A program made the translations under genes and the position numbers. A DNA stretch of 64,000 bases, from assembly GCA_965240325.2 (NCBI GenBank), contig OZ251222.1, positions 4,464,001 to 4,528,000 on the forward strand. Reading direction: 5' to 3'. Positions 1 through 64,000 of this stretch are shown here, in pieces. The notes under the pieces are model-generated. The model was given only the letters and a program-made list of their open reading frames with translations. It ran no database searches and had not been told where the DNA came from. The DNA is from Rebecca billardiae RCC1528. Taxonomy: Eukaryota; Protista; Haptophyta. Positions within the stretch are counted from its first letter, which is position 1, and every line of letters starts with the position of its first letter.

Positions 1-95
1 AGATGGGCATCCTCGCGCTCATGGTGCACGAGAAGCTCGACGGCAACCCGTACATCATCAACTCGCTCCTGGGCTCGCCGGTCCCCTTCAACTAA
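1..95 (+). CDS. 3' end of light-harvesting complex (chlorophyll a/c-binding, LHC family) protein
   Basis: Frame from nt 3 reads MGILALMVHEKLDGNPYIINSLLGSPVPFN*, matching LHC helix 3 and the typical C-terminus; TAA at 93-95; gene begins before the window. Confidence 0.8.
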   Translation, partial: MGILALMVHEKLDGNPYIINSLLGSPVPFN

Positions 96-301
96 GCGCT
101 TGAGTGCTTTTGCAAGTTGAGTGGTCGAGGACGGTGAGAGCCGAGCTGCAGGACGTGCCGCTACGCCGACCAGACGAGATTCGTCTTGCTGCCGGTGGAC
201 ACGACTTCGGCTTTTGGCTACTTGCGCCACCGAGTACTCAGCGACGCAAAACGAGCAGGAATCCGTGCGCGCGCGCGACGGATCCGAGATCGGATCAATC
301 A

Positions 302-397
302 CATGTCACATGATGCATGTTCCCACAGCATGATGCATGACAGCATGTCACATGATGCATGACAGCATGTCACATGATGCATGATAGCATGTCGCAT
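302..397. repeat. Minisatellite, about 22-nt unit CATGTCACATGATGCATGACAG
   Basis: 3-4 imperfect tandem copies visible. Confidence 0.75.
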
Positions 398-635
398 TGT
401 GCAGCCTAAATATGCATCCGGCTACCTAAGGCTACCAATCGTCATGATGCATTAATAATATATTAATAATGGCTCGGCCGGCTAAACGTATAGTTATTCG
501 TCTAAGACAATGATGAAAGTAGGCCCTAGAACGTATTTCTGATTGCGACTAGCTATACAGTGGTCGGCGACTAAGCATCGGACGCAGTGCCATCTGCGGT
601 GACGATGTACATAGATATATTAATAAATATATATA

Positions 636-772
636 TGTCTAGGCTCTAGCCGTCCTCGTGAACGCCGACGCCAACTGCAGGCCGAAGGTGGGGGCTGATG
701 AGCGGCGCTGGCGCCCGGCGTTCTTGTCGTCCTCTTAGACAATCAGATATTGTACCAATAACCCCACATATA
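636..772. mobile_element. Short copy of a dispersed repeat (ends shared with 10738-11298)
   Basis: TCTAGCCGTCCTCG at 645 and 10741; CGTCCTCTTAGACAATCAG..ATATTGT.CCAATAACCCCACATATA at 728-772 and 11252-11298; both follow TA runs. Confidence 0.5.
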
Positions 773-1511
773 ATTTTATATATGACACAGGCACGACGGG
801 GCGCAGCCGAGCTCTGCTCCTGATTCGTCTGTCGAAGTAAGACTTAGTAGTGATTAGTGATTGGAGACGGAGTTCTGTCCGCGGAGCGCGTTGGCTGTGG
901 GTGAGAGAATAATCGTCGCCGATCAGCTCGCGGATCACACGGAGGTAGTGGGCGTCCAGGGATGCCGCTGTGCCTGTATATTTGATTTTGCAGTCGTCGC
1001 CGCCGCGCGGCCGCTTGGTCATCATGTAGTTGCCCGCGTCGGTCCGAGGCTGTTCAAGTTAATGATGCCGTAGTGCAAATAGTCAGGATGTGGTTTCCCT
1101 GGCCGGTGTGCGCGGTCTTGATGATTTTCAGATCGGATTTACTATGATGATCGCGGATCCGGACATCGTCACGACTGCTCAGTGCTCGCGGACATCATCA
1201 CTAGTAGTAGATCGACGATAACGAAGTGATCATCAGCACTCGTCGGGGCTCCATATCAAGCCCGCGGGCCGCCTGAAGGCCGAACCCTGCCCCTGGTGAC
1301 CGGTCATCACCGCTGGCTGCCCGGCAGGCGGCCTCGGGCAGGCGGCAGCCTGGTGGCGATCACGGTCGATATCATCGTGATCGTCGCGGACGGATTAAAT
1401 ACTGGCACTGATGCTGTATCGGCTGTCTATCGTCCGCGCAGGTGGAGTGACGACGACTGACGTGGATGGATGGTTGTCCGAGCCGCGAGGATGACGCCGT
1501 GACGCGTCATG

Positions 1512-1611
<100 letters not shown>

Positions 1612-1830
1612 TCAAAGCTGACTCACTGCTGTCGTGTCTACTGACTAACTTGCATTCTGACGATTGCACTGCGCGTGCTGTAATACGCGACGACGAATAA
1701 TAAATACGTAGTCGCGAATAATGCCGGCGATCGAATGAATCATTATTAGTCATGCGCGGCATCCGCCGCCGATTCCGCGCGAGGCTCCGGCGACGAGGAC
1801 GCGCGAGTATTCTCTCGTCGATCGATCTCG

Positions 1831-1878
<48 letters not shown>

Positions 1879-1890
1879 GTCTCTCTCTCT
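1831..1890. repeat. (TC)n microsatellite
   Basis: Direct observation; decays out to about 1965. Confidence 0.9.
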
Positions 1891-2178
1891 AGCTAGCTCA
1901 TCTTTATTAGTTATAGCTCTGCTCTCATCAGTCTCTCAGCTCTCTCGTCTCTCTAGCTCTCTCTGACTCTGTCTGACGGCCTGACTCGTGATCACTCTCG
2001 TCTAGCTGCCTCTCACCAATATATAGATTAATATAGAATAATTTGCTCATCATTGCTGAGTAGCTTAGCGCAGGCCTCATCAGTAGCGCTACGGCACTCA
2101 CGAGTCACGGTCCCGTCGGAGACGGAATAATCATAGTTAAGTAGTAGTATTAGTATATATATATATATAGTATCCAAG

Positions 2179-2478
2179 ATGGGGCGGGACACGTGGCGCG
2201 CGCGCCTCAGCGCGCCCTCGCGCCCCGCCGCCGAGCGCGCGCTGCTCGGCACCATGCGGCGCGAGCTGGGCATGCGCTGCCTGCGTGGCCAGGCCAAGAT
2301 GCTCATCGCCCGCGCGCGCATGGCGCACGTGCGCCCGGGGGCACGCGCCCGCGGGGGCACTGCGTACGACGACTGCTTCGAGACGACGGCTGACGACGCG
2401 TGGCACCGCGACCACCGCGGTGGCGCGCGCGCGTCGACGCCAGACGGTGCGTCGAGCTTCCGCTCGGCGATGGAGTGA
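2179..2478 (+). pseudogene. Possible 5'-truncated remnant of a non-LTR (restriction-like endonuclease type) retroelement ORF
   Basis: Coding-like codon usage between TA tracts; RRELGMRCLRGQAKMLIAR resembles the C-terminal 'RlsvalqRgnA.ll' motif of such elements (recall only). Confidence 0.3.
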
Positions 2479-2670
2479 TGGGCGACTACGAGGGGGGGGG
2501 GGACGACGGCGAGGAGCGCTGATCCTGATGTTTGTCTCTGCTGCTCGATCTGCCGCTACAGCTTGCTGACTCTGACGCCTGCCCGTTGCATACCACGTCG
2601 TTAATATATATATATAGTATAGCGCGCTATATAGTTGAATATATAATAATATATTATATATAATATGTAT

Positions 2671-4216
2671 GGCGGGCCGTAGGTCCGCCCCTTGTAGTGC
2701 CCGGGAAAAAGATAAGAAAAGAAAAGAATAAAGAAAATCGCCTCGCCAAGAAAAGAAAATCGCTTCGCTCACTACCGGGCGCCCTCGCAGCTCCCACTGG
2801 GGACGCTCGGCCGAAAAAGGGTTGCCCATGGCGCGGAGCGCGTGGGCGGCGCGCGCCACATCCAACGCCGGCGCGGACATCGTGAGAGGACTCCCGAGGG
2901 GAGTTTTCGCCCGATTCGCGATTGCTGCCCTCGTCGTCTCGCGTGAAGGTCGAACGGGGCCCAAATCGACGCGTTTGGAGCGGTACGCTCGGCGCGTCGA
3001 CACGATCGTGAGACCTGGGGCGGTCCTCGCCCGACGTGCACGTCGAAAGCTCGCACCGGCCATAGCATCATGCGCTGCGCACGATGACCGCCTCGCGCGA
3101 TCCACCGTCGCGCGTCGGGCTCGGTGCGAGAAAGCCCTCATCACGAGGCGTCTCGCGGGCGGGAAGCGCCATCGCACGCGACGCAAGATTTGGCGCGGCC
3201 TTCTGAACTCGATCGCCGGAATCCGCGCACCGGACTCAGTCATTGCTCGCGGTCCGGTCCCTCAGCCGAAGCCCACGTCCGGCCTGCATGGCGTCGACGG
3301 TGACCAATGCGACGGAAGCGCAGCGCCAACGGCGTACGACGCGCAGCGGACGCACCTCCCGGGTCTGTCGCCGTGGCAGCAACCGCGTCATCGCGAGTTG
3401 GCGACCCTCGCCGCAGCGCGACACAGACAAGCCCGTGATGCCATCCGCAGAGAGATGAAACGTCGAGCATGCAACATCGCCGCGCCATGGCCTCGTCCAT
3501 GGCGCAGGCGCTGCGGGACGAGGCGGAAGTCGTCACGCCGGTGACGGATGCGCTGGGATTCGTGTGCTCGCGTGAGCAGCGCTTGCCCACTCTCGATCGC
3601 GAGTGGCACACGCTGTCGCTGTGCGCGCGCGCGCGCACAACCAACAGCTCCTCGTGCCGCCGAGCACACGAGCGCCAGACCTGTCGAAGATGCGAAGAGC
3701 GACGACCGCGTAAACGTCAACGCGCTCGTGCTCAGCGTGGCGGCCGTGTACGACGTCAACGCGACCTGCGCCGAGCCCATCATGCCTGGAGCGGACACCG
3801 GCAAGCATCCTCGCGACGACCGCTCTCGGCTGGCGGCAGGAGGACATGCACATGATCTACTCTGGCGGCTTCGTCGGCGGCGAGGCGCTCGATTACGCCG
3901 TCGCGGTCGACATGCGGCACATACAGCGCGTACCCGCGCTCGCGCGGAGCAACGGGCTACCCGGCCCGCCCCGCGTGCTGCACATTCCCTCGTGGGTGTG
4001 GGGCCTCGCTGATGCACATACGAGCAGTACAGACTGCAGACCGGTCACGGTGTAACTACACGTCGGGGAGCCAACTTCACGTGTCACTGGTCCTTGCACT
4101 CGACTGTCCGTCACCCACGGCCACGAGCGAATGTGGAAAGACGCGAACCCGCAGAGGATACATTGCGACAGCACTGGCACGGCCCGCCGACCCCCCCGCC
4201 CGCCAGGGCACAGTTT
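2671..4216 (+). mobile_element. Degenerate transposon-like unit, copy 1 of a tandem ~1.55-kb duplication
   Basis: Aligns end to end with 4226-5757; GGCGGGCCGT at start is the inverse of ACGGCCCGCC near the end; frameshifted ORF remnants; TA-rich flanks. Confidence 0.65.
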
Positions 4217-4225
4217 AATATATAT

Positions 4226-5757
4226 GGCGGGCCGTGGCGGGCCGTAGGTCCGCCCCTGGTAGTGCCCGGGAAAAAGATAAGAAAAAGAAAAGGAAAAAGA
4301 AGAAAATCGCCTCGCAAAGAAAAGAAACTCGCCTTGCTTGCACTACCGGGCGCCCTCGCAGCTCCACTGGGGACGCTCGGCCGAAAAAGGGTTGCCCATG
4401 GCGCGGAGCGCATGGGCGGCGCGCGCCAAATCCAACGCCGGCTCGGACATCGTGAGAGGACTCCCGAGGGGGTTTTCGCCCGATTCGCGATTGCTGCCCT
4501 CGTCGTCTCGCGTGCAGGTCGAACGGGGGCCAAAGTCGACGCATTTGGAGGTACGCTCGGCGCGTCGACACGATCGTGCGACCTGGGGCGGTCCTCGCCT
4601 GACGTGCACGTCGAGCGCTCGCACGGGCCATAGTATTAAGCGCTGCGCACGACAACCACCTCGCGCGATCCACCGCCGCGCGTCGGGCTCGGTGCGGAAA
4701 GGCCCTCATCACGAGGTGTCTCGCGGGCGGGAAGCGCCATCGCACGCGACGCAAGATTTGGCTCGGCCTTCTGAACTCGATCGCCGGAATCCGCGCACCG
4801 GACTGTCGCTCGCGGTCCCTCAGCCCGAGTGAAGCCCACGTCCGGCGTGCATGGCGTCGACGGTGACCAATGCGACGGAAGCGCAGCGCCAACGGCGTAC
4901 GACGCGCAGCGGACGCACCTCCCGGGTCTGTCGCCGTGGCAGCAACCGCCTCTTCGCGAGTTGGCGACCCTCGCCGCAGCGCGACACAGACAAGCCCGTG
5001 ATGCCATCCGCAGAGAGATGAATCGTCGAGCATGCAACATCGACGCGCCATCCTCGTCCATGGCGCAGGTGCTGCGGGACGAGGCGGACGTCGTCACGCC
5101 GGTGACGGATGCGCTGCGAATCGTGTGCCTGCGTGAGCAGCTCGTGCCCACTCTCGATCGCGAGTGGCACACGCTGTCGCTGTGCGCGCGTGCGCGCACA
5201 ACCAACAGCTCCTCGTGCCGCCAAACACGCGGGCGCCAGACCTGTCGAAGAGGCGAAGAGCGACGACCGCGTGAACGTCAACGCGCTCGTGCTCAGCGTG
5301 GCGGCCGTGTACGATGTCAACGCGACCTGCGCCGAGCCCATCATGCCCGGAGCGGACATCGGCAAGCGTCTTCGCGACGACCGCTCTCGGCTGGCGGCAG
5401 GAGGACATGCACACGATCTACTCTGGCGGTTTCGTCGGCGGCGAGGCGCTCGATTACGCCATCGCGGTCGAGATGCGGCACATACAGCGCGTACCCGTGC
5501 TCGCGCGGAGCAACGGGCTACCCGGCCCGCCCCGCGTGCTGCACATTCCCTCGTGGGTGTGGGCCTCGCTGATGCGCGCGAACGCGTACCGCACCGCGTG
5601 GGAGTGAACTGACTACTGAGTCACCTAGGTGTCACTGGTCCGACTGTCCGTCACCCGGCCACGAGCGAATGCTGTGGAAAGACGCGAACCCGAAGAGGAA
5701 ACATTGCGACAGCACTGGCACGGCCCGCCGACCCCCCCGCCCGCCAGGGCACAGTTT
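4226..5757 (+). mobile_element. Degenerate transposon-like unit, copy 2 (Ulp1-protease-like remnant)
   Basis: Same ends (...CGCCAGGGCACAGTTT); remnant EDMHTIYSGGFVGGEALDYAI...RVLHIPSWVWASLM loosely resembles the start of a peptidase C48 domain. Confidence 0.6.
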
Positions 5758-6064
5758 TATATTAATTTCCATTCTAGCTCGATCATGATGAACGGTTACG
5801 GTAGCCGGCTGGCACGGCTCAGACTGTCAGGCTGGCACCGTGTCACTGTCCGTGTTCCGGCTCGGGAGACTGGCGGAGTCGCTGCGGGACGCCGGACGCC
5901 AGTGCGGCGGGGCGCCGGGGCGGCACTCGCTTCGTGGCACTCGTGACTCGACGCCTTGAAGCCGTCCGAGCGGCCTGGCACGGCGGGCGATGATGAAGTT
6001 CGGCGGCGTCGGGCCGCAAGCCCCACAAATAACACTAGGTGATGACGCTTGACGCTGCCACTCG

Positions 6065-9040
6065 TCAGTGGTGATGCCGCCTGCGATGCCGGCTGCGATC
6101 GGTCATCACCGCGACCGGCCGGCTCATGGGCGGGCTCGCCTTGAAGTAGTTGCTCGGATCCTCCCACGGACGCGAGCCAGGGTCATCGCGCGCGTTGGTG
6201 TACGGCAGGTACTGCGAGGACGGACCGGAGTACGCCTCCGCGTTCCACGACGAGTCGACGGGCGCGGGGCACGGAGCGAGGAAGTCGAGCGCGGGCGGCA
6301 CCTTGACGTTCACGCGCCCCGCCTCCTTGACGGACGCGGGGGCATTCTTGACGCGGAAGAAGTTGCCCATGCCCAGCACGAGGTGAGCCTCCTGCACCGC
6401 CGCGCGCGCGCGCATCGTGGGCCGGGCGCGCGCCACCACGCGGCGCCGGTGAGAAGTGGTGGTGGTGGCGGCTCGGCGCGGCGCGCGCACCATGTGGCAG
6501 TGCATGAACCACACGCCCGGGTTCTTGGCGACGAAGCGCAGGTACGCCCACGACTTGTACATGACGGTCACGGTGTCGACGCACAGCGCGTCCTTCTCGT
6601 TGAGGCTGGCGCGGTCGCGCTTGGGCTCGTACCGGCCCTCGCCCATGCCGAGGACGTGGAAGCAGTGGCCGTGCAGGTGCCACGGGTGCACCTCGGTCGG
6701 GTCGTCGTTGTTCAGCACGAGGTCGACCACCTCGCCGTACTCGATGTCGAACGCGGCGGCGCCGAACTGCTTGTCGGCGGACTGCTGCCCGCGCCGGATC
6801 AGGTTGTACGCGAGCGAGGCGTCGAGCTTGGTGCCGCCCTGCTCCATGAGCGACTGCGCGAGGAAGGGCACGCGCGGCTTGTCCGCGGTGGGCAGCAGCG
6901 GGCTGCCCACCTCGCTGAACGAGATGTTGTACACCGCCCAGCGGAACCACTCCGCGTCCTCGGGCGCGGACACCATGCCCGGCCCGACCAGCTTCGCCGT
7001 CTCGGGCGGCAGCTGGCCCGGCCACCACACGTTGAAGAGCATGTCGATCGGCTCGCGCAGCTTCTGCCCGCGCTCGGCGCGCGGGACGGGCGGGTTGTAG
7101 CCGTCCACAAAGCTGCCCTGGCCCCGGCTCGGCGGGAGCGGCTTGAACATCTGCGTCTCGATGCCGACCCGCACCATCTTGTCGCGCTCCTCGTTCGTGA
7201 GCGACTGGTACCAGTTCACGCCCGTGTACCCGGAGTCGAGCTCGTCGCCCGCGCCCACGTAGGACAGGACGGCCTGCGCGGCCGGCAGCCTGTAGTTGAC
7301 GTTGGCGCCTGCGCGCGCACGGCGGTCGCGTCCGCGCGTGGGCGAGCGCCCCAGCACGCGCGCCCCCTCCCCGCCCCGCCCCGCCGCCGCCACCCGCGCG
7401 CGCGTCCGCGGCCGCGCGCGCGCGGCCGCACCGGTGCAGAAGTCCTTGAGCGTCATCGGCCCGCCCCACTTGACGTCCGGGTTGCCCACGAGCGGGGCGA
7501 GCTCGTTGGTGCACTCGGGCGAGGCGGCCTGCCGCCCCCACGTGGAGACGACCATCGGGTAGTTGGTGCCCGTCTGCCCGCTCGCCTCGAGGACGACCGA
7601 GTAGCGCTGCCCGAGGTTGATCATCAGCGAGTCCACCTTCGTGGGCTGCAGCCACACGCCGCCGGCCTGCACCACCGTCATCGAGTGCCCCGGGATCGTC
7701 AGGTTGTACGGCAGCAGCGCCCCCGCCGCCACGATGCGCAGCAGGTACGACTTGCCCGGCTCCACGAAGAAGCGGCTGAAGTAGTTCACGTCCTTCTTGT
7801 TGCACGGCGCGGCTGGGAGCTGGCGGTCGCCGGGCAGCCAGCCGGGGCCAGCGAGGCCCTTGCCGTTGACGAGCAGCGACTGCGGGTTGCCCACCCAGTA
7901 GCTGCGCCGAGCGCGCGCAGGGAAGAAGCCCGCAAGCGCGCGAGAGCCCGGTCAGGCGCGCACGCGCCGTGGCGCGCGGGCAGCGGGCGCGGGCACGCGC
8001 GCTCGCGGCGCGCGCGCATACGGGTACTGGCGCGAGAGGCCCCACTCCATCGAGTCGCCCGAGTGGTTCCACCAGCCGTGGATCAGCATCACGGGCAGCT
8101 CCTCGTCGTAAGGCGGGATGCCCTTGGGCCGCTCGGTGCCGCGCCGTGGTAGGATCACAAACGCGCCAAACATGCCGTCCTGCACTGCGCACCGCGGGGG
8201 CGGCGGGCGCGGGCACGGGCGGGCGGGGCGCGGCGGCGGGGGGGGGGGGGGGGGGGCACGCGATGGGAGGGTCGCGCGCCACGCGCGCGCGTGTGAGGGG
8301 GAGATGCCGATGCGCGCCGCTCGCCCGCGCCGCCGCCGCGCGCTCCGCACAGCCGCGCGCCGCCGGGCCGCGCGCGCGCACTGTCCAGGCCCATGTGCGC
8401 GTGCCACCAGTGGGTGCCCGGCGCCTCGTCCGCCGTGTCGATCACGTACGTAAAGCTGCGGCACGCGCGGCGGCACGCGGTCGCGCGCCTCGCGTGAGCC
8501 ACCCGCGTCCCGCGGCGTGCGAGGCCCGAGGCCGCGCGCGCGCAGCGCGGCGCACCTCTGGTTGAAGCCGATCGGGCACTGCGTCACGTAGCCGACGCCG
8601 TCGTACCACTGCTTGCCGCGCATCTGGAGGCCGTGCCAGTGCACGGTCATGCCCTGCCGGATGTTGTGCCCCTGGTCCTTGCGCACCATCAGGTTTGTCA
8701 CGTGCACCTCCACAATGTCGCCCTGCTCGACGCGCACCTCGGGGCCGGGGAATTGGCCGTTGCACGTGATGTGCTGCCGCTTGTTCCCGTGGCGGTCGGT
8801 GCCACCGTAACAGTCCGGGTCGAGCTGGCGGTTGATCGTGAACGTCCAGTCGTACTTGACCACGCGCCTCGAGTTGCGGTGCCAGGGATGCCCCTCGAGC
8901 GACGCGTCACGGTCGCCGAGCATCAACTTGTCAGGGTCCTCGCGTACCGGCTTCGCGAGCCAGATCGCGCACAGCGCAAGAAACGCGAGAGAGACGAGCG
9001 CACACGCGCCCATCACAGCCGAGCGGCGAGCCTCCGCCAT
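6065..9040 (-). CDS. Multicopper oxidase (laccase/ascorbate oxidase-like), N-terminal signal anchor, 5 introns
   Basis: Copper motifs TVHWHG, WWHAH, HPWHLHGH, WFMHCHM|EAHLVLGM; GT-AG introns about 8456-8555, 8186-8381, 7902-8021, 7308-7433, 6392-6490. Confidence 0.95.
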
Positions 9041-9370
9041 ATTCGCTGGCTGCCTCGCCACGCGTCGCACGAGACCGCCGCGCAGCCGTCCGTGAGTTGC
9101 GCCGAAAAGCCGTGAGATACGCGCGATCTCCGCCGAATACTTATTGAGGCGAGTACTCACCCCATCAGGACCAAATGTGAGATCGAGGAGTTGCGCCAAT
9201 CACCAATCACCTCGGCAGCGGCCGCGGTCCTTCCCTGCTCTTGAGCGCTTCACGGCTTCACCGCCCGCTGCCCACAGGCCACAACCGGAACCAGGTGACA
9301 CCCGTCGCCAGGCTCGGTTGCCGGCGCTTCCAGGCGGCGATCGCGCGCCGTTCTGGGCGGCAGCGCGGCG

Positions 9371-9841
9371 ATGGCGGCGGGGCAGCCGCTGAGTTACGGC
9401 AATGTCAACACGCTGAATCCGTATACGGACGCGTACGTGGGCGTGGCCTCGGGCAACCTCATCACCGCCAGCCCGGGCGTGCTGAACATCACCGGCCTCT
9501 CGGTCGGCAACCTGCTCGCAGGAAGTCCTGGGCTGGTCAACATGCTGGGCATGGGCACGGCGGCGTCCTACGTCGCGTCGCCGCAGCTTTTGCAGGGCGT
9601 CGGGCTGTTCACGGGAGGTAACGCGACCGAGTCGCCGTTCGGCGTCTTTGTCGCTGGCGCGAGCCTGGGTAACGCGATGACGACATCACCGCAGCTCGTG
9701 TCTGCGACGGGAGCGGTGGGGGGTATCGCTGCAGCCGCAACGCCGACGCTGCTGTCAGCCGTGGGGTGGACGGCGCTCCCAAAGGAAACGGACGACGGAA
9801 CGGACAACCCACCCGAGCCTGCACGATGGGATCTGAGATGA
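9371..9841 (+). CDS. Uncharacterised 18-residue-repeat protein, paralog 1 (156 aa)
   Basis: Intronless ATG ORF with coding codon bias; near-identical protein to 10261-10695 with mostly synonymous or conservative changes. Confidence 0.85.
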   Translation: MAAGQPLSYGNVNTLNPYTDAYVGVASGNLITASPGVLNITGLSVGNLLAGSPGLVNMLGMGTAASYVASPQLLQGVGLFTGGNATESPFGVFVAGASLGNAMTTSPQLVSATGAVGGIAAAATPTLLSAVGWTALPKETDDGTDNPPEPARWDLR

Positions 9842-10260
9842 TGACCCGGCCACCGCTTGGTGCGGGTCCAGGCATAGGATCTGGCCAGGGCGTCCAGGGC
9901 GGGACACCTTGGTGCAGTCCTGCAGCTTGGCAGGCGGTGGGCTGCCTGCCACTTCTCGCCGACGACTCGGACGCGTCAGCGGTCGCAGACCTCGCAAAAT
10001 GATGCTTCGTCGAGTTGCTGTCTCACTCACACTGGCATCATGATGTCAGCTTTTGAGTGGTGTCACACCGCCCCGCCCACCCGCGCCGGCGCGGCGGCGC
10101 CATCGAAACTCATCAAAACTGAGATCGCTGGTCCAAGAAGCACACCCGCCATCGTGAGCGAGGGACCTCTCCTCGAGCTGGCGCCACTCGCCTCGCTGGG
10201 CGAGGGCAACATCGCGGGATTTTTGGTCTCCGCCAGCCGGTTGCATACGTATCTATCCAG

Positions 10261-10695
10261 ATGCCCGCGGAGGGCGTGGTGTATGGCAACCTCAACACGC
10301 TGAACCCGTATGTCGACGCGTACGTGGGCGTTGCATCCGGCAACCTCGTCACCGCCAGCCCGGGTGTGCTGAACATCACTGGCCTGTCGGTCGGCAACCT
10401 CCCTGCTGCGAGCCCAGGCCTGATCAATATCCTCGGCATGGGCACGGCGGCGTCCTACGTCGCATCGCCACAGGTGATTCAGGGTGTTGGCCTGTTCACA
10501 GGCGGTAACGCGACCGAGTCACCCTTTGGCGTCTTCGTCGCAGGTTCGAGCCTGGGCAACGCGATGACGACATCGCCGCAGATCGTATCTGCAACGGGCG
10601 CCGTAGGAGCCATTGCCGCAGCCGCGTCGCCGACGCTTCTCTCTGCCGTGGGCTGGACACTCGTTCCGGACTCGGACCCAGACGCGGCTGTCTGA
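10261..10695 (+). CDS. Uncharacterised 18-residue-repeat protein, paralog 2 (144 aa)
   Basis: Paralog of 9371-9841; same repeat register. Confidence 0.85.
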   Translation: MPAEGVVYGNLNTLNPYVDAYVGVASGNLVTASPGVLNITGLSVGNLPAASPGLINILGMGTAASYVASPQVIQGVGLFTGGNATESPFGVFVAGSSLGNAMTTSPQIVSATGAVGAIAAAASPTLLSAVGWTLVPDSDPDAAV

Positions 10696-10737
10696 GCACA
10701 GAGCCGTGCCGATAGTACCACATCTATATATATATAT

Positions 10738-11298
10738 ATGTCTAGCCGTCCTCGAAGCGCCTGCGCCATCCAGATGCAGCGAGGAGGCGAGGCACACGCC
10801 GCAGCTTGGAAGACGCAGCTCAAGAGCCGCCAAGCCGCACGAGAGCGAGGCACGAGGCACCATCGTGCAGAGGCGGGCGCCCTGAAAGATGCCGAGGCCC
10901 AGTGACAGCTGCAGCCATCAGGACAGTGGGCGCTTCCGAAACGAAGGGCGTCGTCCGCTGCGTGAGCGAGAGAGACACAGGGCCGCGTCGGTCGGCTCGG
11001 CGCCAGATGAAAGAATCCAGGCCACCAATTGGCTGTCCAGAGCCACCATGCCAACCCGCTCAAAGCTCAGGAGCAGCACAACGAGTTAGCTAGTTCTCGG
11101 GGCCGTTGTGCGCGCGCACAGAGCAGGCTCGAAAGACCCTCGTGGCACGAGAAGAGGGTGGCCAAGATGGCAGCCGGACTTGCGCTCGGCCGCCTGCCTC
11201 GGGCCGATTGGCAGGCAGGTGTTGATACCATACGGCGCATTGCGCTCCCACCGTCCTCTTAGACAATCAGTTATATTGTGCCAATAACCCCACATATA
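10738..11298. mobile_element. Longer copy of the dispersed repeat sharing ends with 636-772
   Basis: Shared left 14-mer and right ~45-mer; TGTCTA...TAGACA inverted hexamer; follows (TA)n. Confidence 0.5.
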
Positions 11299-12915
11299 TG
11301 GCTGCCCGCGCGGCGGGCGTGGCGCCAGCGGCAAGATTCTACACCCCATCCATGGCATCTGCCCCCAAGCCACGCTTCCAGGGCCCGACGACACGCAAGG
11401 TGGCTAAGGTTTGCTGCTGAGTCTCGTCTACTATGAGTACTAATATATATGACCGCGTTCCGCGGTCCTTTTCTGCATAGAATCAACGCAGTTGGGGGCC
11501 CGCGGTGGCCGTGCAATCGCGGCTCTCCGCCGTAGTGGCAGTTCGCCAGTTGAAGTCGGTTCTGAGATGACTGAAGCTATATTAGTCCGACCGTCGCCCT
11601 GCCTGCGCGACCGCGAGACTCATTCACACTTCACACAATCACAGCAGCGGACCTGAGACCGCACCCGGCACCGGTCGTCAAATCGGACGTCCGTCTGACA
11701 ACTAGCTGCCAAATGTCCAACTGGCTGATCAGCTCGGATCCGACCCGTCCGCGATCGTGCCGAGTGAGTCGTGCCGCGGAGCTCGGAGTACTGAAGGAGT
11801 CGGGTGTGACAGCAGGGTGCTTTAGCGCTGCGGCCCGTGCCAGCCAACGACCAGACGTACTCTGGCCACTTGACCCGTTGCACGGGTGAGTGACCGTACG
11901 CCCTGCCTAGTGCCTACCGCGCGCGCCGCGCGACCGGCGACTCGGGGTGATGGAGAGCGGATGGCGACAGCAGCAGCAGTCCTCATGAAGACGATGAAAC
12001 TGGCGGCACGGGTGCACGAGGTGGCAGGCGAAAGCGCGCCGACGAGACCGCATTTGACACACCTGAGCCGCACGCGCGTGCCGTCGCCGAGCCCGAGCGG
12101 CGAGCGCTGCAAACGCGCAACCGTACCGCGCGCGCCACGACGGCGCGGCACTAGCTGATGCAGGCCGTACTGCCGGCACTGCTTCTGCGATCATGCGCCA
12201 CGGTCGCAGCTGACTGCGTGAGCAGCAAGCGGGAGGCGGGTCCGGAGGCACGTGCAGGCGCCGTCCCGCATATCCGCCATCGCCCATCGTGCCGGGGCAC
12301 GTCACCTCCGACGATCCGGATGTGGCCCAGTCCGGACGTCACGCGATCCGGGAAGACGAGTACGATTCGCTCGTAACGAACCGTTACACTAATGTCACGT
12401 CCAGCTGACGTCCAGATCGCACTTTACTTAAGGGAATCAGCTGGGCGCGCTTTTTTTTGGCCTGATAGACCTCTCAATGCGATCTCAAAAACTCGAAACT
12501 CGGTCTCCGCCAGCCCTAAAAATCGCCCCCCGTCCCTTTTTTCCGCCGCCCCCCGTCCCTTTTTTCTTGATCAAAGATCTTTTTGAAACGTGGTTCGGGC
12601 CCGCTGGTGCGGGCTCCACGCTGCGCGCTCCGCCCTGCACCGCGGGCCATAATAATAATATACTAATTTAGACATATAATTACGACGACGAATTATTATA
12701 AGAAATAAGCAGCGGCTTATTCGCGTCCGGTCGGATGGTGAGAACACTACTGAGTCTGAGAACGTTCGCGTGCTCGACGAACTCGCCGTTCTCGATCGCC
12801 GCCTCCATCGTGATCGCCTCCTCGTGTACACGTGGCCAACGTTACGAACTACCGTAGGCGGTCGTCCGACAAAGCTGCCATCATGCTATGAGGCCCATCA
12901 GAGCACGATTCAGTC

Positions 12916-13845
12916 TCAAACGGCTTCAAGCCCGACATCCGCGCGTGGAGCTCCCACTGCTGGGGCAAAAGCAACACCTGGTCGTCGCCACGTCACCGGA
13001 AAGTGCTCGTCCGGCAGCCGGCCGCTTCCATCTGCGGGCACGTACTTCTTCCAGAGGCGTCCCACCTGCACGTCAGGCCTGAACGCCACGCAGCTCGCGG
13101 GCACGAAGTGCATGCCAAGTCCACGACGCGTGCGGTCGGCGGTTCGGTTCGGGCCCGAGCCGTGCCAGGTGCGCCCGTCGTGAATGCCCGCGCCCCCTGC
13201 CTCGACGCGCACCATCGCGATGTCGAGGCTCCCCGTGTCTACCCCCTCGCGCGCGGCCGCATCGTGCAGGAGTGCGTGCCTGTCCTCGTCGAAGAAGTGC
13301 TTCGCCGAGCCACGCCGGCCGTCGCCCCAGCGGTGCGAGCCAGATACGTACTCCAACGGGCCCACCTGGTCATCCATGCGATCGAGCGCCAGCCACACCG
13401 TCACCACACTCGACGAGAAGTCCTCAAAGTATGTCGTATCTCTGTGGAAGACCAGCGGGCCCGCGCCTGGCGGCTTGAGCCAGACCTGGTCCTGTGCGAC
13501 GCGCGTGCCGTCCCAGCCAGCGAAGCGTGCGACGATCTCGCCCAAGGCCGGGCTGTGGACCAACTCGGCGAATGCGCGGTCGGCCTTCCATATGTTGATA
13601 ATCTGCAAGGTCCTGTTGCCTGCGCGCTGCGCACTTCCACCGGGAAACTTGTCCGGAGCGACGCCAGTGTCAAATTCGCCGCGCAGGACGGCGTCGAGGC
13701 GAGAGGCGAGGCGCGCGGCTTGCTCCGCAGACACGAGGCGATCGATGGTTACATGGCCACACTCGCGGAACGACTGAGTGGCCCGCTCGTCGGGCACGGC
13801 CGCCTCAATCCATATGTCCGCCATCGTGGAGAGCTTGCCATGCAT
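12916..13845 (-). CDS. Phytanoyl-CoA dioxygenase (PhyH) family Fe(II)/2-oxoglutarate oxygenase
   Basis: WLKPPG, FHRD (HxD), VTVWLALD, GPLEYVSGSH, WHGSGPN...RR; intronless; start may be the second Met (13824). Confidence 0.92.
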   Translation of the reverse strand: MHGKLSTMADIWIEAAVPDERATQSFRECGHVTIDRLVSAEQAARLASRLDAVLRGEFDTGVAPDKFPGGSAQRAGNRTLQIINIWKADRAFAELVHSPALGEIVARFAGWDGTRVAQDQVWLKPPGAGPLVFHRDTTYFEDFSSSVVTVWLALDRMDDQVGPLEYVSGSHRWGDGRRGSAKHFFDEDRHALLHDAAAREGVDTGSLDIAMVRVEAGGAGIHDGRTWHGSGPNRTADRTRRGLGMHFVPASCVAFRPDVQVGRLWKKYVPADGSGRLPDEHFPVTWRRPGVAFAPAVGAPRADVGLEAV

Positions 13846-13988
13846 TGTCAGCAGAGCCGCCTGGTGATTTTAATTTCCCTTCTGATTAAAATGCTCGATG
13901 ATCTGGATCCGCCCGATCTTGACCGAGACTCAAATTGACGATTAGCTATGCATGACGACCGTCTAAAACTAACTCTGGCGGACTCCGC

Positions 13989-14903
13989 TCATTCGGCGGT
14001 CGCGAGTGCGTCGCCCACCTCGTCCACGCGCTTGATTGCCTCGCCCAGAAACTCGGCGACGACGCTCTGCGTGAGCGAGCCCGAGGGCAGCTCGAGCACC
14101 AGCTGCGCGACCTCCTCCTTGAGCGCCTGCGACGCGGTCGAGAGCGAAAGCTCGCCCGCGCGCGCGCGCTCGCGCAGCACGGTCGACCACTCGTCGGGCT
14201 CGACGGAGAAGACAGCGCGCGCGGCGTCGCGCGGCTCCTCGCGCAGACCCGCGCACATCGAGAGCAGCAGCTCCGACGCGAAGACCTGCAGCACCTTCTG
14301 CAGGACGACGACCATGCCGTCGAACCGGTCGTCCGCGCACTTTTTGATGAACGAGCGCACGGTCGCGACAAAGGACTCGTCGAGCTGCGGCAGCGTGGTG
14401 CGCACGCGCTCGCGGAGGGCCGCGAGCTTCTCGGCGGGTACGGGCGTGACAAACTCCCCCCGCTCGTCGGTGAGCATCGCGATCAGCTCCTGCGCTTGCC
14501 TGCTCTTCTCATCGGCCACCTTGTCCGTCTGCTCCACGGCCGACTGCAGTGTGCGCGAGACAATGTCCGCGAGCTCGGAGAGGCGCGCCTTTTCCAAGCG
14601 GTCCTCGGTCGCGTCGCAGAGCTCGGCGAGGCGCAGGAAGAAGGACGCGTCGATCATCCCGATGTTCTCAGCCACCAGCTGCATCAGCTGCTGCGTGGAC
14701 GTCGAGCGCATTTTGTGAATGAGCTCGTCCACGCTCGATGGCGCGGACGATGCGACCACGCGCCCGCGCGCGCTTCCGAGCGAGGGGGCGAACGCGGAGC
14801 GCGGGTGTCTCCGGTAGTACGCCGCCGCGCTCAGCGGCGCATAGCCCGTCGTCGCGGGCAGCACGAGCAGACAAGCAACCGGCGCGAGGAGGCGAACGAG
14901 CAT
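13989..14903 (-). CDS. Hypothetical helical protein, probably plastid-targeted
   Basis: MLVRLLAPVACLLVLPATTG signal peptide, then an Arg/Ser-rich transit-like stretch containing SAFAP; coding codon bias. Confidence 0.75.
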   Translation of the reverse strand: MLVRLLAPVACLLVLPATTGYAPLSAAAYYRRHPRSAFAPSLGSARGRVVASSAPSSVDELIHKMRSTSTQQLMQLVAENIGMIDASFFLRLAELCDATEDRLEKARLSELADIVSRTLQSAVEQTDKVADEKSRQAQELIAMLTDERGEFVTPVPAEKLAALRERVRTTLPQLDESFVATVRSFIKKCADDRFDGMVVVLQKVLQVFASELLLSMCAGLREEPRDAARAVFSVEPDEWSTVLRERARAGELSLSTASQALKEEVAQLVLELPSGSLTQSVVAEFLGEAIKRVDEVGDALATAE

Positions 14904-15435
14904 GACGGTCCCGGTCTGCCTCGTCGGGATGATCGGTTGATTGATGAGGCGAAGCCTCGCGAGACCACGTTGACGTGGCACGCTCCCGGACGCCGCTGAC
15001 GCGGCTGCCGCGACGCCCGCCGCCCCGAGATTCCGAATCTCAGGATCGAGTCTCGAGAGTCGAGACCTTTCGATCTCGCTCCGGCAGATTTCGAGCTTTT
15101 CTGATGAAATCGCTCCTTGTGCCCACGGCCACCACGTCTTTGGAAAAATGCCTCCTGTCAACCAGCATGGCCGATGCCGATGGTGGTCAGGATTGGCGCC
15201 GCTTGCTTGGACTACAGTTTTAAAAAAGTAGTGCTTGACCAAGAGGCATCGAGGAGCCTCGAGGTGGGCGAGCGAGCAAGGCACGTTTGGCGCCGCGCCG
15301 CGCTCGGAGGGCTTGGAATCCTTCCCACGGGGCCGCCAGGTATGCATCCCCGTGCAGCCGGCGCTTGCTGGCGATTCAGGAGCCACTGCATCGCAGTAAC
15401 CGCAAGTCCAGCGGAGCCGAGCAGTCAGGCACAGC

Positions 15436-17789
15436 TCACGCGTCGAGGGGCCCTCGCCCCACAGGCACGAGCAGCAGCTCTGGCGTGAGCGCGGGCGAGA
15501 CGGCGCCGGCGCACTGCACGGAGAGCGCGGCGGCTGCCAGCCCGACGCGCACGCACTCGGCCTCGGGCAGCCCGCGCAGGCACGCGGCGGTGAAGCCCGC
15601 GGCGAGGCAGTCGCCCGCGCCGCTCGTGCACTCGACGGCGCGCACGGGGTGCGCCGGGTAGTACTCGATGCGCGGAGCCGACGTGGGGCTGTCGCCCGGC
15701 TCAGCGCGCGCGGCCAGCAGCACGCCGCGCGCGCCGCGCGTCGCGACGACACGCGACACGCCGTGCGCCAGCACCGCGCGCGCCGCCGCCTCGAGCGCCG
15801 CGTCTGGCTGCCCCGCGCCGCCCTCCGCCGGCGCGCCGCGCCGCTCCCCGCGCCCGTGCAGGGCGCCCGCGATCGCCATCAGCTCGTCCGCGTTCGGGAA
15901 CAGCGTGTGCACCCCGCGCAGCGCGCCGGCGGCTGCGAGCGCGGCGGCCTTGGGGACCGAGACCGGCTCAAGGAAGAGAGGCACGGCGCGCGCGGCGCAC
16001 ACGCGGCCGAGCGCGCCGAGCGCGGCCGCGCTCAGGTTGGCGTCGGCGAGGACGAGGCCGCACAGCCCGTCGTCGCGCACGCCCGAGGCGGTGCGCACGC
16101 CGAGGGCGGCGGCGGCGACGTCCGCGGCCCAGCCGGCGTCGAGCGCGGCGTCGAAGATCACCATGTCCGCGACGGCCGCGGCGAGCTCGCCGTCCGCGTC
16201 GTGCAGCGCCGCGTACGTCGCGGTGCGCGCGCCGCGTACCGTGCGCACGTGCGTCGTGTCGACGCCCGCGCGCGCGCACTCGGCGAGCGCGAGCGCGCCG
16301 AGCGCGTCGTCGCCGACCGCGCTGCCGAGCACAGCCGGGCTGCCGAGCCGGGCGAGCGCCTCGGCGACGTTGCGCCCTACGCCGCCCGCGCTCAGCCCGA
16401 TCGTGCCCGGGTTGGACGTGCCGCGCACGAGCGGCCGGCTCGGCAGCGGCCGCGCCGTCAGGTCGGCCACGATCCCGCCGACGACGAGCGCGCGCGCGCT
16501 CGGCGCCGCGCTCGGCGCCGGCGGCGCGCCGCCGATGGCGCGCACGAGCAGCGGGCGCGGGGGCGGGGCGCGCGCCGAGATGGCGGCGTACGCCTCGGCG
16601 GGCGCGCGCACGCGGCGCATCAGCGCGCACGCCAGCCGCGCGCCCGCCGCCGCGTTGTTCCGGATCAGCGCCATGTTGGCGCGCAGCGAGTCGCCGTCAG
16701 TGAGCTCGGCCACGCGCGCGAGCAGGTAGGGCGTGGTGGCGGCGCCCGAGATGGCCGCGGCGGACGCGTCGCCGAGCGCGCGCTGGATGGCCGCCTCGAC
16801 GCGCGCGCCCGCCGCCGCGTGCTCGGGCGGGATCGGCGCGCACACGAGCTGCCCCGAGCCGAGCCGCAGCTGCAGCGCCGCGTGCACCGCCGCCGCCGCC
16901 TCCTCCTCGCCCGCCCAGCACAGCGGGGACGCATGCCCCGAGTCTGCGCTGAAGAAGGCGGGGAAGGCGCACCCGGCCGGGCCGAGCGTGCCCACGGTGA
17001 CGCCGGCGGTCTCGAGCACCTCGAGCGTGCGCCCGATGTCGAGGATCGACTTGACGCCCGCGCACACCACCGCCACCGGCGTGCGCGCCAGCTCGGCCAG
17101 ATCGGCCGAGATGTCCAGCGAGTCCTGACCGCCCCGGTGCACGCCGCCGATGCCGCCCGTCACAAACACGCGGATGCCCGCGAGCGCGGCGAGGAGCATC
17201 GTCGCGCTGACCGTGGTCGAGCCGTGCGCGCCGAGCGCGACGACGTGGGCCAGGTCGCGCCGCGACACCTTGCGCACCTGCCCCGCGCCCAGCCTCGCCA
17301 GCCGCTCGAGCTCAGCCGCGCTGAGCCCGACGATGCAGCGGCCGTCGAGCACCGCGATCGTGGCGGGCACCGCGCCGTGCGCGCGCACGATGTCCTCGAC
17401 GGCGCGCGCGGTCTCGAGGTTCTGCGGGTACGGCATGCCGTGCTGCGGAAGGGCGCGCCGCGCGCGCGAGGCGGCGCGGGACGCAGCGGCGGCTGAGGCG
17501 CGGCGCGCGGCGGCGCGCGCACCCGACACGCCGGCGCCGGCGCCGAGCGCGACGCCCCGGCACCGGCGTTTGCGCGGCGCGGCGCGGCGCGAGGCATGGC
17601 GGGCGCACGGCGGCGCACCGTGATGATCGTACTCTCGAGCGCGACGACCGCGTCGTTCGCGCGCACCGCGTCGGCCACGGCGGCGCTGACGAAGAGATGA
17701 GGGCAGAGCTCGTCGTCAGCGGACGAGGGCGGCTGCAGCATCGGCGACGAGGCGGCGAGGTGGCGGCTCAGCGTGTGCAGGCGGTGCAT
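15436..17789 (-). CDS. psuG: Bifunctional pseudouridine-5'-phosphate glycosidase / PfkB pseudouridine kinase
   Basis: VVALESTIIT|HGMPYPQN, TGGIGGVHRG, DISADL, CAGVKSILD (PsuG); GGVGRNVAE and GAGD (PfkB); intron 17443-17618; N-terminal RLHTLSRHL. Confidence 0.95.
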
Positions 17790-18198
17790 GGGCGCCGGGC
17801 TGGGGGGCGTGAGCGAGGCTGGCGGCGGCGTCCCCGACGTCATCTGCGTCGGCCGCGTGCGGTCAGGGTCGGTGGGGCGTGCGGCCGGCCGAAATTGTGC
17901 TCGGCGGGCCAGGTGATCGCGGAGTCGCGGACGGCACGCTGACGTGCGCGACTGCGACGGCGGCGCTGCGGACGGAACCAGTGCGGACACCCTTGGCGGC
18001 AATGCAGAGGGTGACTCCCTTGGCAGAGGAGAAGCCAGTCTGAGTTGCGGCCCTGGATGAGGATGGTCATGGTCAGCAGCCCCGCCCACTGATCGCGAAC
18101 CGTCAGTCATGACTCATGAGTCACAGTGATCACACGCGACGGCTAGAGTCGGCTGCGCGTGAGAGAGACACAGGCTGGAGTCGCTGGCAGCCGACCCG

Positions 18199-20979
18199 CT
18201 AGTGATGATGGTACGCCAGGCGGCGCGGCGAGAGGCGCTGGTGGGGCGAGCGCGCGCGCATCGCCGCCGAGGCTGCGAGCGCGGACGATGCGTACGAGCT
18301 CAGAGTGCCCGGCGGCGCGCCGTGCGCGGGGCAGGCTGCTGCGTACGCGCCTCCGTGCGCGTAGCCCGCGCGCGAGGTCCCGCGCGGCTGCGCCGTGGGC
18401 GGCTTGGGCCGCGCGCCGCCGTGCCGGGCGGCGAGCGCCCCCTCGCGCTCCGGCGGGGCGGCGGCGCTCGGCCGGGGCGGCGGCGCGGCCACGTCCCCTC
18501 CGCGCGTGCTCACAGGTGGCGAGGGTGCGCGCAGCAGCTGGCGCGCGGCACTGCCGGTCGTCGGCGCAGCGGCCGAGCCGCCGTCCGCGCCGTGCGGTGG
18601 CGCGGCCGTGCTCTCCCTGCGCGCGCGCGCGAGCTCGGCCGCGCGCGCCTGCATCGCGGTCGGCGCGCGAGGCCGAGGCTCCTCGGGGGCACGCGGCAGC
18701 AAGGGCGGCGGTGGCGCGTGCCTGTCTGCGGCGGCGGGCGGGCGCGCGGCGGAGGGCGCGGCGCTGCCCGCGGTCGCGAGGGCCAGCCAGTCCTGCAGCG
18801 TGCCGCCGCCCGCCTGCGTCGGCGCGCCGAGCTGGTTGGGCTGCCGGGCGCGCTCAGCCATCACCACCAGCCGCGCCGCGTTGGCCTGTGCGCCCGCGAG
18901 CCGCAGCCGCAGCGAGCGCACCTCTGCCGACTCGGCCGCCGCCGCCTCGGCGGCGCGCTCGTCAGCCGGGTGCGGGTGGAGGGGCGAGCCGAGCACGGCG
19001 CCCGCGTCCGCGAGCGCCCTCGCGCGCCGCGCGCGCGCCGCCCGCAGCGCCGCGTTCGCCGAGCTCGGCGGCATCCCCAGGTGCACGCGCAGCCGCTCCA
19101 CCTCCGAGGCGAGCTCGGTGGCAGCGGCGTCCAGCTCGGCGTTTGCGCGGTGCAGCGCGTGCGCGCGCGCGTCGGCGGCGCGCGCCGAGTCGAGCGCGTC
19201 GCGCGCGAGCTGGGCGAAGGTGCCGTCGCCGCGCTCGAGCGCGGCGATCTCGGCGCACAGCGCCGCCACGTCCGCGTGCGCCGGCTGCTGCGCCGGCGGC
19301 TCCAGCCGCGCCGCGCTCGCCTCGAGCCCGCCGAGCGCGGCGCCGAGCTCAGCCGCCATGCAGCCCAGCTGCGCGAGCGCGCCGCGCGCGCGAGAGAGAC
19401 CCTCTGCGCGCTCCGCCGCGTCGGCGAGCGCGGCGCCGACGCCGTCCTCGATCTCGTCGAGCGCGAGGAGCAGGGCCATGCCGTCCGCGGGCGGCGGCGG
19501 CGGCTCCCACCCCACGCGCGCCACGCCGCCCACGCCGGCCGCGCCCGCCGCGCGTGCTCCCTCGCGCGCGGCCGCCTCCCGCTCTCGCGCGCCGCGCACG
19601 AGGGCCGCCTCGCGCGCGGCGCTGAGCTCGGCGTGCGCGGCTTCGGCGTCGGCGGCGGCGCGCGCGGCGGCGCGGGTCTGCCTCGCGAGCATCTCCACGA
19701 GCGACGCCTTCTCCTCGGGCCAGTGCGCCGCCGCCTCGAGCAGCTCCGCGGTCGCGCCGTCGAGCGCTGCGGGCGGCGCGTGTGCGAGCTGCGCGCGCGC
19801 GCCGTCCGCGTCCGCGCGCGCCTCGTCGACGGCGGCGCGTAGGCGGTCCGCCTCGGCGCGCGCGTCGGCGAGCTCGGCGGCGAGGGCGGCGGGCGAGGGC
19901 TCGAGCGCCGCCACGCCGCGCGCCTCCTCGCGCGCGGACGCCAGCGTCCCCTCAATCCGTGAGCGCACGTCGGCGAGCGCGCGGCCGTGCTCGGCCGCTG
20001 CGCGCGCGCGCTCGGCCGCGGCCGCGCCGGCCGCGCGCTCGAGCTCGGCGGCGAGGGTGGCGGCGCGCTCGCGCAGGGCGGCGTTCTCGGTCTGCGCGGC
20101 GGTGAGCGCGTGCTCCGCGCGCTCGCGCGCCGTCAGCGCGTCGGCGAGCGCGTGCGCCGCGTCGTCCCCCGCCGAGGCGTCAGCCGACGGCGGCGGCGGC
20201 GGCGGCGGCGCGCCCGCCGGCCGCGGCGCGCCCGCGGGCGCGGCCGCGCGCGCGCGCTCGTGCGCGGCGGCGCCGGGCGAACTGGCCTGTGCGAGCTGCG
20301 CGCGCAGCGGGCCGAGCTCGCTCAGCGTGCTCACCGCGTGCAGCACGGGCAGCCGCTCGTCGAGCACGCTGCCGATCTGCTCGCGCACGCCCGCTGCCAT
20401 CAGCGTGAGGGAGGTGTGGCGCGCGTCCGCCGCGGCCGCGCGCTCGCGCAGGCGCTCGATCTCGGCGCGCGCGTCGTCGAGCGCGGCGAGTGCCTCGGCG
20501 CGCTGCCGCACCGCCGTCATGCACGCCTCCTGCAGCTGCGCGGCGGAGCGCACCGACTGCCGCCGCAGCTCGTCCATCTCCGCCGCGAGCGTGCGGTGCA
20601 GCTGGCCGCTCGCCTCCTCGCACGCGTCGGCGCGGCGGACGGCGTCGGCGGCGTCGGACTCGGCGCGCGCGCGGGCGGAGGTCTCGGCAAGGAGGCGCTC
20701 CCGCGTGCGCGCGGCCTCGCGCTCGCTCTCGCCCAGGCTCGAGCGCAGCAGCTCGAGCTCGACGCGCGAGCGCTGGCCCGCCGCGAGCGCGCGCACGCGC
20801 TCGGGCGACGGCGGGAGCTGCGGCCGGCGGGTGGGCGACGAGCCGTGGGCGCTCGAGCGTGGGGAGGTGGGCGAGCGTGGACCACCGCCGCTGTCCGGGC
20901 GCGCGCGCACGGGCGGCGGCCGCGGCGGCGGCGGCGGCGGCGCGGCGCCGACGCTGCCGGTCAGGTAGCGCGCATGCAT
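18199..20979 (-). CDS. Ala/Glu/Arg-rich coiled-coil protein, unknown function
   Basis: Long ORF with heptad-like segments and GC3 codon bias on the minus strand. Confidence 0.7.
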   Translation of the reverse strand: MHARYLTGSVGAAPPPPPPRPPPVRARPDSGGGPRSPTSPRSSAHGSSPTRRPQLPPSPERVRALAAGQRSRVELELLRSSLGESEREAARTRERLLAETSARARAESDAADAVRRADACEEASGQLHRTLAAEMDELRRQSVRSAAQLQEACMTAVRQRAEALAALDDARAEIERLRERAAAADARHTSLTLMAAGVREQIGSVLDERLPVLHAVSTLSELGPLRAQLAQASSPGAAAHERARAAAPAGAPRPAGAPPPPPPPSADASAGDDAAHALADALTARERAEHALTAAQTENAALRERAATLAAELERAAGAAAAERARAAAEHGRALADVRSRIEGTLASAREEARGVAALEPSPAALAAELADARAEADRLRAAVDEARADADGARAQLAHAPPAALDGATAELLEAAAHWPEEKASLVEMLARQTRAAARAAADAEAAHAELSAAREAALVRGAREREAAAREGARAAGAAGVGGVARVGWEPPPPPADGMALLLALDEIEDGVGAALADAAERAEGLSRARGALAQLGCMAAELGAALGGLEASAARLEPPAQQPAHADVAALCAEIAALERGDGTFAQLARDALDSARAADARAHALHRANAELDAAATELASEVERLRVHLGMPPSSANAALRAARARRARALADAGAVLGSPLHPHPADERAAEAAAAESAEVRSLRLRLAGAQANAARLVVMAERARQPNQLGAPTQAGGGTLQDWLALATAGSAAPSAARPPAAADRHAPPPPLLPRAPEEPRPRAPTAMQARAAELARARRESTAAPPHGADGGSAAAPTTGSAARQLLRAPSPPVSTRGGDVAAPPPRPSAAAPPEREGALAARHGGARPKPPTAQPRGTSRAGYAHGGAYAAACPAHGAPPGTLSSYASSALAASAAMRARSPHQRLSPRRLAYHHH

Positions 20980-21117
20980 CGCCGCTGCACAGCCGCCATC
21001 CAAACGGAGGGTGCCCGGCAGACGGGCCGTTTCAGTCCGGCATCCGGCGCCGGAGGTTCAAAACGGGCCGTCGCCGCCGGCCGAGGCGCCCGAGTCCCCG
21101 CCAGACGCGCACGACCG

Positions 21118-21563
21118 ATGCACTCGCCGCGGCTCACGTCGCCGAGCGCGGTGGCCAAGGCGGCGGTCGGCGAGCCGATCGCGCGCAAGGCGATGAAGCA
21201 CAACGCGAACGCCGATGTGAAGCTCGCGCGCGCGCGCCAAGCCATCCTGCGCCGCTGGAAGCTGCGGCAGCAGCTGCGCGAGAGGCAGCAGCTCGCGCAC
21301 ACGCAGCGGACGGCGGTCGCCGCCACCTCGCCCGGCCCGCCGCCCACGAGCCACGCCGAGCCGTCCAAGCGCCGCGCGTCGAGCGAGGCCGACGACGCCC
21401 TCGGCGCCCTCCGCGCGCGCATCAGCGCGCTGCGCGCGGACAACAGCGATCTGATGCGCTCGCTCGATCAGGCGGACGCGCGCGCGCACGCGACCGCCGC
21501 CGTGCTCGCGCGCAGCGTGCGCGAGTGCGAGGACGTCGAGCTCGGCGCGCTCGTGCACGCGCA

Positions 21564-21595
<32 letters not shown>

Positions 21596-23306
21596 ACTCG
21601 TCCGAGGCGGAGGGTCGCTCCCTGCGCTCACAGCTCGAGGGCGCGCGCGCTGAGCTCGAGGGCGCGCGCGCCGCCGCGGCCGCGCGCGAGGCCGCCGAGC
21701 AACGCAGCGCGGCGCGCGCGCTCGCGGCCGAGCAGGCGGCGAACGGCGCCGAGGCGCGCGCGCGCGAGGCCGAGGCGCGCGCGCACGACGCGTGGCGCGA
21801 GCTGGTGGGTGCGCGCGCCGAGGCGGCCGCTGAGCGCGAGGCGGAGGCGGTGGCGCACGCCGCGGCGCTCAGCGAGGCGCGGGGGGCGGCGCGCGACGCC
21901 GGCGCACGCGCGGACGGGGCCGAGGCGCGCGCGGCCGAGGCGGAGCGGCGCGCGGCCGAGGCGCGCCGCGCGGCCGACGCGGCGCGCGCGGACGCGGCCG
22001 GCGCGGCCGCGCGCGCGGACGCGGCGGACGCGGGCGCGGCGGACGCGGAGCGCCGCGCGGACGCGGCCCTCGCCCGCCGCGCCCACGCCGAGGCCGAGGA
22101 GCAGCAGGCGGCCACGCGCGCGGCGGAGGCGGAGGCGCGCGTGGCGGCCGAGGTGGCGGCGTTGCGCGCCGAGGCCGAGAGCGCGCGCCTCAAGGCGGCG
22201 GAGGCGGCGCAGGCGGCGGCGCGCGCCGCCAACGCCGCCGCGCGCGCCCAGGCGGGCGAGGAGGCGGCGCGCCGAGCGGCCGCGCGCGCGGAGGCGGAGG
22301 GCGGCGCGCGCGCGGACGCCGCGCTCGCGGCCGCGCGCGCGGACGCGAGCACGCTGGCCGACGCGCTGAGCGCCGCGGAGGCCGAGGCGCGCGCCGAGCG
22401 CGCGCGCGCCGAGGCGGCCGAGGCGCGCGCGGCCGGCGCGGACGCGCGCTGCGCCGAGTGGAAGGCCCGCGCCTCGGCCGCACTCGACGAGCTGAGCAGC
22501 GGCGCGCGCGCGGCGGCGCACGGCGCGGACGCGGCGCTCGGCAAGGGGGCGGCGGCGCGCGGCGCGCCCGCGCCGGCCGCGCACCTGCCGGCGGCCGCGG
22601 CGGCGGCGCGCGCGCGCGCGCGGGACACGCCGCGCCCGGACGCCCCCGACGTGCCGCGCGCAGCCGCGCCGCACGAGGCAGGCGGCGGCGCGGCGGCGGC
22701 CGCGGCCGCCCCGGCCCCGGCGCGCGCGCCGGGCGCTGCGCCCAAGGGCGGCGGCGGGGCGGCGGCGGTCGGCTCGCCGCCGGCGCGCCGCGGCGTCGAG
22801 CACGCGCCCTCGCTGTACGAGCGTGCGCGCCGCGGTGCCAGCGCCGCCGCGCGCCCCTCGCCCCCGGCCGCCTCGCCGCCGCCGCCGCCGTCCTCGCCGG
22901 CGCTGCCGCCGTCCGCAGAGCAGCCGCAGCCGGCGCGCGCGGCGCCGGCGAGCGGCGACGCGCCGTCGGCAGCGCCGACGGCGGGCGCGCAGCCGGCGGC
23001 GCCGGCCGACGACGCGAGCCGCGCGGCGCTCGCCGTGAGCACGGCTCTCGCGCGGCGCGCCGAGCGCGAGCGCCGCTGGCTCGCCTCCGAGATGGCGGCG
23101 GTCACGGAGCTGCACGCCGCGGCGGTTGCGCGCGCGCGCTCGCGCTCGCAGCCGCGCGCCGCGCCGCCGCCCGCCGCCGGCGCGGCAGCCGACACGAACG
23201 CGAGCGAGCGGCTGCGCCGCTCTGCGGCGCAGCGCGAGCAGTTGCAGGCGGCGATGCGCACGAGCGCCGCGCGCTACGCCAAGCTCGACGGCGCTCGGCG
23301 CGACTC

Positions 23307-23338
<32 letters not shown>

Positions 23339-23601
23339 CCGAGCCGGACGCGGGCGCGAGCCGGCCCGCGAGCCGCGCGCCGACGCCGCCGGGCGTCTCG
23401 CCGCGCGCGCCGTCGGCCGGGACGGCGCTCGCGGCCGAGCGGCTGCACGACAAGCAGGAGCACGCGCGCGAGCGGCACGAGCGCTGGCTGGAGCGCGCCG
23501 CCGCCGCCACCGCCACCGCTGCGGTGGAGAAGAAGGCGCCGGGCGCCGCGCGGCCGGCCCATCGGCCGCCGCTCGCAGCGCGCTCGGCGAACGCGCACTG
23601 A
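21118..23601 (+). CDS. Ala-rich coiled-coil protein, unknown function
   Basis: ATG at 21118 within the 19987-23601 frame; long AE/AR helical stretch; divergent from the 20979 gene. Confidence 0.7.
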
Positions 23602-23882
23602 GCCGCGCAGGGGCAGCGCTGCTGCGGTGCCCGTAGCCTGCGCCGCCGCCGAGCGTCAGACAGCTTCCGATCGCATCGGGCGAGCCGGGGCGTGTGCTCG
23701 CGGCGGCCATGCTGACGCGCGGACAAGCACTCTATTGACGAGACTGATTGATGTAGGATTTGGCCCAAACCTCGCAAAATCAGATCTCCACCCTGCGATG
23801 CGGCAAGTGGCAGTGTCGCAAGGAGGGCTGCCGCTGCCACTGGCTCCATGGCCTCCGTCTGATCAGCGCTTCCCCCGTGTGC

Positions 23883-25417
23883 ATGGTTGGCCGGGGCCGC
23901 GCGCCCTCGCCAGCTCAGGCCCGGGCCGAGCGGGCGGCGCCGCGCAAGCTTGCGGCGCCGAGCGCCATCCCTCTCCCGGCCAAGTCTGCAGGCGCGCCCC
24001 GCTCGAGCAGTGCGCCGCGCAGCCGCTTGTCCGAGGGCCGCTCGTCCGCTGGCAGCGGCGAGAGCTCGCTGCCCGCGCGCAGGGCGGGCCGGCCGCCGCT
24101 GAGCGCGGGCGCGGCGCGCGGCGCGGGCTCGAGCGGCCCGTCGCGCCCCGACGCCGCCCGGCCCGGCCGGCCTCGCGACGCGGAGCAGCTGCTCGACGAG
24201 CCGCTGAACGGGTGGGGCAGCGGCGGCACCGACGCGCACGGCAGGGCGCTCTCGGACCGATCGGACGCGGGCGCGGGCGCCGACGGCACGTCGGCGGCCG
24301 GATCGTCGCGCGACAGCTCGTTCCGCCGGCTGCGCCCCTCGGCCGCCGAGCGCGCTCGCGCCGAGCGCACCGGCGTCGGCCGGCGCTCGCTCGGCGAGTC
24401 GCCGCGCCGCGTCCGCCCGCACGGCCTGAGCGCCGGCCGCTCGGCGTCGGCGTCGAGGGCGTCGAGGAGCGCGCCCGCGTCGCCCGATCGCGCGCAGCAG
24501 CGCGCGAACGCGCCCGCCGGCCCGAAGGGCACGCCCTCGCCCGTGAACGGCCAGCGCGCGGGCGGCGGCGGCGCGGAGCAGCGCGCAGGCTCCCGCTTCC
24601 GCGCGCGCTCCGACCGGCCTCACACGGCGACCGGCGCTGAGCGGCCGGCGGGCCGGCGGCTGCTCGGCGAGCCCGGCGAGCCGAGCGCGCAGGAGGCGCA
24701 CGCCGCGCGCGCGTACCCGCCCCGCGCGCCGCGCAGCCTCCGCCCGGGCAGCGCCGGCACGGCGGGCGCGGGCGCGACGCGGCGTGCGCGCGGCGCGCGG
24801 CCGCAGTCCGCGCGCCGCGACGCGCCGCTCCGCGCGCAGGCCGGCGCCGCGGCGGGGTTTGCGGACAGCTTCGCGCTGCTCGAGGCGGAGGTGGCGCTGA
24901 GCGAGGCCGCGGCGGCGCCGCCTGGCGCGATGGCGCGCGGCGCGGACATCGACCTCCCCGACGAGGACATGCGCCCGTCGGGCCGGCGGCCGAGCGGCAG
25001 CCTCGCGGACGGCGGCGGCGCCGATGGCGGCGGCGGCGGCGGCGGCGCCGTCAAGTCCCCCACGCTGCTCGCGCGCTCGATGGATGCGCTGGCTGCGGGC
25101 GTGAGCCACCTGGGGCTCGATCTCACCGCGTTCTCGAGGCCCGTCTCGCAGCCGCCGCCACGCCCGCCGCCGCCGCCGCCGAGGCGAAGCGTGCCGCACG
25201 GCGCCGAGGGCGGCGACGCGCGCGCGGCGCACGCGGCGGCGCACGCCGTGCCGGCCGCGTGGTCGGAGCGCCAGCCGAACCCGCCCGCCGACGGCGCGGG
25301 CGGCGCGGGCTCGGCGCGCGGGAGCTCGCCGGACACGGACTCGGACTCGGACTCGTCCGACGGCCTCGCCTTCCCCGACCCGGCGCCCGCCTCGCGCCCG
25401 TCCATCGTGCCCAAGCT

Positions 25418-25456
<39 letters not shown>

Positions 25457-28400
25457 GCCCAAGGCGGCGCCGGGCGCTCCCCCCGCCGCGCCGCCGCCGC
25501 TCCCGCCGATGCCGCCGATGAAGCCGCTCGACATGGCGTCGGTGGCGGCGAAGCGCGAGCCGATCGTCGGCGAGCGTCCGGACAGCGCGGACCGCGCGCC
25601 GTACACGCCGCTCGGCGAGGTCGTACAGCGGCTCGCGCGCGAGAGGGAGGCGGGCGCGGGCGGCGCGGGCGGCGCGGGCGGCGCGGGCGGCGCGGGCGGC
25701 GCGCCGCCGATCGCGCTGCCGCCGAAGCTCGACCTGGGCCGCGTGGCGGAGGCGCAGCAGCCCGCGCCCAGGCGCTTCTCCCTCGTCGCCGACGTGCGCG
25801 GCGGCGAGCGCCCCAAGTGGGTCGTCCCCTTTGCCGAGCTCGAGCTGGGGCGGCGCATCGGCGTGGGCGCGTACGGGGAGGTGTACGAGGCGCGCTGGCG
25901 GCGGGACACAATCGCAGTGAAGCGGTGGACGCACCAGGGGCTGGACGAGAAGAACGCGCGGCTGCTGCGCGAGGAGATGGAGATCATGTCCGAGCTGCGC
26001 CACCGGCACATCGTCCACTTCCTCGGCGCGTGCCTCGAGGCGGAGCAGATGTGCATGCTGTTCGAGCACTGCGTGTGCTCCATGCTGCAGCTGCTGCGTG
26101 ACGAGGGCGTGCACCTGAGCGTGCAGGCGACCATCGACTACTGCAAGCAGGCGCGTGCGCGGCGCGCGCGCGGAGGAGGGCGCGCGCCCGCCGGCGCCGC
26201 GCGCGCTCACACGCGCCCGCCCCGCGCTCGCGCGCGCGCCCGCTCCGCGCGCCCGCCGCTGCCGCCGCCGCGCCCCGGCCGCCCGCGCGCCGCGCGCTGC
26301 GCCGGTCGCCTCGCCGCGCAGGTCGCGCTGGGCATGTTCTACCTGCACTCGTGCACGCCGCCCGTGCTGCACCTCGACCTGAAGGCGGCGAACGTGCTGC
26401 TCGACCGGCACGGCGTGGCGAAGGTGTGCGACTTCGGGCTGTCGCACGCCAAGCAGGGCGCGGCGATCGTGACTGCGCGCATGGGCTCCCCGCAGTGGAC
26501 GGCGCCCGAGGTGCTGCGCGGAGAGCCGCACGACGAGTCTGCGGACGTGTACTCGTACGGGCTGCTGCTGTACGAGATGGCGACGCGCGCGCTGCCGTAC
26601 GAGGGGATGGACACGTACCAGGTCGTGGTCGGCGTGATCACCAAGCTCCTCCCGCGGCCGAGCGTGCAGCCCTCCGAGCGCGCGCCGCCCACGCTGCTCG
26701 CGCTGATGGCTCGCTGCTGGGCGGAGGCGCGCGCAGAGAGGCCGCCGTTCGGCGCGGTGCTCGACGTGCTGGAGGGGCTGGTGCGCGAGCACGGCGCGCC
26801 GCCCGAGGGCGAGGCGCTGCCCGGGCTGCTCGCCGCCGAGTCCAACCCCGCCTCCGTCCGGCCGCTGCCGCCGCTGCCGCCGCACCTCTCGCGGCGCGGC
26901 CGCGATTCGGGCTCTGCCGCCGACGGCGGCGGCGCCGACTCGGACGACGAGCTCGCGGCCGGCGGCGGCGGCGGCGGCGGCGCGCGGCGCTCGGGGACGG
27001 CGCGCGGCGCGCCCGAGGGGCTCACCGCGATCGCGCACTTCGACTACGCCGCGAAGCGCCCGGACGAGCTCTCCTTCCAGCGCGGCCACCGCATCCGCGC
27101 GCTCGGCCCCGCGAGCACGCGCGGCTGGTGGCGCGGGCGCGTGGGCGGCAGGGTGGGTCTCTTCCCGGAGAACTTTGTCACGTTCCAGGCGGCGACGAAG
27201 GCGTACTCCGAGCTGGCGACGACGCGGCGGGCGGGGGCGGACGGCGGCGAGCGCGGCGCGGGCGGCGCGTCGCCGCACGACGCCGCGCGCCGCGCTCCGG
27301 CCGGGCCGATCATTGAGGAGGCGCCCCTTGACGCCCTCCTCGAGTTTGAACACGCGCCCGGCGGCGGCGGCGGAGCTGGCGGCGGCGGCGGCGCGGACGC
27401 GGTGCTCGGCCGCGGGCGCGACTCGCGCGTCGTGCGCGCGCGCGACAAGCGCACGCTCGAGCGCGTCGCGGTGAAGCTCGTGCGCGCGCGCACGCAGCCG
27501 GCGCGCGCGCGCGCGCTGCGCGAGGCCTCGCTGCTCGCCGCGCTCGGCTCGGACGCGTCGGCCGAGGGTTCCCACGTCGTGCAGCTGAGGTACGTGGTGC
27601 TCCCGCCGCCACCGCCGCCGCACGCGGGCGGCGGCGGCTCGGACGGGGCGGGCGGCGGGTTGGTCGCGCTCGTGTGCGAGCTGCTCGACGGGGGCGACCT
27701 GTTCGACCGGATCGAGGCGTGCGGCCCGCTCGAGGAGGCGGCGGCGTCGCGCGTCGCCGCAGACGTCCTCCTCGGCCTGGCGCAGCTGCACGCGCGCCGC
27801 ATCGTGCACGGCGACGTGAAGCCCTCGTCTGTGCTCTTCCTCTCGAGGGCGGCGGACTCGCCCGCGCGGCTGATCGACCTGAGCGAGGCGCGGCAGCAGC
27901 GGGTGGGCGCGGGCGGCGCGGCGGAGCCGCTCACCGGGCTGTGCGGCAGCCCGGACTACGCCTCGCCCGAGGTGCTCTCGTGGCTGGGCGGCGCGGATTC
28001 GCGCGAGGTCGCCGTCGACGCGACCGACGCCGACGGACACGGCACGGGCCGCGCGCGCGCGCGCCGCTCGTCCGCGCGCGGCGTGGGGTACGGCCCGCCG
28101 ACAGACCTGTGGTCGGTGGGCGTGCTCGTGTACGTCGCGCTCTCCGGCTTCCCGCCGTTCCACGGCGACGACGACGCCGACATGCTCGAGCGCATCCTGC
28201 ACGGCGCGTTCGACTTTCCGAGCACGCTCGGCGGCGGCGCGCCGACCGCGTGGGGACGTGTGTCGCCGCTCGCGCGCGACTTCATCGGCCGGCTGCTGCT
28301 CGTGGAGCCGTCGCACCGGATGGACGTGGGCGCGGCGCTGCGGCACCCGTGGATCCGGGACACGGTGGACATGGCGGCGGTGCACTCCTCGCTCGGCCAG

Positions 28401-29840
28401 CTGCGCACGCGCGCCGTCTCGCCCGGCTGGGCCGGGCTGCGCCGCGCGGCCGCCAGCTCGGTGCGCGGGCCGACGCCGCCGCGCGCGCGGCCGCGCGCCG
28501 CCGCCGCCACCGCGCGCGAGCTCGGATCCGGCGGCGGCGGCGGCGACGGCGGCACGGGCGCGCGGCGCGTGACGCCGCCCGCGACGCCGCCCGCGACGCC
28601 GCCGCGGCCCGCCACCGCCGCCGCCGACGCGGCCGCCGACGCCGCGGACGCCACCGCCGCGCAGCACGGCTGGGCGCACGCGGCCGGCGCGCGCGGCGGC
28701 GCGCGCGGCGACGCGGCCGGCGCGCGCGGCGCGCGCGGCGGCGGCGGGTTGAGCTGGTCGCTGCAGCAGGAGGGCATGGTCTCGACGTTCGGCCGCTGGC
28801 TGATGGGGCGCGCGGTGGGCGAGGGCAGCCTGCGGCTGCTCATGGTCGGCCTCGACGGCGCGGGCAAGACGAGCCTGCTGCACCGGCTGCGCACAGGAGC
28901 AGGCCTGAGCGCGCCGCCCCCGCCCACCGTCGGTGCGCGCGCGCGCGGTGCGCGCTGGCAGCGCGCGGCGCGCCGCGCGCGCCCCGCGCGCCGCGCGCGC
29001 GTGACCAGCTCGCGCCCACGCCCCGCGCGCGCCCTTCGCCTCGGTCGTCGCAGGCCTCTCCGAGGAGAGCTTCGACTTCAAGCGCTGCCGCCTCCGCGTG
29101 CTCGAGCTGGGCGGAGGGCCGAGGGTGCGCGCGCACGGGCGGGCGCGCGCGCGGCGGCCGCGCATGGCGGCAGCGTGAGCGCCCGCCGCGCGGCCCGGGG
29201 CGGTGGGCTGGCTGACGCGCTGCCCGCCCGCGCCGCCGCGCGCGCCCTCCGCGCGCGCAGCTCCGCGCGCAGTGGCGAGAGCACGCCTCCGCGCTCGGCG
29301 CCGCCCCGCACGGCCTCATCTTCGTGCTCGACTCCTCCGACCTCGCGCGGCTGCCGAGCGCGCGCGCCGAGCTGCACGGCCTCGTGGCGGAGGGCGGGCT
29401 GGGCCGCGCCGCGCTGCTCGTCTTTGCCAACAAGCAGGTGCGTCCCGTGTGTGCGTCCCGTGTGTGCGTGTGCGCGCGTGCGGCGGGTGTGGCGGTGCAG
29501 CGTGCGGCGTGCTGTCTGTGTCTGCCCTGTCTTGTCTTGTCTGCCCTGCGCGCTCGAGGAGGCACACACACACGCGCGCACACACGCGCGCGCGCTGGGC
29601 TGGGCTGGGCTGGGCTCACACGCGCCGCCTGGGCCCTGCGCGCCTCGTGGCCTTGCGCGCCCCACCCCGCAGGACCTGCCGAGCGCGCTGCCTGCCGAGC
29701 GCATCGTGAGCGCGCTCGCGCTGAGCGCGCTGCCCGCGACGATGCAGTGGAGGCTGCAGCCCGGCTCGGTGCTGAGCGGGCACGGCGTGCTGCAGACGCT
29801 CGAGTGGCTCGCTGCCAAAGGCCAGGCCATCGACGACTGA
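23883..29840 (+). CDS. Multidomain signalling protein: TKL kinase + SH3 + CaMK-like kinase + C-terminal Arf-like GTPase
   Basis: Kinase 1 GVGAYG, AVK, HLDLKAAN, DFG, WTAPE; SH3 AHFDY..ELSF..GWW.G..GLFPENFV; kinase 2 GGDLFDRI, HGDVKP, CGSPDYASPE, DLWSVG; Arf GLDGAGKT, PTVG, FVLDSSD, FANKQ|D; introns 26151-26321 (GC-AG) plus three in the Arf part. Confidence 0.88.
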
Positions 29841-30140
29841 GGCTGAGGTCTGAGCCAGAGTCCGGCTATCGCCGCTGTCAGCCACGGACACGGGCGGGAG
29901 CTGATGACGTGATGACCCGCACCAGTATCCTCGTCTGTCGTCGAGTGTTGGCTGCTGTTCGTATGCCGTCACGCTCAGCCGCTCGTGCCTCATCTCCATC
30001 AATGACTGGGAGTAATATAAATACAGTACGCACCTTGAAAGTGAGCAATCGCGCACAAAATTTCCAATTACCGCCGGCATCACCCGCATCGGAGAATCGG
30101 GACCGCTCGTCGAAATCCACGTCATCATCACCATCTCAAC

Positions 30141-31953
30141 ATGGCGACGCTGACGCGCCGGCTGCTCGTGGCGAGCGCCCTGCTGCTCGCGTCGCGCGTC
30201 GCGCATGGCGAGGATGTGCACGCGTCGGCGGCCGGCGTCGATGTCGGCGAGCCCCTGAGCGCAACCGTCGGGGCTGGTGACGGCGCCGAGGGCGATGCCG
30301 CCGCGCCGCTCGGCGCAGCGGAGGTGGGGCGCGGCCCTGACAGCCAGGAGGCTGGCACACCGCCCTCCGAGCTGGAGGATGGGCCAACGCCTCCGGCAGG
30401 TGAGCTGGATCTGGACGAGCTGCTCGCGCACGTCAGCTCGGACGATGGCCCGCTCGACCTCGACGCGCTCCTGCAGCAGGTGGGCGGCGGCGACGTGGGC
30501 GACGCGGGCGCGGCCGGCGCAGACGCGAGCATGGGCGCCGCGGAGGCGTGGAGGGACGACGGTGGGCTGGGCCTGGGCGCTGGCGCGGGCGCGAGCACCG
30601 ATGCCGACGACGAGCTCGACCTGGGTGCGCTCCTGCAGCAAGTCAGCGGCGCTGACGCAGGCGAGGGCGGCGGCGGTGCAGACGGGGCGGGTGCGCCGCT
30701 GACGAGGGACGAGGGTGCGCGGGCTGAGGGTGGCGCGCACGGAGGCGCAGCCCGCGGCCCTGCGGCCGAGGAGCAGCCGCCGCCGTCCCCGCCGCCTTCG
30801 CCGCGGCGCGCGCAGCCGCGGCGCTCGGCCGAGGGCGGCACCCGCGCCGGCGGCCGCGCGCCCAAGTCTGCGCGCAGCTCGGGCTCAGGCGCGACGGGCG
30901 GCGCCGAGCACCGCGCGGCGGCGGAGGCGGGCGGCGCGCCGGCTGGCAACTCCGACCGAGCGCGCGCGGCTGATCGGCCGGACGAGGCCGGCGCGGCTGG
31001 CTCCTTCGACGCGCGCCGCGCGCAGGAGGCCGAGCAGGGCGCGTGGTCCCCGTTCGACGACGGCGACGCCTCAGCCGAGCCGGATGGCGCAGACGGCGCG
31101 GCCGATGCGCCTACGGATGCGGGCGCCGCAGCCGGCGCTGCGGACGGGGGCGCGGCCGGCGCGTTCGCCCTCCGCATCGACCGCTCGACGCTCACGATAC
31201 TCAGCCGCTGGACCAACTTTGCCAACGGGGTGCGTGCCCGCACACCAGCGCACGCCGAGCCCCTCCCCTGCGGCGCGTGCTCACCGCTCGCCCCTGCCCG
31301 GCGCCGCCCCCTCCCCTCCGCCCCGCCCCTCCGCCGCGCACCACCGCGCCATCAGGTGTTGCTGATGCTGCTCGGCCCGATCGCCCTCGCCATCTCCGCC
31401 TCGCAGCTCGCGTTCGACAAGATGGTGCTGGCCGCGTACGTCAGGTGCGGCCGGGCGCGCCGACGCACGCGAGCGCGTGCCCCCCGAGCGCACGCGCGGT
31501 GCGCACGCGTTGAGCGCCCCCCCTGGCCGCGCGCCCCACCCGCCGCGCGCACTCGGGCGGCTGCGGCCCTCCCGTGCGCACGCAGCCTGTTCGGCGTGGT
31601 CTTCTCCGCACAGGAGCTCCGCGTGGAGCCGGTGGTCTCGTGGCTGCGGAAGAACTTCCAGCTGCTCTCCACGCACGGCGGCCGGGCTGCGTTCCTGCTC
31701 TTGTGCGCGCATGCTCGCGCTGCGGTCGCGCGTGCGTGATGCGCCGTGCTTGGCGCCGCGCGCGCGTGGCAGTGCGAGACAGTGGCGTGGCTCTCACGCC
31801 CCGTGCGCTGCCCCCGCCCTCGCGCGCCGCAGCGCGGGCAACCTGCTGTGGACATTTGGCAAGGTGGGCGTGGTGCCCGCGGTGCTCACGTGCGCCAACT
31901 CGGCGTTCAACAGCCGGTTCGAGTCGATTGTGAGCAGGCTTGACGACCTCTGA
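30141..31953 (+). CDS. Signal-peptide protein with acidic low-complexity region and C-terminal COPI-associated/TVP15-like membrane domain
   Basis: Spliced C-terminus ...AYVSLFG...ELR...WLRKNFQLLSTHGGRAAFLLFAGNL; introns 31230-31355, 31445-31585, 31703-31832. Confidence 0.75.
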
Positions 31954-32127
31954 CCAGTCAGCGCCTAACGCGGGGGTTGGCCGTGCCCCCGGCAGGCGCC
32001 GAGCACCGTCACCGTGTTGACGCGCACGCCACTTGGCGCGGCTGCAAACTCGCCTCTCAAACCTGAAGCCAGAAGTCGTCGTCGCACCTGCCACCTGCTC
32101 ATCCGCCACGTGTGCTCACGACGATTG

Positions 32128-32610
32128 ATGCCACAGGCGTGCAGCGGAGGAGCCCGGACTGAGTCCCAATCCTGCTGCGTGAATTCGGCAGGACTCAGGC
32201 TTGGCGCTCCGGTCCGGATCAGCGCTTTTCGGCGCGAAAAGGCGATCGCGATGCACGTGAAGGCCGCGTGCGTCCACATCCAGGCCGCCGTGCGCGGCCG
32301 CCAGGCGCGCCACGGCTACAGCTATCTGCGCAACGAGGCAGCTCGTCAGCAGTGGATGCTCTTTCTGTGCACGAGTGGCCAACTCGAAGCAGCAGCTCGG
32401 CTGGGCCTCTTCCACGAACGCGCCGCGTCCACCATCCAGCGCTGCTTTCGGACGCTGCGGATACGCCGCAGGGAACAACGGCTTCACGCTCTGCGTGCTG
32501 CTTCGCTACGCCTCTCTCGAATCTCACCACGAGGGTTGAGCCCAAAGCTAAAACCGATTCATCCGCTGTGGCCACTACGCCCTGAGGTGCCAACCTTCAG
32601 TTGCCACTGA
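32128..32610 (+). CDS. Small IQ-motif (calmodulin-binding) protein
   Basis: IQAAVRGRQAR and IQRCFRTLRIR IQ motifs; start uncertain. Confidence 0.65.
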   Translation: MPQACSGGARTESQSCCVNSAGLRLGAPVRISAFRREKAIAMHVKAACVHIQAAVRGRQARHGYSYLRNEAARQQWMLFLCTSGQLEAAARLGLFHERAASTIQRCFRTLRIRRREQRLHALRAASLRLSRISPRGLSPKLKPIHPLWPLRPEVPTFSCH

Positions 32611-32986
32611 CATCGTGCGGCCACGCAGGTACTGATTCGCGCCCGCTCAGCGTCAGACAGCATGGCACAAATGCTCCAGCTCTGCTCCGACTCAGTCCTT
32701 AGCCTGCGTGCAGACAGGCGAATGACTCTGAGTCGACAGCGTCAGGACAATGAGCCTATGCCTGAGACTACTGCTGTGTGTTTAAGATACGGACGACGAG
32801 CAGGCCATGTCAGTGGCTCGCCGCACGTGGCGGCAGAGCGGCAGCACGCACGCACAGTCCGTACACAGCGGCCGATGGCCTTCACTGCTGGTGGCACACA
32901 CGTGTGCTGCACTCAATCGAGTCAGGCCGGTCGTGCTCGCCTGCCCACGCAAACGTGCGCGGCACGGGCGGGCCGCCGGTAGCAGC

Positions 32987-35900
32987 TCACGACTGCGCTG
33001 GCACAATGTCCACGTGCACACGGTCTGGCTGCACGCTGAGGAGCTCCACGACGTGAGCGGCGATGGCGGCGGCGGTCGGCGCCTGCCCCGAGCCGAGGGC
33101 CCCAGCCGCGTTTGTCTCGATGCGAACGCGCGCAAACGCGAGCGGCGGCGGTGGCGACGGCGACGGCGCGTCCGGCGGCGAGCGGGGCATCGGCGGCGGC
33201 GGGGGTGTGGGCTCGGTCGGCAGGCCGCCGTCGCCTCCGCCGAGCACGCTGATGGAGACGCTGTCAATCTCGAGGTCTGCGCCCTCGCCGCCGAGCGGAG
33301 GCTGGAGCAGGAGCGCGACTGAGTGCGCGGACGCGTGCGCGGCGCTGAACGACCAGTCCGCCTCGAGCGTGCCCCAGCCCTCCGCGCCGCCCTCGCCCGT
33401 GTACGCCGTGCGCGCGGGCAGCTGGTCGTGCGTCACGTGTGTCGGGTCGGTGGTGCCGCGCTGGCTGAGCAGCAGCAGCCGCGCGCAGCCGTGCGCGCCG
33501 CCGCTGGCCTCGCACGCGCCGGCGCTCCCCTCGGGCGCGCGCAGCCGCACGGCGGCGCTCAGACGCACGCGCGCGCCGGCGTGCACGCAGCGTGTGTCCA
33601 GGTACCTCAGCAGCCCGCCGCCGCCTCTCGGGTTGGCGAGCGCGTGCGCGCGCGAGCCGGGCGCGCCCGGGCTGCGCAGCCGCAGCCCGCCGCCCGCGTG
33701 CCACCAGCCGTCGGCGCTGCCCGTCTCAAAGCCGCCGTTGGGCACGAGCTGCGCGCACTCGGCCGCCGAGGGCGTCGGTCGCTCCAGCTCGAACGCGCTG
33801 AAGCGCGCGCCGCACGCGCCGGGCTCGTCCTCGTACGCCAGCTGCGCGAAGAGCGGCCAGGTGCTCGGCGGCTGCTGCGCGCCTGGCGCTGCGCTGGCCG
33901 TCACGGCCGGCGGCTGCGGCGGGGCGGCGCCGCCGGCCAACGCCGCCGCCGCCTCTGGCAGCACGAAGCGCGCGCTGTAAGCGCCGCCCGCGGGCAGCGT
34001 CACGAAGAAGCGCCGCACCTTGAACGCCTTGGTCGCCGAGTCCTCGCCGAACGCGCCGTCGCGGAAGAAGCCTGGGACGTCCGCGAACGGGCGGCCGTCT
34101 GCGGGCGGGGTGTCGCCGTGCGCGCGCGTGACGCGCAGCCGCAGCGCGGCGGGCGTGCGCGAGGAGACGGCGACAGAGAGCGTGCGCATGCACGGCGTGG
34201 CGCACAGCGCCGCGCACGAGCCGGGCGGCGCGGGCGCGCACTCGCCGCCGAGCGCGGTCATGAAGCCCGAGTTGCTCACGACGGTGCCGCGCGCGGCGCC
34301 GCCCGGCGCCAGCGAGCCGTCCTCGTCGTGCACGGCGGCGTTGGACACCGCGGCCGCCGCGGCGGGCGTGCCGAGCGTGTGCGCGCACAGCGAGACGCGC
34401 GCGGTGCGCTCGCCGTCCGCAAAGCCGAGCGCGCGCACGCTGTTGCGCGGGTCGAAAAAGCCGAGGTGCTCCTCGCCCACGCCGAGCGCGTGCGAGCGCG
34501 CGCACGCGCCCTGCTGCGCGCCGTAGTCGCCCTCGCCGAGCCACTGGCCGGGCAGCCCCGCGAAGCTCACGTTGTCCACGCGGTTGCCGAGCTGGTGCGC
34601 GCGGCCGAGCAGCTGCTGGTGCATCTGCACGCCCACCAGCGGGAGCGGCCCGGCCGGGCAGTGCGCGCGACGCACCGGCTCGGCGCCGCGCAGCCCGCGC
34701 CCGGCCGCCAGCCGTGCGAACGGCTCGCTCAGCCCGACCACGGTCGAGTCGCGCAGCTCGCAGCTGTGCGCGCGGTCAAAGTCGACGCCGATGGCGTTGT
34801 CCGCCAGCTGCGCGCCGCGCACGCGCAGGTTGGCCGAGTTGTGCAAGAAGACGCCCGCGCCGCCGTTGCGGAACGCGCGCAGCCGCTCGAATGTCGCCGT
34901 CTGCGCCGGGTTGAAGCCCATGCCTGCGCGCGGCCGAGGGAGCCAAGTGGCGCGACGCGGGGCGCGCTCAGTGGGCCGCCACGCCAAGACGACGCGGCGC
35001 GCGCGCGGCGGCGGCGCGCGCGCACCAGGGTAGGTGGCGAGGCCGTGCAGCCGGTGCGAGTGCGCCACGTTGTCTTCGAAGCGGCCGAGCGGCGCGCTCG
35101 ACGGGTCGTACCCCGCGGGCGCGCGCTCGGCGCTCGGCCCGCGCACGCGCTGCAGCAGCTCGTACCAGTACCCATACCCGGCAGAGCCCGCGGCGATGTT
35201 CGCCACGAGCGAGTTCTCCGGGTTGGCGAGCCAGAACGTGGCGGGCTCGTCGTCGCTCTCGCCCGGCAGCGTGTGCGCGCGCTCCAGCGCGTGCGTCGCC
35301 ACGCCGACGTTCGCAACGAACTCATTCTCCGTCTCGATGCCGTCCTCGAGCACAAAGCAGTGGCCGGAGGTGCGCCACGCGACGTTGGCGGAGACGCGCG
35401 CGCCGTGCGAGCCGTGGACGACCACGCAGCGCTACGGGGCGGGGGTGACGCGCGCGCGCGCTGCTTGTGAGCACGCGCCCTCCGCCGCGCGCGCTCGCCC
35501 CCTCTCGCGCGCAGCCATACTGTACGCACGTAGTGGGACTCAGTGATCGCGTTGTGGCTGAGCAGCGTGCCGTGCACGGCGCCGCACATGTGCAGGTGCA
35601 GCGGGTACCGGCCCATCACGCCGCGCTGCCCGAGGCGGTGCAGCCGCACGCCCTCCAGCCGCTGCGCGACGTGCGGCGTGTGCAGCACCATCACGTGCGC
35701 GCCCGCGCCCGCGCCCTCGCCTTCATCGGGATACGGGCGGCCTTGCGCGCCGCTCGCGCCGCCGTCCGCCACGCGCCAGTTGCGCGAGAGGAGCACCACC
35801 TCGGCTGCAAACTCGGGCACGCCGTCCGCGGCGACGCTGGGCACGTGCGCGAGCGGCTGCGCGAGCACGACCGTCGCCGTGTCCCCGCTCCCGAGCACGG

Positions 35901-37737
35901 ACTCGACGACGGCCGACTGCGCGTCCTCCAGCCCGGCCAGCGTGCTCGCGCTCACGCCGAGCTCGGCGCCCGCCCGCCAGCAGCGAGCCACGGAGGCGGG
36001 GAGCACGAGCGCGCGCGCCGGGCCCGCGTCGAAGGCGAGCGAGACGTCGGCCACGTCGACGACGGCGGTGGGCTCGGCGCTCTCAAAGTAGAGCAGCGCC
36101 GAGCCGCCCTCCGCGGCCGCGGCCACGCTCGCGTCCACCGCCAGCGAGCCGCGCAGCTCGCTCCAGCCGCCCGCGCGCGTGCGGATGGGGCCGTCTGACG
36201 CGCCGAGCGTCAGCCAGCGCGCGCTGCCGTCCGCGGCGGTGAGGCGCACGATCGCGCGCACGCAGCCCGGCGCGGCGTCCGCGGCGGCGCACGGCAGGCC
36301 CTCGCCCCCGGGCAGCCGCACGCGCGCCTCGAGCCGGAAGCTCGAGCCGGCGTCCGCGCGCGCGAGGCAGGCAGCGGGCAGCTCCTGCGCCGCGCCCATC
36401 CAACGCGCCGAGCGGCCGCGCGCGCGCGCAAAGGAGCGGCCGCCCTCGCGCTCGACGGCGAGCTGGCCGCCCGTGGCGAACCACGGGAACGCGTGCGCGG
36501 GGTGCGCGTCGAGCCGGCCGTTCGCCACCAGCTCGCCGCACCCCGCCGCGAACGCGCCCGCGCCCGGCAGCTGCGCGCGCACGCCGTCCAGCTGCACAAA
36601 GGCCACGGGCTCAGGGCCGTCCACATAGAGCGCGGCGGCGGCGGTGCTGGCCAGCTCGGCGGGGGAGAGGGAGAGGGTGGCGGTGAGGAGGGACCACTGG
36701 CCGTCCGGCGCGGGCGCCGCCTTGCCCAGCCAGCGCCACGCCTGCGAGCCGTCCGTCGCCGTCAGCCTCAGCGTGAGCGAGGGGCAGCGGTCGCCGCCCG
36801 CCGCGCCGCGCGCGCACTCAGTCTGCGCGCCGTCTGAGCGGCCAATGCGCACGTGCGCCGAGAGGAGGTACGGCGCGTCGGGCGCGACGCACGGGAGCGG
36901 GAGGTCGACGATCGGCCCGTGCCACGCCTGCGAGCGCTGCGTGACGGCGAGGTACGCCTCGCCCTCCGCCGCCCCGCCCGCGCTCTGGCGCGAGAGCACG
37001 CCGCCGGTCGCGCGCCAGCCGCCGCGGTCCGCTTCAAATCCGTCGGCGAGCAGAACGGACGGGCAGCCGTCGGGCGGCGCAGGCGCGGCGGGGAGGGCCG
37101 CGCCGGGCGCGGGCGAGGCGAGCACATCCAGCAGGCGCACCCACGTCGGGCAGCCACCCTCCACCACCGGCCACGCGCGCACGTCGAGCCGCCCCCCCGC
37201 GACGACCATCGGCTTCAGTCCGACGTTGCACCCGCGCGCGGGGCACGCCGCGGCGTTCTCGGCATGCGGGGCGAAGTAGAACTCCGCGTCGTCGTCGAGC
37301 TCGAACGAGACGGAGTGGAGCGGCGATGGCACCACGTCGTCGGGCGGCTCCGCCGAGAGCACGCCCTCCACGATCACGTGCGGCGCGAGGACGCGGGTGG
37401 CGCCCGCGCGCGCGGGCGCGTGCAGCCGACCTTGCACGCGCAGCCCGCCGCGCAGCCGCAGCGTGGTGGCGGCGTCGAGGAGGATGCACCGACCGCACGG
37501 GATGACGACGGGCTCGTCGCTCGTCAGAGGCAGCCCCGAGTCGGCCCAGGACGTGCACGGCGCGGCGTCGAGCTCCGAATTACACGCGAGCGGCTTGAAC
37601 ATGCCATCCGCCGCCACCGCCGCGGACGTACGCCGGCGCGAGGTAGGCGTGGGCGTGTCCGGGGCGGTGGGCTCGGAGGCGTAGGCCTTGGCGAGCTCAA
37701 ACCCGAGAGCGAGCGTCAGTGCGATCTTCACGAGCAT
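32987..37737 (-). CDS. Secreted G8-domain / parallel beta-helix protein (CEMIP/TMEM2/fibrocystin-like) with several CBM4_9-like modules
   Basis: Signal peptide; AEVVLLSRN, GQRGVMGRYPLHLH, RCVVVHGSH, GHCFVLEDGIE, FWLANPEN, AAGS; CBM-like starts LLADGFE, LVANGRLD, LVPNGGFE; introns about 35433-35530 and 34924-35025. Confidence 0.88.
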
Positions 37738-38830
37738 CGTGCCGCGGTGGAGGAGCGGGGCGCTGGTCGGCGTGGACGGACGGGGCGAGGACGTGCCACA
37801 GGATCGCTCGGTCGGCTGGTCGTTGTCACTTTCGCGCAGACGCGCACGGCAAATCTCCGCGCGCGGCCGGGACCGGTCCTTTTCGTCAGGCGTCAGCAGC
37901 TGCGCAGGCGAGACTTCCTTTCGGCATCCGTCCGTTTGCCTTGGTCAGCAGGGCGGGGAAAACGGCATCCTTATCCGTCCAGCGACCGAGGCCAGCCCCC
38001 CCCCCCTTTTACGCACGGTGGAAGTGCAGAACAGCAGAAGTCGTGTGACTCGTGTGACTGTGAGCGAAGGAATGAAGCTGTGAGCAAGTAGGGCCGTCTG
38101 TGAGGTTCCTCATACGGCTCAGCCGGACGCAGCGGGTCTGCGCGAGTAGGCTTGGCAGGCTACAGTTTATAAGGCGTCGGCGGTGTACTCGTGCAGTCAG
38201 CTGCGTGCGAAGGCGGAACATGATGCGTCATCACGCGACGATGCTGACGACAGCGATGTGTCTCGCAGCTCTGGACTGACACAAGTGACGGTGGTGGCCT
38301 GACGATGGTGCAGCGGACACTCACACATAATGATAATGCATTACTGTACTACACTACGCTGCCAGTCGACTTAGCGCGAATCGCCCTGCTGCTGCGAGAA
38401 TCTCCTGACGTGCTCTGTGGAGGCGGAACGCAGAGTGAGCATGACTGACGCACAATCGGAGTAGTGTGCTTGGCCGGCGCAGCCTGTGCAGGATCGGTTT
38501 GACGATCATCTTGAGCGCAGCCACAATCGGACGCGCTAGCGGCGCCAAGCGAACGTGCTAGTCACGCCTCTTGTTCCGGCGTGTCCCGTGGCCTGCGGCG
38601 GATCTCCGTGGACTCGACTGTGCTCGCGCCACGGCAGAGCCTTGAGCGCCGCGCAGCGGCACTCGTGCCAGTGGATGCACATGCGTGTGCCTCATCAACC
38701 GTACGCACCGTCACACACTCACACCCCGAGGATGTCGCCATCGCGCCGGCAGCCATCGTGGACGTGAGTGTACAGTTTACTATGTTTTAACGTGCACACT
38801 TGGTTAAACTGTAACCGTTGTCCTGGGCAC

Positions 38831-39821
38831 ATGGCAGCCTCCCACCGCACGGTGGGGGCGCAGCCCATCCGCGCGGTCGTGCGGCTGCGCGGCGGGGGCG
38901 GCGGGGACGATGGCGACCTCTTCGGCTCGGGAAGCAAGGTGGCCGTCGTCGCGCGCCAGCCGAGCGGCCCGCCCGTCACGCGCTCGTACGAGTTCGACCG
39001 CGTCTTCTCGAGCGACGCGCCGACGGCGGCCATCTTTGCCAAGGAGGTGCAGCCGCTGTGCGCGCACGTGCTGGAGGGGCGGCACGCGCTGCTGCTCGCG
39101 CTCGGGGAGGCGGGCTCGGGGAGGAGCTTCACGCTCAGCGGCGCCGGGCCGCGCGCCGCGCTCGACGCCGAGCTGCCGCCGGGCGTCGCGCAGCTCGCGC
39201 TGCGGCACATCTGGGCAGAGGCGACGCGCGGGCGCGCGCCGGCCGACGTGGAGCTGACGCTGCAGCACGTGGCGATGTACCACGAGAAGCCGTACGACCT
39301 GCTCGCGCCGCGCGCGCGCGCGCTCCCGCCCGCCGCCCTCGAGCCGCCGCCGCCGGGCATGCCCGCGCGCGCCGTGAGCGCCGTGCGCGCGCGCTCTGCG
39401 GAGGAGCTGCTGGGTGCGTACGCGCGCTCGGTGGGCGCGGTGGCGACGCTGGCGGCGGAGGGCGGCTTCGAGGCGTCGGCGTGCACGACGGTGTGTACGC
39501 TTCTCGTGCGCCAGCGCGTCCGCGCCGCCGACCCCGCCGACCCCGCCGACCCCGCCGACGCCGCCGCCGCCGCCGCCGACGGAGCGTCAGCCGGTGCGGC
39601 GCGCGTCGGCGGCGCCGGCGTCGGCGGCGCGTCGGCCGCAGGGTCCGACGAGCTGGCCTCTCGGCTGGTGCTGTGCCGGGTGGGCGGGTTCGAGGCGCTG
39701 AGCGAGCCGTTCGAAGAGCTGCGCATGCGCCACCCGCCCGCCGCGTACGCCTCCGCCGTCGCGCTCGGCCGCGCGCTGCTGCACGTGGCCGAGCGGCGGG
39801 ACGGCGCCGACGGCGCGGCCG

Positions 39822-39867
<46 letters not shown>

Positions 39868-42658
39868 GCCCTGGTCGCACGAGTCGGCGCTCTCGCGCTC
39901 GGTGGGCGGCGCGCTGGGCGGCAACGCGCACGTGCTGCTGCTGTGCTGCGTGCGCCCCGGCTCGAGCGCGCGCTCGCGCACCGCGCTCGAGTACTGCTCC
40001 AAGGCGCGCGCGGGCCGCTCCTTCCCCGTCGTGAACGGCGCGTGCGCGCGCGCGCTCGAGGCGCAGCACGGCGCGGCCGCGCGCGCGCTGCACGCCGAGG
40101 TGGCGCGGATCGCGGCGAGCGGCGCGGGCGCGGAGGGCGGCGCGCTGGCGGGCGAGGAGGCGGCGCGCGCGGCGCTGCGCGAGTCCGAGCTCGAGGGCAA
40201 GCTGCTCCGCGCCGACATGCAGCTCGCCCGCCTCGCTGAGGAACTGGAGGCGGCGCGCGGCCGCGCGGACGCGGCCGCGGCCGCGCAGGCGGACGCGGAG
40301 GAGGCGCGGCGGCGCGCGACGCAGCAGCTGCTCGGCGCGGAGGAGGAGTCGGTGCGGCGCGGGCAGGCGCTGCTCGACGTGCGCGCCGAGCGCGAGCGCG
40401 AGCTCGCCGACGCCGAGCAGCGCGCCTCCGAGCTCGGCGCGCGCCTGGACCGCGCCCTCGCCGACACGGAGCGCCTCGAGGCGCGCGCGGCCGAGCTCGA
40501 AGGATTGAGGGCGGCGGCGGCGGGCGCGCTCGGCGACGCGCGGCGCGAGGTGGGCGAGCTGGAGGAGGACGTGGTGGCGTACCGCGCGACGCTGCTGCGC
40601 GGGCGCGAGGAGCTCGACGCGGCCACGGCGCGCGCGCTCGAGCTCGAGGCGCAGCTCGCCGCCTCGGACGGCGCGCGCGGCCTCGCGCGCGCCGCGGCGG
40701 AGGAGGCGCGCGCGGCGGCGAGCGCGCTCGGCGGCGCGCTGCGCGCCGCCGACGCCGAGCTGGGCGCGGCGCGCTCGCGCGTCGAGGCGCTGGAGGACGG
40801 GCTGGTGGAGACGCGCTCGCTCGCGCACGCCACGCGCGACCGCGCCTCCGAGCTCGAGGTCGTCGCCGCCGCCGCCGACGCGCGGCTCGCGCTGGCGGGC
40901 GCCGAGGGGGGGCGCTCCGCGGCCGCGCGCGCCGCGGCCGAGGCGGCGGCGGAGGCGGCGGCGGCGGAGGCGGACGGCGCGCGCGCGCAGCTCGCGCTCG
41001 CGCGCGCGGACGCGAGCGCGGCGGAGGCGGCGCGCGACGAGGCGCTCGGCGCGCTCGACGCCGCGCACGCCGAGCGCGCCACCGTCGTCGCCGCGCTCAC
41101 CGCCGCGCGCCGCCGCGAGGCAGACCTCGGCGCCGCGCTCGCTGCGGCCGAGCGGCGCGCGTCCGCACTGCACGAGCGATACGGCCAGCGGCTGCGGGGG
41201 TACATGCACGCGCTGGGCGAGGGCGCAGAGGGGGCGGGCGAGGGCGAGGGCGCCGCGCGCGCGCTCGGGCAGACGGCCGGCGACCCGTGGGGCGCCGCCG
41301 CCTCCGCGCCCGCCGCCGCGGCGGAGCGCGCGCCGGCCGCGCCGGGCGGCGGCGCGCCGGCCGCGCTCGCCGGCGCGGCGCAGGCGCTGTCGGCCATGCT
41401 GCTCACGTCGTACGCCGAGCGGCAGGCGCAGCTCGAGGGGGAGGCGCGCGCGGCGCACGAGCACGCGGCCGCGCTCGCGCGCGAGCTCGACGCGCTGCAC
41501 GGCGCGCACGAGGCGCTGGTGAGGGCCGCGGGCACCAAGCTCGCGGGCGCGCGCGCCCGCGGCGCCGGCGGCGCGGCGGGCGCGGGCGCGGGCGCGGACG
41601 CGGACGCGCACCCGCCGGCGCGCGCGCGCTCGGCGGAGGCGGAGCTCGCGGACGCGGCGGCCTCCGCCGCCGCCGCGCGCGCCGCCTCGGCCGACGCCCT
41701 CCTCCGCTCGATGGAGGCGCGGCTGCTCGAGGCCGAGCGCGCGTACACGGCGGCTGCGGCCGAGATGGCGGAGCAGCGCGCGGCCTGGGCGGACGCGCTG
41801 GCCGGTGCGCGGGGCGAGGCGGCGCGCGGGCGGAGGGCGGAGGAGGCGGGCGGGCGGGCGCTCGAGGCGGTCGCCGAGCGCTCGCTCTCCGCGCAGGCCG
41901 GGCTCATGTCGCACCTCGCGCAGCTCCGCTCGCACAAGGAGGCGGAGGCCGCCGCGCGAGCGGAGCTCAGCCGGCAGGCGCGCGCGCACGCACGCGCACA
42001 CGCGCCACGCGCCACGCGTGCGAGCGAGGCGGGCGGCGGGTCGGTTTGGGAGGCGCGCGCGGGGGGGGCGTGCGCGCGCGCGGCTCACGCGCGCGCCGCG
42101 CGCGCGCCGCCGCCGCCGCGCGCCGAGCAGGAGGGCACGCTCGAGGCGCTGCGCGCAGAGAACGCCGCGCTCGTCGCGCAGCTGCGCGCGCGCGCGCCCG
42201 CGGGCGGCGCGACCGCCCTCGCCATCCGCGCGCAGCAGCTCGAGCTCGAGCTGGGCGCAGTCGAGGTGCGGCCGCGCGCGCGGCGGGCGGCGGCACGCGG
42301 GCGGCGGGCGGGCGGCGGGCGGGCGGAAGGGCGGGGCGGGGGGTGCGCGATGCGCGCGTGACGCTCGCGCCGCGCGCGCCCACGCGCCTCGCGCCTGCCC
42401 GCCCCCGCCCCCGCCCGCCGCCCGCGCCCGCTCCCGCAGGGTGAGCGCGCGCGGCTGGCCTCGCGCTCGGCGGTCGCAGAGGAGCAGCTCGCGCAGCTGC
42501 AGGCGTACATGAGCGAGCACATCGCCGCGTACCAGCGGGAGATCCTCAGCCTGAGGCAGCGCGCGGCCAGCACCAACGAGCGAGGCGCGCAGCCTCGCCG
42601 CCCGCCCCGGCTGCAAGCCTCGCCCGCGCCACGCCCGGCCTTGGCAGAGCTGGAATAA
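38831..42658 (+). CDS. Degenerate kinesin motor domain + coiled coil + CCDC78-like C-terminus
   Basis: IRAVVRLR, YEFDRVF, LGEAGSGRSFTL, MYHEKPYDLL, ALGGNA; tail ERARLASRSAVAEEQLAQLQAYMSEHIAAYQREILSLR; introns about 41978-42130 (GC donor) and 42266-42439. Confidence 0.82.
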
Positions 42659-43140
42659 CTCGTCATCATATATATATATATATATATATATCAGCATCAC
42701 TATACGGCGCGTCGTCACATCACTCTGACTCTGCACTCGATCCCTCGATCGTCAGTCGGCGGACATCAAGTCGTCGATGCTCGATCGGCTCATCATCGGC
42801 TCGTCTCAGCTCGGTGACTGCTGTCGCAGCTGCGACTGAGCCGCCTGCTGCATGCGCGTAGCCTTTCTTGCACGGCGGCGAGTGCCGCCTCCCGTGACGA
42901 AAGTCCAACTCCGAGAATCCGCGCGCGCGCGGTGATTCTGCGCCGTGCGACCGCAGTCCGGGCACGATGCGCGGTGTGCTGAGAGCTCTGGTTGTTTGAG
43001 CCATCTTCTGATTAGTAAGCTGCCACCAGCCTTCGGTGTTTATCGCACCAGCACGGCTTGACGAATCGTCGATCGTCGGCAGTGCTGCGGCAGTCGTGAT
43101 TCACTCAGATCGCGGAATCAGCAGTCATGCGCTCGCGTCA

Positions 43141-44001
43141 CTACTGCTGGAAAGAGCACTCGTCACCGGGGCCGAAGTCCTCATACTGCTCCGCATACTC
43201 CTGCAGCGCAGCGAGACACACACTCGTCACATACGAGGGGCCGTGGCGCCGATCACCCCCAGTGAAGTAGTGCCCATACATGTTCATGAGGCGGTAAGCG
43301 TACGCAGAGGTGGAGCCGCGCGTCTCCCACTCCACAAACATCGAGGCCGGGGTCGGATCCGACGAGGTGGGCTTGTCCAGGCAGACCGTGATCATGCCGT
43401 TGTTGACGTCACCTGTGACGCTCGCCTTCTGGCGTGCGAAGGTGTACGCCGTGAAGGGCTGAAGGAGCATCTCCTGGCATGCCTCTACCACGGCGGCCGC
43501 GCGCGCGATGCGTTGCGGCACCGTCGGGTTGCCGCACGCCGAATCGCGGCAGACGTCGTCTCCACCAGGGAAGATGGGAGCCCACACCTTGTAGAATCGC
43601 GCATGGAACGAAGCTGGAGTGTATGGGATGCAGTCTGCGTCCCCGACGCTCATGCACTTGTTCTTGTCCTCGAGCGTCATGCAGCGACACTGGGGCGCGA
43701 CCTCGCCATCCGCAGAGAGAAGGTGTGACTCGCCACCCCTGTGTGGGCGCACGCACGAGGGAGAGCGGGGGCGGGGGTGGGCGCGAGGGGCATGATGTAA
43801 TGCCTTCCGCGTGGTCGTGCTCGCATTGGACATTTGCCCTCACCAATCGGCCTTCTCAAACGGCTTGGGTTGAGCGGCCGCGTAGAGTGCGGCGATGTCA
43901 ACATTGCTCGAGTGGGAGACCGCGGAGGAGATGGACAGGACAGCGACACTCACCACAGCCACGGTCGCGAGTACGCCGATGAGGTGGGACTTTGAGAGCA
44001 T
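43141..44001 (-). CDS. Cys-rich secreted or type II membrane protein, unknown function
   Basis: Hydrophobic N-terminus; GTGAG...CACAG intron 43739-43843 joins ADW|GGESH in frame. Confidence 0.72.
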
Positions 44002-44344
44002 GGTGAATGGGCGGAGCTTGGGTGAAGAGGATCGAACCACGCCGGTCGTTCCTCGGCACGCCCGTGAGAGTCGGCGGTCGTCGGAGAGGTCAAGCGGGCT
44101 CAAGGCGGGCGCCGCGAGCGGTCTCGCTTTTAATTACTAGTAGCGTATATTGATTAGTATCACCATGCGGCGACGAGAGCTATGCTGAACCAACAATTTA
44201 TTAAGTAATTAATTAATATATATATATATATAGTATTGGTCCAAACTCCAAATGGTCCACGAAGGGTGCCTCAACCGACCGGAAGGTGCGCACGGTCCAG
44301 GTTCCTTTGGTCCAGGCAAAGGAATGACGAAAGGTACATCCAAC

Positions 44345-44602
44345 CAAGGGGTCTTACAAATAACCCACTGGGGAGGAAGCCCCCAGTGCGAGCTTGGACC
44401 CATGCTCTGCACCCTGGGGTTTGAGAGTCCGGTGTTTTTGCAGGCTTCAGCGGTACTTTTCTCGCTGAAACGCCTATTCTGGGCGATCTCCGGACAAAAA
44501 GCCACAGTGGCCAGCCTTCCAAAACACCGGACACTCGAACCCCAGGGTACGGAGCATGGGTCCACTTGCCTTCCTCCCCAGTGGGTTTTTAAAGTCTCCT
44601 TG
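44345..44602. mobile_element. Fold-back / MITE-like element with ~90-100-bp imperfect inverted arms
   Basis: 44362-44379 is the inverse of 44570-44587; 44395-44446 is approximately the inverse of 44513-44564; lower GC; next to a TA tract. Confidence 0.7.
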
Positions 44603-45323
44603 ATCCAACACCATGGGTCGTCTGGCTGGCAGCGGTACTCTCCGCCATCGCACTCGCTTCGCGCGAGTACTATCACGCCTTAACCAAGAGTGTGCACGTT
44701 GAATCATAGTATCCGTAAACTGTACGCATAGTCACACGTTAAGAAACCGGGACTACGTCGTCGCGGCTGACGAGTGGTCCGCCGAGGCGTGCGGACTGAC
44801 GTGGTCCCCGTGGGACGCTCACGCGGCGCGCGGCCTGACTACAAGTACTATCTCGCCTGCCTGAGCTCAGTGTGCGTCTCTTATTCTTAGTAAACTGTAC
44901 AGGCTGACAAGTCCCGCCTTCTGGCCTGATGACTGACTCCTGGCCAGTCAGCACCGCAGCATCCATGCAACATCACTATACCAGATTTGCTCCAAAATGG
45001 CCCAAAAGTTATTTATTTCTTCATCGGCCTCGCCGGCCGGGCCTAAAGACTGGCCGCAGCGGGGGGCTCAGCCCCCCCGTGCGCCCCCCCGGCGCCTGGC
45101 CCTGCGCGGCGGGCGGACCTAGCTAATATTATAAGAAGAAGAAACTCGTCAGACTCCGTATAGGCGCTCGGGCTACCGAACGGCGCTATGAATAATAAAT
45201 TGACGACGGACTAGGCTGCACTAGCCGCGTGAGACTGAGATCTCTGACTTCTTACTTGCCGGTTGCCCGCAATTGCCCGTGTACTGAGTGCTGATTAGCC
45301 TATGATTCACTATAAATAATGCC

Positions 45324-45357
45324 CACAGCAACGATTTCTTTTTTAAAGCGGCCGTTA
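45324..45357 (+). repeat. Left TIR CACAGCAACGATTTCTTTTTTAAAGCGGCCGTTA
   Basis: Reverse complement of 51545-51578 with one mismatch. Confidence 0.93.
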
Positions 45358-45879
45358 AGGAAACTCCAACAAATTGATTTTCGGCCGTTAACGGCTCAAC
45401 CCGGGCGTCCGGCCACAATCCCGAGAGCCTCCTCGCGCCGCTCGGACCAACCGACGGTCGTCCAGAGCTCCGACGCGAAGTTGAAAGTCCCGGTGCGCGC
45501 GTGCGCCGTGCGTGCGCGTGTGGCGGCGTCCACGTCGCGGCTGCGCCACCGGTGCTCTAATCGCGGGTGTTCCCCAACCTATCCCCCACCTGCCCCGCAC
45601 CCGCTCCGCGTCCCGACCCGCCACGCCGATCTACTTTGCTAGGTCTGTTCGTAACACGGTGCGAATCTGCGCCCGCCTGCACGCCGCCGCGCGCGGGGAT
45701 GCAGGAAGTGTATGGAGGGGCGCGGAGTTTGTATTCAGGCGGCGGGTTACTCGTGATCCACGCACATGCTCAGCGGGAACGCTTACTTTTGCATGGGTGA
45801 CCGGGAATTTGCATCAGACTAACTTGCTGCGGCTGCGCCCGGCGGCGGCCGCGCGGGACCGCGCTCGCCGCGCGCAGCA

Positions 45880-46737
45880 ATGACGACGGCTGTGCTTACC
45901 GTGGGCAAGGGCAAGCGTTCCTGCGCGAAGCCGAAGAAGGTCAAGCTGCAGCGGAAGGGCGGCTACGGCATCGGGCGCAAGGTCTCTGCCGCATCTGTGC
46001 GGCGGCGCATGGCCGCGGCGGCCGCGGAGAAGGCGGCTGAGCACGAGACGCTCATGCTGCGCGCGCGCGAGGCGGCGAGCGAGGTGGACCACTCGATCAT
46101 GCCGAACGAGAACTACCTGGCGGAGGTCAAGCGCAAGGTCAACAACTTCGTCGCCATCAAGGGCAGCCGGAAGAAGGGCAACCTGCTGCGCAAGGCCAAG
46201 CTGGCGCTGTTCCCGCGTGACGCCCTCTACTCGCCGATGTTCACCTCGCTCGACGACCAGGGCGTCGTGCACGAGACGCGAGAGAAGGACCGCACGCGGC
46301 GCACCGTGAGCTCGTACCAGCCCGAGCGCATCTCGACGTGGCTCAACCTGGGCATGCGCCGCGTCCCGAAGCCGCTGCGGGCGAACGCGCTCGGCGGCGC
46401 GCGCACGGACCGGCACCTCTCGGCGATCAACACGGTGCACTCGCTCTCGATCGAGCACACCGAGATGCATCGGCTCGATCCGGACGGCGCGTACCAGCAG
46501 TTCGCGCACGTGCGCGTGGGCGTGATCTCGCTCAACGCGCAGGGCGGCCTGCACGCGCCACAGGACGCGCAGGGCGGCGTGAGCGTCGACGCCGAGCGCT
46601 ACGCGCTGATGCAGCCATGGCGCTTCAAGAAGGAGAAGGGGCGCGCTGACGTGAGCGGCGAGCTGCTCAAGGTGTGCGCGCAGGGCGTCTCGATGCGCCG
46701 CGGCGGAGGCGGGGCTGGCGGCGCACGCCGTCTGTGA
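45880..46737 (+). CDS. Transposon ORF1 (basic, 285 aa) or first exon of the transposase
   Basis: ATG ORF with strong coding bias and Lys/Arg-rich NLS-like N-terminus; candidate donor AAG|GTGTGC at 46672. Confidence 0.7.
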   Translation: MTTAVLTVGKGKRSCAKPKKVKLQRKGGYGIGRKVSAASVRRRMAAAAAEKAAEHETLMLRAREAASEVDHSIMPNENYLAEVKRKVNNFVAIKGSRKKGNLLRKAKLALFPRDALYSPMFTSLDDQGVVHETREKDRTRRTVSSYQPERISTWLNLGMRRVPKPLRANALGGARTDRHLSAINTVHSLSIEHTEMHRLDPDGAYQQFAHVRVGVISLNAQGGLHAPQDAQGGVSVDAERYALMQPWRFKKEKGRADVSGELLKVCAQGVSMRRGGGGAGGARRL

Positions 46738-49700
46738 CGAAGGGCCCGTCGGAGCTCACGGGCGCGCCGCCGGCAGCGCCTGCCGCGGCGCCCGCCGCGG
46801 CGGCACCGGCGGCGCCGCCCGAGTCCGACGTCTCACGGCGCAAGCGCGCGGACTGGAAAGCGCGCCGCGCGCAGCGCGAGCAGCTGACCGCCACTCGCCG
46901 AGCAGCGAGCAGCGCCCGATGGCGTCGCGCGCCAGCTGGTGACGGCGCGGTCGCGCCGCATCCCCCCCTCGATCTCTCTGCCCTCGATCCCACGCATGCC
47001 CATCTGCATTCTCATTCTCAGCCTCTCTCGCATGTTCCAGTCCTCGGTCTCACGCCCGGCCTCTGCGCCGACGCGCCATCCGATCCATCGTCCGCCGCCG
47101 TGATGCCCTACGCGGTCGCGGACACCCAGCCGCTGCCTCCGTTGGGGCCGCCGCCGCTGCCGTCGCTTCCGCCACCGCCGCAGCTGCCGTCGGCGCCTCC
47201 GCACCTGCCTCCGCCGCTCGTGCAGCCGCCGCAGCCGCGGCCGCGGCCGCGGCCGCGGCCGCAGCCGCAGCCGCTGTCCTCGCCGCATGATGCCGCCCGT
47301 CCACCGACCGCGCGCGCGCTCGCTCTCCTTCGAGCTGATGGCGGCGAGGCGGCGGCATCAGCCGCCGCCGCCGCCGCCGATTTGTCTCCCGCCGTCGTCG
47401 CTGCCCGCTTCTCGTCTCTTCCCGCTCACGCCGACCACCTCGTCTTCTCGCCCGCCACTACCAACGCCTCCTCCGCCTTGAGCTTTCCTGCTGCCGCTGC
47501 GCCGTCGCCCGCGGTCACGCGCAGCGCCTCCCGCCAGCCCGCGCCGCCACTCCTCCTCGCTGGCGCGGCGGCGCAGCCGTTCGTCGGTGGGTCGGCGGAA
47601 GAGCTGCTGCCGCCGAGGTCACCTGCCGTCGCCTCGCCCGCCTTCATGTCGCCGCCGCCTGCCGTGCTGCTCTCGGCCGCGCCCACCCGCCAGCGGCCTC
47701 TCACGCGCTCGGCTGGCAGCGTGGCGCCGACGCCCGAGGCAGAGGCGGACGAGCAGACAGCACGGGGTCGAAGGCGCATGGCCGAGCTGCAGCACGTGGC
47801 CGAGCTCGAGCAGCAGTTGCGGCGCTCGCACAGCACGCGCAGCGTCCCTTCCGAGCTCGAGCTCACCTCGCTGCGCACACGTGTGACCGAGCTCGAGCAC
47901 TTCAACGGCGAGCTCGAGCGCGAGCGCGACGACGCGGTGCGGCAGCGCGAGGACATCGTCAACTCGGCCGCCGTCGATCTCGAGCCGGTTCTCGACGTGG
48001 TGATCGCCGCCGTCAAGCTCGAGTGCGAGAACATCGAGCGCGAGGCCCTCGACCGGATCGCCGCCGCGCGCGCCGCCGCTGCTGCCGCGGAGAGGCGCGC
48101 TGTGCTCGCCGGGTACCGCGCCGGGCACAGCGCGGATGCGCGCACCCGCCACGACGCCGAGGCGGAGCAGGCGCAGGCGAAGCTTCGGCGCGATCTCGAA
48201 GAGGCGAACGCGCGGGCCGCAGCTGCGCAGCGCGCCGCCGACGCGCAGCGCGATCGGGCCCTCGAGTTGGAGCGCCGCCTCACCGCGACCGAGCACATCG
48301 CCGCTGACGCGCTGAGCGGCGTCGAGCACGAGCTCGCGGCTGCGCTGCACGCGCAGCAGCTGCTCGAGCAGCAGTGCGCGCACGCCCAGTCGCTCTGCGA
48401 CGAGCAGCAGTCGCAGCTTGTCGAGCTCAAGCGCGACAAGGACGCCGCGCGCAAGCGCGCCGACCGAGCCGCCGGCAAGTTCGAGCACCTCGCCGAGCTG
48501 AACGGGCTGGACGGCGCTCATCGGCAGCGCGCTCAGCGCCCATCTCTCTCGGTCTCGAGCAACGCGTGCCGCAAGCGCAGGCGGGGGGAGGCGGACCATA
48601 TCGAGCACATCCTGCGTGGCACGCCCGACGACGTGATGGACCTCGTGCTGCACGAGATGCTCGAGGGCGCAGACGACGGCTCGCGCAAGCCGTGGGCGAG
48701 GCACGCCTACCTCCAGCAGCGCCGCGGCGCAGTGGGCGTTGTGCGCGAGATTCAATCTCATCAGACGCACCACGACGTCGCCGGCTACCTCGTCTCGAAG
48801 AACGTCACGGACGCGCAGTTCGACACGTGGCGCGAGTGGGTGGGGAAGGAGATCCACCCGGTGACGGGCGAGCACTCGGCTCGCACCGTCTTCCGCGGCG
48901 GCTTCGGCCGCGAGCCGATCCGCCACCCGATCCCGCCGCCGGCGGCTGGCTCTCGAGAGGTCGCGCAGCGCGATCGCGAGCACGCGGGCGCGGGCGTGCT
49001 CATGATCGGCAGCGAGTCGGCGGCGCGGCCGTGGGCGCAGGCCGTGCACGCCGTGCTGGATCGCTCGGAGCGCAACGGCAAGTCCGCGCGCCCGCGCGGG
49101 CAGCCGCACGTCCTCCTCCTCTCGGCGGACGCGGGCAACACGGCTCACTCGCGCACGGCCACGATCGCCATCGTGCGCAACGGCTGGGGCGTCAACTACG
49201 GCGCGCTCGCGTCGTCAGAGGCGATCGCCATCTCGGAGCGGCCGGACTCGGACATGTCCGAGTTATGGAGTGCGCACGCCGACGCGATCAATGACGTGAT
49301 CCGGAGCGGCCTGCTTCCGCCGCGACCGACGCCGCCTGCTGCCGCCACCGCACGTGTGGCCGGCGCGGCCGGCGGCGCGGCCGCGGCCGTCACAGCCGGC
49401 GCGGCCGGCGGCGCGGGCCGCGGCGAGGCCCGCGGCGCGGCCGGCGGCGCGGCCGGCGGCACGGCCGGCGGCACGGCCGGCGGCACGGCCGGCGCGGGCG
49501 GCGCGGGCGGCAGCGGCAGCGGCGTGGCTGGCGGCACCGCCGGCGCTGGCGTCCGCGCGGCCGGCGGCGCGGCCGGCGGCGCGGCTGGTAACGCGGGCGC
49601 GGGCGCTGGCGGCGGCGCGGGCGGCGCGGGCGGCGCGGGCGGCAGCGGCAGCGGCAGCGGCGTGGCTGGCGGCACCGCCGGCGCTGGCGTCCGCGCGGCC

Positions 49701-51419
49701 GGTGGCGCGGCCGGCGGCGCGGCGAGCAGCGCGGCTGGCAACCCGAGCGCGGGCACGGCCGGCGGCGCGGCCGCCGCGGCCGCCGCGGCCGCCGCGGCCG
49801 CCGCGGCCGGCGGCGCGGCCGGCGCGGCCGGCGCGGCCGGCGCGGCCGGCGCTGCCGGCGCGGCGGGCGGCGCGGCCGGCGGCGGTTTTGGCGGCGGCGG
49901 CGAGGCGGCCGACTACGCGGAGGAGCAGAAGGCCATCATCACGTACACCGGCGATTATGTCAACCTTGCCAGCCTCGCCGGCCAGGGCTCGCACAACGTC
50001 TCGCCGCTCCGCTTCAACGTGTGGGCGGTCAAGGAGGCGGGCGCGGACGGCGGCTCGCCTCAGTGGCGGCTGCGCACGTACAAGCGCGCGCGCGCGCTGT
50101 GCCACGCGGACCCGGGCGTGACGTGCCCTGCGTGCAAGGTCACGCCTGCCGACCAGGGCGAGTGCGACGCCGAGATGACCAAGCGCCGCCGCCTTCTCGC
50201 CGACGACTCGAAGGACGCCGAGCGCATCGTCGACCAGAAGCTGCACGAGAACCAGTGGCTGCTACCGCAGCTGGAGCTCGAGCACGTCAACTACTTCCCC
50301 GGCATCATGCACTTCAAGCACGACACTTTCAAGCCGGTGCTGTCGGCGCTGTGGAGGGAGGTGGACGAGCTGTACGGCCGCGACGCGCCGCTCACCAAGT
50401 ACGACCTGATCGTCCTGTTCAAGAACGCGGGCGTGCCTGTGCGAGTGCCCAAGCGGCGCACGCGCACCAACGAGATCGGCGTGCCCGACCTCCGCGGCGA
50501 CGGCATCTCGCTGCTGCGCACGCACGCGGTCTTCTGGGCGTTGGTGCAGGTCGTGTGGAAGATCGACGCGGATCTCGACGGCGCGAGCAGCGCGGGCGCG
50601 GCGGACAGCGGCGACGAGGACGCGCGCATCTCGGACATGCAGGACGAGGAGGAGCGCGAGATGATGGACGAGATCGGCTTTGACGACGAGGCGCAGTTGA
50701 AGGCCGAGATCGCGGACATGCCGCGCATGGCACTCTTCTGCCGCCTGCTCATGCTCACGTGGCAGCTGCACGACCTCGTCTCCTCGCGCGGCTACACGGA
50801 CGATGACGATGGCCGCGCGAAGCGTGCGGACGAGGTTGAGGCAGCCGCGACGGCGTGGGTCGAGGCGCTCGACCTGTTCGTCCTCAAGCCGGTCACCTCG
50901 CAGTACAAGACGATCGCGCGGTTCGTCTTGCCTCTGCTGATCAGGCGGTGGGGCCACCTCGTGCAGCTCGCGGACGAGCAGGTGCAGGAGCACTTCGTGC
51001 AGGTGACCAAGCGGGCGATGCCGCTCGTGAACGCGCGCAAGTCGCTCGACTCGTTCGTCCGCGAGTATGCCGAGGGGAAGAAGTCGACGGTGCAGCCGCA
51101 CATCTCGACGGCCGCGCAGCTCCTGCGCCGCGTGTCGCTTGCGACGTGGGCGGAGGAGGAGTTCGGCGACAAGGTGCGGCGGCTCTGGCTGAAGAAGGAG
51201 GGCAAGCGGCAGCGCGAATGGCAGCGCAAGGCGAAGGCCGGCGCGCACGACCTGGTCGACGAGTACATCGCGGCGCGCAAGCTCGTGCGCGAGGAGGCTG
51301 GGCTTCCGGAGGAGGACTTGTCGGCACTCAAGAGCAAATTGAGGGCGGCGGCGCGCTCGGCCTCGGCGACGGTGAGCGACGGCGCGGATGTCGCGCGCGA
51401 CGGCAGCGGGGCTGGGTAG
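46674..51419 (+). CDS. DDE transposase with RAG1-core/Transib/Chapaev-like motif order
   Basis: LLLSADAG (D1), YTGDYVNLASLAG (D2), CPAC, HENQ..LPQL...FPGIMH, LRGD, YKT..RFVLPLLIRRWGHL..LADEQVQEH (E); uninterrupted 4.7-kb frame; true start uncertain. Confidence 0.8.
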   Translation: MRAGRLDAPRRRRGWRRTPSVTKGPSELTGAPPAAPAAAPAAAAPAAPPESDVSRRKRADWKARRAQREQLTATRRAASSARWRRAPAGDGAVAPHPPLDLSALDPTHAHLHSHSQPLSHVPVLGLTPGLCADAPSDPSSAAVMPYAVADTQPLPPLGPPPLPSLPPPPQLPSAPPHLPPPLVQPPQPRPRPRPRPQPQPLSSPHDAARPPTARALALLRADGGEAAASAAAAAADLSPAVVAARFSSLPAHADHLVFSPATTNASSALSFPAAAAPSPAVTRSASRQPAPPLLLAGAAAQPFVGGSAEELLPPRSPAVASPAFMSPPPAVLLSAAPTRQRPLTRSAGSVAPTPEAEADEQTARGRRRMAELQHVAELEQQLRRSHSTRSVPSELELTSLRTRVTELEHFNGELERERDDAVRQREDIVNSAAVDLEPVLDVVIAAVKLECENIEREALDRIAAARAAAAAAERRAVLAGYRAGHSADARTRHDAEAEQAQAKLRRDLEEANARAAAAQRAADAQRDRALELERRLTATEHIAADALSGVEHELAAALHAQQLLEQQCAHAQSLCDEQQSQLVELKRDKDAARKRADRAAGKFEHLAELNGLDGAHRQRAQRPSLSVSSNACRKRRRGEADHIEHILRGTPDDVMDLVLHEMLEGADDGSRKPWARHAYLQQRRGAVGVVREIQSHQTHHDVAGYLVSKNVTDAQFDTWREWVGKEIHPVTGEHSARTVFRGGFGREPIRHPIPPPAAGSREVAQRDREHAGAGVLMIGSESAARPWAQAVHAVLDRSERNGKSARPRGQPHVLLLSADAGNTAHSRTATIAIVRNGWGVNYGALASSEAIAISERPDSDMSELWSAHADAINDVIRSGLLPPRPTPPAAATARVAGAAGGAAAAVTAGAAGGAGRGEARGAAGGAAGGTAGGTAGGTAGAGGAGGSGSGVAGGTAGAGVRAAGGAAGGAAGNAGAGAGGGAGGAGGAGGSGSGSGVAGGTAGAGVRAAGGAAGGAASSAAGNPSAGTAGGAAAAAAAAAAAAAAGGAAGAAGAAGAAGAAGAAGGAAGGGFGGGGEAADYAEEQKAIITYTGDYVNLASLAGQGSHNVSPLRFNVWAVKEAGADGGSPQWRLRTYKRARALCHADPGVTCPACKVTPADQGECDAEMTKRRRLLADDSKDAERIVDQKLHENQWLLPQLELEHVNYFPGIMHFKHDTFKPVLSALWREVDELYGRDAPLTKYDLIVLFKNAGVPVRVPKRRTRTNEIGVPDLRGDGISLLRTHAVFWALVQVVWKIDADLDGASSAGAADSGDEDARISDMQDEEEREMMDEIGFDDEAQLKAEIADMPRMALFCRLLMLTWQLHDLVSSRGYTDDDDGRAKRADEVEAAATAWVEALDLFVLKPVTSQYKTIARFVLPLLIRRWGHLVQLADEQVQEHFVQVTKRAMPLVNARKSLDSFVREYAEGKKSTVQPHISTAAQLLRRVSLATWAEEEFGDKVRRLWLKKEGKRQREWQRKAKAGAHDLVDEYIAARKLVREEAGLPEEDLSALKSKLRAAARSASATVSDGADVARDGSGAG

Positions 51420-51544
51420 CGGGAATCAGGCAGCTGACGGTTAGGGCATGCAGGGGGGACTAGTCGCGCGCGCGCGCCGCCCGCTGGGCGCGCGCGCGCA
51501 GCGCATAGTAATTTTCCGTAAAATAATCCGGCCGATGGACACGC

Positions 51545-51578
51545 TAACGGCCGCTTTAAAAAAGAAGTCGTTGCTGTG
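51545..51578 (-). repeat. Right TIR
   Basis: TAACGGCCGCTTTAAAAAAGAAGTCGTTGCTGTG. Confidence 0.93.
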
Positions 51579-52070
51579 GCCATCATTTAACAGGCTGTGG
51601 CCGCCTCTGAGCCCTCTGACTAGTCTGAGAGTGAGAGTCCCGCGGGTGGCGGCCCGCCGAGCGGTGCCCCGGATCACGGACTCTGACGGCGATATGATAC
51701 TACTGAATGATTATGGGCTGCTGCCGCTGGCACGTCCGCGCGGGCCTGCTTCACGCGGCCCGTGTCCGTGACTACGCTGTCCAACCGCAGCAGTCACATC
51801 GGCCGGCGCCGCCGCCGCCTCCATCGGAATGGCTGGCGAAGTTGCGGCGTTACAAATCGGCCAGTGCCCGGCTGTGCCCGCAGCATGCTGGCGTCAGCCG
51901 TCACCCTGAGCCACCGTCGTCGCCGCTTGCTCGGCGTCTTCCGAGCGAGCGCTCGCAGCCGCGTCCCCAGACGACCCGCCCGCGCAGACGGACGGACCAC
52001 GGCGGGCAGCTGGCGGCGCGCTCGTGCCGCGTGCCACAGGCTGCGCGCACGACTTGGTGTCCCGCGCCGC

Positions 52071-54412
52071 TCAGTGCGCGTGCTGCGCCGCCGAGGGCAT
52101 CGCGGAGATGCTGCGGATCGAGGGCGTGGGCTTGGTCCCGTCGAGCTCGACCTGGAAGTCGAAGACCGAGCCGTCGTGCATGTGCACCGACAGCCCCTCC
52201 GCGGCCGCAAACTTGTACCGCAGCTGTCGCCTCGGGTTTGGCGGCTGCGCGCCCACCGCCTGCTCGATGGCGGCGCGGCCGCGCAGCTCGCCGAGCTCGC
52301 CGCTCCACACGCCGTCGTCGGTGAAGAAGGACGCGGCGACCGCGCCGTCGCGGTTGTCCACCGCGTCGAGGAACCGCGCGAGCAGCTCGCGCGCCGAGTT
52401 GCGCGGCGCGTACGTGGTGTGCAGCTCCTGGTGCGCCGTGTGCGAGAGCGGCTCGCCCAGCCACGCCTTGTACAGCTGCTGCACCTCCGTGTTCTCGTGC
52501 GACATGCGGACGGGCATGTCCTTGTCCGCGCCGTAGATGCCCGCCGCGCGGCGCTCGAGGATGTCGGGCAGGTCGCTCTTGGGCTCGCCGCCGCCGCCGA
52601 GGCAGCCGCCCTTGCACGCCATCACCTGCGGCGCGAAAGGTCGGGCGCGGAGGGGGCGGCGGGGCGGCGCGCGTGAGCGGCGGCGCGGCGCGGCGCGGCG
52701 CGCGCGGCGCGGCGCGGCGCGGCGCGCACCTCGATCATGAGGTGGTTCCGCCAGCTCTGGTCCTCGCCGTTGAGCAGCTCGACGGCCGCGCCGATCGAGC
52801 TCACCACCGCGACGCTGCCCAGCCCCTCGATGGTGGCGGTCTTGACGCCCGCCTGCACGCCGCGCACGCCCTGCCACTCGAGGGGCATGTCCTTCATGCC
52901 GAGCAGCGCGGTCGTGGCGGTGCGCAGCGCGGCCTCCATCACGCCGCCGCTCGCGCCGAAGATGACGGCGGCGCCGGTCGACGCGCCGAGCGGCGAGTCG
53001 TACGTCGCGTCGTTCGGCAGCGAGGCGAACGGGATCTTGCGGTGGCGGATCATGCGCGCGAGCTCGCGCGTCGTGATGGCGGCGTCGACGTCGCCGCGCA
53101 TCCCCGGCCGCACCGCCTCGTCCTTCTTCGCCGTGCACGGCATGATCGAGACGACGAAGGGCTCGTCGTCCTCGTCCTCGTACGAGTCGCCCTCGCGCTC
53201 CCTGCGCACCTCGCGCAGCTTCTCGACGAACGGCCCGCGCTTGGTGATGGCGGCGTGCATCTGCTGCGGCGACTTGGCGGTGCTCAGGTGCGGGATCAGG
53301 TCCGGCCGGTGGATCTCCACGTAGTTCACCCAGCCGGGGCAGCACGAGGTGAAGAGCGGGAGCGGGCCGGCGCCCTCGGTGACGCGCTTGACGAGCTCGG
53401 TCCCCTCCTCCATGATCGTCAGGTCCGCCGAGAAGTTCGTGTCGAGCACGTAGTCGAAGCCGAGCGCCTTGAGCGCGGACACCATCCGGCCGGTCGAGAC
53501 GCTCCCGGGCTCGAACCCAAACTCCTCGCCGATCGCGATGCGCGTGGCGGGCGCGGTCTGCACGACGGTGGTGCGCCGCTTCGTGTCGAGCACCTCGAGC
53601 ACGCGCTGCCAGTCCGGCCGCTCCGTCAGCGCGCCGACCGGGCAGCGCAGCGTGCACTGCCCGCACGAGATGCAGCCCGTGTCCTTGAGCGGCTGGTCAA
53701 ACACCGTGATCGGCAGCTGCCCGAACCCGCGCTCGCCAAAGCCGATGCAGTGGAGCTTCTGGCCCTGCGGCCCGCACGCGTCGACGCACAGGCCGCACTC
53801 GATGCACTTGCTCATGTCGCGCGCGATCGCCGGCGACGAGTGGTCCACGAGCGCGTGCTCGCCCACGTGGTCCTCGGCGGTGCCGTGGCCGCGCTCGATC
53901 TTGGGCCACTTCTCGACCAGCTGCTCCTCCTGCACGAGCGACTGCAGCTTGCACTGGCCTGCACACACGGGGGGGCGCGGGGCGCGACGCGGCGGGCGCG
54001 ACGCGACGTGTCGGGCCGACGCGCCGCGCGGCGCGCGGCGCGCCGGCGCGCCGGCGTGTGCGACGATGCCGCGCGCTCACGCACCGTTCACCTCGCACCG
54101 CATGCACTCGTTCGGGTGGCGCGCGAGCATCATCTCGAGCTCGGTGCGGCGGTACTGCTTGAGCTCAGCCGTGTCCGTGTTGATCACCTGCCCCTCGAGC
54201 GCCGTCGTGTAGCAGGCCGGCAGCGGCTTGCCCGAGCCCTGAACGTCGACGAGGCACATACGGCACACCGCGCGCTGCTTGAACTGCGGGTGGTAGCAGA
54301 GCACTGGCACGCGCATGCCCGCCTCCTTGATGGCATCGAGGATCGTCGAGCCCTGGGGCACCTTCACCGACTTTCGGTTGACCACGAGCGAGACGAGCTC
54401 CTTGAGCACCAT
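52071..54412 (-). CDS. hydA: [FeFe]-hydrogenase (group A, with F-clusters) plus C-terminal SnoaL/NTF2-like domain
   Basis: 2Fe-2S PVLCY..VCRMC..PAC; HPNECMRC..C; CIECGLC..C and CISCGQC..CP; H-cluster FTSCCPGW, MPCTAKKDE, E|VMACKGGCLGGGG; SHEN..LHTTY; introns 53959-54084 and 52626-52729. Confidence 0.96.
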
Positions 54413-54824
54413 GTCAACGGTAGGGGCGCCGCGCCGCCGCCGCCGATCGCCGCCGAACGCACCCAACTCCAACCCGTCCGCGTGTGAGCCGTGGACGGCA
54501 GCGCGTTTGATTTGCCAATCGACCGAGCTGGGTGAGCGGGCAGCTCGTCGGCGGCCCAATCAGAAGGTGGCGCCGCCGGAGATCGCAGAGCCCGGCCCCT
54601 GAAGTCGCTCTCCCAATTGGCGGAGCCGCGAAAGCGCGGAGCCCAGGCGCACCAAAGATGTCCCTTGGATGTCCCGTCCCGACCAACCGTTGACCAGCTT
54701 TGGCAGTCTTCAAAAGTTGAAATGAAAAAGCCGCCATCATTGTTTTCGCGGCGTTTTCGAGTTTCCCCATTTTTCATCAGCAGAGCAGTAGCGGAGCCAA
54801 GCGCGTGCCGCCTGATCAGCTGCG

Positions 54825-55762
54825 ATGGCTGACGCGGGGAGCCTCGCGCTGCTCCCCGAGGAGGAAGTCCGCCACGTGCAGCAGCAGACGACGTTGTACG
54901 CAGGGCCGACCGCCGCCCCAGCGGCTGGGACGCTCTATATCACGACGAGGTGTGCGTCCGCGCCACGCCGCGCCCCATCTCTCCCGGCGTGGTCATGACG
55001 CGCCCGGCGCGCGCGCGTGCGCCGTCCCGATACGTGCCCATTCGCAGGAGGGTTGCGTGGGTCAAGGCTGGCGCGGAAGGCGCAGACGGCGTGCAAGCGT
55101 TTGACTACCCATCGATCGCACTGCACGCTGTGTGCACGGACACGTCCACGTTCCCCCACCCGTGCCTGTACTGCCAGCTCGACCTCGAGGGCGAGGAGGC
55201 GCATGAGCCGGAGTCGGGCATTGCCGCATGGATGGGCGGGGCTGCCCCCACGACGCAGGGCGGCGGCGGCGACGACGCGATGGGGGGCGCGGCCGACGAC
55301 GAGGCCCACGAGAACGGCGCAGACGCGGCCGACGGCGCCGTCGGCGAGCTCCGCTTCGTGCCCGCCGATCCGTCCAGCCTGGACGCCATCTTTGCGGCCA
55401 TGTCCGCGTGCGCAGCGCTCCATCCGACCGGCGACGAGGATGAGGACGAGGACGAGGACGAGGATGACGAGGACTTCGACGGCGAGCACGATGGGGTCTA
55501 CGCCGATGGTGGCATGATCTCGGGCGGGCTCATCACCTCTGAGGCCGACCTCACCGCGGAGCAGCGTGCGATGCTCGAGCGCTTCGATGCGATCCTGCAT
55601 GTGCCTGACGGCGCAGCGCATGAGCATACGGATGGAGGCGCCACGGCCGCGCGCGTCACGGATGCCACCCGGGCTGTCGAGGAGCTCGCACGGACCGACC
55701 CTGGACGCTTCGCCGATGCTGGCGAGGGGCATGCGATGGAGGCCGATGGCGATGGCAAATGA
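54825..55762 (+). CDS. CLNS1A: Methylosome subunit pICln (Voldacs domain)
   Basis: GTLYITTR|RVAW, YPSIALHAV, CLYCQLD, ELRFVP, IFAAMSACAALHP, acidic tract; intron 54950-55047. Confidence 0.9.
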
Positions 55763-56223
55763 TCTCATCGACTTCTCGTCTGATGCTCCGATGAGGGATG
55801 TCGCGTCACGTCGCTGTCGCCGCGCACTTTCAGGACTTGGCGTGTTGGCCAGCGCATGACTCCATTGTCATGCGATCTGATTCTGAGTTCCGATGACGGA
55901 TGTTGTTGTGACGACGTACCATATGCGGCGCCACTGTGGCGAGCGGTGCATAGCTCGTGGCAGAGTGTCAACGTGACACATGATGTACGTGACCACGCCG
56001 TCAAAAAATACAACGACGACATTGCAGCTTGAGCTTGCTCAGCTCAGCAGTTCTTGACTTTGAGCAGGCAGCTCATCCGAGGCGGAGGTTCTCGTGCGAA
56101 GCCTCCATCCCCCAGTCGCGCAACGTCGCGCATTTCGTCACAGGAGGCCATGGCGGGCAGCGAAGCTTGAGTGTCGTGTGTGCGCAGCGGCAACGCGGCC
56201 GCGTCTGAGTCCGCGCGGGCACG

Positions 56224-57653
56224 ATGCTCCTTCCGCTGTACGCATGGGGACTCTTCGGGCTGATTGGTTCGGCGAGCTACGCCTACGTCGCCATACTGCG
56301 CTGCGTGGGCGTGCCCCCGCGCGGTGCGACCGCTCTGTCGGTGATGCCCTTCCTCTGCTGGTGCTTTGCGCGCACGTTCCACAGCGTCGCGTGCGCCAAT
56401 TTCCTGGTGCTATCCAGCCGAGGCACGGACGTGGTCTCGGCTGCGGCATTTACGCTCGGCTTTTGGGCCTCGTCGGCGCTCGTCATGCGCCGTCCGCGCC
56501 CGCCGACGTGCGTGTTTGCGGGCATCTTCGCCCTCTGCCTCATCGTGCTGCCGCTCACGCGCGACAACGAAAAGCCCTGGACGGGCGATAGCTCAAAAGC
56601 GCTGCTGGGTGGCCCAGCGCGCAGGCGATCTGGGAGTGGTGCGCACGCGCTGCGCCTGAGCTCGCTGCTCGGCCTGCACGCCGCAGGGCCACTGCCCGGC
56701 GCTGTGGACGACAGGCCTGAGGCTGCGGTGGGCTCGCGCGCGCCCGTGCTGATGAGCGGGCTGTGGGGCGGCTGGTTCGCCGACGGCGGGCAGACCCTCT
56801 CGCTGGGGAAGCAATTTATGACGTTCCACGCCGACGGCGTCGTCAATGGGCACGGCGAGATGAACCAGCAGCGCATCAACAGCCAGCACACGGTACAGCG
56901 CCGGGCAGCGGCACTGCCCCCGAGTGCACCCCTTGTGCGTGCCCTGCGCGCCCTCGTCGTCTCACCGGCCGCTGCGGCGTGCGCCCGCGCCAACAGGACA
57001 ACACGTGGAGGATGAGCTCGGCCACGCTCACCTTCACCATCTCCGGCCGTCTGGACGGCACGTGCGTCGCGTTCACCAAGACGTACCACGACTTGCAGGG
57101 CACGCAGGTGGACTTTGACGGCTGCCTGAGCGTGCGCCCTCTCGGCGCCGCACCGGCGCAGCCGGACGGGGAGGCCGCGCGCGCCGACGTGGAGCTGGTG
57201 ATCAGCGGCGTCTACGTGAATGTGCCGACGGGGGGCGTCGGCCTGTTCGAGCTCTCCACGCGCCAGGGCCAGAGCTCTGCGCTGTGGCTCGCCCCGGGGC
57301 CGGGCGCCGACAGCATCCCAGCCAGGCCGGCGCCGAGTGAGCAGGCGGACGAGGACGGCGAGCAGCCGCCCGAGGCCGGCGCGCCTGCCGGCGATGCGGA
57401 CGAGGCGTCGCGGCAGACGGCGTGGTACGAGATGCTGCGCTCACCCTCGACGGGCCAGGGCCGCTCTCGCCGCCAGAGCATGGGCATCCTGATGACGACA
57501 TTCGGCTTCCGCGTGGTGATCGTGTCGATGTTTGGCCTGGCGATGCTCGCGACCATGAGCTCCGCGTATCTCATGCTGCGCAGCTTTCTGCGCGCCTTGG
57601 GGCTCGTCGAGGTGCCGCCCGAACAAGAGGGCGAGGGGGACAGGCGGGGCTAG
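56224..57653 (+). CDS. Multi-pass membrane protein, unknown function
   Basis: Several hydrophobic N-terminal segments and a C-terminal TM; intron 56893-56996 joins the frames; start uncertain. Confidence 0.65.
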
Positions 57654-58003
57654 CGATCGCGGCAGCGCAGCAGGATCGCGCCTGCCTTAGCTGCCGAGGC
57701 CCGCGGCACTGCCTGATCGGCACAAGGCGCGCGCTCGCCAGCGGGGAGCCGGGGGCCATAATACGACGTGTCGAGTAGTCTGAAACGCCTTATTGGCGTG
57801 AGCGGACGACTGTGCTCATTTCGTACGTCTTACTGTAGTAATAAAGGTCTTAGAGGTCGAAGGTGCGCGCGCGCTCGGCGCGCTGGCGGGCGCGGCGTGA
57901 CAGTCGGCGTCCGGCCGGCGGCGTCGCCGCATCGCCAAGCTTCACTAGCTTCAGAACGCTCGGGACCGCGCACATCAATCAGTGACCAGGACCGCCTGCG
58001 CTA

Positions 58004-58699
58004 TCAATCCTCCCACGCTTCGACGAGAGCGCCGGCCACGTTCGCCACGAGATCACGTTGCACCTCATCGTACTGCCACCTGTCGCAGAACTGCCGCCAG
58101 AACTCGAGCCGCTCCGTGGGCACCGTCGCGCCAATGCCCGCAGCGGCGGCGGTGTTATCGCACACCGCCAGGAGACAGCGCAAGTCGATGAGGGCTGCCG
58201 GCGGTCGCAGGGCGCTCACGACGGCCGTGGCTCGGCGGGCGGTCAGCCGCGAGCTCTCGGCCATCCCGATGTCGTTGTTGCGCACGTGCAGCAAGGAGGT
58301 GGCCGTCGGCATCACGACGTTCATCACCATCAGCTCAGCCAGCACCTCTGCCGGCGCGCTTGCCATGGCCTTCATGAGCGCGGCCGGGGGCTCGGGCGCG
58401 TCGGGCTTGCTGAGCTCAGCGTCTGTCAGGTACTGCACGAAAAACCCGCGGATCCCATCGCTCGACTTGAGCATCGCCGCCAGCACAGGCTCAACATCGG
58501 CGTTGTCGGCCTCAAGGGCAGCGCACACGGTCGGCGCGAGCGCCACGGACTTGCGGAAGTCCGCCGCCGCCACCTCGTCCACCGAAGGGAGTGCATTCAT
58601 TGTCAGCATGCGCGCCGGAGCCACTCGTGGCCAAGCATGCACGTGCGCTCGGGCCGCGCCCGTCGACGCGACGAGCATTGCGAGAGAGCACGCGGCCAT
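58004..58699 (-). CDS. Conserved hypothetical protein, probably plastid-targeted
   Basis: Signal/transit-like N-terminus; DGIRGFFVQYLTD motif recalled from cyanobacterial and algal hypotheticals. Confidence 0.7.
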   Translation of the reverse strand: MAACSLAMLVASTGAARAHVHAWPRVAPARMLTMNALPSVDEVAAADFRKSVALAPTVCAALEADNADVEPVLAAMLKSSDGIRGFFVQYLTDAELSKPDAPEPPAALMKAMASAPAEVLAELMVMNVVMPTATSLLHVRNNDIGMAESSRLTARRATAVVSALRPPAALIDLRCLLAVCDNTAAAAGIGATVPTERLEFWRQFCDRWQYDEVQRDLVANVAGALVEAWED

Positions 58700-58851
58700 A
58701 TCGGCCGGCAGACCGCACACGCGCCGAAAACGCACGTCCGGGGCTCGCCCAGCGCGGCCGGCCGGGCGTGCGTGCCGGTGCGGTCCCTGCCCGGACCACG
58801 CTTTTTTGTCAACCACAATCATTACCACAACGCCACAACTACGAATCAACG

Positions 58852-59724
58852 ATGGCGCGAGCCCTTGCCAGACGCGCGCAGTTGTGGGCATGGCTGCGCG
58901 ACGAGGGTGTGCACGCACCAGCAGCGCGCACATTCGATGCCGACGCGGATGCTGGCACGTCAGTCGCTGAGTTTGTGCGCGACGTTGGCGGCCCACCGTG
59001 TGTCATCCGCTGCTACGACACAGACCAGGACGACGACGACGAGGGCACCGCCTTCCTCGTCGAGAAGCATGCAGACGAGGGCACTCTCGCCGCACATGTC
59101 CGGCAGGCCCAGACCGTGCTCGGGCCGGGCGGACTGGTGGTGCTGCGTGATGACCGCGCCAACGGGCGCATCGGTCTGATGCTGCACGACCTCCCACCAC
59201 TCATCCTCACGGTCGAGGCCGGGCCCGACTTTGCGACTGCGCTCTCGGCGCACCTGCTGCTGTCAGGGCCCGCGGAGAAGAGCGAGGACGGCGGTGATCG
59301 GCATACCCGCCGTACGAGGAGTCTCGCCGAGCTCGACTGGCAGCTGGGCAAGATCTACAAGTCGGTCGTGTCCGGCGCCGCCGGCCGGTTTGCGGACGAC
59401 GAGTCGTGGGCCAAGGTGCGCTGGGGAGCTCGCGATGCCGAGCGCGTGCTTCAGCGCGCAGAGCTTGCTGCATGGATGGTGCACAACCGATCCGTGCCGA
59501 GCTATCCACCGAGCACACCGTTGCAGTACGCCGTGCACGTGGAGCTCCACTTCAGCGCCGGCTGCGAGGTGCTGCCGGGCCAGCCGGTGCGCGCCTCCGA
59601 CCTGGAGGAGCTGATCGTGGTCGACGTGCAGCCGATCGGCGGCAGCGTCGGCGCTCACAACCTCGCACGACCAAGTCTGCACGGCACAAGTGGCGCAACT
59701 CGATTGGAGCTCACCCATGGGTGA
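58852..59724 (+). CDS. Hypothetical protein
   Basis: ATG ORF with coding bias, divergent from the 58699 gene. Confidence 0.65.
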   Translation: MARALARRAQLWAWLRDEGVHAPAARTFDADADAGTSVAEFVRDVGGPPCVIRCYDTDQDDDDEGTAFLVEKHADEGTLAAHVRQAQTVLGPGGLVVLRDDRANGRIGLMLHDLPPLILTVEAGPDFATALSAHLLLSGPAEKSEDGGDRHTRRTRSLAELDWQLGKIYKSVVSGAAGRFADDESWAKVRWGARDAERVLQRAELAAWMVHNRSVPSYPPSTPLQYAVHVELHFSAGCEVLPGQPVRASDLEELIVVDVQPIGGSVGAHNLARPSLHGTSGATRLELTHG

Positions 59725-60184
59725 ATCTACCACGTGCCACTCGGTGGCCTGCCCGCCCCGGTGGCTGCAGCCTGATGAGTGATGAGTGATGCGCGGTGCA
59801 GCCTATAGTGGAGCCGCCTAGCCCTACAGGCTACGCGGGTACGCGCCTACGGTCAACAGCCTGAGCCAGTGACCAGTCCCGAGTCAGCCACTTGGACCAT
59901 TATCAGTCGTTATTGGAGCAGTAGTTGGACCTTGCCGCTAATAACATAATAAACGGCCCACGCCGCCGCGCGCGCACGGGTGGGGCCCGGCGATGCCAGT
60001 CTCCAGACGCCGGAGGCGGAGCCTGCCGAATGGCAACAGTCGGGCACGTCAGCCCGCCGTCCCACGGCGGCGGGCACGGCGCGGCCCGGCAGCATGCGCC
60101 ATGCGTGTGCCCCGAATGGGCTCGCAAAGTGGTCGCGAGGCAGCCCGCGAACAGACCTATACTGATTCCGGCCCTGCCGCTCTC

Positions 60185-61238
60185 TCAGAGCATCCGCGCG
60201 AGGGAAGCTGCATCGCGCTGCTGCCAGCGAGTGCGCACGAGCACCAGCCCGAGCGTCGCGGCCACTGCCAACAGGCCACCCGCCGCCACGGCAAGGGCGC
60301 CCAGCGCGCCAGACCTCGGCGGCGCGTGGCTCGCGTGTTCCACGCGCACGATGGACTCGTGCAGAGCGTACAGCGCATCGGCATCCATGGGATCGTCGTC
60401 GTACTCCTCCTCGTCGTCATCCTCCTCGTAGCTGTCGTCGTCGTCCCCATCGGCGAACTCGTCGTCGCCGTCGCTCGGCCCGCCCAGCCGCTGCTGGTAC
60501 ACGGCGAAGCCCACCTGTGGGACGGGCGGGCGACGGGGGCAGGGGGCAGACGGGGTGAGTGGCGGGGCGTAGGTGCGGTGCGGCGAGGCGCGTTCGGCGC
60601 CGCCGCACCTGATAGTGGCAGCCCGACGCGTCCGGCGGCGGGGTCTCGCACTGCTCGACCTCCGCTGCGGAGCACGCGAGGCAGAACTTCCACCATTTGT
60701 TGTACGCGAAGAAGTGGTGGCCCTTGGCCTTCGCCCGGCTGGAGCACTCGCGCAGGCTGGGCACCTTTGGGCTGAGCAGGTGGCCGCACGCCATATCGGT
60801 GTGCCTCACGACGAATGGCGGGCCATCGCCGGTCCATGGCGGCGGCGCGGGCGATGGCGGCGGCGAGTTTGGATGTGGCGGCGACGGCGGCGGCGACGGC
60901 GGCGGCGGCGGCGACGGCGAGGCCAGGTATTGGTCCATGACGGAGGGCGGGCACTTGTACAGGAAGTAGTGCTGCCCCGACTTCGAGCCCGTCCTCGCGA
61001 ACTCCGTGCACCCCTGCTCCACGCATGTGCTGCCGTACTGCACGCCATGGTTGCCCGCGACTTTCTTCAGCCCCGGGCTCAGGCACACCTGCGAGCAGTG
61101 GCCGAAGTTATCGTCCTTACGGTCGTGGCTGATGCGCCATGCGTCATGCAGCTTGTCGGGCGGGCACGTGTGCTCGGCCAACCCCACGCCGGCGCACAGC
61201 GCCGCGACGAGCAGCGCGCGCCCATGTGCGCGTGCCAT
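60185..61238 (-). CDS. Type I membrane protein with Cys-rich domains, SPPP linker and acidic stalk
   Basis: Signal peptide MARAHGRALLVAALCAGVGLA; two Cys-rich modules; intron 60515-60608; C-terminal TM. Confidence 0.75.
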
Positions 61239-61478
61239 GGCCAACCGCCCGCCGCGCGCGCCCTTGTGAGCGCTCTGAGGCGGCAGGCGCGCCAAAGTTA
61301 AAAAGTGGCAGCGGACGAGGGATCGCCCGGACCAGGATTTGACGGCCGCGGCAGCAAGTCGTTCCGGTGCTGCGCCACCGGAAAACCGCGCCAAGCTCAT
61401 CATGAAAAGCTGGAAAGCTGGTGCGTGGCCGACTGGCCGTGACTCCGCGCTTCGTCGCCGTCGCTGGCCAACGCCGCC

Positions 61479-64000
61479 ATGCCGGGCATGCTGTCGGCCG
61501 CGGAGCTCGGCGAGGTGTACGGGGGTGGCGCGCAGGCGGGCTCCGGCGGTGGCGGCGCGTCGGGCTCGGTCGGGACGCGCGTGCCGTGCGGCGGCTGCCG
61601 CTTCTGCCCCGCGGTGCGCCGCAACGAGCACCCCGAGTGGCACCCGCCCGCCAACCCGTCGCACACGGGCCTGCGCATCTTCAACTCGCTCACCAAGGCG
61701 AAGGAGCTGTTCGCGCCGATCGAGGGGCGGACGGTGCGGTGGTACACGTGCGGCCCGACCGTGTACGACGTCGCGCACATGGGCCACGCGCGCGCGTACC
61801 TCACCTTCGACATCCTGCGCCGCGTGATGGAGGACTACCTCGGGTACGAGGTGCTCTTCCAGATCAACATCACCGACATCGACGACAAGATCATCCTGCG
61901 CGCGCGGCGGAACAAGCTGCTCGCGGACTACCGCGCGCGCGCGGGCTCGGACGCCGCGGCCGTCGGCGCGTACGTCGCCGAGGCCGAGGCCGCCTTCGAC
62001 GCCAAGATGAACCAGAAGCTCGCCGAGCTCTCGCAGCCGTGCGCGCCCGGCACGCCGCAGATGCTCGTCGACGAGCGCGCCGAGCTGCTCGAGGTGCAGG
62101 GGCTCAAGATGGGGCAGTGGGCGGAGACGCGCGCGAAGATCGCGGCGGCGCGTGCCGCGTCCGACGCCTCCGCGCTCATCGACGCCGCCGCCGAGCCGCT
62201 CTCCGAGAAGCTCGACGCGGAGCTGGGCTCGTCGGTGACCGACCAGTCGGTGTTTGAGGCACACGCGCGCCGGTACGAGGCCGAGTTCCTCGCGGACATG
62301 GCGGCGCTGGGCGTGCGCCCGCCGAGCGTGATGTCGCGCGTGACGGAGTGCGTGCCCGAGATCGTCGCCTTCGTGCAGACCATCGTCGCCAAGGGCCTGG
62401 CGTACGAGTCCAACGGCTCGGTGTACATGGACATCGGCGCGCTCAAGGAGCGTGGCCACGCGTACCGCAAGCTTGTGCCCGCGAGCGCAGAGGCGGCGGA
62501 CACGACGGAGGCGCAGATGAGCGAGGGCGAGGGCGCGCTCGGCGCGGGCGGGGAGAAGCGGAACAAGAACGACTTCGCACTGTGGAAGGCGTCGAAGGCG
62601 GGCGAGCCCTCGTGGGACTCCCCGTGGGGCGGCGGCCGGCCGGGCTGGCACATCGAGTGCTCGGTGATGGCCTCGCACACGTTCGGCGCTCACATGGACA
62701 TGCACGCCGGCGGCTCCGACCTCAAGTTCCCGCACCACGACAACGAGCTGGCGCAGTCCGAGGCGTTCCACGGGTGCCAGCAGTGGGTCAACTACTTCTT
62801 GCACGCGGGCCACCTCAACATCAAGGGCCACAAGATGTCCAAGTCGCTGAAGAACTTCGTGACGATCCGCGAGGCGCTGCACGAGCTCGGCCACACTGCG
62901 CGCCAGATCCGCCTCATGTTCCTCATGCAGCCGTGGGACCGCTCGATGCACTACTCGGACCAGACGATCGCCGAGGCGAAGGCGACGGAGAAGAAGCTCA
63001 AGGACTACTTCGGCGTGGTCAAGGGCCTGCGCCGCTCCGACTGGCTCACCAAGCGCGCCGACTTTGGCGAGGCGGAGGCGGCGCTCGCGACCGCGGTCGC
63101 CGCGTTCCAGCGCGACGCGCACGATGCGTTGCTCGACAACTTCGACACGCCCGGCGTGATGAGCGCGATGCTCGGGCTGGTCTCGCACACGCACGAGTAC
63201 CTCAAGGCGGCCGCGGCCGCGCCGAGCGTGCTGCTCGTGTGCAACGGCGCCACCGCCATCACGCGGCTCCTCCGTGTCTTCGGCGTCGCCGAGTGCGAAG
63301 ACCTCGGGCTGCCGATCGGCGGCGGCGCCGAGGGCGAGGGCGGCGCGGCCGCGAGCCGCGAGGCGGTGGCCGAGCCGTACATCGACCGGCTCGTGGCGTT
63401 CCGCGACGCGGTGCGCGAGCACGCGAAGGTGCGCAAGGACCCGGCGCTGCTCGAGCTCTGCGACGCGCTGCGCGACCAGCAGCTCGCCGCCCTCGGCGTG
63501 CGCGTCGAGGACGGCGACGCGGGCTCCCTGTGGAAGCTGGACGACCCGGAGACGCTGCGGCGCGAGGTGCTGGAGAAGAAGGGCGCGCAGGCGGCGAAGG
63601 AGCGCGCGAAGGCGGCGAACAAGCTCGCGGAGAAGGAGAAGGTGCGCCGCGCGCGCCGCGCACCGCCGCCGCGCACCGCGCGGCAGCCGCCGCCCGCCCG
63701 CGCGCGCCGCGCCAACGCCCTGCGCCCACGCGCTGCCGTGCGGTGCGGTGCGCTGCGCTGCGCTGCGCTGCACTGCTGTGCAGGAGTTGGACAAACTGAG
63801 AGCGGCTGCCACGCCGCCGGCGGAGCTCTTCAAGCAGCCGCGCTACGCGGGCAAGTACTCGCAGCTGGACGGGCGCGGCGTGCCCACCGCCGACAGCGAA
63901 GGCAACCCGCTCTCCAAGAGCGCTGCCAAGGTGCGCCGTGCCGCGCGACGCGCAGCGCGCGCCCTCGCGTGTGCCAGTGCCGTGCGCGGCCGACACGCCG
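61479..64000 (+). CDS. CARS1: Cysteinyl-tRNA synthetase (runs off the window)
   Basis: FNSLT, WYTCGPTVYDVAHMGHARAY, NITDIDDK, DFALWK, GRPGWHIECS, DLKFPHHDNE, KMSKS; introns at 63642-63783 and from 63931. Confidence 0.97.
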   Translation, partial: MPGMLSAAELGEVYGGGAQAGSGGGGASGSVGTRVPCGGCRFCPAVRRNEHPEWHPPANPSHTGLRIFNSLTKAKELFAPIEGRTVRWYTCGPTVYDVAHMGHARAYLTFDILRRVMEDYLGYEVLFQINITDIDDKIILRARRNKLLADYRARAGSDAAAVGAYVAEAEAAFDAKMNQKLAELSQPCAPGTPQMLVDERAELLEVQGLKMGQWAETRAKIAAARAASDASALIDAAAEPLSEKLDAELGSSVTDQSVFEAHARRYEAEFLADMAALGVRPPSVMSRVTECVPEIVAFVQTIVAKGLAYESNGSVYMDIGALKERGHAYRKLVPASAEAADTTEAQMSEGEGALGAGGEKRNKNDFALWKASKAGEPSWDSPWGGGRPGWHIECSVMASHTFGAHMDMHAGGSDLKFPHHDNELAQSEAFHGCQQWVNYFLHAGHLNIKGHKMSKSLKNFVTIREALHELGHTARQIRLMFLMQPWDRSMHYSDQTIAEAKATEKKLKDYFGVVKGLRRSDWLTKRADFGEAEAALATAVAAFQRDAHDALLDNFDTPGVMSAMLGLVSHTHEYLKAAAAAPSVLLVCNGATAITRLLRVFGVAECEDLGLPIGGGAEGEGGAAASREAVAEPYIDRLVAFRDAVREHAKVRKDPALLELCDALRDQQLAALGVRVEDGDAGSLWKLDDPETLRREVLEKKGAQAAKERAKAANKLAEKEKVRRARRAPPPRTARQPPPARARRANALRPRAAVRCGALRCAALHCCAGVGQTESGCHAAGGALQAAALRGQVLAAGRARRAHRRQRRQPALQERCQGAPCRATRSARPRVCQCRARPTR

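Follow-up and report, generated by a model that had tools for sequence, protein, structure and literature searches.

Introduction

Two short open reading frames lie side by side on the plus strand of a 64,000-nucleotide stretch of the genome of the haptophyte Rebecca billardiae (hereafter the window), and both encode small proteins with a strict 18-residue repeat. This locus raises the question of whether the two frames are genes at all, whether their products belong to any described protein family, and which fold and mode of action so regular a repeat may serve. A first-pass annotation, made by reading the window without database searches, did not recognise the family and proposed either an uncapped beta-solenoid or functional-amyloid polymer, or an array of membrane-inserting hairpins. 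Here, we report a computational analysis of the pair, of its relatives within and beyond the source genome, and of its predicted structure.

Results

The tandem pair consists of two genes retained under purifying selection

Both proteins share one layout, namely a short N-terminus, half a unit, six full 18-residue units, a second half unit and an acidic, proline-rich tail. The features of the locus are the following (window coordinates):

9371..9841, plus strand: paralog 1 gene, 156 codons and a stop, apparently intronless (open reading frame; sole stop-free frame; lowest dN/dS)
9395..9421, plus strand: paralog 1, N-terminal half unit YGNVNTLNP, repeat positions 10-18 (from the register; conserved in paralog 2)
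9422..9745, plus strand: paralog 1, six full units, residues 18-125 (from the register; each predicted to form one beta-helix turn)
9746..9769, plus strand: paralog 1, C-terminal half unit TLLSAVGW (from the register; identical in paralog 2)
9770..9838, plus strand: paralog 1, acidic, proline-rich tail, predicted to be disordered (pLDDT 56-58, dropping to 45)
9842..10260, no strand: intergenic spacer, unconserved between the copies (similarity in the DNA alignment ends outside the coding parts)
10261..10695, plus strand: paralog 2 gene, 144 codons and a stop (open reading frame; 86% identity with paralog 1)
10282..10308, plus strand: paralog 2, N-terminal half unit YGNLNTLNP (from the register)
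10309..10632, plus strand: paralog 2, six full units, residues 17-124 (from the register)
10633..10656, plus strand: paralog 2, C-terminal half unit TLLSAVGW (from the register)
10657..10692, plus strand: paralog 2, short acidic, proline-rich tail (from the translation)

We found that paralogs 1 and 2 are real, apparently intronless, tandemly duplicated genes. The two proteins align without gaps and are identical at 115 of 134 residues (86%), the ATG lies at a homologous place in both copies, and an in-frame stop follows 12-24 codons past the last half unit in each. At the DNA level, conservation is confined to the coding part: in the 250 bases flanking either side of the copies, identity is 0.61-0.62, compared with 0.60 +/- 0.014 for shuffled sequence. 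In the core of 384 nt that aligns without gaps, codon position 3 carries 54 of the 70 base differences, and the codons that differ comprise 45 synonymous and 15 nonsynonymous ones. The dN/dS ratio between the paralogs is 0.092 (NG86), 0.087 (LWL85), 0.084 (YN00) or 0.057 (ML), with dS at 0.75-1.16, and all but one of the 13 amino-acid replacements in the repeat core, a Leu/Pro exchange, are conservative. The low dN/dS at high dS, the randomised flanks and a signal specific to one frame show that the duplication is old and that both copies have been retained under strong purifying selection. Selection had already been proposed from the mostly silent differences between the copies; the four estimates, all below 0.1 and far from the value near 1 that would count against it, bear this out.

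Frame 0 of the plus strand is the only one of the six frames without stops in both copies. On the opposite strand, the frame sharing its third positions is open in part, a common situation in GC-rich genes; we rejected an antisense gene because that frame has stops in both copies and a dN/dS twice as high. Likewise, we discarded a single gene spanning both open reading frames, since a conserved ATG and an in-frame stop delimit each of them and the spacer is unconserved.

The pair is flanked by a multicopper-oxidase gene, upstream and on the opposite strand, and by a downstream gene for a PhyH-type dioxygenase; neither neighbour suggests a functional link to the pair. GC3 is 0.79 in paralog 1 and 0.75 in paralog 2, similar to the 0.77 of the PhyH gene.

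The 18-residue period is maintained in the protein

Setting both proteins in register confirmed the period described at first reading: the full units end in SP or TP and contain no indels, each has Gly at position 7 and Pro at position 18, and either Gly or Ala occupies position 11. Self-similarity (BLOSUM62, against 300 shuffles) reached z = 9.1 at a shift of 18, 5.7 at 36 and 6.0 at 54; among all other shifts in the range 1-59 none rose above z = 1.2, hence there is no sub-period of 5, 6 or 9. Moreover, Tandem Repeats Finder detected no repeat in the DNA, which indicates that it is the protein that keeps the period and that recent duplication of DNA does not account for it.

In the 126-residue core we counted two acidic residues (D/E) and no K, R or H, as the earlier remark on the near lack of charges implied; G, A, S, T, V, L, N and P together make up 83-85% of the core. 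The highest Kyte-Doolittle mean over 19 residues is 1.36 in one paralog and 1.54 in the other. Mean hydropathy over the first 20 residues is -0.45 and 0.04, meaning that the N-terminus is not hydrophobic, and we found no signal peptide in either protein by inspection and hydropathy, in line with the first-pass annotation. A hydroxyproline-rich glycoprotein or arabinogalactan module was considered and discarded, as SP occurs as a lone dipeptide once in every 18 residues and a signal peptide is missing.

The pair belongs to an eight-locus family

We searched the source genome (72 Mb, 41 contigs) in six frames, using as queries paralog 1, then a diverged member and then profiles. Beyond the tandem pair this returned six further loci, which brings the total in the genome to eight:

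C24:837.4k, minus strand: family locus (six-frame genome search)
C18:2113k, minus strand: family locus (six-frame genome search)
C1:5028.4k, plus strand: family locus (six-frame genome search)
C1:22.2k, plus strand: family locus (six-frame genome search)
C10:1403.5k, plus strand: family locus (six-frame genome search)
C12:276.5k, minus strand: family locus (six-frame genome search)

That the pair has relatives at these loci had gone unnoticed in the first reading. The six distant loci share 22-32% identity with paralog 1, and their units are 18 residues long, rarely 19 or 21, and end in S, N or T followed by P.

A unit profile was compiled from about 58 units in nine proteins, with the register read from the alignment because a one-unit HMM is too short for the diverged members. 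Across the nine proteins, position 7 is G in 51 of 59 units, position 18 is P in 47 of 57, and position 12 is N in 35 of 55. Position 17 is S in 34 of 56 units and otherwise N, T, A or D, and position 16 is A or G in 40 of 56. Large hydrophobic residues occupy positions 2, 3, 5, 8 and 13 of the family profile; positions 1, 4, 9 and 14 are variable and often polar.

In the C1:22k member, a 90-nt GT-AG stretch (L004 1720-1809) splits a unit after 13 residues. With this putative intron taken out, the 13 residues run on into 5 more and complete a unit of exactly 18, in which N stands at position 12 and P at position 18. A GT...AG intron also follows the last unit of the C24 member. Spliced members were treated exon by exon, and searches and folding used no joined sequence. 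In several members a Met lies just a few residues ahead of the first unit, which leaves no room there for a signal peptide. GC3 is 0.75-0.96 across all eight members, and GRAVY ranges from 0.3 to 0.9.

Relatives appear to be rare in public collections

Neither Pfam nor NCBIfam holds a family for the paralog proteins (scans at E up to 10). Against PDB sequences, the single-protein query gave chance matches only (E 0.68 or worse) and the family-profile query gave no match. With these searches empty, the family has no clear match to a characterised one, in line with the earlier failure to recognise it. The literature likewise yielded nothing relevant on an 18-residue beta-helix repeat or on a haptophyte beta-solenoid.

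An exhaustive HMMER scan of 1.84 billion protein representatives with paralog 1 as single-sequence query returned two matches, P0001 and P0002. The former (849 aa) is spurious, being a proline-rich low-complexity repeat protein. The latter (170 aa, E 1.3e-4) contains five to six units, each 18-19 residues long and closed by SP or DP, and the repeats are followed by a motif, LPRET, which the LPKET in the tail of paralog 1 resembles. Judged by its repeats, P0002 is a true family member. It comes from one 2.4-kb contig of the Logan assembly SRR30872635, and it has no name and no cluster mates.

A word-based search of 5.8 billion proteins found nothing with paralog 1, and the P0002 query returned itself alone. 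In the same collection, low-complexity candidates dominated the output of the nine-row alignment query, which missed even P0002 and is thus uninformative. The ESM Atlas gave no usable match, with low recognition, and pattern scans of JGI metagenomes, GTDB genomes and IMG/VR returned no close relative. Since the within-genome paralogs score just E ~1e-6 in a 72-Mb search, members as distant as these would be invisible to a single-sequence scan, and the scarcity of matches therefore suggests, but does not prove, that the family is rare outside this genome. Based on these findings, we conclude that the pair belongs to an undescribed, apparently lineage-restricted eight-locus family with one unnamed relative elsewhere.

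The predicted fold is a right-handed parallel beta-helix

Paralog 1 was modelled with AlphaFold2, with the nine-row alignment of the family as input. The best of the five models, which range from 51 to 64, has a mean pLDDT of 64.4 and a pTM of 0.52. DSSP assigns to every unit a strand of 5 residues (positions 2-6) and one of 8 residues (positions 9-16), with breaks at G7-x8 and at S17-P18-x1. Residues 1-9 and 153-156 fall below pLDDT 50, and no capping element is predicted. The AlphaFold2 model of P0002 has a pLDDT of 70.7 (77-87 over the first 60 residues) and a similar strand pattern, and it adds a predicted C-terminal helix at residues 118-141. This helix could serve as a cap, in which case open ends may not be a family-wide trait. 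Both models are of moderate confidence and derive from the same shallow nine-row alignment, so that they are not independent of each other.

Foldseek found no significant match in the PDB for the paralog 1 model (best E 1.5), and its weak rows are nearly all beta-solenoids. An exhaustive VIA-align search superposed the paralog 1 model on the phage tailspike 5w6f (Z 13.0, rmsd 2.5, 147 residues) and the small pectate lyase 1ee6 (Z 12.5, rmsd 2.4, 136 residues), followed by pentapeptide-repeat proteins (Z 11-12), RP2 3bh6 (Z 10.6), CAP 1k4z (Z 10.3), TBCC 5cya (Z 10.1) and the bactofilin BacA 2n3d (Z 10.1, rmsd 3.0, 100 of 103 residues). For the P0002 model, the top three are the CAP C-terminal domains 1k4z, 1k8f and 2b0r (Z 11.0-11.5); TBCC 5cya (Z 10.0), RP2 (Z 8.7) and the bactofilins 2n3d (Z 8.9) and 6ria (Z 7.7) come below. 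Z values up to about 13 are common for repeat folds, hence these matches show architecture and not homology.

The structural neighbours of both models are almost all right-handed parallel beta-helices, and left-handed hexapeptide helices superpose at an rmsd of 10.6-11.0 A only in both VIA-align lists, which marks the models as right-handed. We therefore assign to the pair, with moderate confidence, a parallel right-handed beta-helix with one predicted turn per 18-residue repeat. The solenoid part of the first-pass proposal is thus supported by the monomer prediction for paralog 1 and by the P0002 model, and the suggestion that it is uncapped fits the half units and the low-confidence tails; the amyloid part did not hold in its curli-like form, for each curli feature that we tested fails (see below).

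Discussion

A predicted beta-helix that may assemble end to end

The pair defines a new sequence family within a well-known architectural class. Considering all the above results, we regard it as, on balance, probably a lineage-restricted family of cytosolic right-handed beta-helices with a possible capacity for end-to-end assembly. Each protein would most likely reside in the cytosol, given that inspection reveals no signal peptide, and would fold into about seven turns of a right-handed parallel beta-helix, one for each 18-residue unit.

From the unit profile and the predicted strand pattern, we infer that the three corners of a roughly triangular coil would be formed by Gly7, by Gly/Ala/Phe11-Asn12 and by Ser/Thr17-Pro18. 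The Asn12 residues would stack into an Asn ladder, as found in many beta-helices, and the hydrophobic residues at positions 2/3, 5, 8, 13 and 15 would fill the core, with alternating hydrophobics pointing inward. A three-corner coil with a filled core would barely tolerate indels, which would account for the strictly kept unit length. Furthermore, Asn and Asp, turn formers that are not phosphorylatable, replace Ser at position 17, and this favours a structural role of the SP corner over a purely regulatory one.

In the two paralogs, the residues expected to face outward are mainly small or apolar. The half units at both ends, the lack of a predicted cap and the nearly uncharged surface suggest that the proteins may associate end to end by beta-sheet extension, giving rise to nucleotide-independent filaments or bundles. 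Tandem bactofilin paralogs co-assemble, and the two long-retained paralogs might in the same way be co-assembling partners, possibly in a heteropolymer. Uncapped solenoids with open ends are known to grow into polymers by extending their sheets (PMC10192328). Bactofilins, with 6 windings of about 17 residues and flexible tails, form nucleotide-independent end-to-end filaments, and one filament-forming bactofilin comes from an oomycete (bioRxiv 10.1101/617639). We tentatively propose end-to-end self-assembly as the most likely single mode of action, at somewhat less than even odds; surfaces this hydrophobic could equally well bind lipids or a partner. The fullest version of this model would be a beta-helical filament system born in a eukaryote independently of bactofilins, in which the tandem pair forms a heteropolymer and the row of Ser/Thr-Pro corners is a possible switch of assembly for a proline-directed kinase; in this full form, the model is decidedly unlikely.

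Comparison with bactofilins and other solenoids

Judged by the models, the pair would work most like a bactofilin or a CARP domain, and it is a member of neither. With bactofilins (PF04519; BacA 2n3d, TtBac 6ria) it shares a length of about 150 aa, the lack of a signal peptide, short flexible tails and the presence of tandem paralogs, as well as a core of about 110-125 residues in a right-handed triangular beta-helix (predicted for the pair) with 6-7 windings of 17-18 residues around a hydrophobic core. It differs from them in its G / GN / SP corner signature, its strict period of 18 and its near lack of charged residues. We did not observe any match to PF04519 in either protein (hmmscan, E up to 10), nor anywhere in the six-frame translation of the genome (0 matches, with controls matched in 6 genomes). 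By sequence, therefore, the pair is not a bactofilin. Many other beta-helices superpose on the models with scores equal to or above those of bactofilins.

Left-handed hexapeptide-repeat helices also have 18 residues per turn and a triangular coil. The pair differs from them in showing no period of 6 (z = 0.1 at shift 6) and no match to Pfam Hexapep. Pentapeptide-repeat proteins are set apart in the same manner (z = 0.3 at shift 5 and -0.3 at shift 20; no Pfam match), and their structural similarity (Z 11-12) is generic.

Alternative explanations

The main rival is a scaffold or adaptor of the CARP kind, a monomer or dimer that binds a partner through one flat face and does not polymerise. CARP domains (the C-terminal domain of CAP, tubulin cofactor C and RP2; PF08603, PF07986) are the usual small cytosolic beta-helices of eukaryotes and, like the predicted pair, they are right-handed and of similar size. 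They supply the three best neighbours of the P0002 model, followed by TBCC and RP2, and they also occur among the neighbours of paralog 1 (Z 10.1-10.6). However, there is no sequence relation: Pfam is empty at E up to 10, the genome carries its canonical TBCC and CAP_C genes at other loci, and comparing the family profile with these two by hhalign yields probabilities of 0.04% and 0.08%, respectively. Neither an arginine finger nor a strand-swapped C-terminal extension is evident in the pair; the core has no basic residue that could provide the finger found in TBCC and RP2, and a surface nearly free of charge is unusual for a soluble adaptor. We consider this explanation possible and rather unlikely. 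The CARP-like alternative is in turn more likely than curli-like amyloid, ice binding or membrane insertion.

To act as a functional amyloid or a secreted matrix polymer comparable to curli, Fap or chaplins, the proteins would have to leave the cell by unconventional export. Like CsgA, they have short repeats predicted to stack one layer each, whole or half repeats at the ends with open edges, and Gly-Asn at a turn; this GN pair stands mid-unit in most units, as in curlin repeats, the predicted architecture is an open-ended repeat solenoid, and FapC (9u4u, E 5.5) is among the weak Foldseek rows. Curlin repeats, however, measure 23 +/- 5 residues and carry N...Q motifs, and CsgA is secreted and folds into a left-handed two-sheet solenoid (PMC10192328). 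The units of the pair are 18 residues long and hold no QX10Q or N/Q-flanked motif of that sort (PMC10192328), with Q in paralog 1 limited to residues 5, 72, 75 and 108. The models match right-handed helices, a signal peptide is lacking by inspection and hydropathy, and Pfam reports neither Curlin_rpt nor chaplin. We thus find this reading improbable.

Ice binding, antifreeze or surface activity through a flat Thr-, Ser-, Ala- and Asn-rich face would suit a small solenoid that is regular and uncharged and in which T, S, A, G and N are abundant, and the weak structural neighbours include the ice-binding solenoids 3ult, 8x1p and 6a8k (Foldseek) and, for P0002, 3p4g (Z 8.5). Nevertheless, Pfam at E up to 10 gives no match to DUF3494 or another ice-binding family, inspection finds no signal peptide, and there is no regular TxT/TxN ladder at a fixed outward position, since positions 4, 6, 9 and 14 vary. 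This makes such a role quite improbable.

A membrane-inserted array of beta-hairpins, forming a small barrel or pore as the first-pass annotation had envisaged, would draw on the high GRAVY of the members and their near absence of charges. This proposal fares poorly, since both models are parallel solenoids and not antiparallel meanders, the predicted strands of 5 and 8 residues are short for spanning a bilayer, no targeting peptide is present, and no 19-residue window reaches the usual hydropathy threshold of 1.6; we regard it as highly improbable. Finally, that the open reading frames are non-functional, arising by chance in GC-rich DNA, where many long spurious frames occur, or belonging to a decaying duplicated segment, would agree with the absence of the exact paralog proteins from the public protein collection, and is extremely improbable given a dN/dS below 0.1 beside randomised flanks, a signal specific to a single frame, the same positions conserved across eight paralogs and one foreign homolog, and a period preserved across an intron.

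Significance

If the predicted beta-helix holds, the family would represent a minimal beta-solenoid with an unusually strict 18-residue unit and a simple G / GN / SP corner code, carried by an alga and almost absent from public protein sets. It would then offer a compact natural template for the study or engineering of beta-helices. Should the proteins not polymerise, they would constitute a lineage-specific orphan family, mainly of annotation interest. If they do, the pair would provide a second, independently evolved example of a bactofilin-like cytoskeletal filament, in a eukaryote.

Genes flanking the pair

The two paralogs are bordered by genes with recognisable domains on the opposite strand (window coordinates):

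7952-9199, minus strand: multicopper oxidase gene, with exons that match Pfam Cu-oxidase_3 (E 6.9e-20)
12916-13845, minus strand: phytanoyl-CoA dioxygenase (PhyH) ORF of 309 aa (PhyH match, E 2.1e-28)

Paralog 1 and the multicopper oxidase gene are arranged head-to-head, with their likely starts ~300 bases apart, and may therefore share a divergent promoter region. Downstream, the match of the 309-aa ORF covers the PhyH profile end to end, and this ORF appears to be intronless.

We observed a (TA)7.5 microsatellite at 10725-10739, 30 bases 3' of the paralog 2 stop and in otherwise GC-rich surroundings; this repeat may form one element of the 3' end signal. GC content reaches extreme values (0.78-0.84) across many kb at 16001-30000 and 40001-42000, whereas it is 0.62-0.70 around the gene pair.

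Proteins outside the window

P0001, an 849-aa protein matched in the HMMER scan, was rejected as a relative: it is a long protein with proline-rich repeats of ~36 residues (TPGSPQHSTPGLTES...), matched by composition alone and unrelated to the family of 18-residue units.

Two other proteins carry features of their own:

P0002 (protein at L021 1679-2191), residues 118-141: predicted charged C-terminal helix (pLDDT 77-80)
L004 1720-1809 (G000:C1, ~22.4 kb): in-frame GT-AG intron of 90 nt in the C1:22k member

In P0002, the only foreign family member, the predicted helix lies C-terminal to the repeats and may serve as a cap or coiled-coil; the window's pair lacks such a helix. In the C1:22k member, the intron divides one 18-residue unit 13 + 5. 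A second donor probably follows 'AYTVSYG', at ~1929 of L004, and would thus bring this gene to at least three exons.

Follow-up and report, generated by a model that had tools for sequence, protein, structure and literature searches.

The window, the whole 64-kb stretch of DNA that was analyzed, very probably holds a cut-and-paste DNA transposon that is complete, looks autonomous, belongs to a Pavlovales-type haptophyte, and represents a rare, undescribed lineage of the CACTA-Mirage-Chapaev-Transib (CMCT) clade. The element (45324-51578, 6,255 bp) looks intact and lies in a very GC-rich haptophyte-type alga, with 72% GC in the genome. It is an algal branch of an already recognized group, which comprises EnSpm/CACTA, Mirage, Chapaev, and Transib as well as Plavaka, ESTA, and Lanisha (PMC12730594), and not a new kind of element. 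Its placement in this group rests on predicted structure and on features of the ends and the target site duplication (TSD), because there is no sequence-level link to CMCT families. The features of the element are collected in Table 1.

Table 1. Features of the element, in window coordinates
Feature	Position	Strand	Remarks
Left copy of putative 3-bp TSD (GCC)	45321..45323	.	Abuts left terminus
Left TIR, 34 bp	45324..45357	+	CACAGCAACGA box, T-rich spacer, GCGGCCGTTA box
Subterminal second GGCCGTTA box	45383..45395	.	Within 12-bp palindrome GCCGTTAACGGC
ORF1, 285 aa, ATG start	45880..46737	+	Family-specific putative accessory protein
ORF2, transposase frame, 1,581 codons open	46674..51419	+	Open frame
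Predicted coiled coil, upstream of catalytic core	47778..48590	+	Heptad-like charged helical sequence
RAG1/Transib-fold catalytic core (predicted), model residues 110-867	48918..51191	+	AlphaFold model
First catalytic Asp, D819	49128..49130	+	Motif SxDAG, strand beta-1; invariant, 10/10
Degenerate 12-bp minisatellite, ~44 copies, in frame	49361..49884	+	Gly/Ala-rich disordered insert
Second catalytic Asp, D1094	49953..49955	+	Motif TGDxxNL...GxGS, just past strand beta-4; 11/12
C(2)C motif CPAC, C1151/C1154	50124..50135	+	14/15 each
His pair H1213-x2-H1216	50310..50321	+	MHxxHNxFD; 13/16 and 15/17
NEQxQE motif with third catalytic acid, E1435 or E1439	50976..50990	+	Helix start; 19/20 and 18/21
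Right TIR, 34 bp	51545..51578	-	One mismatch versus left TIR
Right copy of putative 3-bp TSD (GCC)	51579..51581	.	Abuts right terminus

Termini and target site

The element is bounded by terminal inverted repeats (TIRs) that start with CACAGC and are identical at 33 of 34 positions, and no such pair was obtained from 100 shuffled sequences (0/100). The preliminary description had reported these repeats together with a GCC direct repeat outside both ends, and both observations were reproduced. When flank repeats of 1 to 4 bp were compared, 3 bp alone fitted, a length that is read from one full copy.

The inverted repeat continues for 11 bp outside CACAG (45313-45357 and 51545-51589, 93%), which raised the alternative of a TA duplication next to TIRs that begin with AATAATGCC, as in Tc1/mariner- or ESTA-like elements. 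This is ruled out by two further ends: L001, a relative from a different assembly, ends at CACAG, and a second copy in public run X1 has loose ends precisely at 45324 and 45357, both with unrelated flanks. The terminus is thus fixed at CACAG, giving CACAG...CTGTG for the whole element, and the 11 additional symmetric base pairs are therefore target sequence. When the empty site is rebuilt, TAAATAATG-C-CATCATTTA, it forms an AT-rich near-palindrome of 19 bp (8/9 positions palindromic) centered on the middle base of GCC; the empirical probability of such symmetry is 0.0014 across the window and 0.003 where the context is AT-rich. A 2-bp TSD would require one terminus to carry an additional base without a partner, whereas the 3-bp reading needs none and centers on the palindrome. 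No empty-site allele, RNA, or joint of the window copy was found in the contigs of one sample.

Both boxes of the left TIR occur again in the TIR of a relative, L004 (CACTGC...GCGACGTTA). The inner box GCGGCCGTTA lies 17 bp past the heptamer at either end, and the architecture is identical at the two ends. The window holds three copies of GGCCGTTA, all in the element ends; this enrichment is weak, with at least three copies in 6 of 100 shuffles.

Recombination signal sequence (RSS)-type ends consist of a heptamer CACNNTG and an AT-rich nonamer with asymmetric 12/23-like spacers. The description of the ends as RSS-like does not extend beyond the first bases, given that the TIR heptamer CACAGCA matches the RSS heptamer CACAGTG at 5 of 7 positions and shares with it CACAG only. 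No nonamer-like (ACAAAAACC-like) box was found at 12 or 23 bp from the heptamer at either end, and the 12/23 spacer asymmetry sought between the two ends is absent. A 3-bp duplication with CAC ends is normal for CACTA and Chapaev3, and the Transib TSD is 5 bp. The 3-bp duplication and the lack of a 12/23 arrangement and nonamer thus argue for a divergent CMCT lineage and not for Transib. The combination of RSS-like ends with a 3-bp TSD, earlier taken to be distinctive, is not unusual, since 5'-CA..TG-3' termini with 2- to 5-bp TSDs are the norm in CMCT, along with C(2)C and H(3-4)H motifs (PMC12730594).

Relatives

A phmmer search of 1.84 billion protein clusters revealed 31 relatives, all unannotated, which come from Pavlovales sp. 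CCMP2436, MMETSP transcripts, and marine metagenomes; word-indexed protein searches gave one match or nothing new. Relatives with this two-ORF layout and CAC(A/T)GC...CGTTA ends were found. L004 has a perfect 33-bp TIR starting CACTGC (termini CACTG...CAGTG) and the same arrangement of ORF1 and transposase, and no clean TSD was seen at its ends (TCA/ATC). The surroundings of the two Pavlovales loci showed no TIRs. A TIR pattern scan of JGI metagenome contigs yielded 21 loci, which were discarded as chance matches, none of them (0/21) extending into the inner TIR box. One of the 21, L005, is a human-gut metagenome contig of bacterial appearance.

The 32 sequences of the family gave no match in a Pfam scan at E values up to 10, including PF02992, DUF4218, DUF1258, DUF1280, and RAG1, and a PDB sequence search with the family profile was likewise empty. 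Identity to a catalogued family, which would have removed the novelty claimed for the element, was thus not detected by sequence in these searches.

Coding capacity

An upstream second ORF, absent from the preliminary description, precedes the transposase. ORF1 has a clear codon signal (GC3 0.93 versus GC2 0.48) and aligns with ORF1 of L004, with the end of ORF1 of L001, and with the N-terminal parts of the Pavlovales gene models. It had no match in Pfam (E up to 10), PDB, or the ESM Atlas, showed no Kelch or TnpA-type similarity, and an exact-protein look-up returned no record. Fusion of ORF1 to ORF2 was considered and rejected: a 43-nt GT..AG intron candidate is not kept in L001, and the X XXY YYZ heptamer of a -1 slippery site is absent. 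The Pavlovales "fusion" gene models jump frames across stops and look like gene-caller artifacts on degraded copies.

The claim of an unbroken transposase frame holds for its length and DDE residues, but the long frame lacks an ATG at its start. Where L001 has an ATG at the ORF1 stop (ATGA stop/start overlap), the window copy has GTG (GTGA, 46734), and the first conserved Met of ORF2 is at 47778. Judged from the sequence, translation is likely to start either at this GTG, overlapping the ORF1 stop, or at the conserved Met. The sequence of the predicted coiled coil is kept in P0001, P0006, P0012, P0025, and P0029 (GC3 0.85-0.91). In ORF1 and in those parts of ORF2 that are structured, GC3 is 0.85-0.96 versus a GC2 of 0.36-0.53; no codon-position signal was found in the first ~300 codons of ORF2. 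The minisatellite, a 524-bp insert within the catalytic fold between helix alpha-1 and strand beta-4, has pLDDT values of 24-36 and is missing in all relatives.

It is unlikely that the window copy is a dead relic, no longer transposing, with a frame kept open by nothing more than the scarcity of stop codons at 72-86% GC. The GTG in place of the ATG of L001, the minisatellite within the RNase H fold, the first ~300 codons, and the lack of an RNA match in the contigs of one sample all fit such a relic; the pairwise dN/dS against L001 (~0.69) is uninformative because L001 is internally deleted and codon bias is extreme. Against it stand the catalytic and zinc-type residues, all intact, and the excess of GC3 over GC2 in ORF1 and the structured parts, as well as the near-identical TIRs, the intact flanking repeat, and further copies in run X1. 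From these repeats, residues, and copies, it is plausible that the element is young and possibly active.

Catalytic core and predicted fold

The motif order D...GD..L...G...CxxC...H...E, given in a longer form in the preliminary description for RAG and Transib/Chapaev transposases, is kept across the family (Table 1), in which H1144 and H1191 are likewise conserved. The terminal helix of the P0025 model aligns to RAG1 residue 976, which, from the aligned ranges, would place NEQxQE near E962.

Two independent AlphaFold models, made from two family members (core pLDDT 80-95), both contain a predicted RNase H-like fold, for which the closest solved structures are RAG1, BbRAGL, and HzTransib. In a Foldseek comparison with the PDB, the best 43 matches were all RAG1, RAGL, or Transib, and VIA alignment gave Z scores of 16.1 for RAG1, 13.0 for HzTransib, and 8.3 for the P element. 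A structure search of both models against all 48,161 PDB representatives, run with no prefilter, gave the same order: RAG1 (Z 15.4 and 18.3), BbRAGL (14.8 and 18.1), HzTransib (10.0 and 13.0), P element (8.2 and 11.3), and Hermes (6.3 and 7.5). The core of the window copy aligned with RAG1 residues 490-1008 over ~400-420 residues (Z 15.4-16.1). We know of no solved CMC (CACTA/EnSpm, Chapaev3, and Mirage) structure, so that PDB matches cannot separate CMC from Transib.

Among predicted structures in the ESM Atlas, the nearest shapes include PF02992 Transposase_21, DUF1280, DUF1258, and RAG1 (TM ~0.5-0.65). DUF1280 and DUF1258 are Caenorhabditis families, and here they are structural neighbors only. 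The best shapes are unnamed clusters and not PF02992; the top match (TM 0.65 by query) is an unnamed streptophyte cluster that, as a guess, may be Lanisha-like. The modeled fold is equally close to RAG1/Transib and to predicted CACTA (PF02992)/Mirage-type enzymes. The proposal of a divergent RAG1/Transib-like lineage therefore stands as to a RAG1-type predicted fold and not as to a specific affinity, since predicted CACTA/Mirage-type structures match about equally.

It is very improbable that the element genuinely belongs to the Transib/RAG1 lineage, or is sister to it, and does not form a CMC-side or separate branch. In favor, RAG1, BbRAGL, and HzTransib account for every top match among solved structures, with P element and hAT far behind, and the termini begin with CACAG as the RSS heptamer does. 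The first of these points is weakened by the lack of a solved CMC structure, and predicted PF02992, DUF1280, and DUF1258 models match at least as closely as predicted RAG1. Further evidence against this membership comes from the TSD of 3 and not 5 bp, the palindromic empty site centered on a single base, the symmetric ends with neither 12/23 arrangement nor nonamer, the lack of a RAG1 Pfam domain match at E up to 10, and the lack of a Kelch/RAG2-like partner, ORF1 having no Pfam match. If it were true, the element would bear directly on how V(D)J recombination originated.

It is possible, if somewhat doubtful, that the family is a very divergent CACTA/EnSpm (or Chapaev3 or Mirage) inside CMC proper, with no separate branch. 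CAC(A/T)G termini, the 3-bp repeat, two ORFs, the repeated subterminal box, and PF02992 clusters among the nearest predicted shapes agree with this; the absence of PF02992, DUF4218, DUF1258, and DUF1280 matches in 32 sequences even at E = 10, the unnamed top Atlas shapes, and the different spacing of the His pair do not.

Proposed mechanism and implications

In the divergent CMCT lineage that we favor, the transposase, probably dimerized via the coiled coil, would bind the two-box TIRs, possibly assisted by ORF1 as a DNA-binding partner. DDE cleavage would then occur at the CAC ends, possibly forming a hairpin on the flank, as RAG and Transib do, and integration with a 3-bp stagger would take place in an AT-rich, roughly palindromic target (~TAAATRAT-NNN-ATYATTTA). 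A bolder and quite unlikely proposal is that the lineage is of superfamily rank near the base of CMC and Transib, and that it may also select this palindrome by means of ORF1, a partner dedicated to DNA binding. In that case it would help, as an outgroup, to root RAG1-fold ancestry, and the choice of a palindrome in a genome of 72% GC would amount to natural site selectivity in a RAG1-fold transposase.

The divergent CMCT lineage extends the RAG1/Transib-type predicted fold to haptophyte algae in a form that sequence does not link to catalogued families, showing how much of protist transposon diversity is visible by structure only. It gives the CMC/Transib/RAG1 tree a further deep branch by which to root it and leaves the picture of the origin of V(D)J recombination unchanged. 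The intact, apparently recently amplified copy is a candidate for excision and integration assays in an algal group with few genetic tools.

Comparison with known systems

The element shares with the CMCT clade a predicted RNase H-fold DDE transposase, CA..TG termini, and, in one copy, the short GCC repeat. The C(2)C motif is present, whereas the His spacing is 2 in the element and 3-4 in the clade, and no sequence similarity to any named member was detectable in the Pfam and PDB searches.

RAG1, BbRAGL (ProtoRAG), and HzTransib (4WWX, 6DBx, 6XNx, 6B40, 6PQN-6PQY) have in common with the element the predicted pre-RNase H, RNase H, zinc-motif, helical-insert, and C-terminal fold (Z 15-18 for RAG1 and BbRAGL and 10-13 for HzTransib, over 350-420 aligned residues), the order D, D, E with C(2)C after the second D, and CAC ends. 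Identity in the structural alignments is, however, 9-14%, with no Pfam or PDB sequence match. The flank repeat measures 3 bp instead of 5 bp, the symmetric ends lack both a 12/23 arrangement and a nonamer, and the His pair lies close after C(2)C, ~220 residues before E, with H-x2-H spacing. RAG1/RAG2-type recombinases have a Kelch-propeller RAG2-like partner gene beside the RAG1-like gene, whereas the element has no such partner and carries the additional upstream ORF1 and a long coiled coil.

ESTA, Plavaka, and Lanisha are divergent lineages recognized mainly by RAG1-like or EnSpm-like remote similarity; the TSDs of ESTA are TA, Plavaka occurs in fungi, and the description of Lanisha comes from a moss (PMC12730594; Repbase Reports 2020). 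The hosts of the present family are haptophytes and marine plankton, and these three lineages were compared by description only.

CACTA/EnSpm elements have CACTA/CACTG termini, a 3-bp TSD, subterminal repeats, and two products, with a PF02992 transposase of TnpD type. The element has CACAG (CACTG in L004), one 3-bp repeat, one extra subterminal box (a weak signal), and two ORFs; none of the 32 family sequences (0/32) matches PF02992, and ORF1 is unlike TnpA-type proteins (no Pfam match). With CMC as a whole it shares termini of the form CAC(A/T)G, a TSD that is short (2-3 bp), the presence of two ORFs, and a subterminal box that is repeated, and predicted PF02992, DUF1280, and DUF1258 clusters are among its nearest shapes (TM 0.4-0.63). 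The ends and TSD behave like those of CACTA or Chapaev3, and the predicted fold stands equally near RAG1/Transib and CACTA/Mirage-type enzymes.

Ends of the element and target site

The preliminary description had pointed to 34-bp terminal inverted repeats (TIRs) starting with CACAGC, a GCC repeat outside them and an open transposase frame, and all three were confirmed in the sequence. The TIRs differ by one mismatch, and no comparable inverted-repeat pair arose in 100 dinucleotide-preserving shuffles. GCC directly flanks both element ends, 3 bp being the only fitting length among repeat lengths of 1 to 4. According to the repeat finder, the inverted repeat continues 11 bp beyond CACAG (45313-45357/51545-51589, 93%), which prompted the alternative of a longer TIR with a TA duplication. 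This alternative is excluded by two independent ends. The terminus of L001, a related element from another assembly (GCA_046766215.1), reads ...TCGTTGCTGTG, then ATTAAC.... In the public sequencing run X1, one contig has this 34-bp TIR as well; the loose ends fall exactly at 45324 and 45357, and the outer flank of the contig differs (...GAATAAG/CACAG). Its inner sequence is that of the right subterminal region, which identifies it as the right end of another copy. Both ends stop at CACAG, showing that this is the element terminus and that the additional symmetry belongs to the target.

In the empty site rebuilt by removing the element and one GCC, TAAATAATG-C-CATCATTTA, 8 of 9 positions around the middle base of GCC are palindromic. 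Palindromy as good is found at 0.14% of window positions and at 0.3% of AT-rich positions. This is consistent with a symmetric enzyme whose cut is staggered by 3 bp. The other two half-sites match ATYATTTA at 6/8 (L001) and 3/8 (X1) positions, so that any target preference is loose. The 3-bp target site duplication (TSD) is based on the single full copy in the window, and a clean TSD is absent at L004, a complete relative (5,957 bp) on a metagenome contig (JGI Ga0181565_10011449, 444-6400), which is flanked by TCA and ATC and inserted in an (ATC)n tract.

Each TIR begins at its tip with one conserved box, CACAGC, and ends at its inner side with another, GCGGCCGTTA; the spacer between them is T-rich. 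Both boxes recur in L001 and in the perfect 33-bp TIR of L004 (CACTGC...GCGACGTTA). A second GGCCGTTA box, part of a 12-bp palindrome, is located 26 bp inward of the left TIR. The left and right ends are alike in architecture, and neither 12/23-type asymmetry nor a ACAAAAACC-like nonamer was found at either of them.

Two other elements were observed. A small foldback (hairpin) element lies ~0.75 kb upstream of the transposon, and the Pavlovales sp. CCMP2436 locus L002 (MU631495.1) contains, at 21524-23067, a 1.5-kb element with perfect inverted ends of at least 24 bp that start CACACTACCGG and with CCCGGG on both flanks. The latter may be a non-autonomous CAC-ended element. The left flank of the transposon has an X1 word depth of 20 to 40x, versus 2 to 6x on the transposon, and shows loose ends in X1 at 44899 and 44975, which indicates that this flank is itself repetitive DNA.

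Features of the element and its surroundings (window coordinates)
Feature	Position	Strand	Description
Foldback element	44359-44590		
Foldback outer arms	44359-44379/44570-44590		21 nt, 95%
Foldback inner arms	44395-44446/44513-44564		52 nt, 88% complementarity
Left flank	44700-45099		
TIRs	45324-45357/51545-51578		34 nt
ORF1	45880-46737	+	285 aa, ATG start, family-specific
ORF2 open frame	46674-51419		1,581 codons
ORF1 stop/ORF2 start overlap	46734-46737		GTGA
Next conserved Met of ORF2	47778		
Minisatellite	49361-49884		12-bp unit, ~44 copies, degenerate, in frame; interrupts the RNase H fold of the core

Coding capacity

With a GC content of 72% for the window and up to 86% in parts of the element, an open frame alone is little evidence of coding. 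In very GC-rich genomes, GC3 well above GC2 is a mark of real coding sequence, and values of 0.85 to 0.96 versus 0.36 to 0.53 were obtained for ORF1 and the structured parts of ORF2. No such signal is present in the first ~300 codons of ORF2 or in its Gly/Ala stretch. ORF1 aligns with ORF1 of L004, the end of ORF1 of L001, and the N-terminal regions of two gene models from Pavlovales; it has no match in Pfam, PDB, or Atlas. Its stop overlaps the ORF2 start by four bases, which read ATGA in L001 (162-165) and GTGA in the window copy, so that the ORF2 start of the latter is uncertain. The arrangement of the two frames suggests coupled termination-reinitiation, a layout that is to our knowledge unusual for a eukaryotic transposon.

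Besides the catalytic core, ORF2 encodes a Pro/Ala-rich low-complexity region and a coiled coil. The minisatellite in the core encodes ~175 Gly/Ala-rich residues, disordered in the AlphaFold model, and is found in none of the relatives.

Relatives and conserved residues

No Pfam family matches the window protein or any of 32 scanned sequences, even at E = 10, and the family profile has no match among PDB sequences. A phmmer search with the C-terminal 497 residues retrieved only 31 proteins, mostly fragments, from 1.84 billion cluster representatives. The sources of the ten relatives that were looked up are Pavlovales sp. CCMP2436 (KAJ1620815 and KAJ1628803), MMETSP transcriptomes, and marine metagenomes. 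This identifies a haptophyte-type alga as the host, and the presence in transcriptomes indicates that some family members are transcribed. L004 has an ORF1-like gene, and its transposase switches frame near 4800 (frameshift or intron). The gene models KAJ1628803 and KAJ1620815 (L002 10001-15325 and L003 10001-13928) cross stop codons by frame jumps; these ORF1-ORF2 fusions look like gene-caller artifacts, with invented introns, on degraded transposase copies.

Conservation of ORF2 residues among relatives
Residue	Motif	Conserved
D819	SxDAG	10/10
D1094	TGDxxNL...GxGS	11/12
H1144		12/13
C1151-x2-C1154		14/15 each
H1191		14/15
H1213-x2-H1216		13/16, 15/17
E1435	NEQxQE	19/20
E1439	NEQxQE	18/21

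Predicted fold

Two AlphaFold models were obtained from family alignments, one of the window protein (640-1581) and one of P0025 (230-858), a compact relative. The core has a pLDDT of 80 to 95 in both, and strands and helices are predicted to follow one another as in RNase H-like DDE enzymes: D819 lies on beta-1, D1094 is just past beta-4, and a late helix begins with NEQxQE. The top 43 PDB rows of Foldseek contain only RAG1, BbRAGL, and HzTransib (E from 1.7e-3). Re-alignment gave a Z of 16.1 for RAG1 over 413 residues (model 110-867 on RAG1 490-1008), 14.8 for BbRAGL, and 13.0 for HzTransib, followed by the P element at 8.3. A search of all 48,161 PDB representatives with both models, without the Foldseek prefilter, was also performed.

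Z scores against PDB representatives
Protein	Window model	P0025 model
RAG1	15.4	18.3
BbRAGL	14.8	18.1
HzTransib	10.0	13.0
P element	8.2	11.3
Hermes	6.3	7.5

The RNase H fold on which the preliminary description depended is thus present in the models, and RAG1, BbRAGL, and HzTransib are their best PDB matches. We know of no solved structure for CACTA, Mirage, or Chapaev, and the PDB is therefore unable to tell these from Transib. The nearest predicted shapes in the ESM Atlas, all at a TM of ~0.5 to 0.65 with the compact model, are unnamed eukaryote clusters, DUF1280, PF02992 (the CACTA TnpD type), DUF1258, and RAG1.

Age and activity

The near-identical TIRs, the intact flanking repeat, the intact putative catalytic residues, and the further copies in X1, where a second copy and diverged variants were found, argue for a recent insertion. 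As to current activity, caution is warranted, since GTG stands at the ORF2 start and the minisatellite interrupts the fold. Searches of public runs and of X1 contigs (one sample) found neither the window element in RNA runs nor an empty-site allele or an excision footprint.

Comparison with known transposons

The CACTA, Mirage, Chapaev, and Transib/RAG1 groups have been joined as the CMCT clade, with termini that are mostly 5'-CA..TG-3' and TSDs of 2 to 5 bp (PMC12730594). The window element shares with this clade the predicted fold, the C(2)C motif, the termini, and, in one copy, the TSD; its His pair has a spacing of 2 rather than 3 to 4, and none of the named members is linked to it by sequence. 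The preliminary reading is partly supported: a RAG1/Transib/Chapaev-like enzyme, judged by the modeled fold, and a divergent lineage were upheld, RSS-like ends were not. Features specific to Transib are lacking: the 3-bp GCC repeat contrasts with the 5-bp TSD of Transib, heptamer/nonamer ends with asymmetric spacers are absent, and the transposase has no sequence similarity to Transib/RAG1. Unlike CACTA, it also lacks a match to PF02992. Given the shared features and the absence of those specific to Transib and PF02992, we place the element, at the clade level only, as an undescribed CMCT lineage. At its ends, it appears to work like CACTA or Chapaev3, and it is a new sequence-orphan lineage, recognizable by structure, of a known transposon kind.

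Follow-up and report, generated by a model that had tools for sequence, protein, structure and literature searches.

A Predicted Nuclear [FeFe]-Hydrogenase Gene of a Haptophyte with an NTF2/SnoaL-like C-Terminal Domain Shared by Proteobacterial and Diatom Relatives

Introduction

Does a chlorophyll a/c alga carry an intact nuclear gene for an [FeFe]-hydrogenase of bacterial build, and is the extra domain at the end of the encoded protein a peculiarity of that alga? The question is raised by a locus of the haptophyte Rebecca billardiae RCC1528 in a 64,000-nt stretch of contig OZ251222.1 (assembly GCA_965240325.2, positions 4,464,001 to 4,528,000 of the forward strand), here called the window; all positions below are counted from its first nucleotide. 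The algal nuclear [FeFe]-hydrogenases of Chlamydomonas (HydA1) and Chlorella variabilis (HydA, which has an F-domain) are matured by HydEF and HydG. The hydrogenase of the diatom Thalassiosira pseudonana is held to stem from a lateral transfer in which Proteobacteria took part. In published trees it groups with Proteobacteria, apart from the other eukaryotic hydrogenases (PMC10407231; PMC4989108).

Results

The hydrogenase gene lies on the minus strand and extends from start to stop at 54412..52071, which is exactly the span 52071-54412 assigned to it in the first-pass annotation of the window. It is composed of three exons and two GT-AG introns and has a predicted product of 703 residues. Exon 1 (54085..54412, minus strand, with the ATG at 54412..54410) holds 109 codons and ends on the first base of a Gly codon that intron 1 divides; according to its translation and Pfam matches, it encodes the 2Fe-2S domain and the beginning of the His-ligated 4Fe-4S motif, and it matches residues 11-116 of the intronless relative P0010. 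Intron 1 (53959..54084, minus strand; 126 nt, GTGCGT...TGCAG, phase 1, GC 0.86) follows, and its excision restores C-E-V-N-G-Q-C-K-L, continuous as in the relatives. Exon 2 (52730..53958, minus strand) completes the His-ligated cluster motif and then encodes two ferredoxin-type 4Fe-4S motifs and the greater part of the H-domain, motifs L1 and L2 included; its end corresponds to P0010 residue 505. Intron 2 (52626..52729, minus strand; 104 nt, GTGCGC...CGCAG, phase 0, GC 0.91) divides H-cluster motif 3, falling after its E and before VMAC. Starting at P0010 residue 506, exon 3 (52071..52625, minus strand; stop TGA at 52073..52071) is a single unbroken reading frame that holds motif 3, small-subunit-like helices and an NTF2/SnoaL-like tail.

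All exons are collinear end to end with the intronless relatives, with zero residues lost at the junctions. The third-position GC in frame is 0.94 in exon 1, 0.99 in exon 2 and 0.98 in exon 3 (0.97 in the tail), and the gene stands head to head with a eukaryotic pICln (Voldacs) gene. The two GT-AG introns, the extreme codon bias typical of this very GC-rich alga and this neighbor bear out the view that the gene is nuclear and intron-bearing. Both introns and the 5' end of the hydrogenase gene are predicted from sequence and homology.

Is the product a true hydrogenase? We found every ligand of a bacterial M3 F-domain with four accessory FeS sites in the translation. The plant-ferredoxin-like 2Fe-2S domain (54170..54397, minus strand; residues 6-81; Pfam Fer2_4, 2.7e-16) has Cys39, 50, 53 and 67. 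The His-ligated 4Fe-4S site (53951..54118, minus strand) is spread across intron 1 and comprises His99, Cys103, Cys106 and Cys112, with the spacing H-x3-C-x2-C-x5-C across the junction and a match of PF10588 (NADH-G_4Fe-4S_3) to residues 88-109. The two ferredoxin-type 4Fe-4S motifs (53642..53806, minus strand), both CxxCxxCxxxC, contain Cys161/164/167/171 and Cys205/208/211/215; the Pfam profiles Fer4_7 and Fer4_9 cover exon-2 residues 50-109.

The H-domain is equally complete. H-cluster motif 1, TSCCPGW (53330..53350, minus strand), provides the proton-transfer Cys315 and the ligand Cys316, and motif 2, MPCTAKK (53123..53143, minus strand), provides Cys384; the columns of both motifs are invariant in an alignment of 91 relatives. 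Motif 3, VMACKGGCLGGGGEP (52581..52625, minus strand), contributes Cys523 and Cys527, and the Glu preceding it is the last exon-2 codon (52732..52730). In the relatives, C4, C8 and the flanking Gly run of motif 3 are nearly invariant (at least 90%), and P15 and S17 are invariant. All three signatures of group A [FeFe]-hydrogenases, L1 (TSCCPxW), L2 (MPCxxK) and L3 (ExMACxxGCxxGGGxP), are therefore present, the proton-transfer Cys included. Fe_hyd_lg_C matches exon 2 at 7.2e-68, and TIGR02512 gives 389 bits from exon 2 alone, while full-length relatives score 412-440 bits against its cut-off of 406. The small-subunit-like helical segment (52401..52565, minus strand; exon-3 residues 21-75) matches Pfam Fe_hyd_SSU at 3e-24; in CpI-type enzymes, such helices wrap the H-domain. 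With all 16 FeS ligands and the fused small-subunit-like C-terminus, the protein has the M3 (CpI-type) architecture. NARF-type proteins are known non-catalytic derivatives that lack these H-cluster motifs, and the intact TSCCPGW together with the full L3 motif rules out a Nar1/NARF identity, as the first reading of the locus had held. The predicted product is thus a group A [FeFe]-hydrogenase of M3 architecture, encoded by an intact gene.

To which characterized enzyme is it closest? The model of the full-length relative P0001 (pTM 0.86) superposes through its residues 23-594 on CpI with a Z score of ~50 and an rmsd of 2.5 Å over ~550 residues. Judged from this model, the M3 prototype, CpI of Clostridium pasteurianum, has the same fold and all of the cofactor sites over residues 1-594. 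The closest solved sequences are HydA1 of the HydABC complexes of T. kivui (8a6t; 7e-95) and A. woodii (7q4v; 2e-91), followed by CpI (1e-77), and HydABC HydA1, with the NCBIfam label 'group A6', is the sequence-closest characterized type. Unlike the algal protein, neither the CpI nor the HydABC HydA1 structures have an NTF2-like tail, and none of the solved hydrogenases compared with the P0001 model reaches beyond about residue 602. Chlamydomonas HydA1 is plastid-targeted and belongs to a different group A lineage; as an M1 enzyme it has no F-domain, only model residues 235-592 are matched by its structures, and to our knowledge no tail has been described for it.

An electron-bifurcating or NADH-dependent HydABC type (NCBIfam 'group A6', HydDB A3) was considered and rejected. 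NF040763 is the best-scoring model, but the scores of 655 (P0001) and 662 (P0044) lie under its cut-off of 765, and in four bacterial genomes there is neither HydB/HydC nor HydE/F/G within 10 kb of the hydrogenase gene. Nor do the four bacterial neighborhoods have a conserved partner gene in common: gltBD in Thiomicrorhabdus and a cytochrome b gene in Pseudoduganella were considered as partners and set aside, as they are not shared between genomes.

The tail (52074..52400, minus strand) comprises 109 residues, namely 76-184 of exon 3 or 595-703 of the whole protein. It matches SnoaL_2 at 4.9e-7 (30.7 bits), SnoaL_4 at 6.3e-7 (29.9 bits) and DUF4440 at 1.1e-5, and the first two scores are above the Pfam gathering cut-offs (27 and 24 bits, respectively). 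The AlphaFold2 model of the tail has a pLDDT of ~90 or more nearly throughout (one 10-residue block averages 80), with the element order helix-helix-strand-strand-helix-strand-strand-strand. The top Foldseek matches of this model are all NTF2-like (E ~2e-5 to 3e-4), the best being 5tgn, ketosteroid isomerases, limonene epoxide hydrolase and SgcJ, and all of its look-alikes in the protein atlas are SnoaL/NTF2 clusters. These results, and the position of the tail in the same exon as motif 3, agree with the first-pass annotation of a SnoaL/NTF2-like tail and with its retention after splicing.

A formal alignment of 92 C-terminal parts of relatives shows how strongly the region is conserved. SnoaL_2 is matched by 76 of these 92 tails. 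The invariant columns include D90, R92, D93, P129 and F157 in the tail and R75, S77 and R79 in the segment just ahead of it, and R136 and H137 are nearly invariant.

Could the tail be an additional domain that catalyzes a reaction or binds a small molecule, in the manner of SnoaL cyclase, ketosteroid isomerase or epoxide hydrolase? The protein would then be bifunctional or ligand-gated, as was proposed when the locus was first read. The fold does resemble enzymes of the NTF2-like superfamily, and polar columns are among those that are invariant (D90, R92, D93) or nearly so (R136, H137). However, the invariant acidic residues fall within a helix-turn motif that characterizes SnoaL_2/DUF4440 sequences in general and is not a mapped active site, and the algal protein has a Tyr in place of the His137 that 90% of the relatives keep. 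Furthermore, with ~109 residues the domain is among the smallest of this fold, as is 5tgn, a protein of unknown function, and the Pfam profile match spans only positions 2-67 of 102. We consider a second active or binding domain very unlikely.

The tail can be compared with stand-alone SnoaL_2/NTF2-like proteins (5tgn, which is Sthe_2403; the SgcJ/EcaC family; ketosteroid isomerase). The modeled tail has the same alpha+beta cone fold and belongs to the same Pfam families, with a Foldseek TM-score, normalized to the target, of 0.57-0.64 for 5tgn. The stand-alone proteins are free-standing and often enzymes or dimers, whereas the algal domain is joined to the hydrogenase at its last helix. The tail would most likely be a structural, docking or oligomerization module anchored on the final helix of the catalytic part rather than a second enzyme.

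Is the tail a peculiarity of the alga? The first-pass annotation had treated it as an appendage not known from hydrogenases and had itself named a widespread architecture as a ground against that reading; here the database led to a different view. Among the 120 best relatives, 105 are 670-716 residues long and have C-terminal parts that align with that of the alga, and the same layout is found in more than 100 bacterial and diatom entries, so the architecture is already widespread. The bacterial relatives with the tail are aerobic or microaerobic Proteobacteria (Thiomicrorhabdus, Hydrogenovibrio, Thioclava, Pseudoduganella), and the diatoms are Thalassiosira profunda, Skeletonema marinoi, S. 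menzelii and Attheya. A scan of metagenomes with exon 1 returned nothing above 62% identity.

The proteobacterial hydrogenases of about 690 residues are identical in architecture end to end, tail included, with 60-64% identity to the alga across exon 2 and about 41-48% across exon 3; they are assigned to HydDB group A1 (PMC4744846). They differ in being bacterial, intronless, stand-alone genes, and they fall on the other side of a well-supported split (SH-aLRT 97-99) that separates 21 eukaryote-type sequences from Hyaloraphidium and 43 bacterial sequences in an unrooted tree. The hydrogenase of T. pseudonana (B8CGB6) and its relatives in the Thalassiosirales and Attheya belong to the same clade and have the M3 body and a homologous tail; the cluster members from T. 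profunda, Skeletonema and Attheya are 65-69% identical to the algal exon 2. Compared with these diatom genes, the algal gene comes from a non-diatom alga and has its own intron positions, and it does not encode the basic N-terminal extension of 12-35 residues that the diatom proteins carry.

Given the identity of 60-64% to bacterial proteins across exon 2, one might ask whether the locus stems from contaminating bacteria, or was inserted very recently and has no function. On the other hand, the gene has two spliceosomal introns and a third-position GC of host type (0.94-0.99), it lies head to head with pICln and together with other eukaryotic genes within the window, and the nearest relatives of its product in the tree are eukaryotic. 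This explanation has next to no probability, being effectively refuted by the introns and the codon usage. Instead, the comparisons of sequence place the algal gene in one clade of bacterial and eukaryotic hydrogenases, in which the tail appears to be ancestral and nearly universal and whose members are stand-alone proteobacterial genes and nuclear genes from diatoms and from a few further eukaryotes. Because the clade spans both Proteobacteria and eukaryotes, the algal copy would go back to a gene passed laterally between the two groups and would since have become fully domesticated, as seen in its introns, its host-like codon bias and its eukaryotic neighbor.

In which compartment would the protein reside? 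The region between the hydrogenase and the divergent pICln gene (54413..54824) is probably the 5' UTR and a bidirectional promoter; it contains an AT-rich dip at 54701-54780 (GC 0.40-0.45) and an out-of-frame ATG ORF at 54770..54414. The stretch from the upstream stop to 54412 has no ATG in frame with exon 1. The codon bias begins exactly at the ATG at 54412, the first 14 codons being already biased. In the alignment, the bacterial proteins and the relative P0008 begin at the position of residue 6 of the algal protein; P0008 has an in-frame stop upstream of its start in four contigs and no N-terminal extension. The leader expected for a complex plastid, an ER signal peptide followed by a transit peptide, is absent from the algal protein, which starts five residues before the bacterial start; this suggests that the protein as encoded would have no N-terminal leader and would be cytosolic by default. 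The upstream reading, the onset of codon bias and the start of P0008 thus favor the earlier statement that no targeting peptide is evident.

The further claim of cytosolic H2 metabolism went beyond the evidence, as the diatom relatives carry basic N-terminal extensions, and the locus does not show such a metabolism. Among the 25 eukaryote-type relatives whose N-termini were examined, most have extensions of 10-35 (up to ~60) residues that are basic, acid-poor and non-hydrophobic, with a maximum 12-residue Kyte-Doolittle mean of 1.1 or less in most and 1.6-1.8 in the longest two (P0019, P0021). It is therefore conceivable that the algal protein is organellar, probably mitochondrial, with targeting conferred by an unrecognized 5' exon or an atypical internal signal, and that HydA meets its maturases inside the organelle. 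In P0017, an upstream in-frame ATG would add MFRRVVPWGRRL. In the alga, the ORF at ATG 54770 begins M-G-K-L-E-N-A-A-K, similar to the M-N-K-L-T-N-A-A-K of P0018, and in-frame GT-AG joins from this ORF to exon 1 exist. The likeness covers the first nine residues, and its shuffle p of about 5e-4 over 36 comparisons is marginal after correction.

However, the two candidate segments upstream have a third-position GC of 0.51 and 0.73 with no frame preference, compared with 0.94-0.99 in the real exons. Since the upstream segments lack codon bias, the likeness to P0018 is probably due to chance, and the segment at ATG 54770 appears to be non-coding. Moreover, a tblastn search of the upstream region with the relatives gave nothing significant, the candidate splice sites either fit the introns of this gene poorly or combine a good donor with a weak acceptor, and the start at 54412 and the unextended P0008 speak against a hidden leader as well. 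We regard an organellar location as unlikely.

Discussion

What might this enzyme do? We think it probable that the locus is a nuclear M3 hydrogenase gene with an ancestral tail, acquired by lateral transfer, whose leaderless product acts on H2 as a redox valve. HydE/F/G would insert the 2Fe subcluster and thereby render the enzyme active, and the chain of F-clusters may exchange electrons with a low-potential carrier of the ferredoxin or flavodoxin type. The enzyme would then interconvert protons and H2 and could act as a redox valve in darkness or hypoxia.

The literature on the clade could be read differently. In T. pseudonana, H2 is barely detectable and its genome has yielded no maturases (PMC10407231; PMC8003979), strains of the Thiomicrospira lineage that have the hydrogenase gene do not consume H2 (PMC4744846), and no measured hydrogenase activity is reported for any member of the clade (PMC10407231; PMC4744846). 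The bacterial genes are, moreover, orphans with no maturase or partner genes nearby, mostly in aerobic hosts. Consequently, the clade might consist of redox or sensor proteins derived from hydrogenases that are not, or only rarely, matured with the 2Fe subcluster in vivo. Against this, 91 full-length relatives show little or no variation at the H-cluster ligands, the proton-transfer Cys and the motifs around them, and the ligands and the proton-transfer Cys are present in the algal protein as well; such conservation would be unexpected in the absence of catalysis, and the known non-catalytic derivatives of the NARF type have lost these motifs. We consider a non-hydrogenase role to be quite improbable and retain the view of a working hydrogenase.

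Could the tailed [FeFe]-hydrogenases nevertheless constitute an undescribed subclass of group A, in which the tail alters the behavior of the enzyme and, in the alga, the leaderless enzyme and its maturases are in different compartments? The tail might, for example, cap the route of gas or protons, dock a partner or drive an oligomerization that protects or gates the H-cluster. The tailed proteins have so far been found almost only in oxygen-exposed hosts, that is, aerobic or microaerobic Proteobacteria and oxygenic algae. We give this proposal only an outside chance. The locus gives no evidence of a novel type of system; the algal gene is a further representative of an already known group that is biochemically uncharacterized.

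We found no mention of a SnoaL/NTF2 tail on an [FeFe]-hydrogenase in the searchable literature, where the matches to 'NTF2' refer to the triflimide anion, and a recent review of [FeFe]-hydrogenase diversity gave no match for Proteobacteria, diatom, stramenopile or C-terminal. More than 100 hydrogenases in the databases carry this conserved NTF2-like domain at their C-terminus. The gene of R. billardiae extends the 'Thalassiosira-type' hydrogenase of proteobacterial affinity beyond the diatoms to a second lineage of algae with chlorophyll a/c.

Gene structure and setting

The minus-strand interval 52071–54412 is, to the base, the coding sequence of the hydrogenase, running from the ATG at 54412 to the TGA at 52073..52071, and what the first-pass annotation saw of a complete [FeFe]-hydrogenase gene was right in every detail. 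The gene is interrupted by two GT-AG introns, one of 126 nt (54084..53959) and one of 104 nt (52729..52626). The three exons were analysed one by one, each being aligned separately to intronless relatives, and they abut exactly on one of these, P0010: exon 1 runs as far as residue 116, the split codon gives Gly117, exon 2 corresponds to residues 118–505 and exon 3 begins at residue 506. Both introns look spliceosomal, as had been proposed. In-frame third-position GC is 0.94–0.99 across the gene, a frame preference that is absent from its introns and flanks. Both introns consist mostly of GGCGCG-type repeats and have a higher GC content (0.86 at 53959–54084 and 0.91 at 52626–52729) than the exons (0.65–0.72). 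The mark of exons in the R. billardiae genome is third-position GC periodicity, not overall GC. Sequence and predicted fold show that the locus is a domesticated nuclear gene; it encodes an M3 [FeFe]-hydrogenase that is complete and has a conserved NTF2-like domain fused to it.

The hydrogenase gene has a housekeeping eukaryotic neighbour in head-to-head orientation, 412 bp away: a pICln/Voldacs gene (54825–55762, plus strand; PF03517, 3.9e-30), whose short first exon is followed by at least one intron. An AT-rich promoter dip (54701–54780) is common to both genes. On the other side, about 650 bp separate the hydrogenase stop codon from the end of a 1581-residue open reading frame with long Ala/Gly/Pro low-complexity runs (46674–51419, plus strand).

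The catalytic body

Pfam finds the full CpI-type domain set, and no ligand of the H-cluster or of the four accessory clusters is missing from the translation, which also has the proton-transfer Cys of TSCCPGW. Because these ligands are complete, the protein is a hydrogenase and a NARF-type identity was rejected; the bacterial-type F-clusters and the exclusion of Nar1/NARF in the annotation both hold. We folded a full-length relative, P0001, as a stand-in (pTM 0.86). The model superposes on CpI over residues 23–594 (Z about 50), and no solved hydrogenase extends into its residues 595–705. In sequence, the HydA1 subunit of HydABC complexes is closer to the family than CpI is; the family's best NCBIfam model is 'A6', with a score under the cut-off.

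By analogy with CpI-type enzymes, electrons would pass from a low-potential carrier to the surface 2Fe-2S or His-ligated cluster, then through two ferredoxin-type clusters to the H-cluster, which protons would reach via the Cys315 pathway. HydE/F/G would be needed first, to insert the 2Fe subcluster.

The N-terminus and targeting

Could a targeting leader be hidden upstream of the ATG at 54412? From this codon, five residues precede the point at which the bacterial proteins and P0008, a eukaryotic relative, start in the alignment. No ATG lies in frame upstream, though the frame is open to 54559. P0008 has an in-frame stop 21 codons upstream, on four contigs, and lacks an N-terminal extension. 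Most other eukaryote-type relatives carry extensions of 10–35 (up to about 60) residues, rich in Lys/Arg/Ala/Ser, poor in acidic residues and non-hydrophobic, which in most of them means the absence of an ER signal peptide and hence of complex-plastid targeting; only the two longest (P0019 and P0021) contain a moderately hydrophobic stretch. By our own judgement rather than that of a predictor, the longer ones resemble mitochondrial presequences.

A missed 5' exon could supply such a leader to the window gene. An out-of-frame reading frame begins at an ATG at 54770, its first nine residues resemble the N-terminus of the relative P0018 (shuffle p about 5e-4, 36 comparisons), and in-frame GT-AG joins to exon 1 are available. 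However, the two upstream segments lack the extreme codon bias of real exons (third-position GC 0.51 and 0.73, with flat frames), tblastn detected nothing significant upstream of exon 1, and the region holds the AT-rich dip expected of a promoter common to the divergent pICln gene. These points outweigh the reading frame and make a hidden leader unlikely; no closer relative was found for comparison of the upstream region. The hydrogenase as encoded is apparently leaderless, so the annotated lack of a targeting peptide stands with that small reservation.

The C-terminal tail

SnoaL_2, SnoaL_4 and DUF4440 match the last ~109 residues, the first two above their gathering scores. The tail appears to be a translated part of the protein and not spliced out, since one uninterrupted exon holds it together with H-cluster motif 3 and its in-frame third-position GC is 0.97. 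AlphaFold2, run on exon 3 with 91 aligned C-terminal parts of relatives, gave a pLDDT of about 90 or more for nearly all of the tail (one 10-residue block averages 80). Its Foldseek matches were NTF2-like folds only (5tgn, ketosteroid isomerases, limonene epoxide hydrolase and SgcJ), and the protein atlas result agreed, bearing out the SnoaL/NTF2-like assignment.

In a formal alignment of 92 C-terminal parts, D90, R92, D93, P129 and F157 (exon-3 numbering) are among the invariant tail columns, the segment immediately preceding the tail is invariant at R75, S77 and R79, and 76 of the 92 match SnoaL_2 on their own. The invariant acidic residues fall within a helix-turn signature common to SnoaL_2/DUF4440 sequences, the window protein has Tyr in place of a His that is conserved elsewhere, and the tail is of minimal size for the fold; these features hint at a structural, docking or oligomerisation module. 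The 'ligand-binding' tail and 'cytosolic H2 metabolism' of the annotation are not established, and its interpretation is partly supported overall.

Relatives, phylogeny and distribution

A word-based search with exon 2 returned thousands of relatives (best 69% identity) and no identical protein in the searched collection. The annotation had considered the tail unusual and had named a widespread architecture as a ground for refutation, and the architecture is indeed widespread: 105 of the best 120 relatives are 670–716 residues long, with C-terminal parts that align with the window's. Bacterial members include Thiomicrorhabdus, Hydrogenovibrio, Thioclava and Pseudoduganella, and metagenome-assembled genomes of Thioalkalispiraceae, Thiotrichales and Acidithiobacillales; eukaryotic ones include Thalassiosira profunda, Skeletonema marinoi, S. 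menzelii, Attheya and the fungus Hyaloraphidium. Other relatives lie on clearly eukaryotic contigs, with 7tm_3 and ABC genes (L002), protein kinase and ATR genes (L011), or MAPEG and ubiquitin genes (L003/L004). No Diacronema protein was among the best matches.

In a maximum-likelihood tree of 65 rows (IQ-TREE, PMSF C20 model, quick search), 21 eukaryote-type rows, the window's included, split from Hyaloraphidium and 43 bacterial rows (SH-aLRT 97–99). P0017 and P0008 are nearest to the window row, on long branches with weak support (82–85). Built with no outgroup, the tree shows this split but gives no direction of transfer between bacteria and eukaryotes. Published work groups the T. pseudonana hydrogenase with Proteobacteria and regards it as a lateral transfer of its own (PMC10407231; PMC4989108). 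The placement of Thiomicrospira-lineage proteins in group A1 of HydDB (PMC4744846) is not a biochemical one. Sequence comparison places the window gene in this published Thalassiosira/proteobacterial clade.

In four bacterial genomes, the tailed gene stands alone, with no HydB/C or HydE/F/G within 10 kb. In Thiomicrorhabdus xiamenensis (L001, 3426–12073), the genes for both glutamate synthase subunits, large and small, lie directly upstream of it, together with a 124-residue open reading frame without a Pfam match; this arrangement was not found in Hydrogenovibrio, Thioclava or Pseudoduganella. A Ni_hydr_CYTB-type cytochrome b gene adjoins the Pseudoduganella gene. The P0018 gene, on a 49% GC eukaryotic contig (L011), has GTAAG-type introns at about 7560–7640 and about 7930–8010, one within the GGCLGG|GEP motif and one within the tail; their positions differ from the window's, which points to independent intron gain after transfer.

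What is new is the recognition of the NTF2-like domain across the whole tailed clade, where the searchable literature does not mention it, and the presence of a clade member in a chlorophyll a/c alga that is not a diatom. Members of the clade live mostly in oxygen-exposed organisms, and demonstrated activity is reported for none. P0008, an intronless and leaderless copy (L003–L006), belongs to a compact marine eukaryote of ~62% GC with AT-rich spacers; its cluster has 37 members from Tara Oceans and other marine runs and occurs on many contigs from the ocean, which makes the tailed clade a common one among open-ocean picoeukaryotes.
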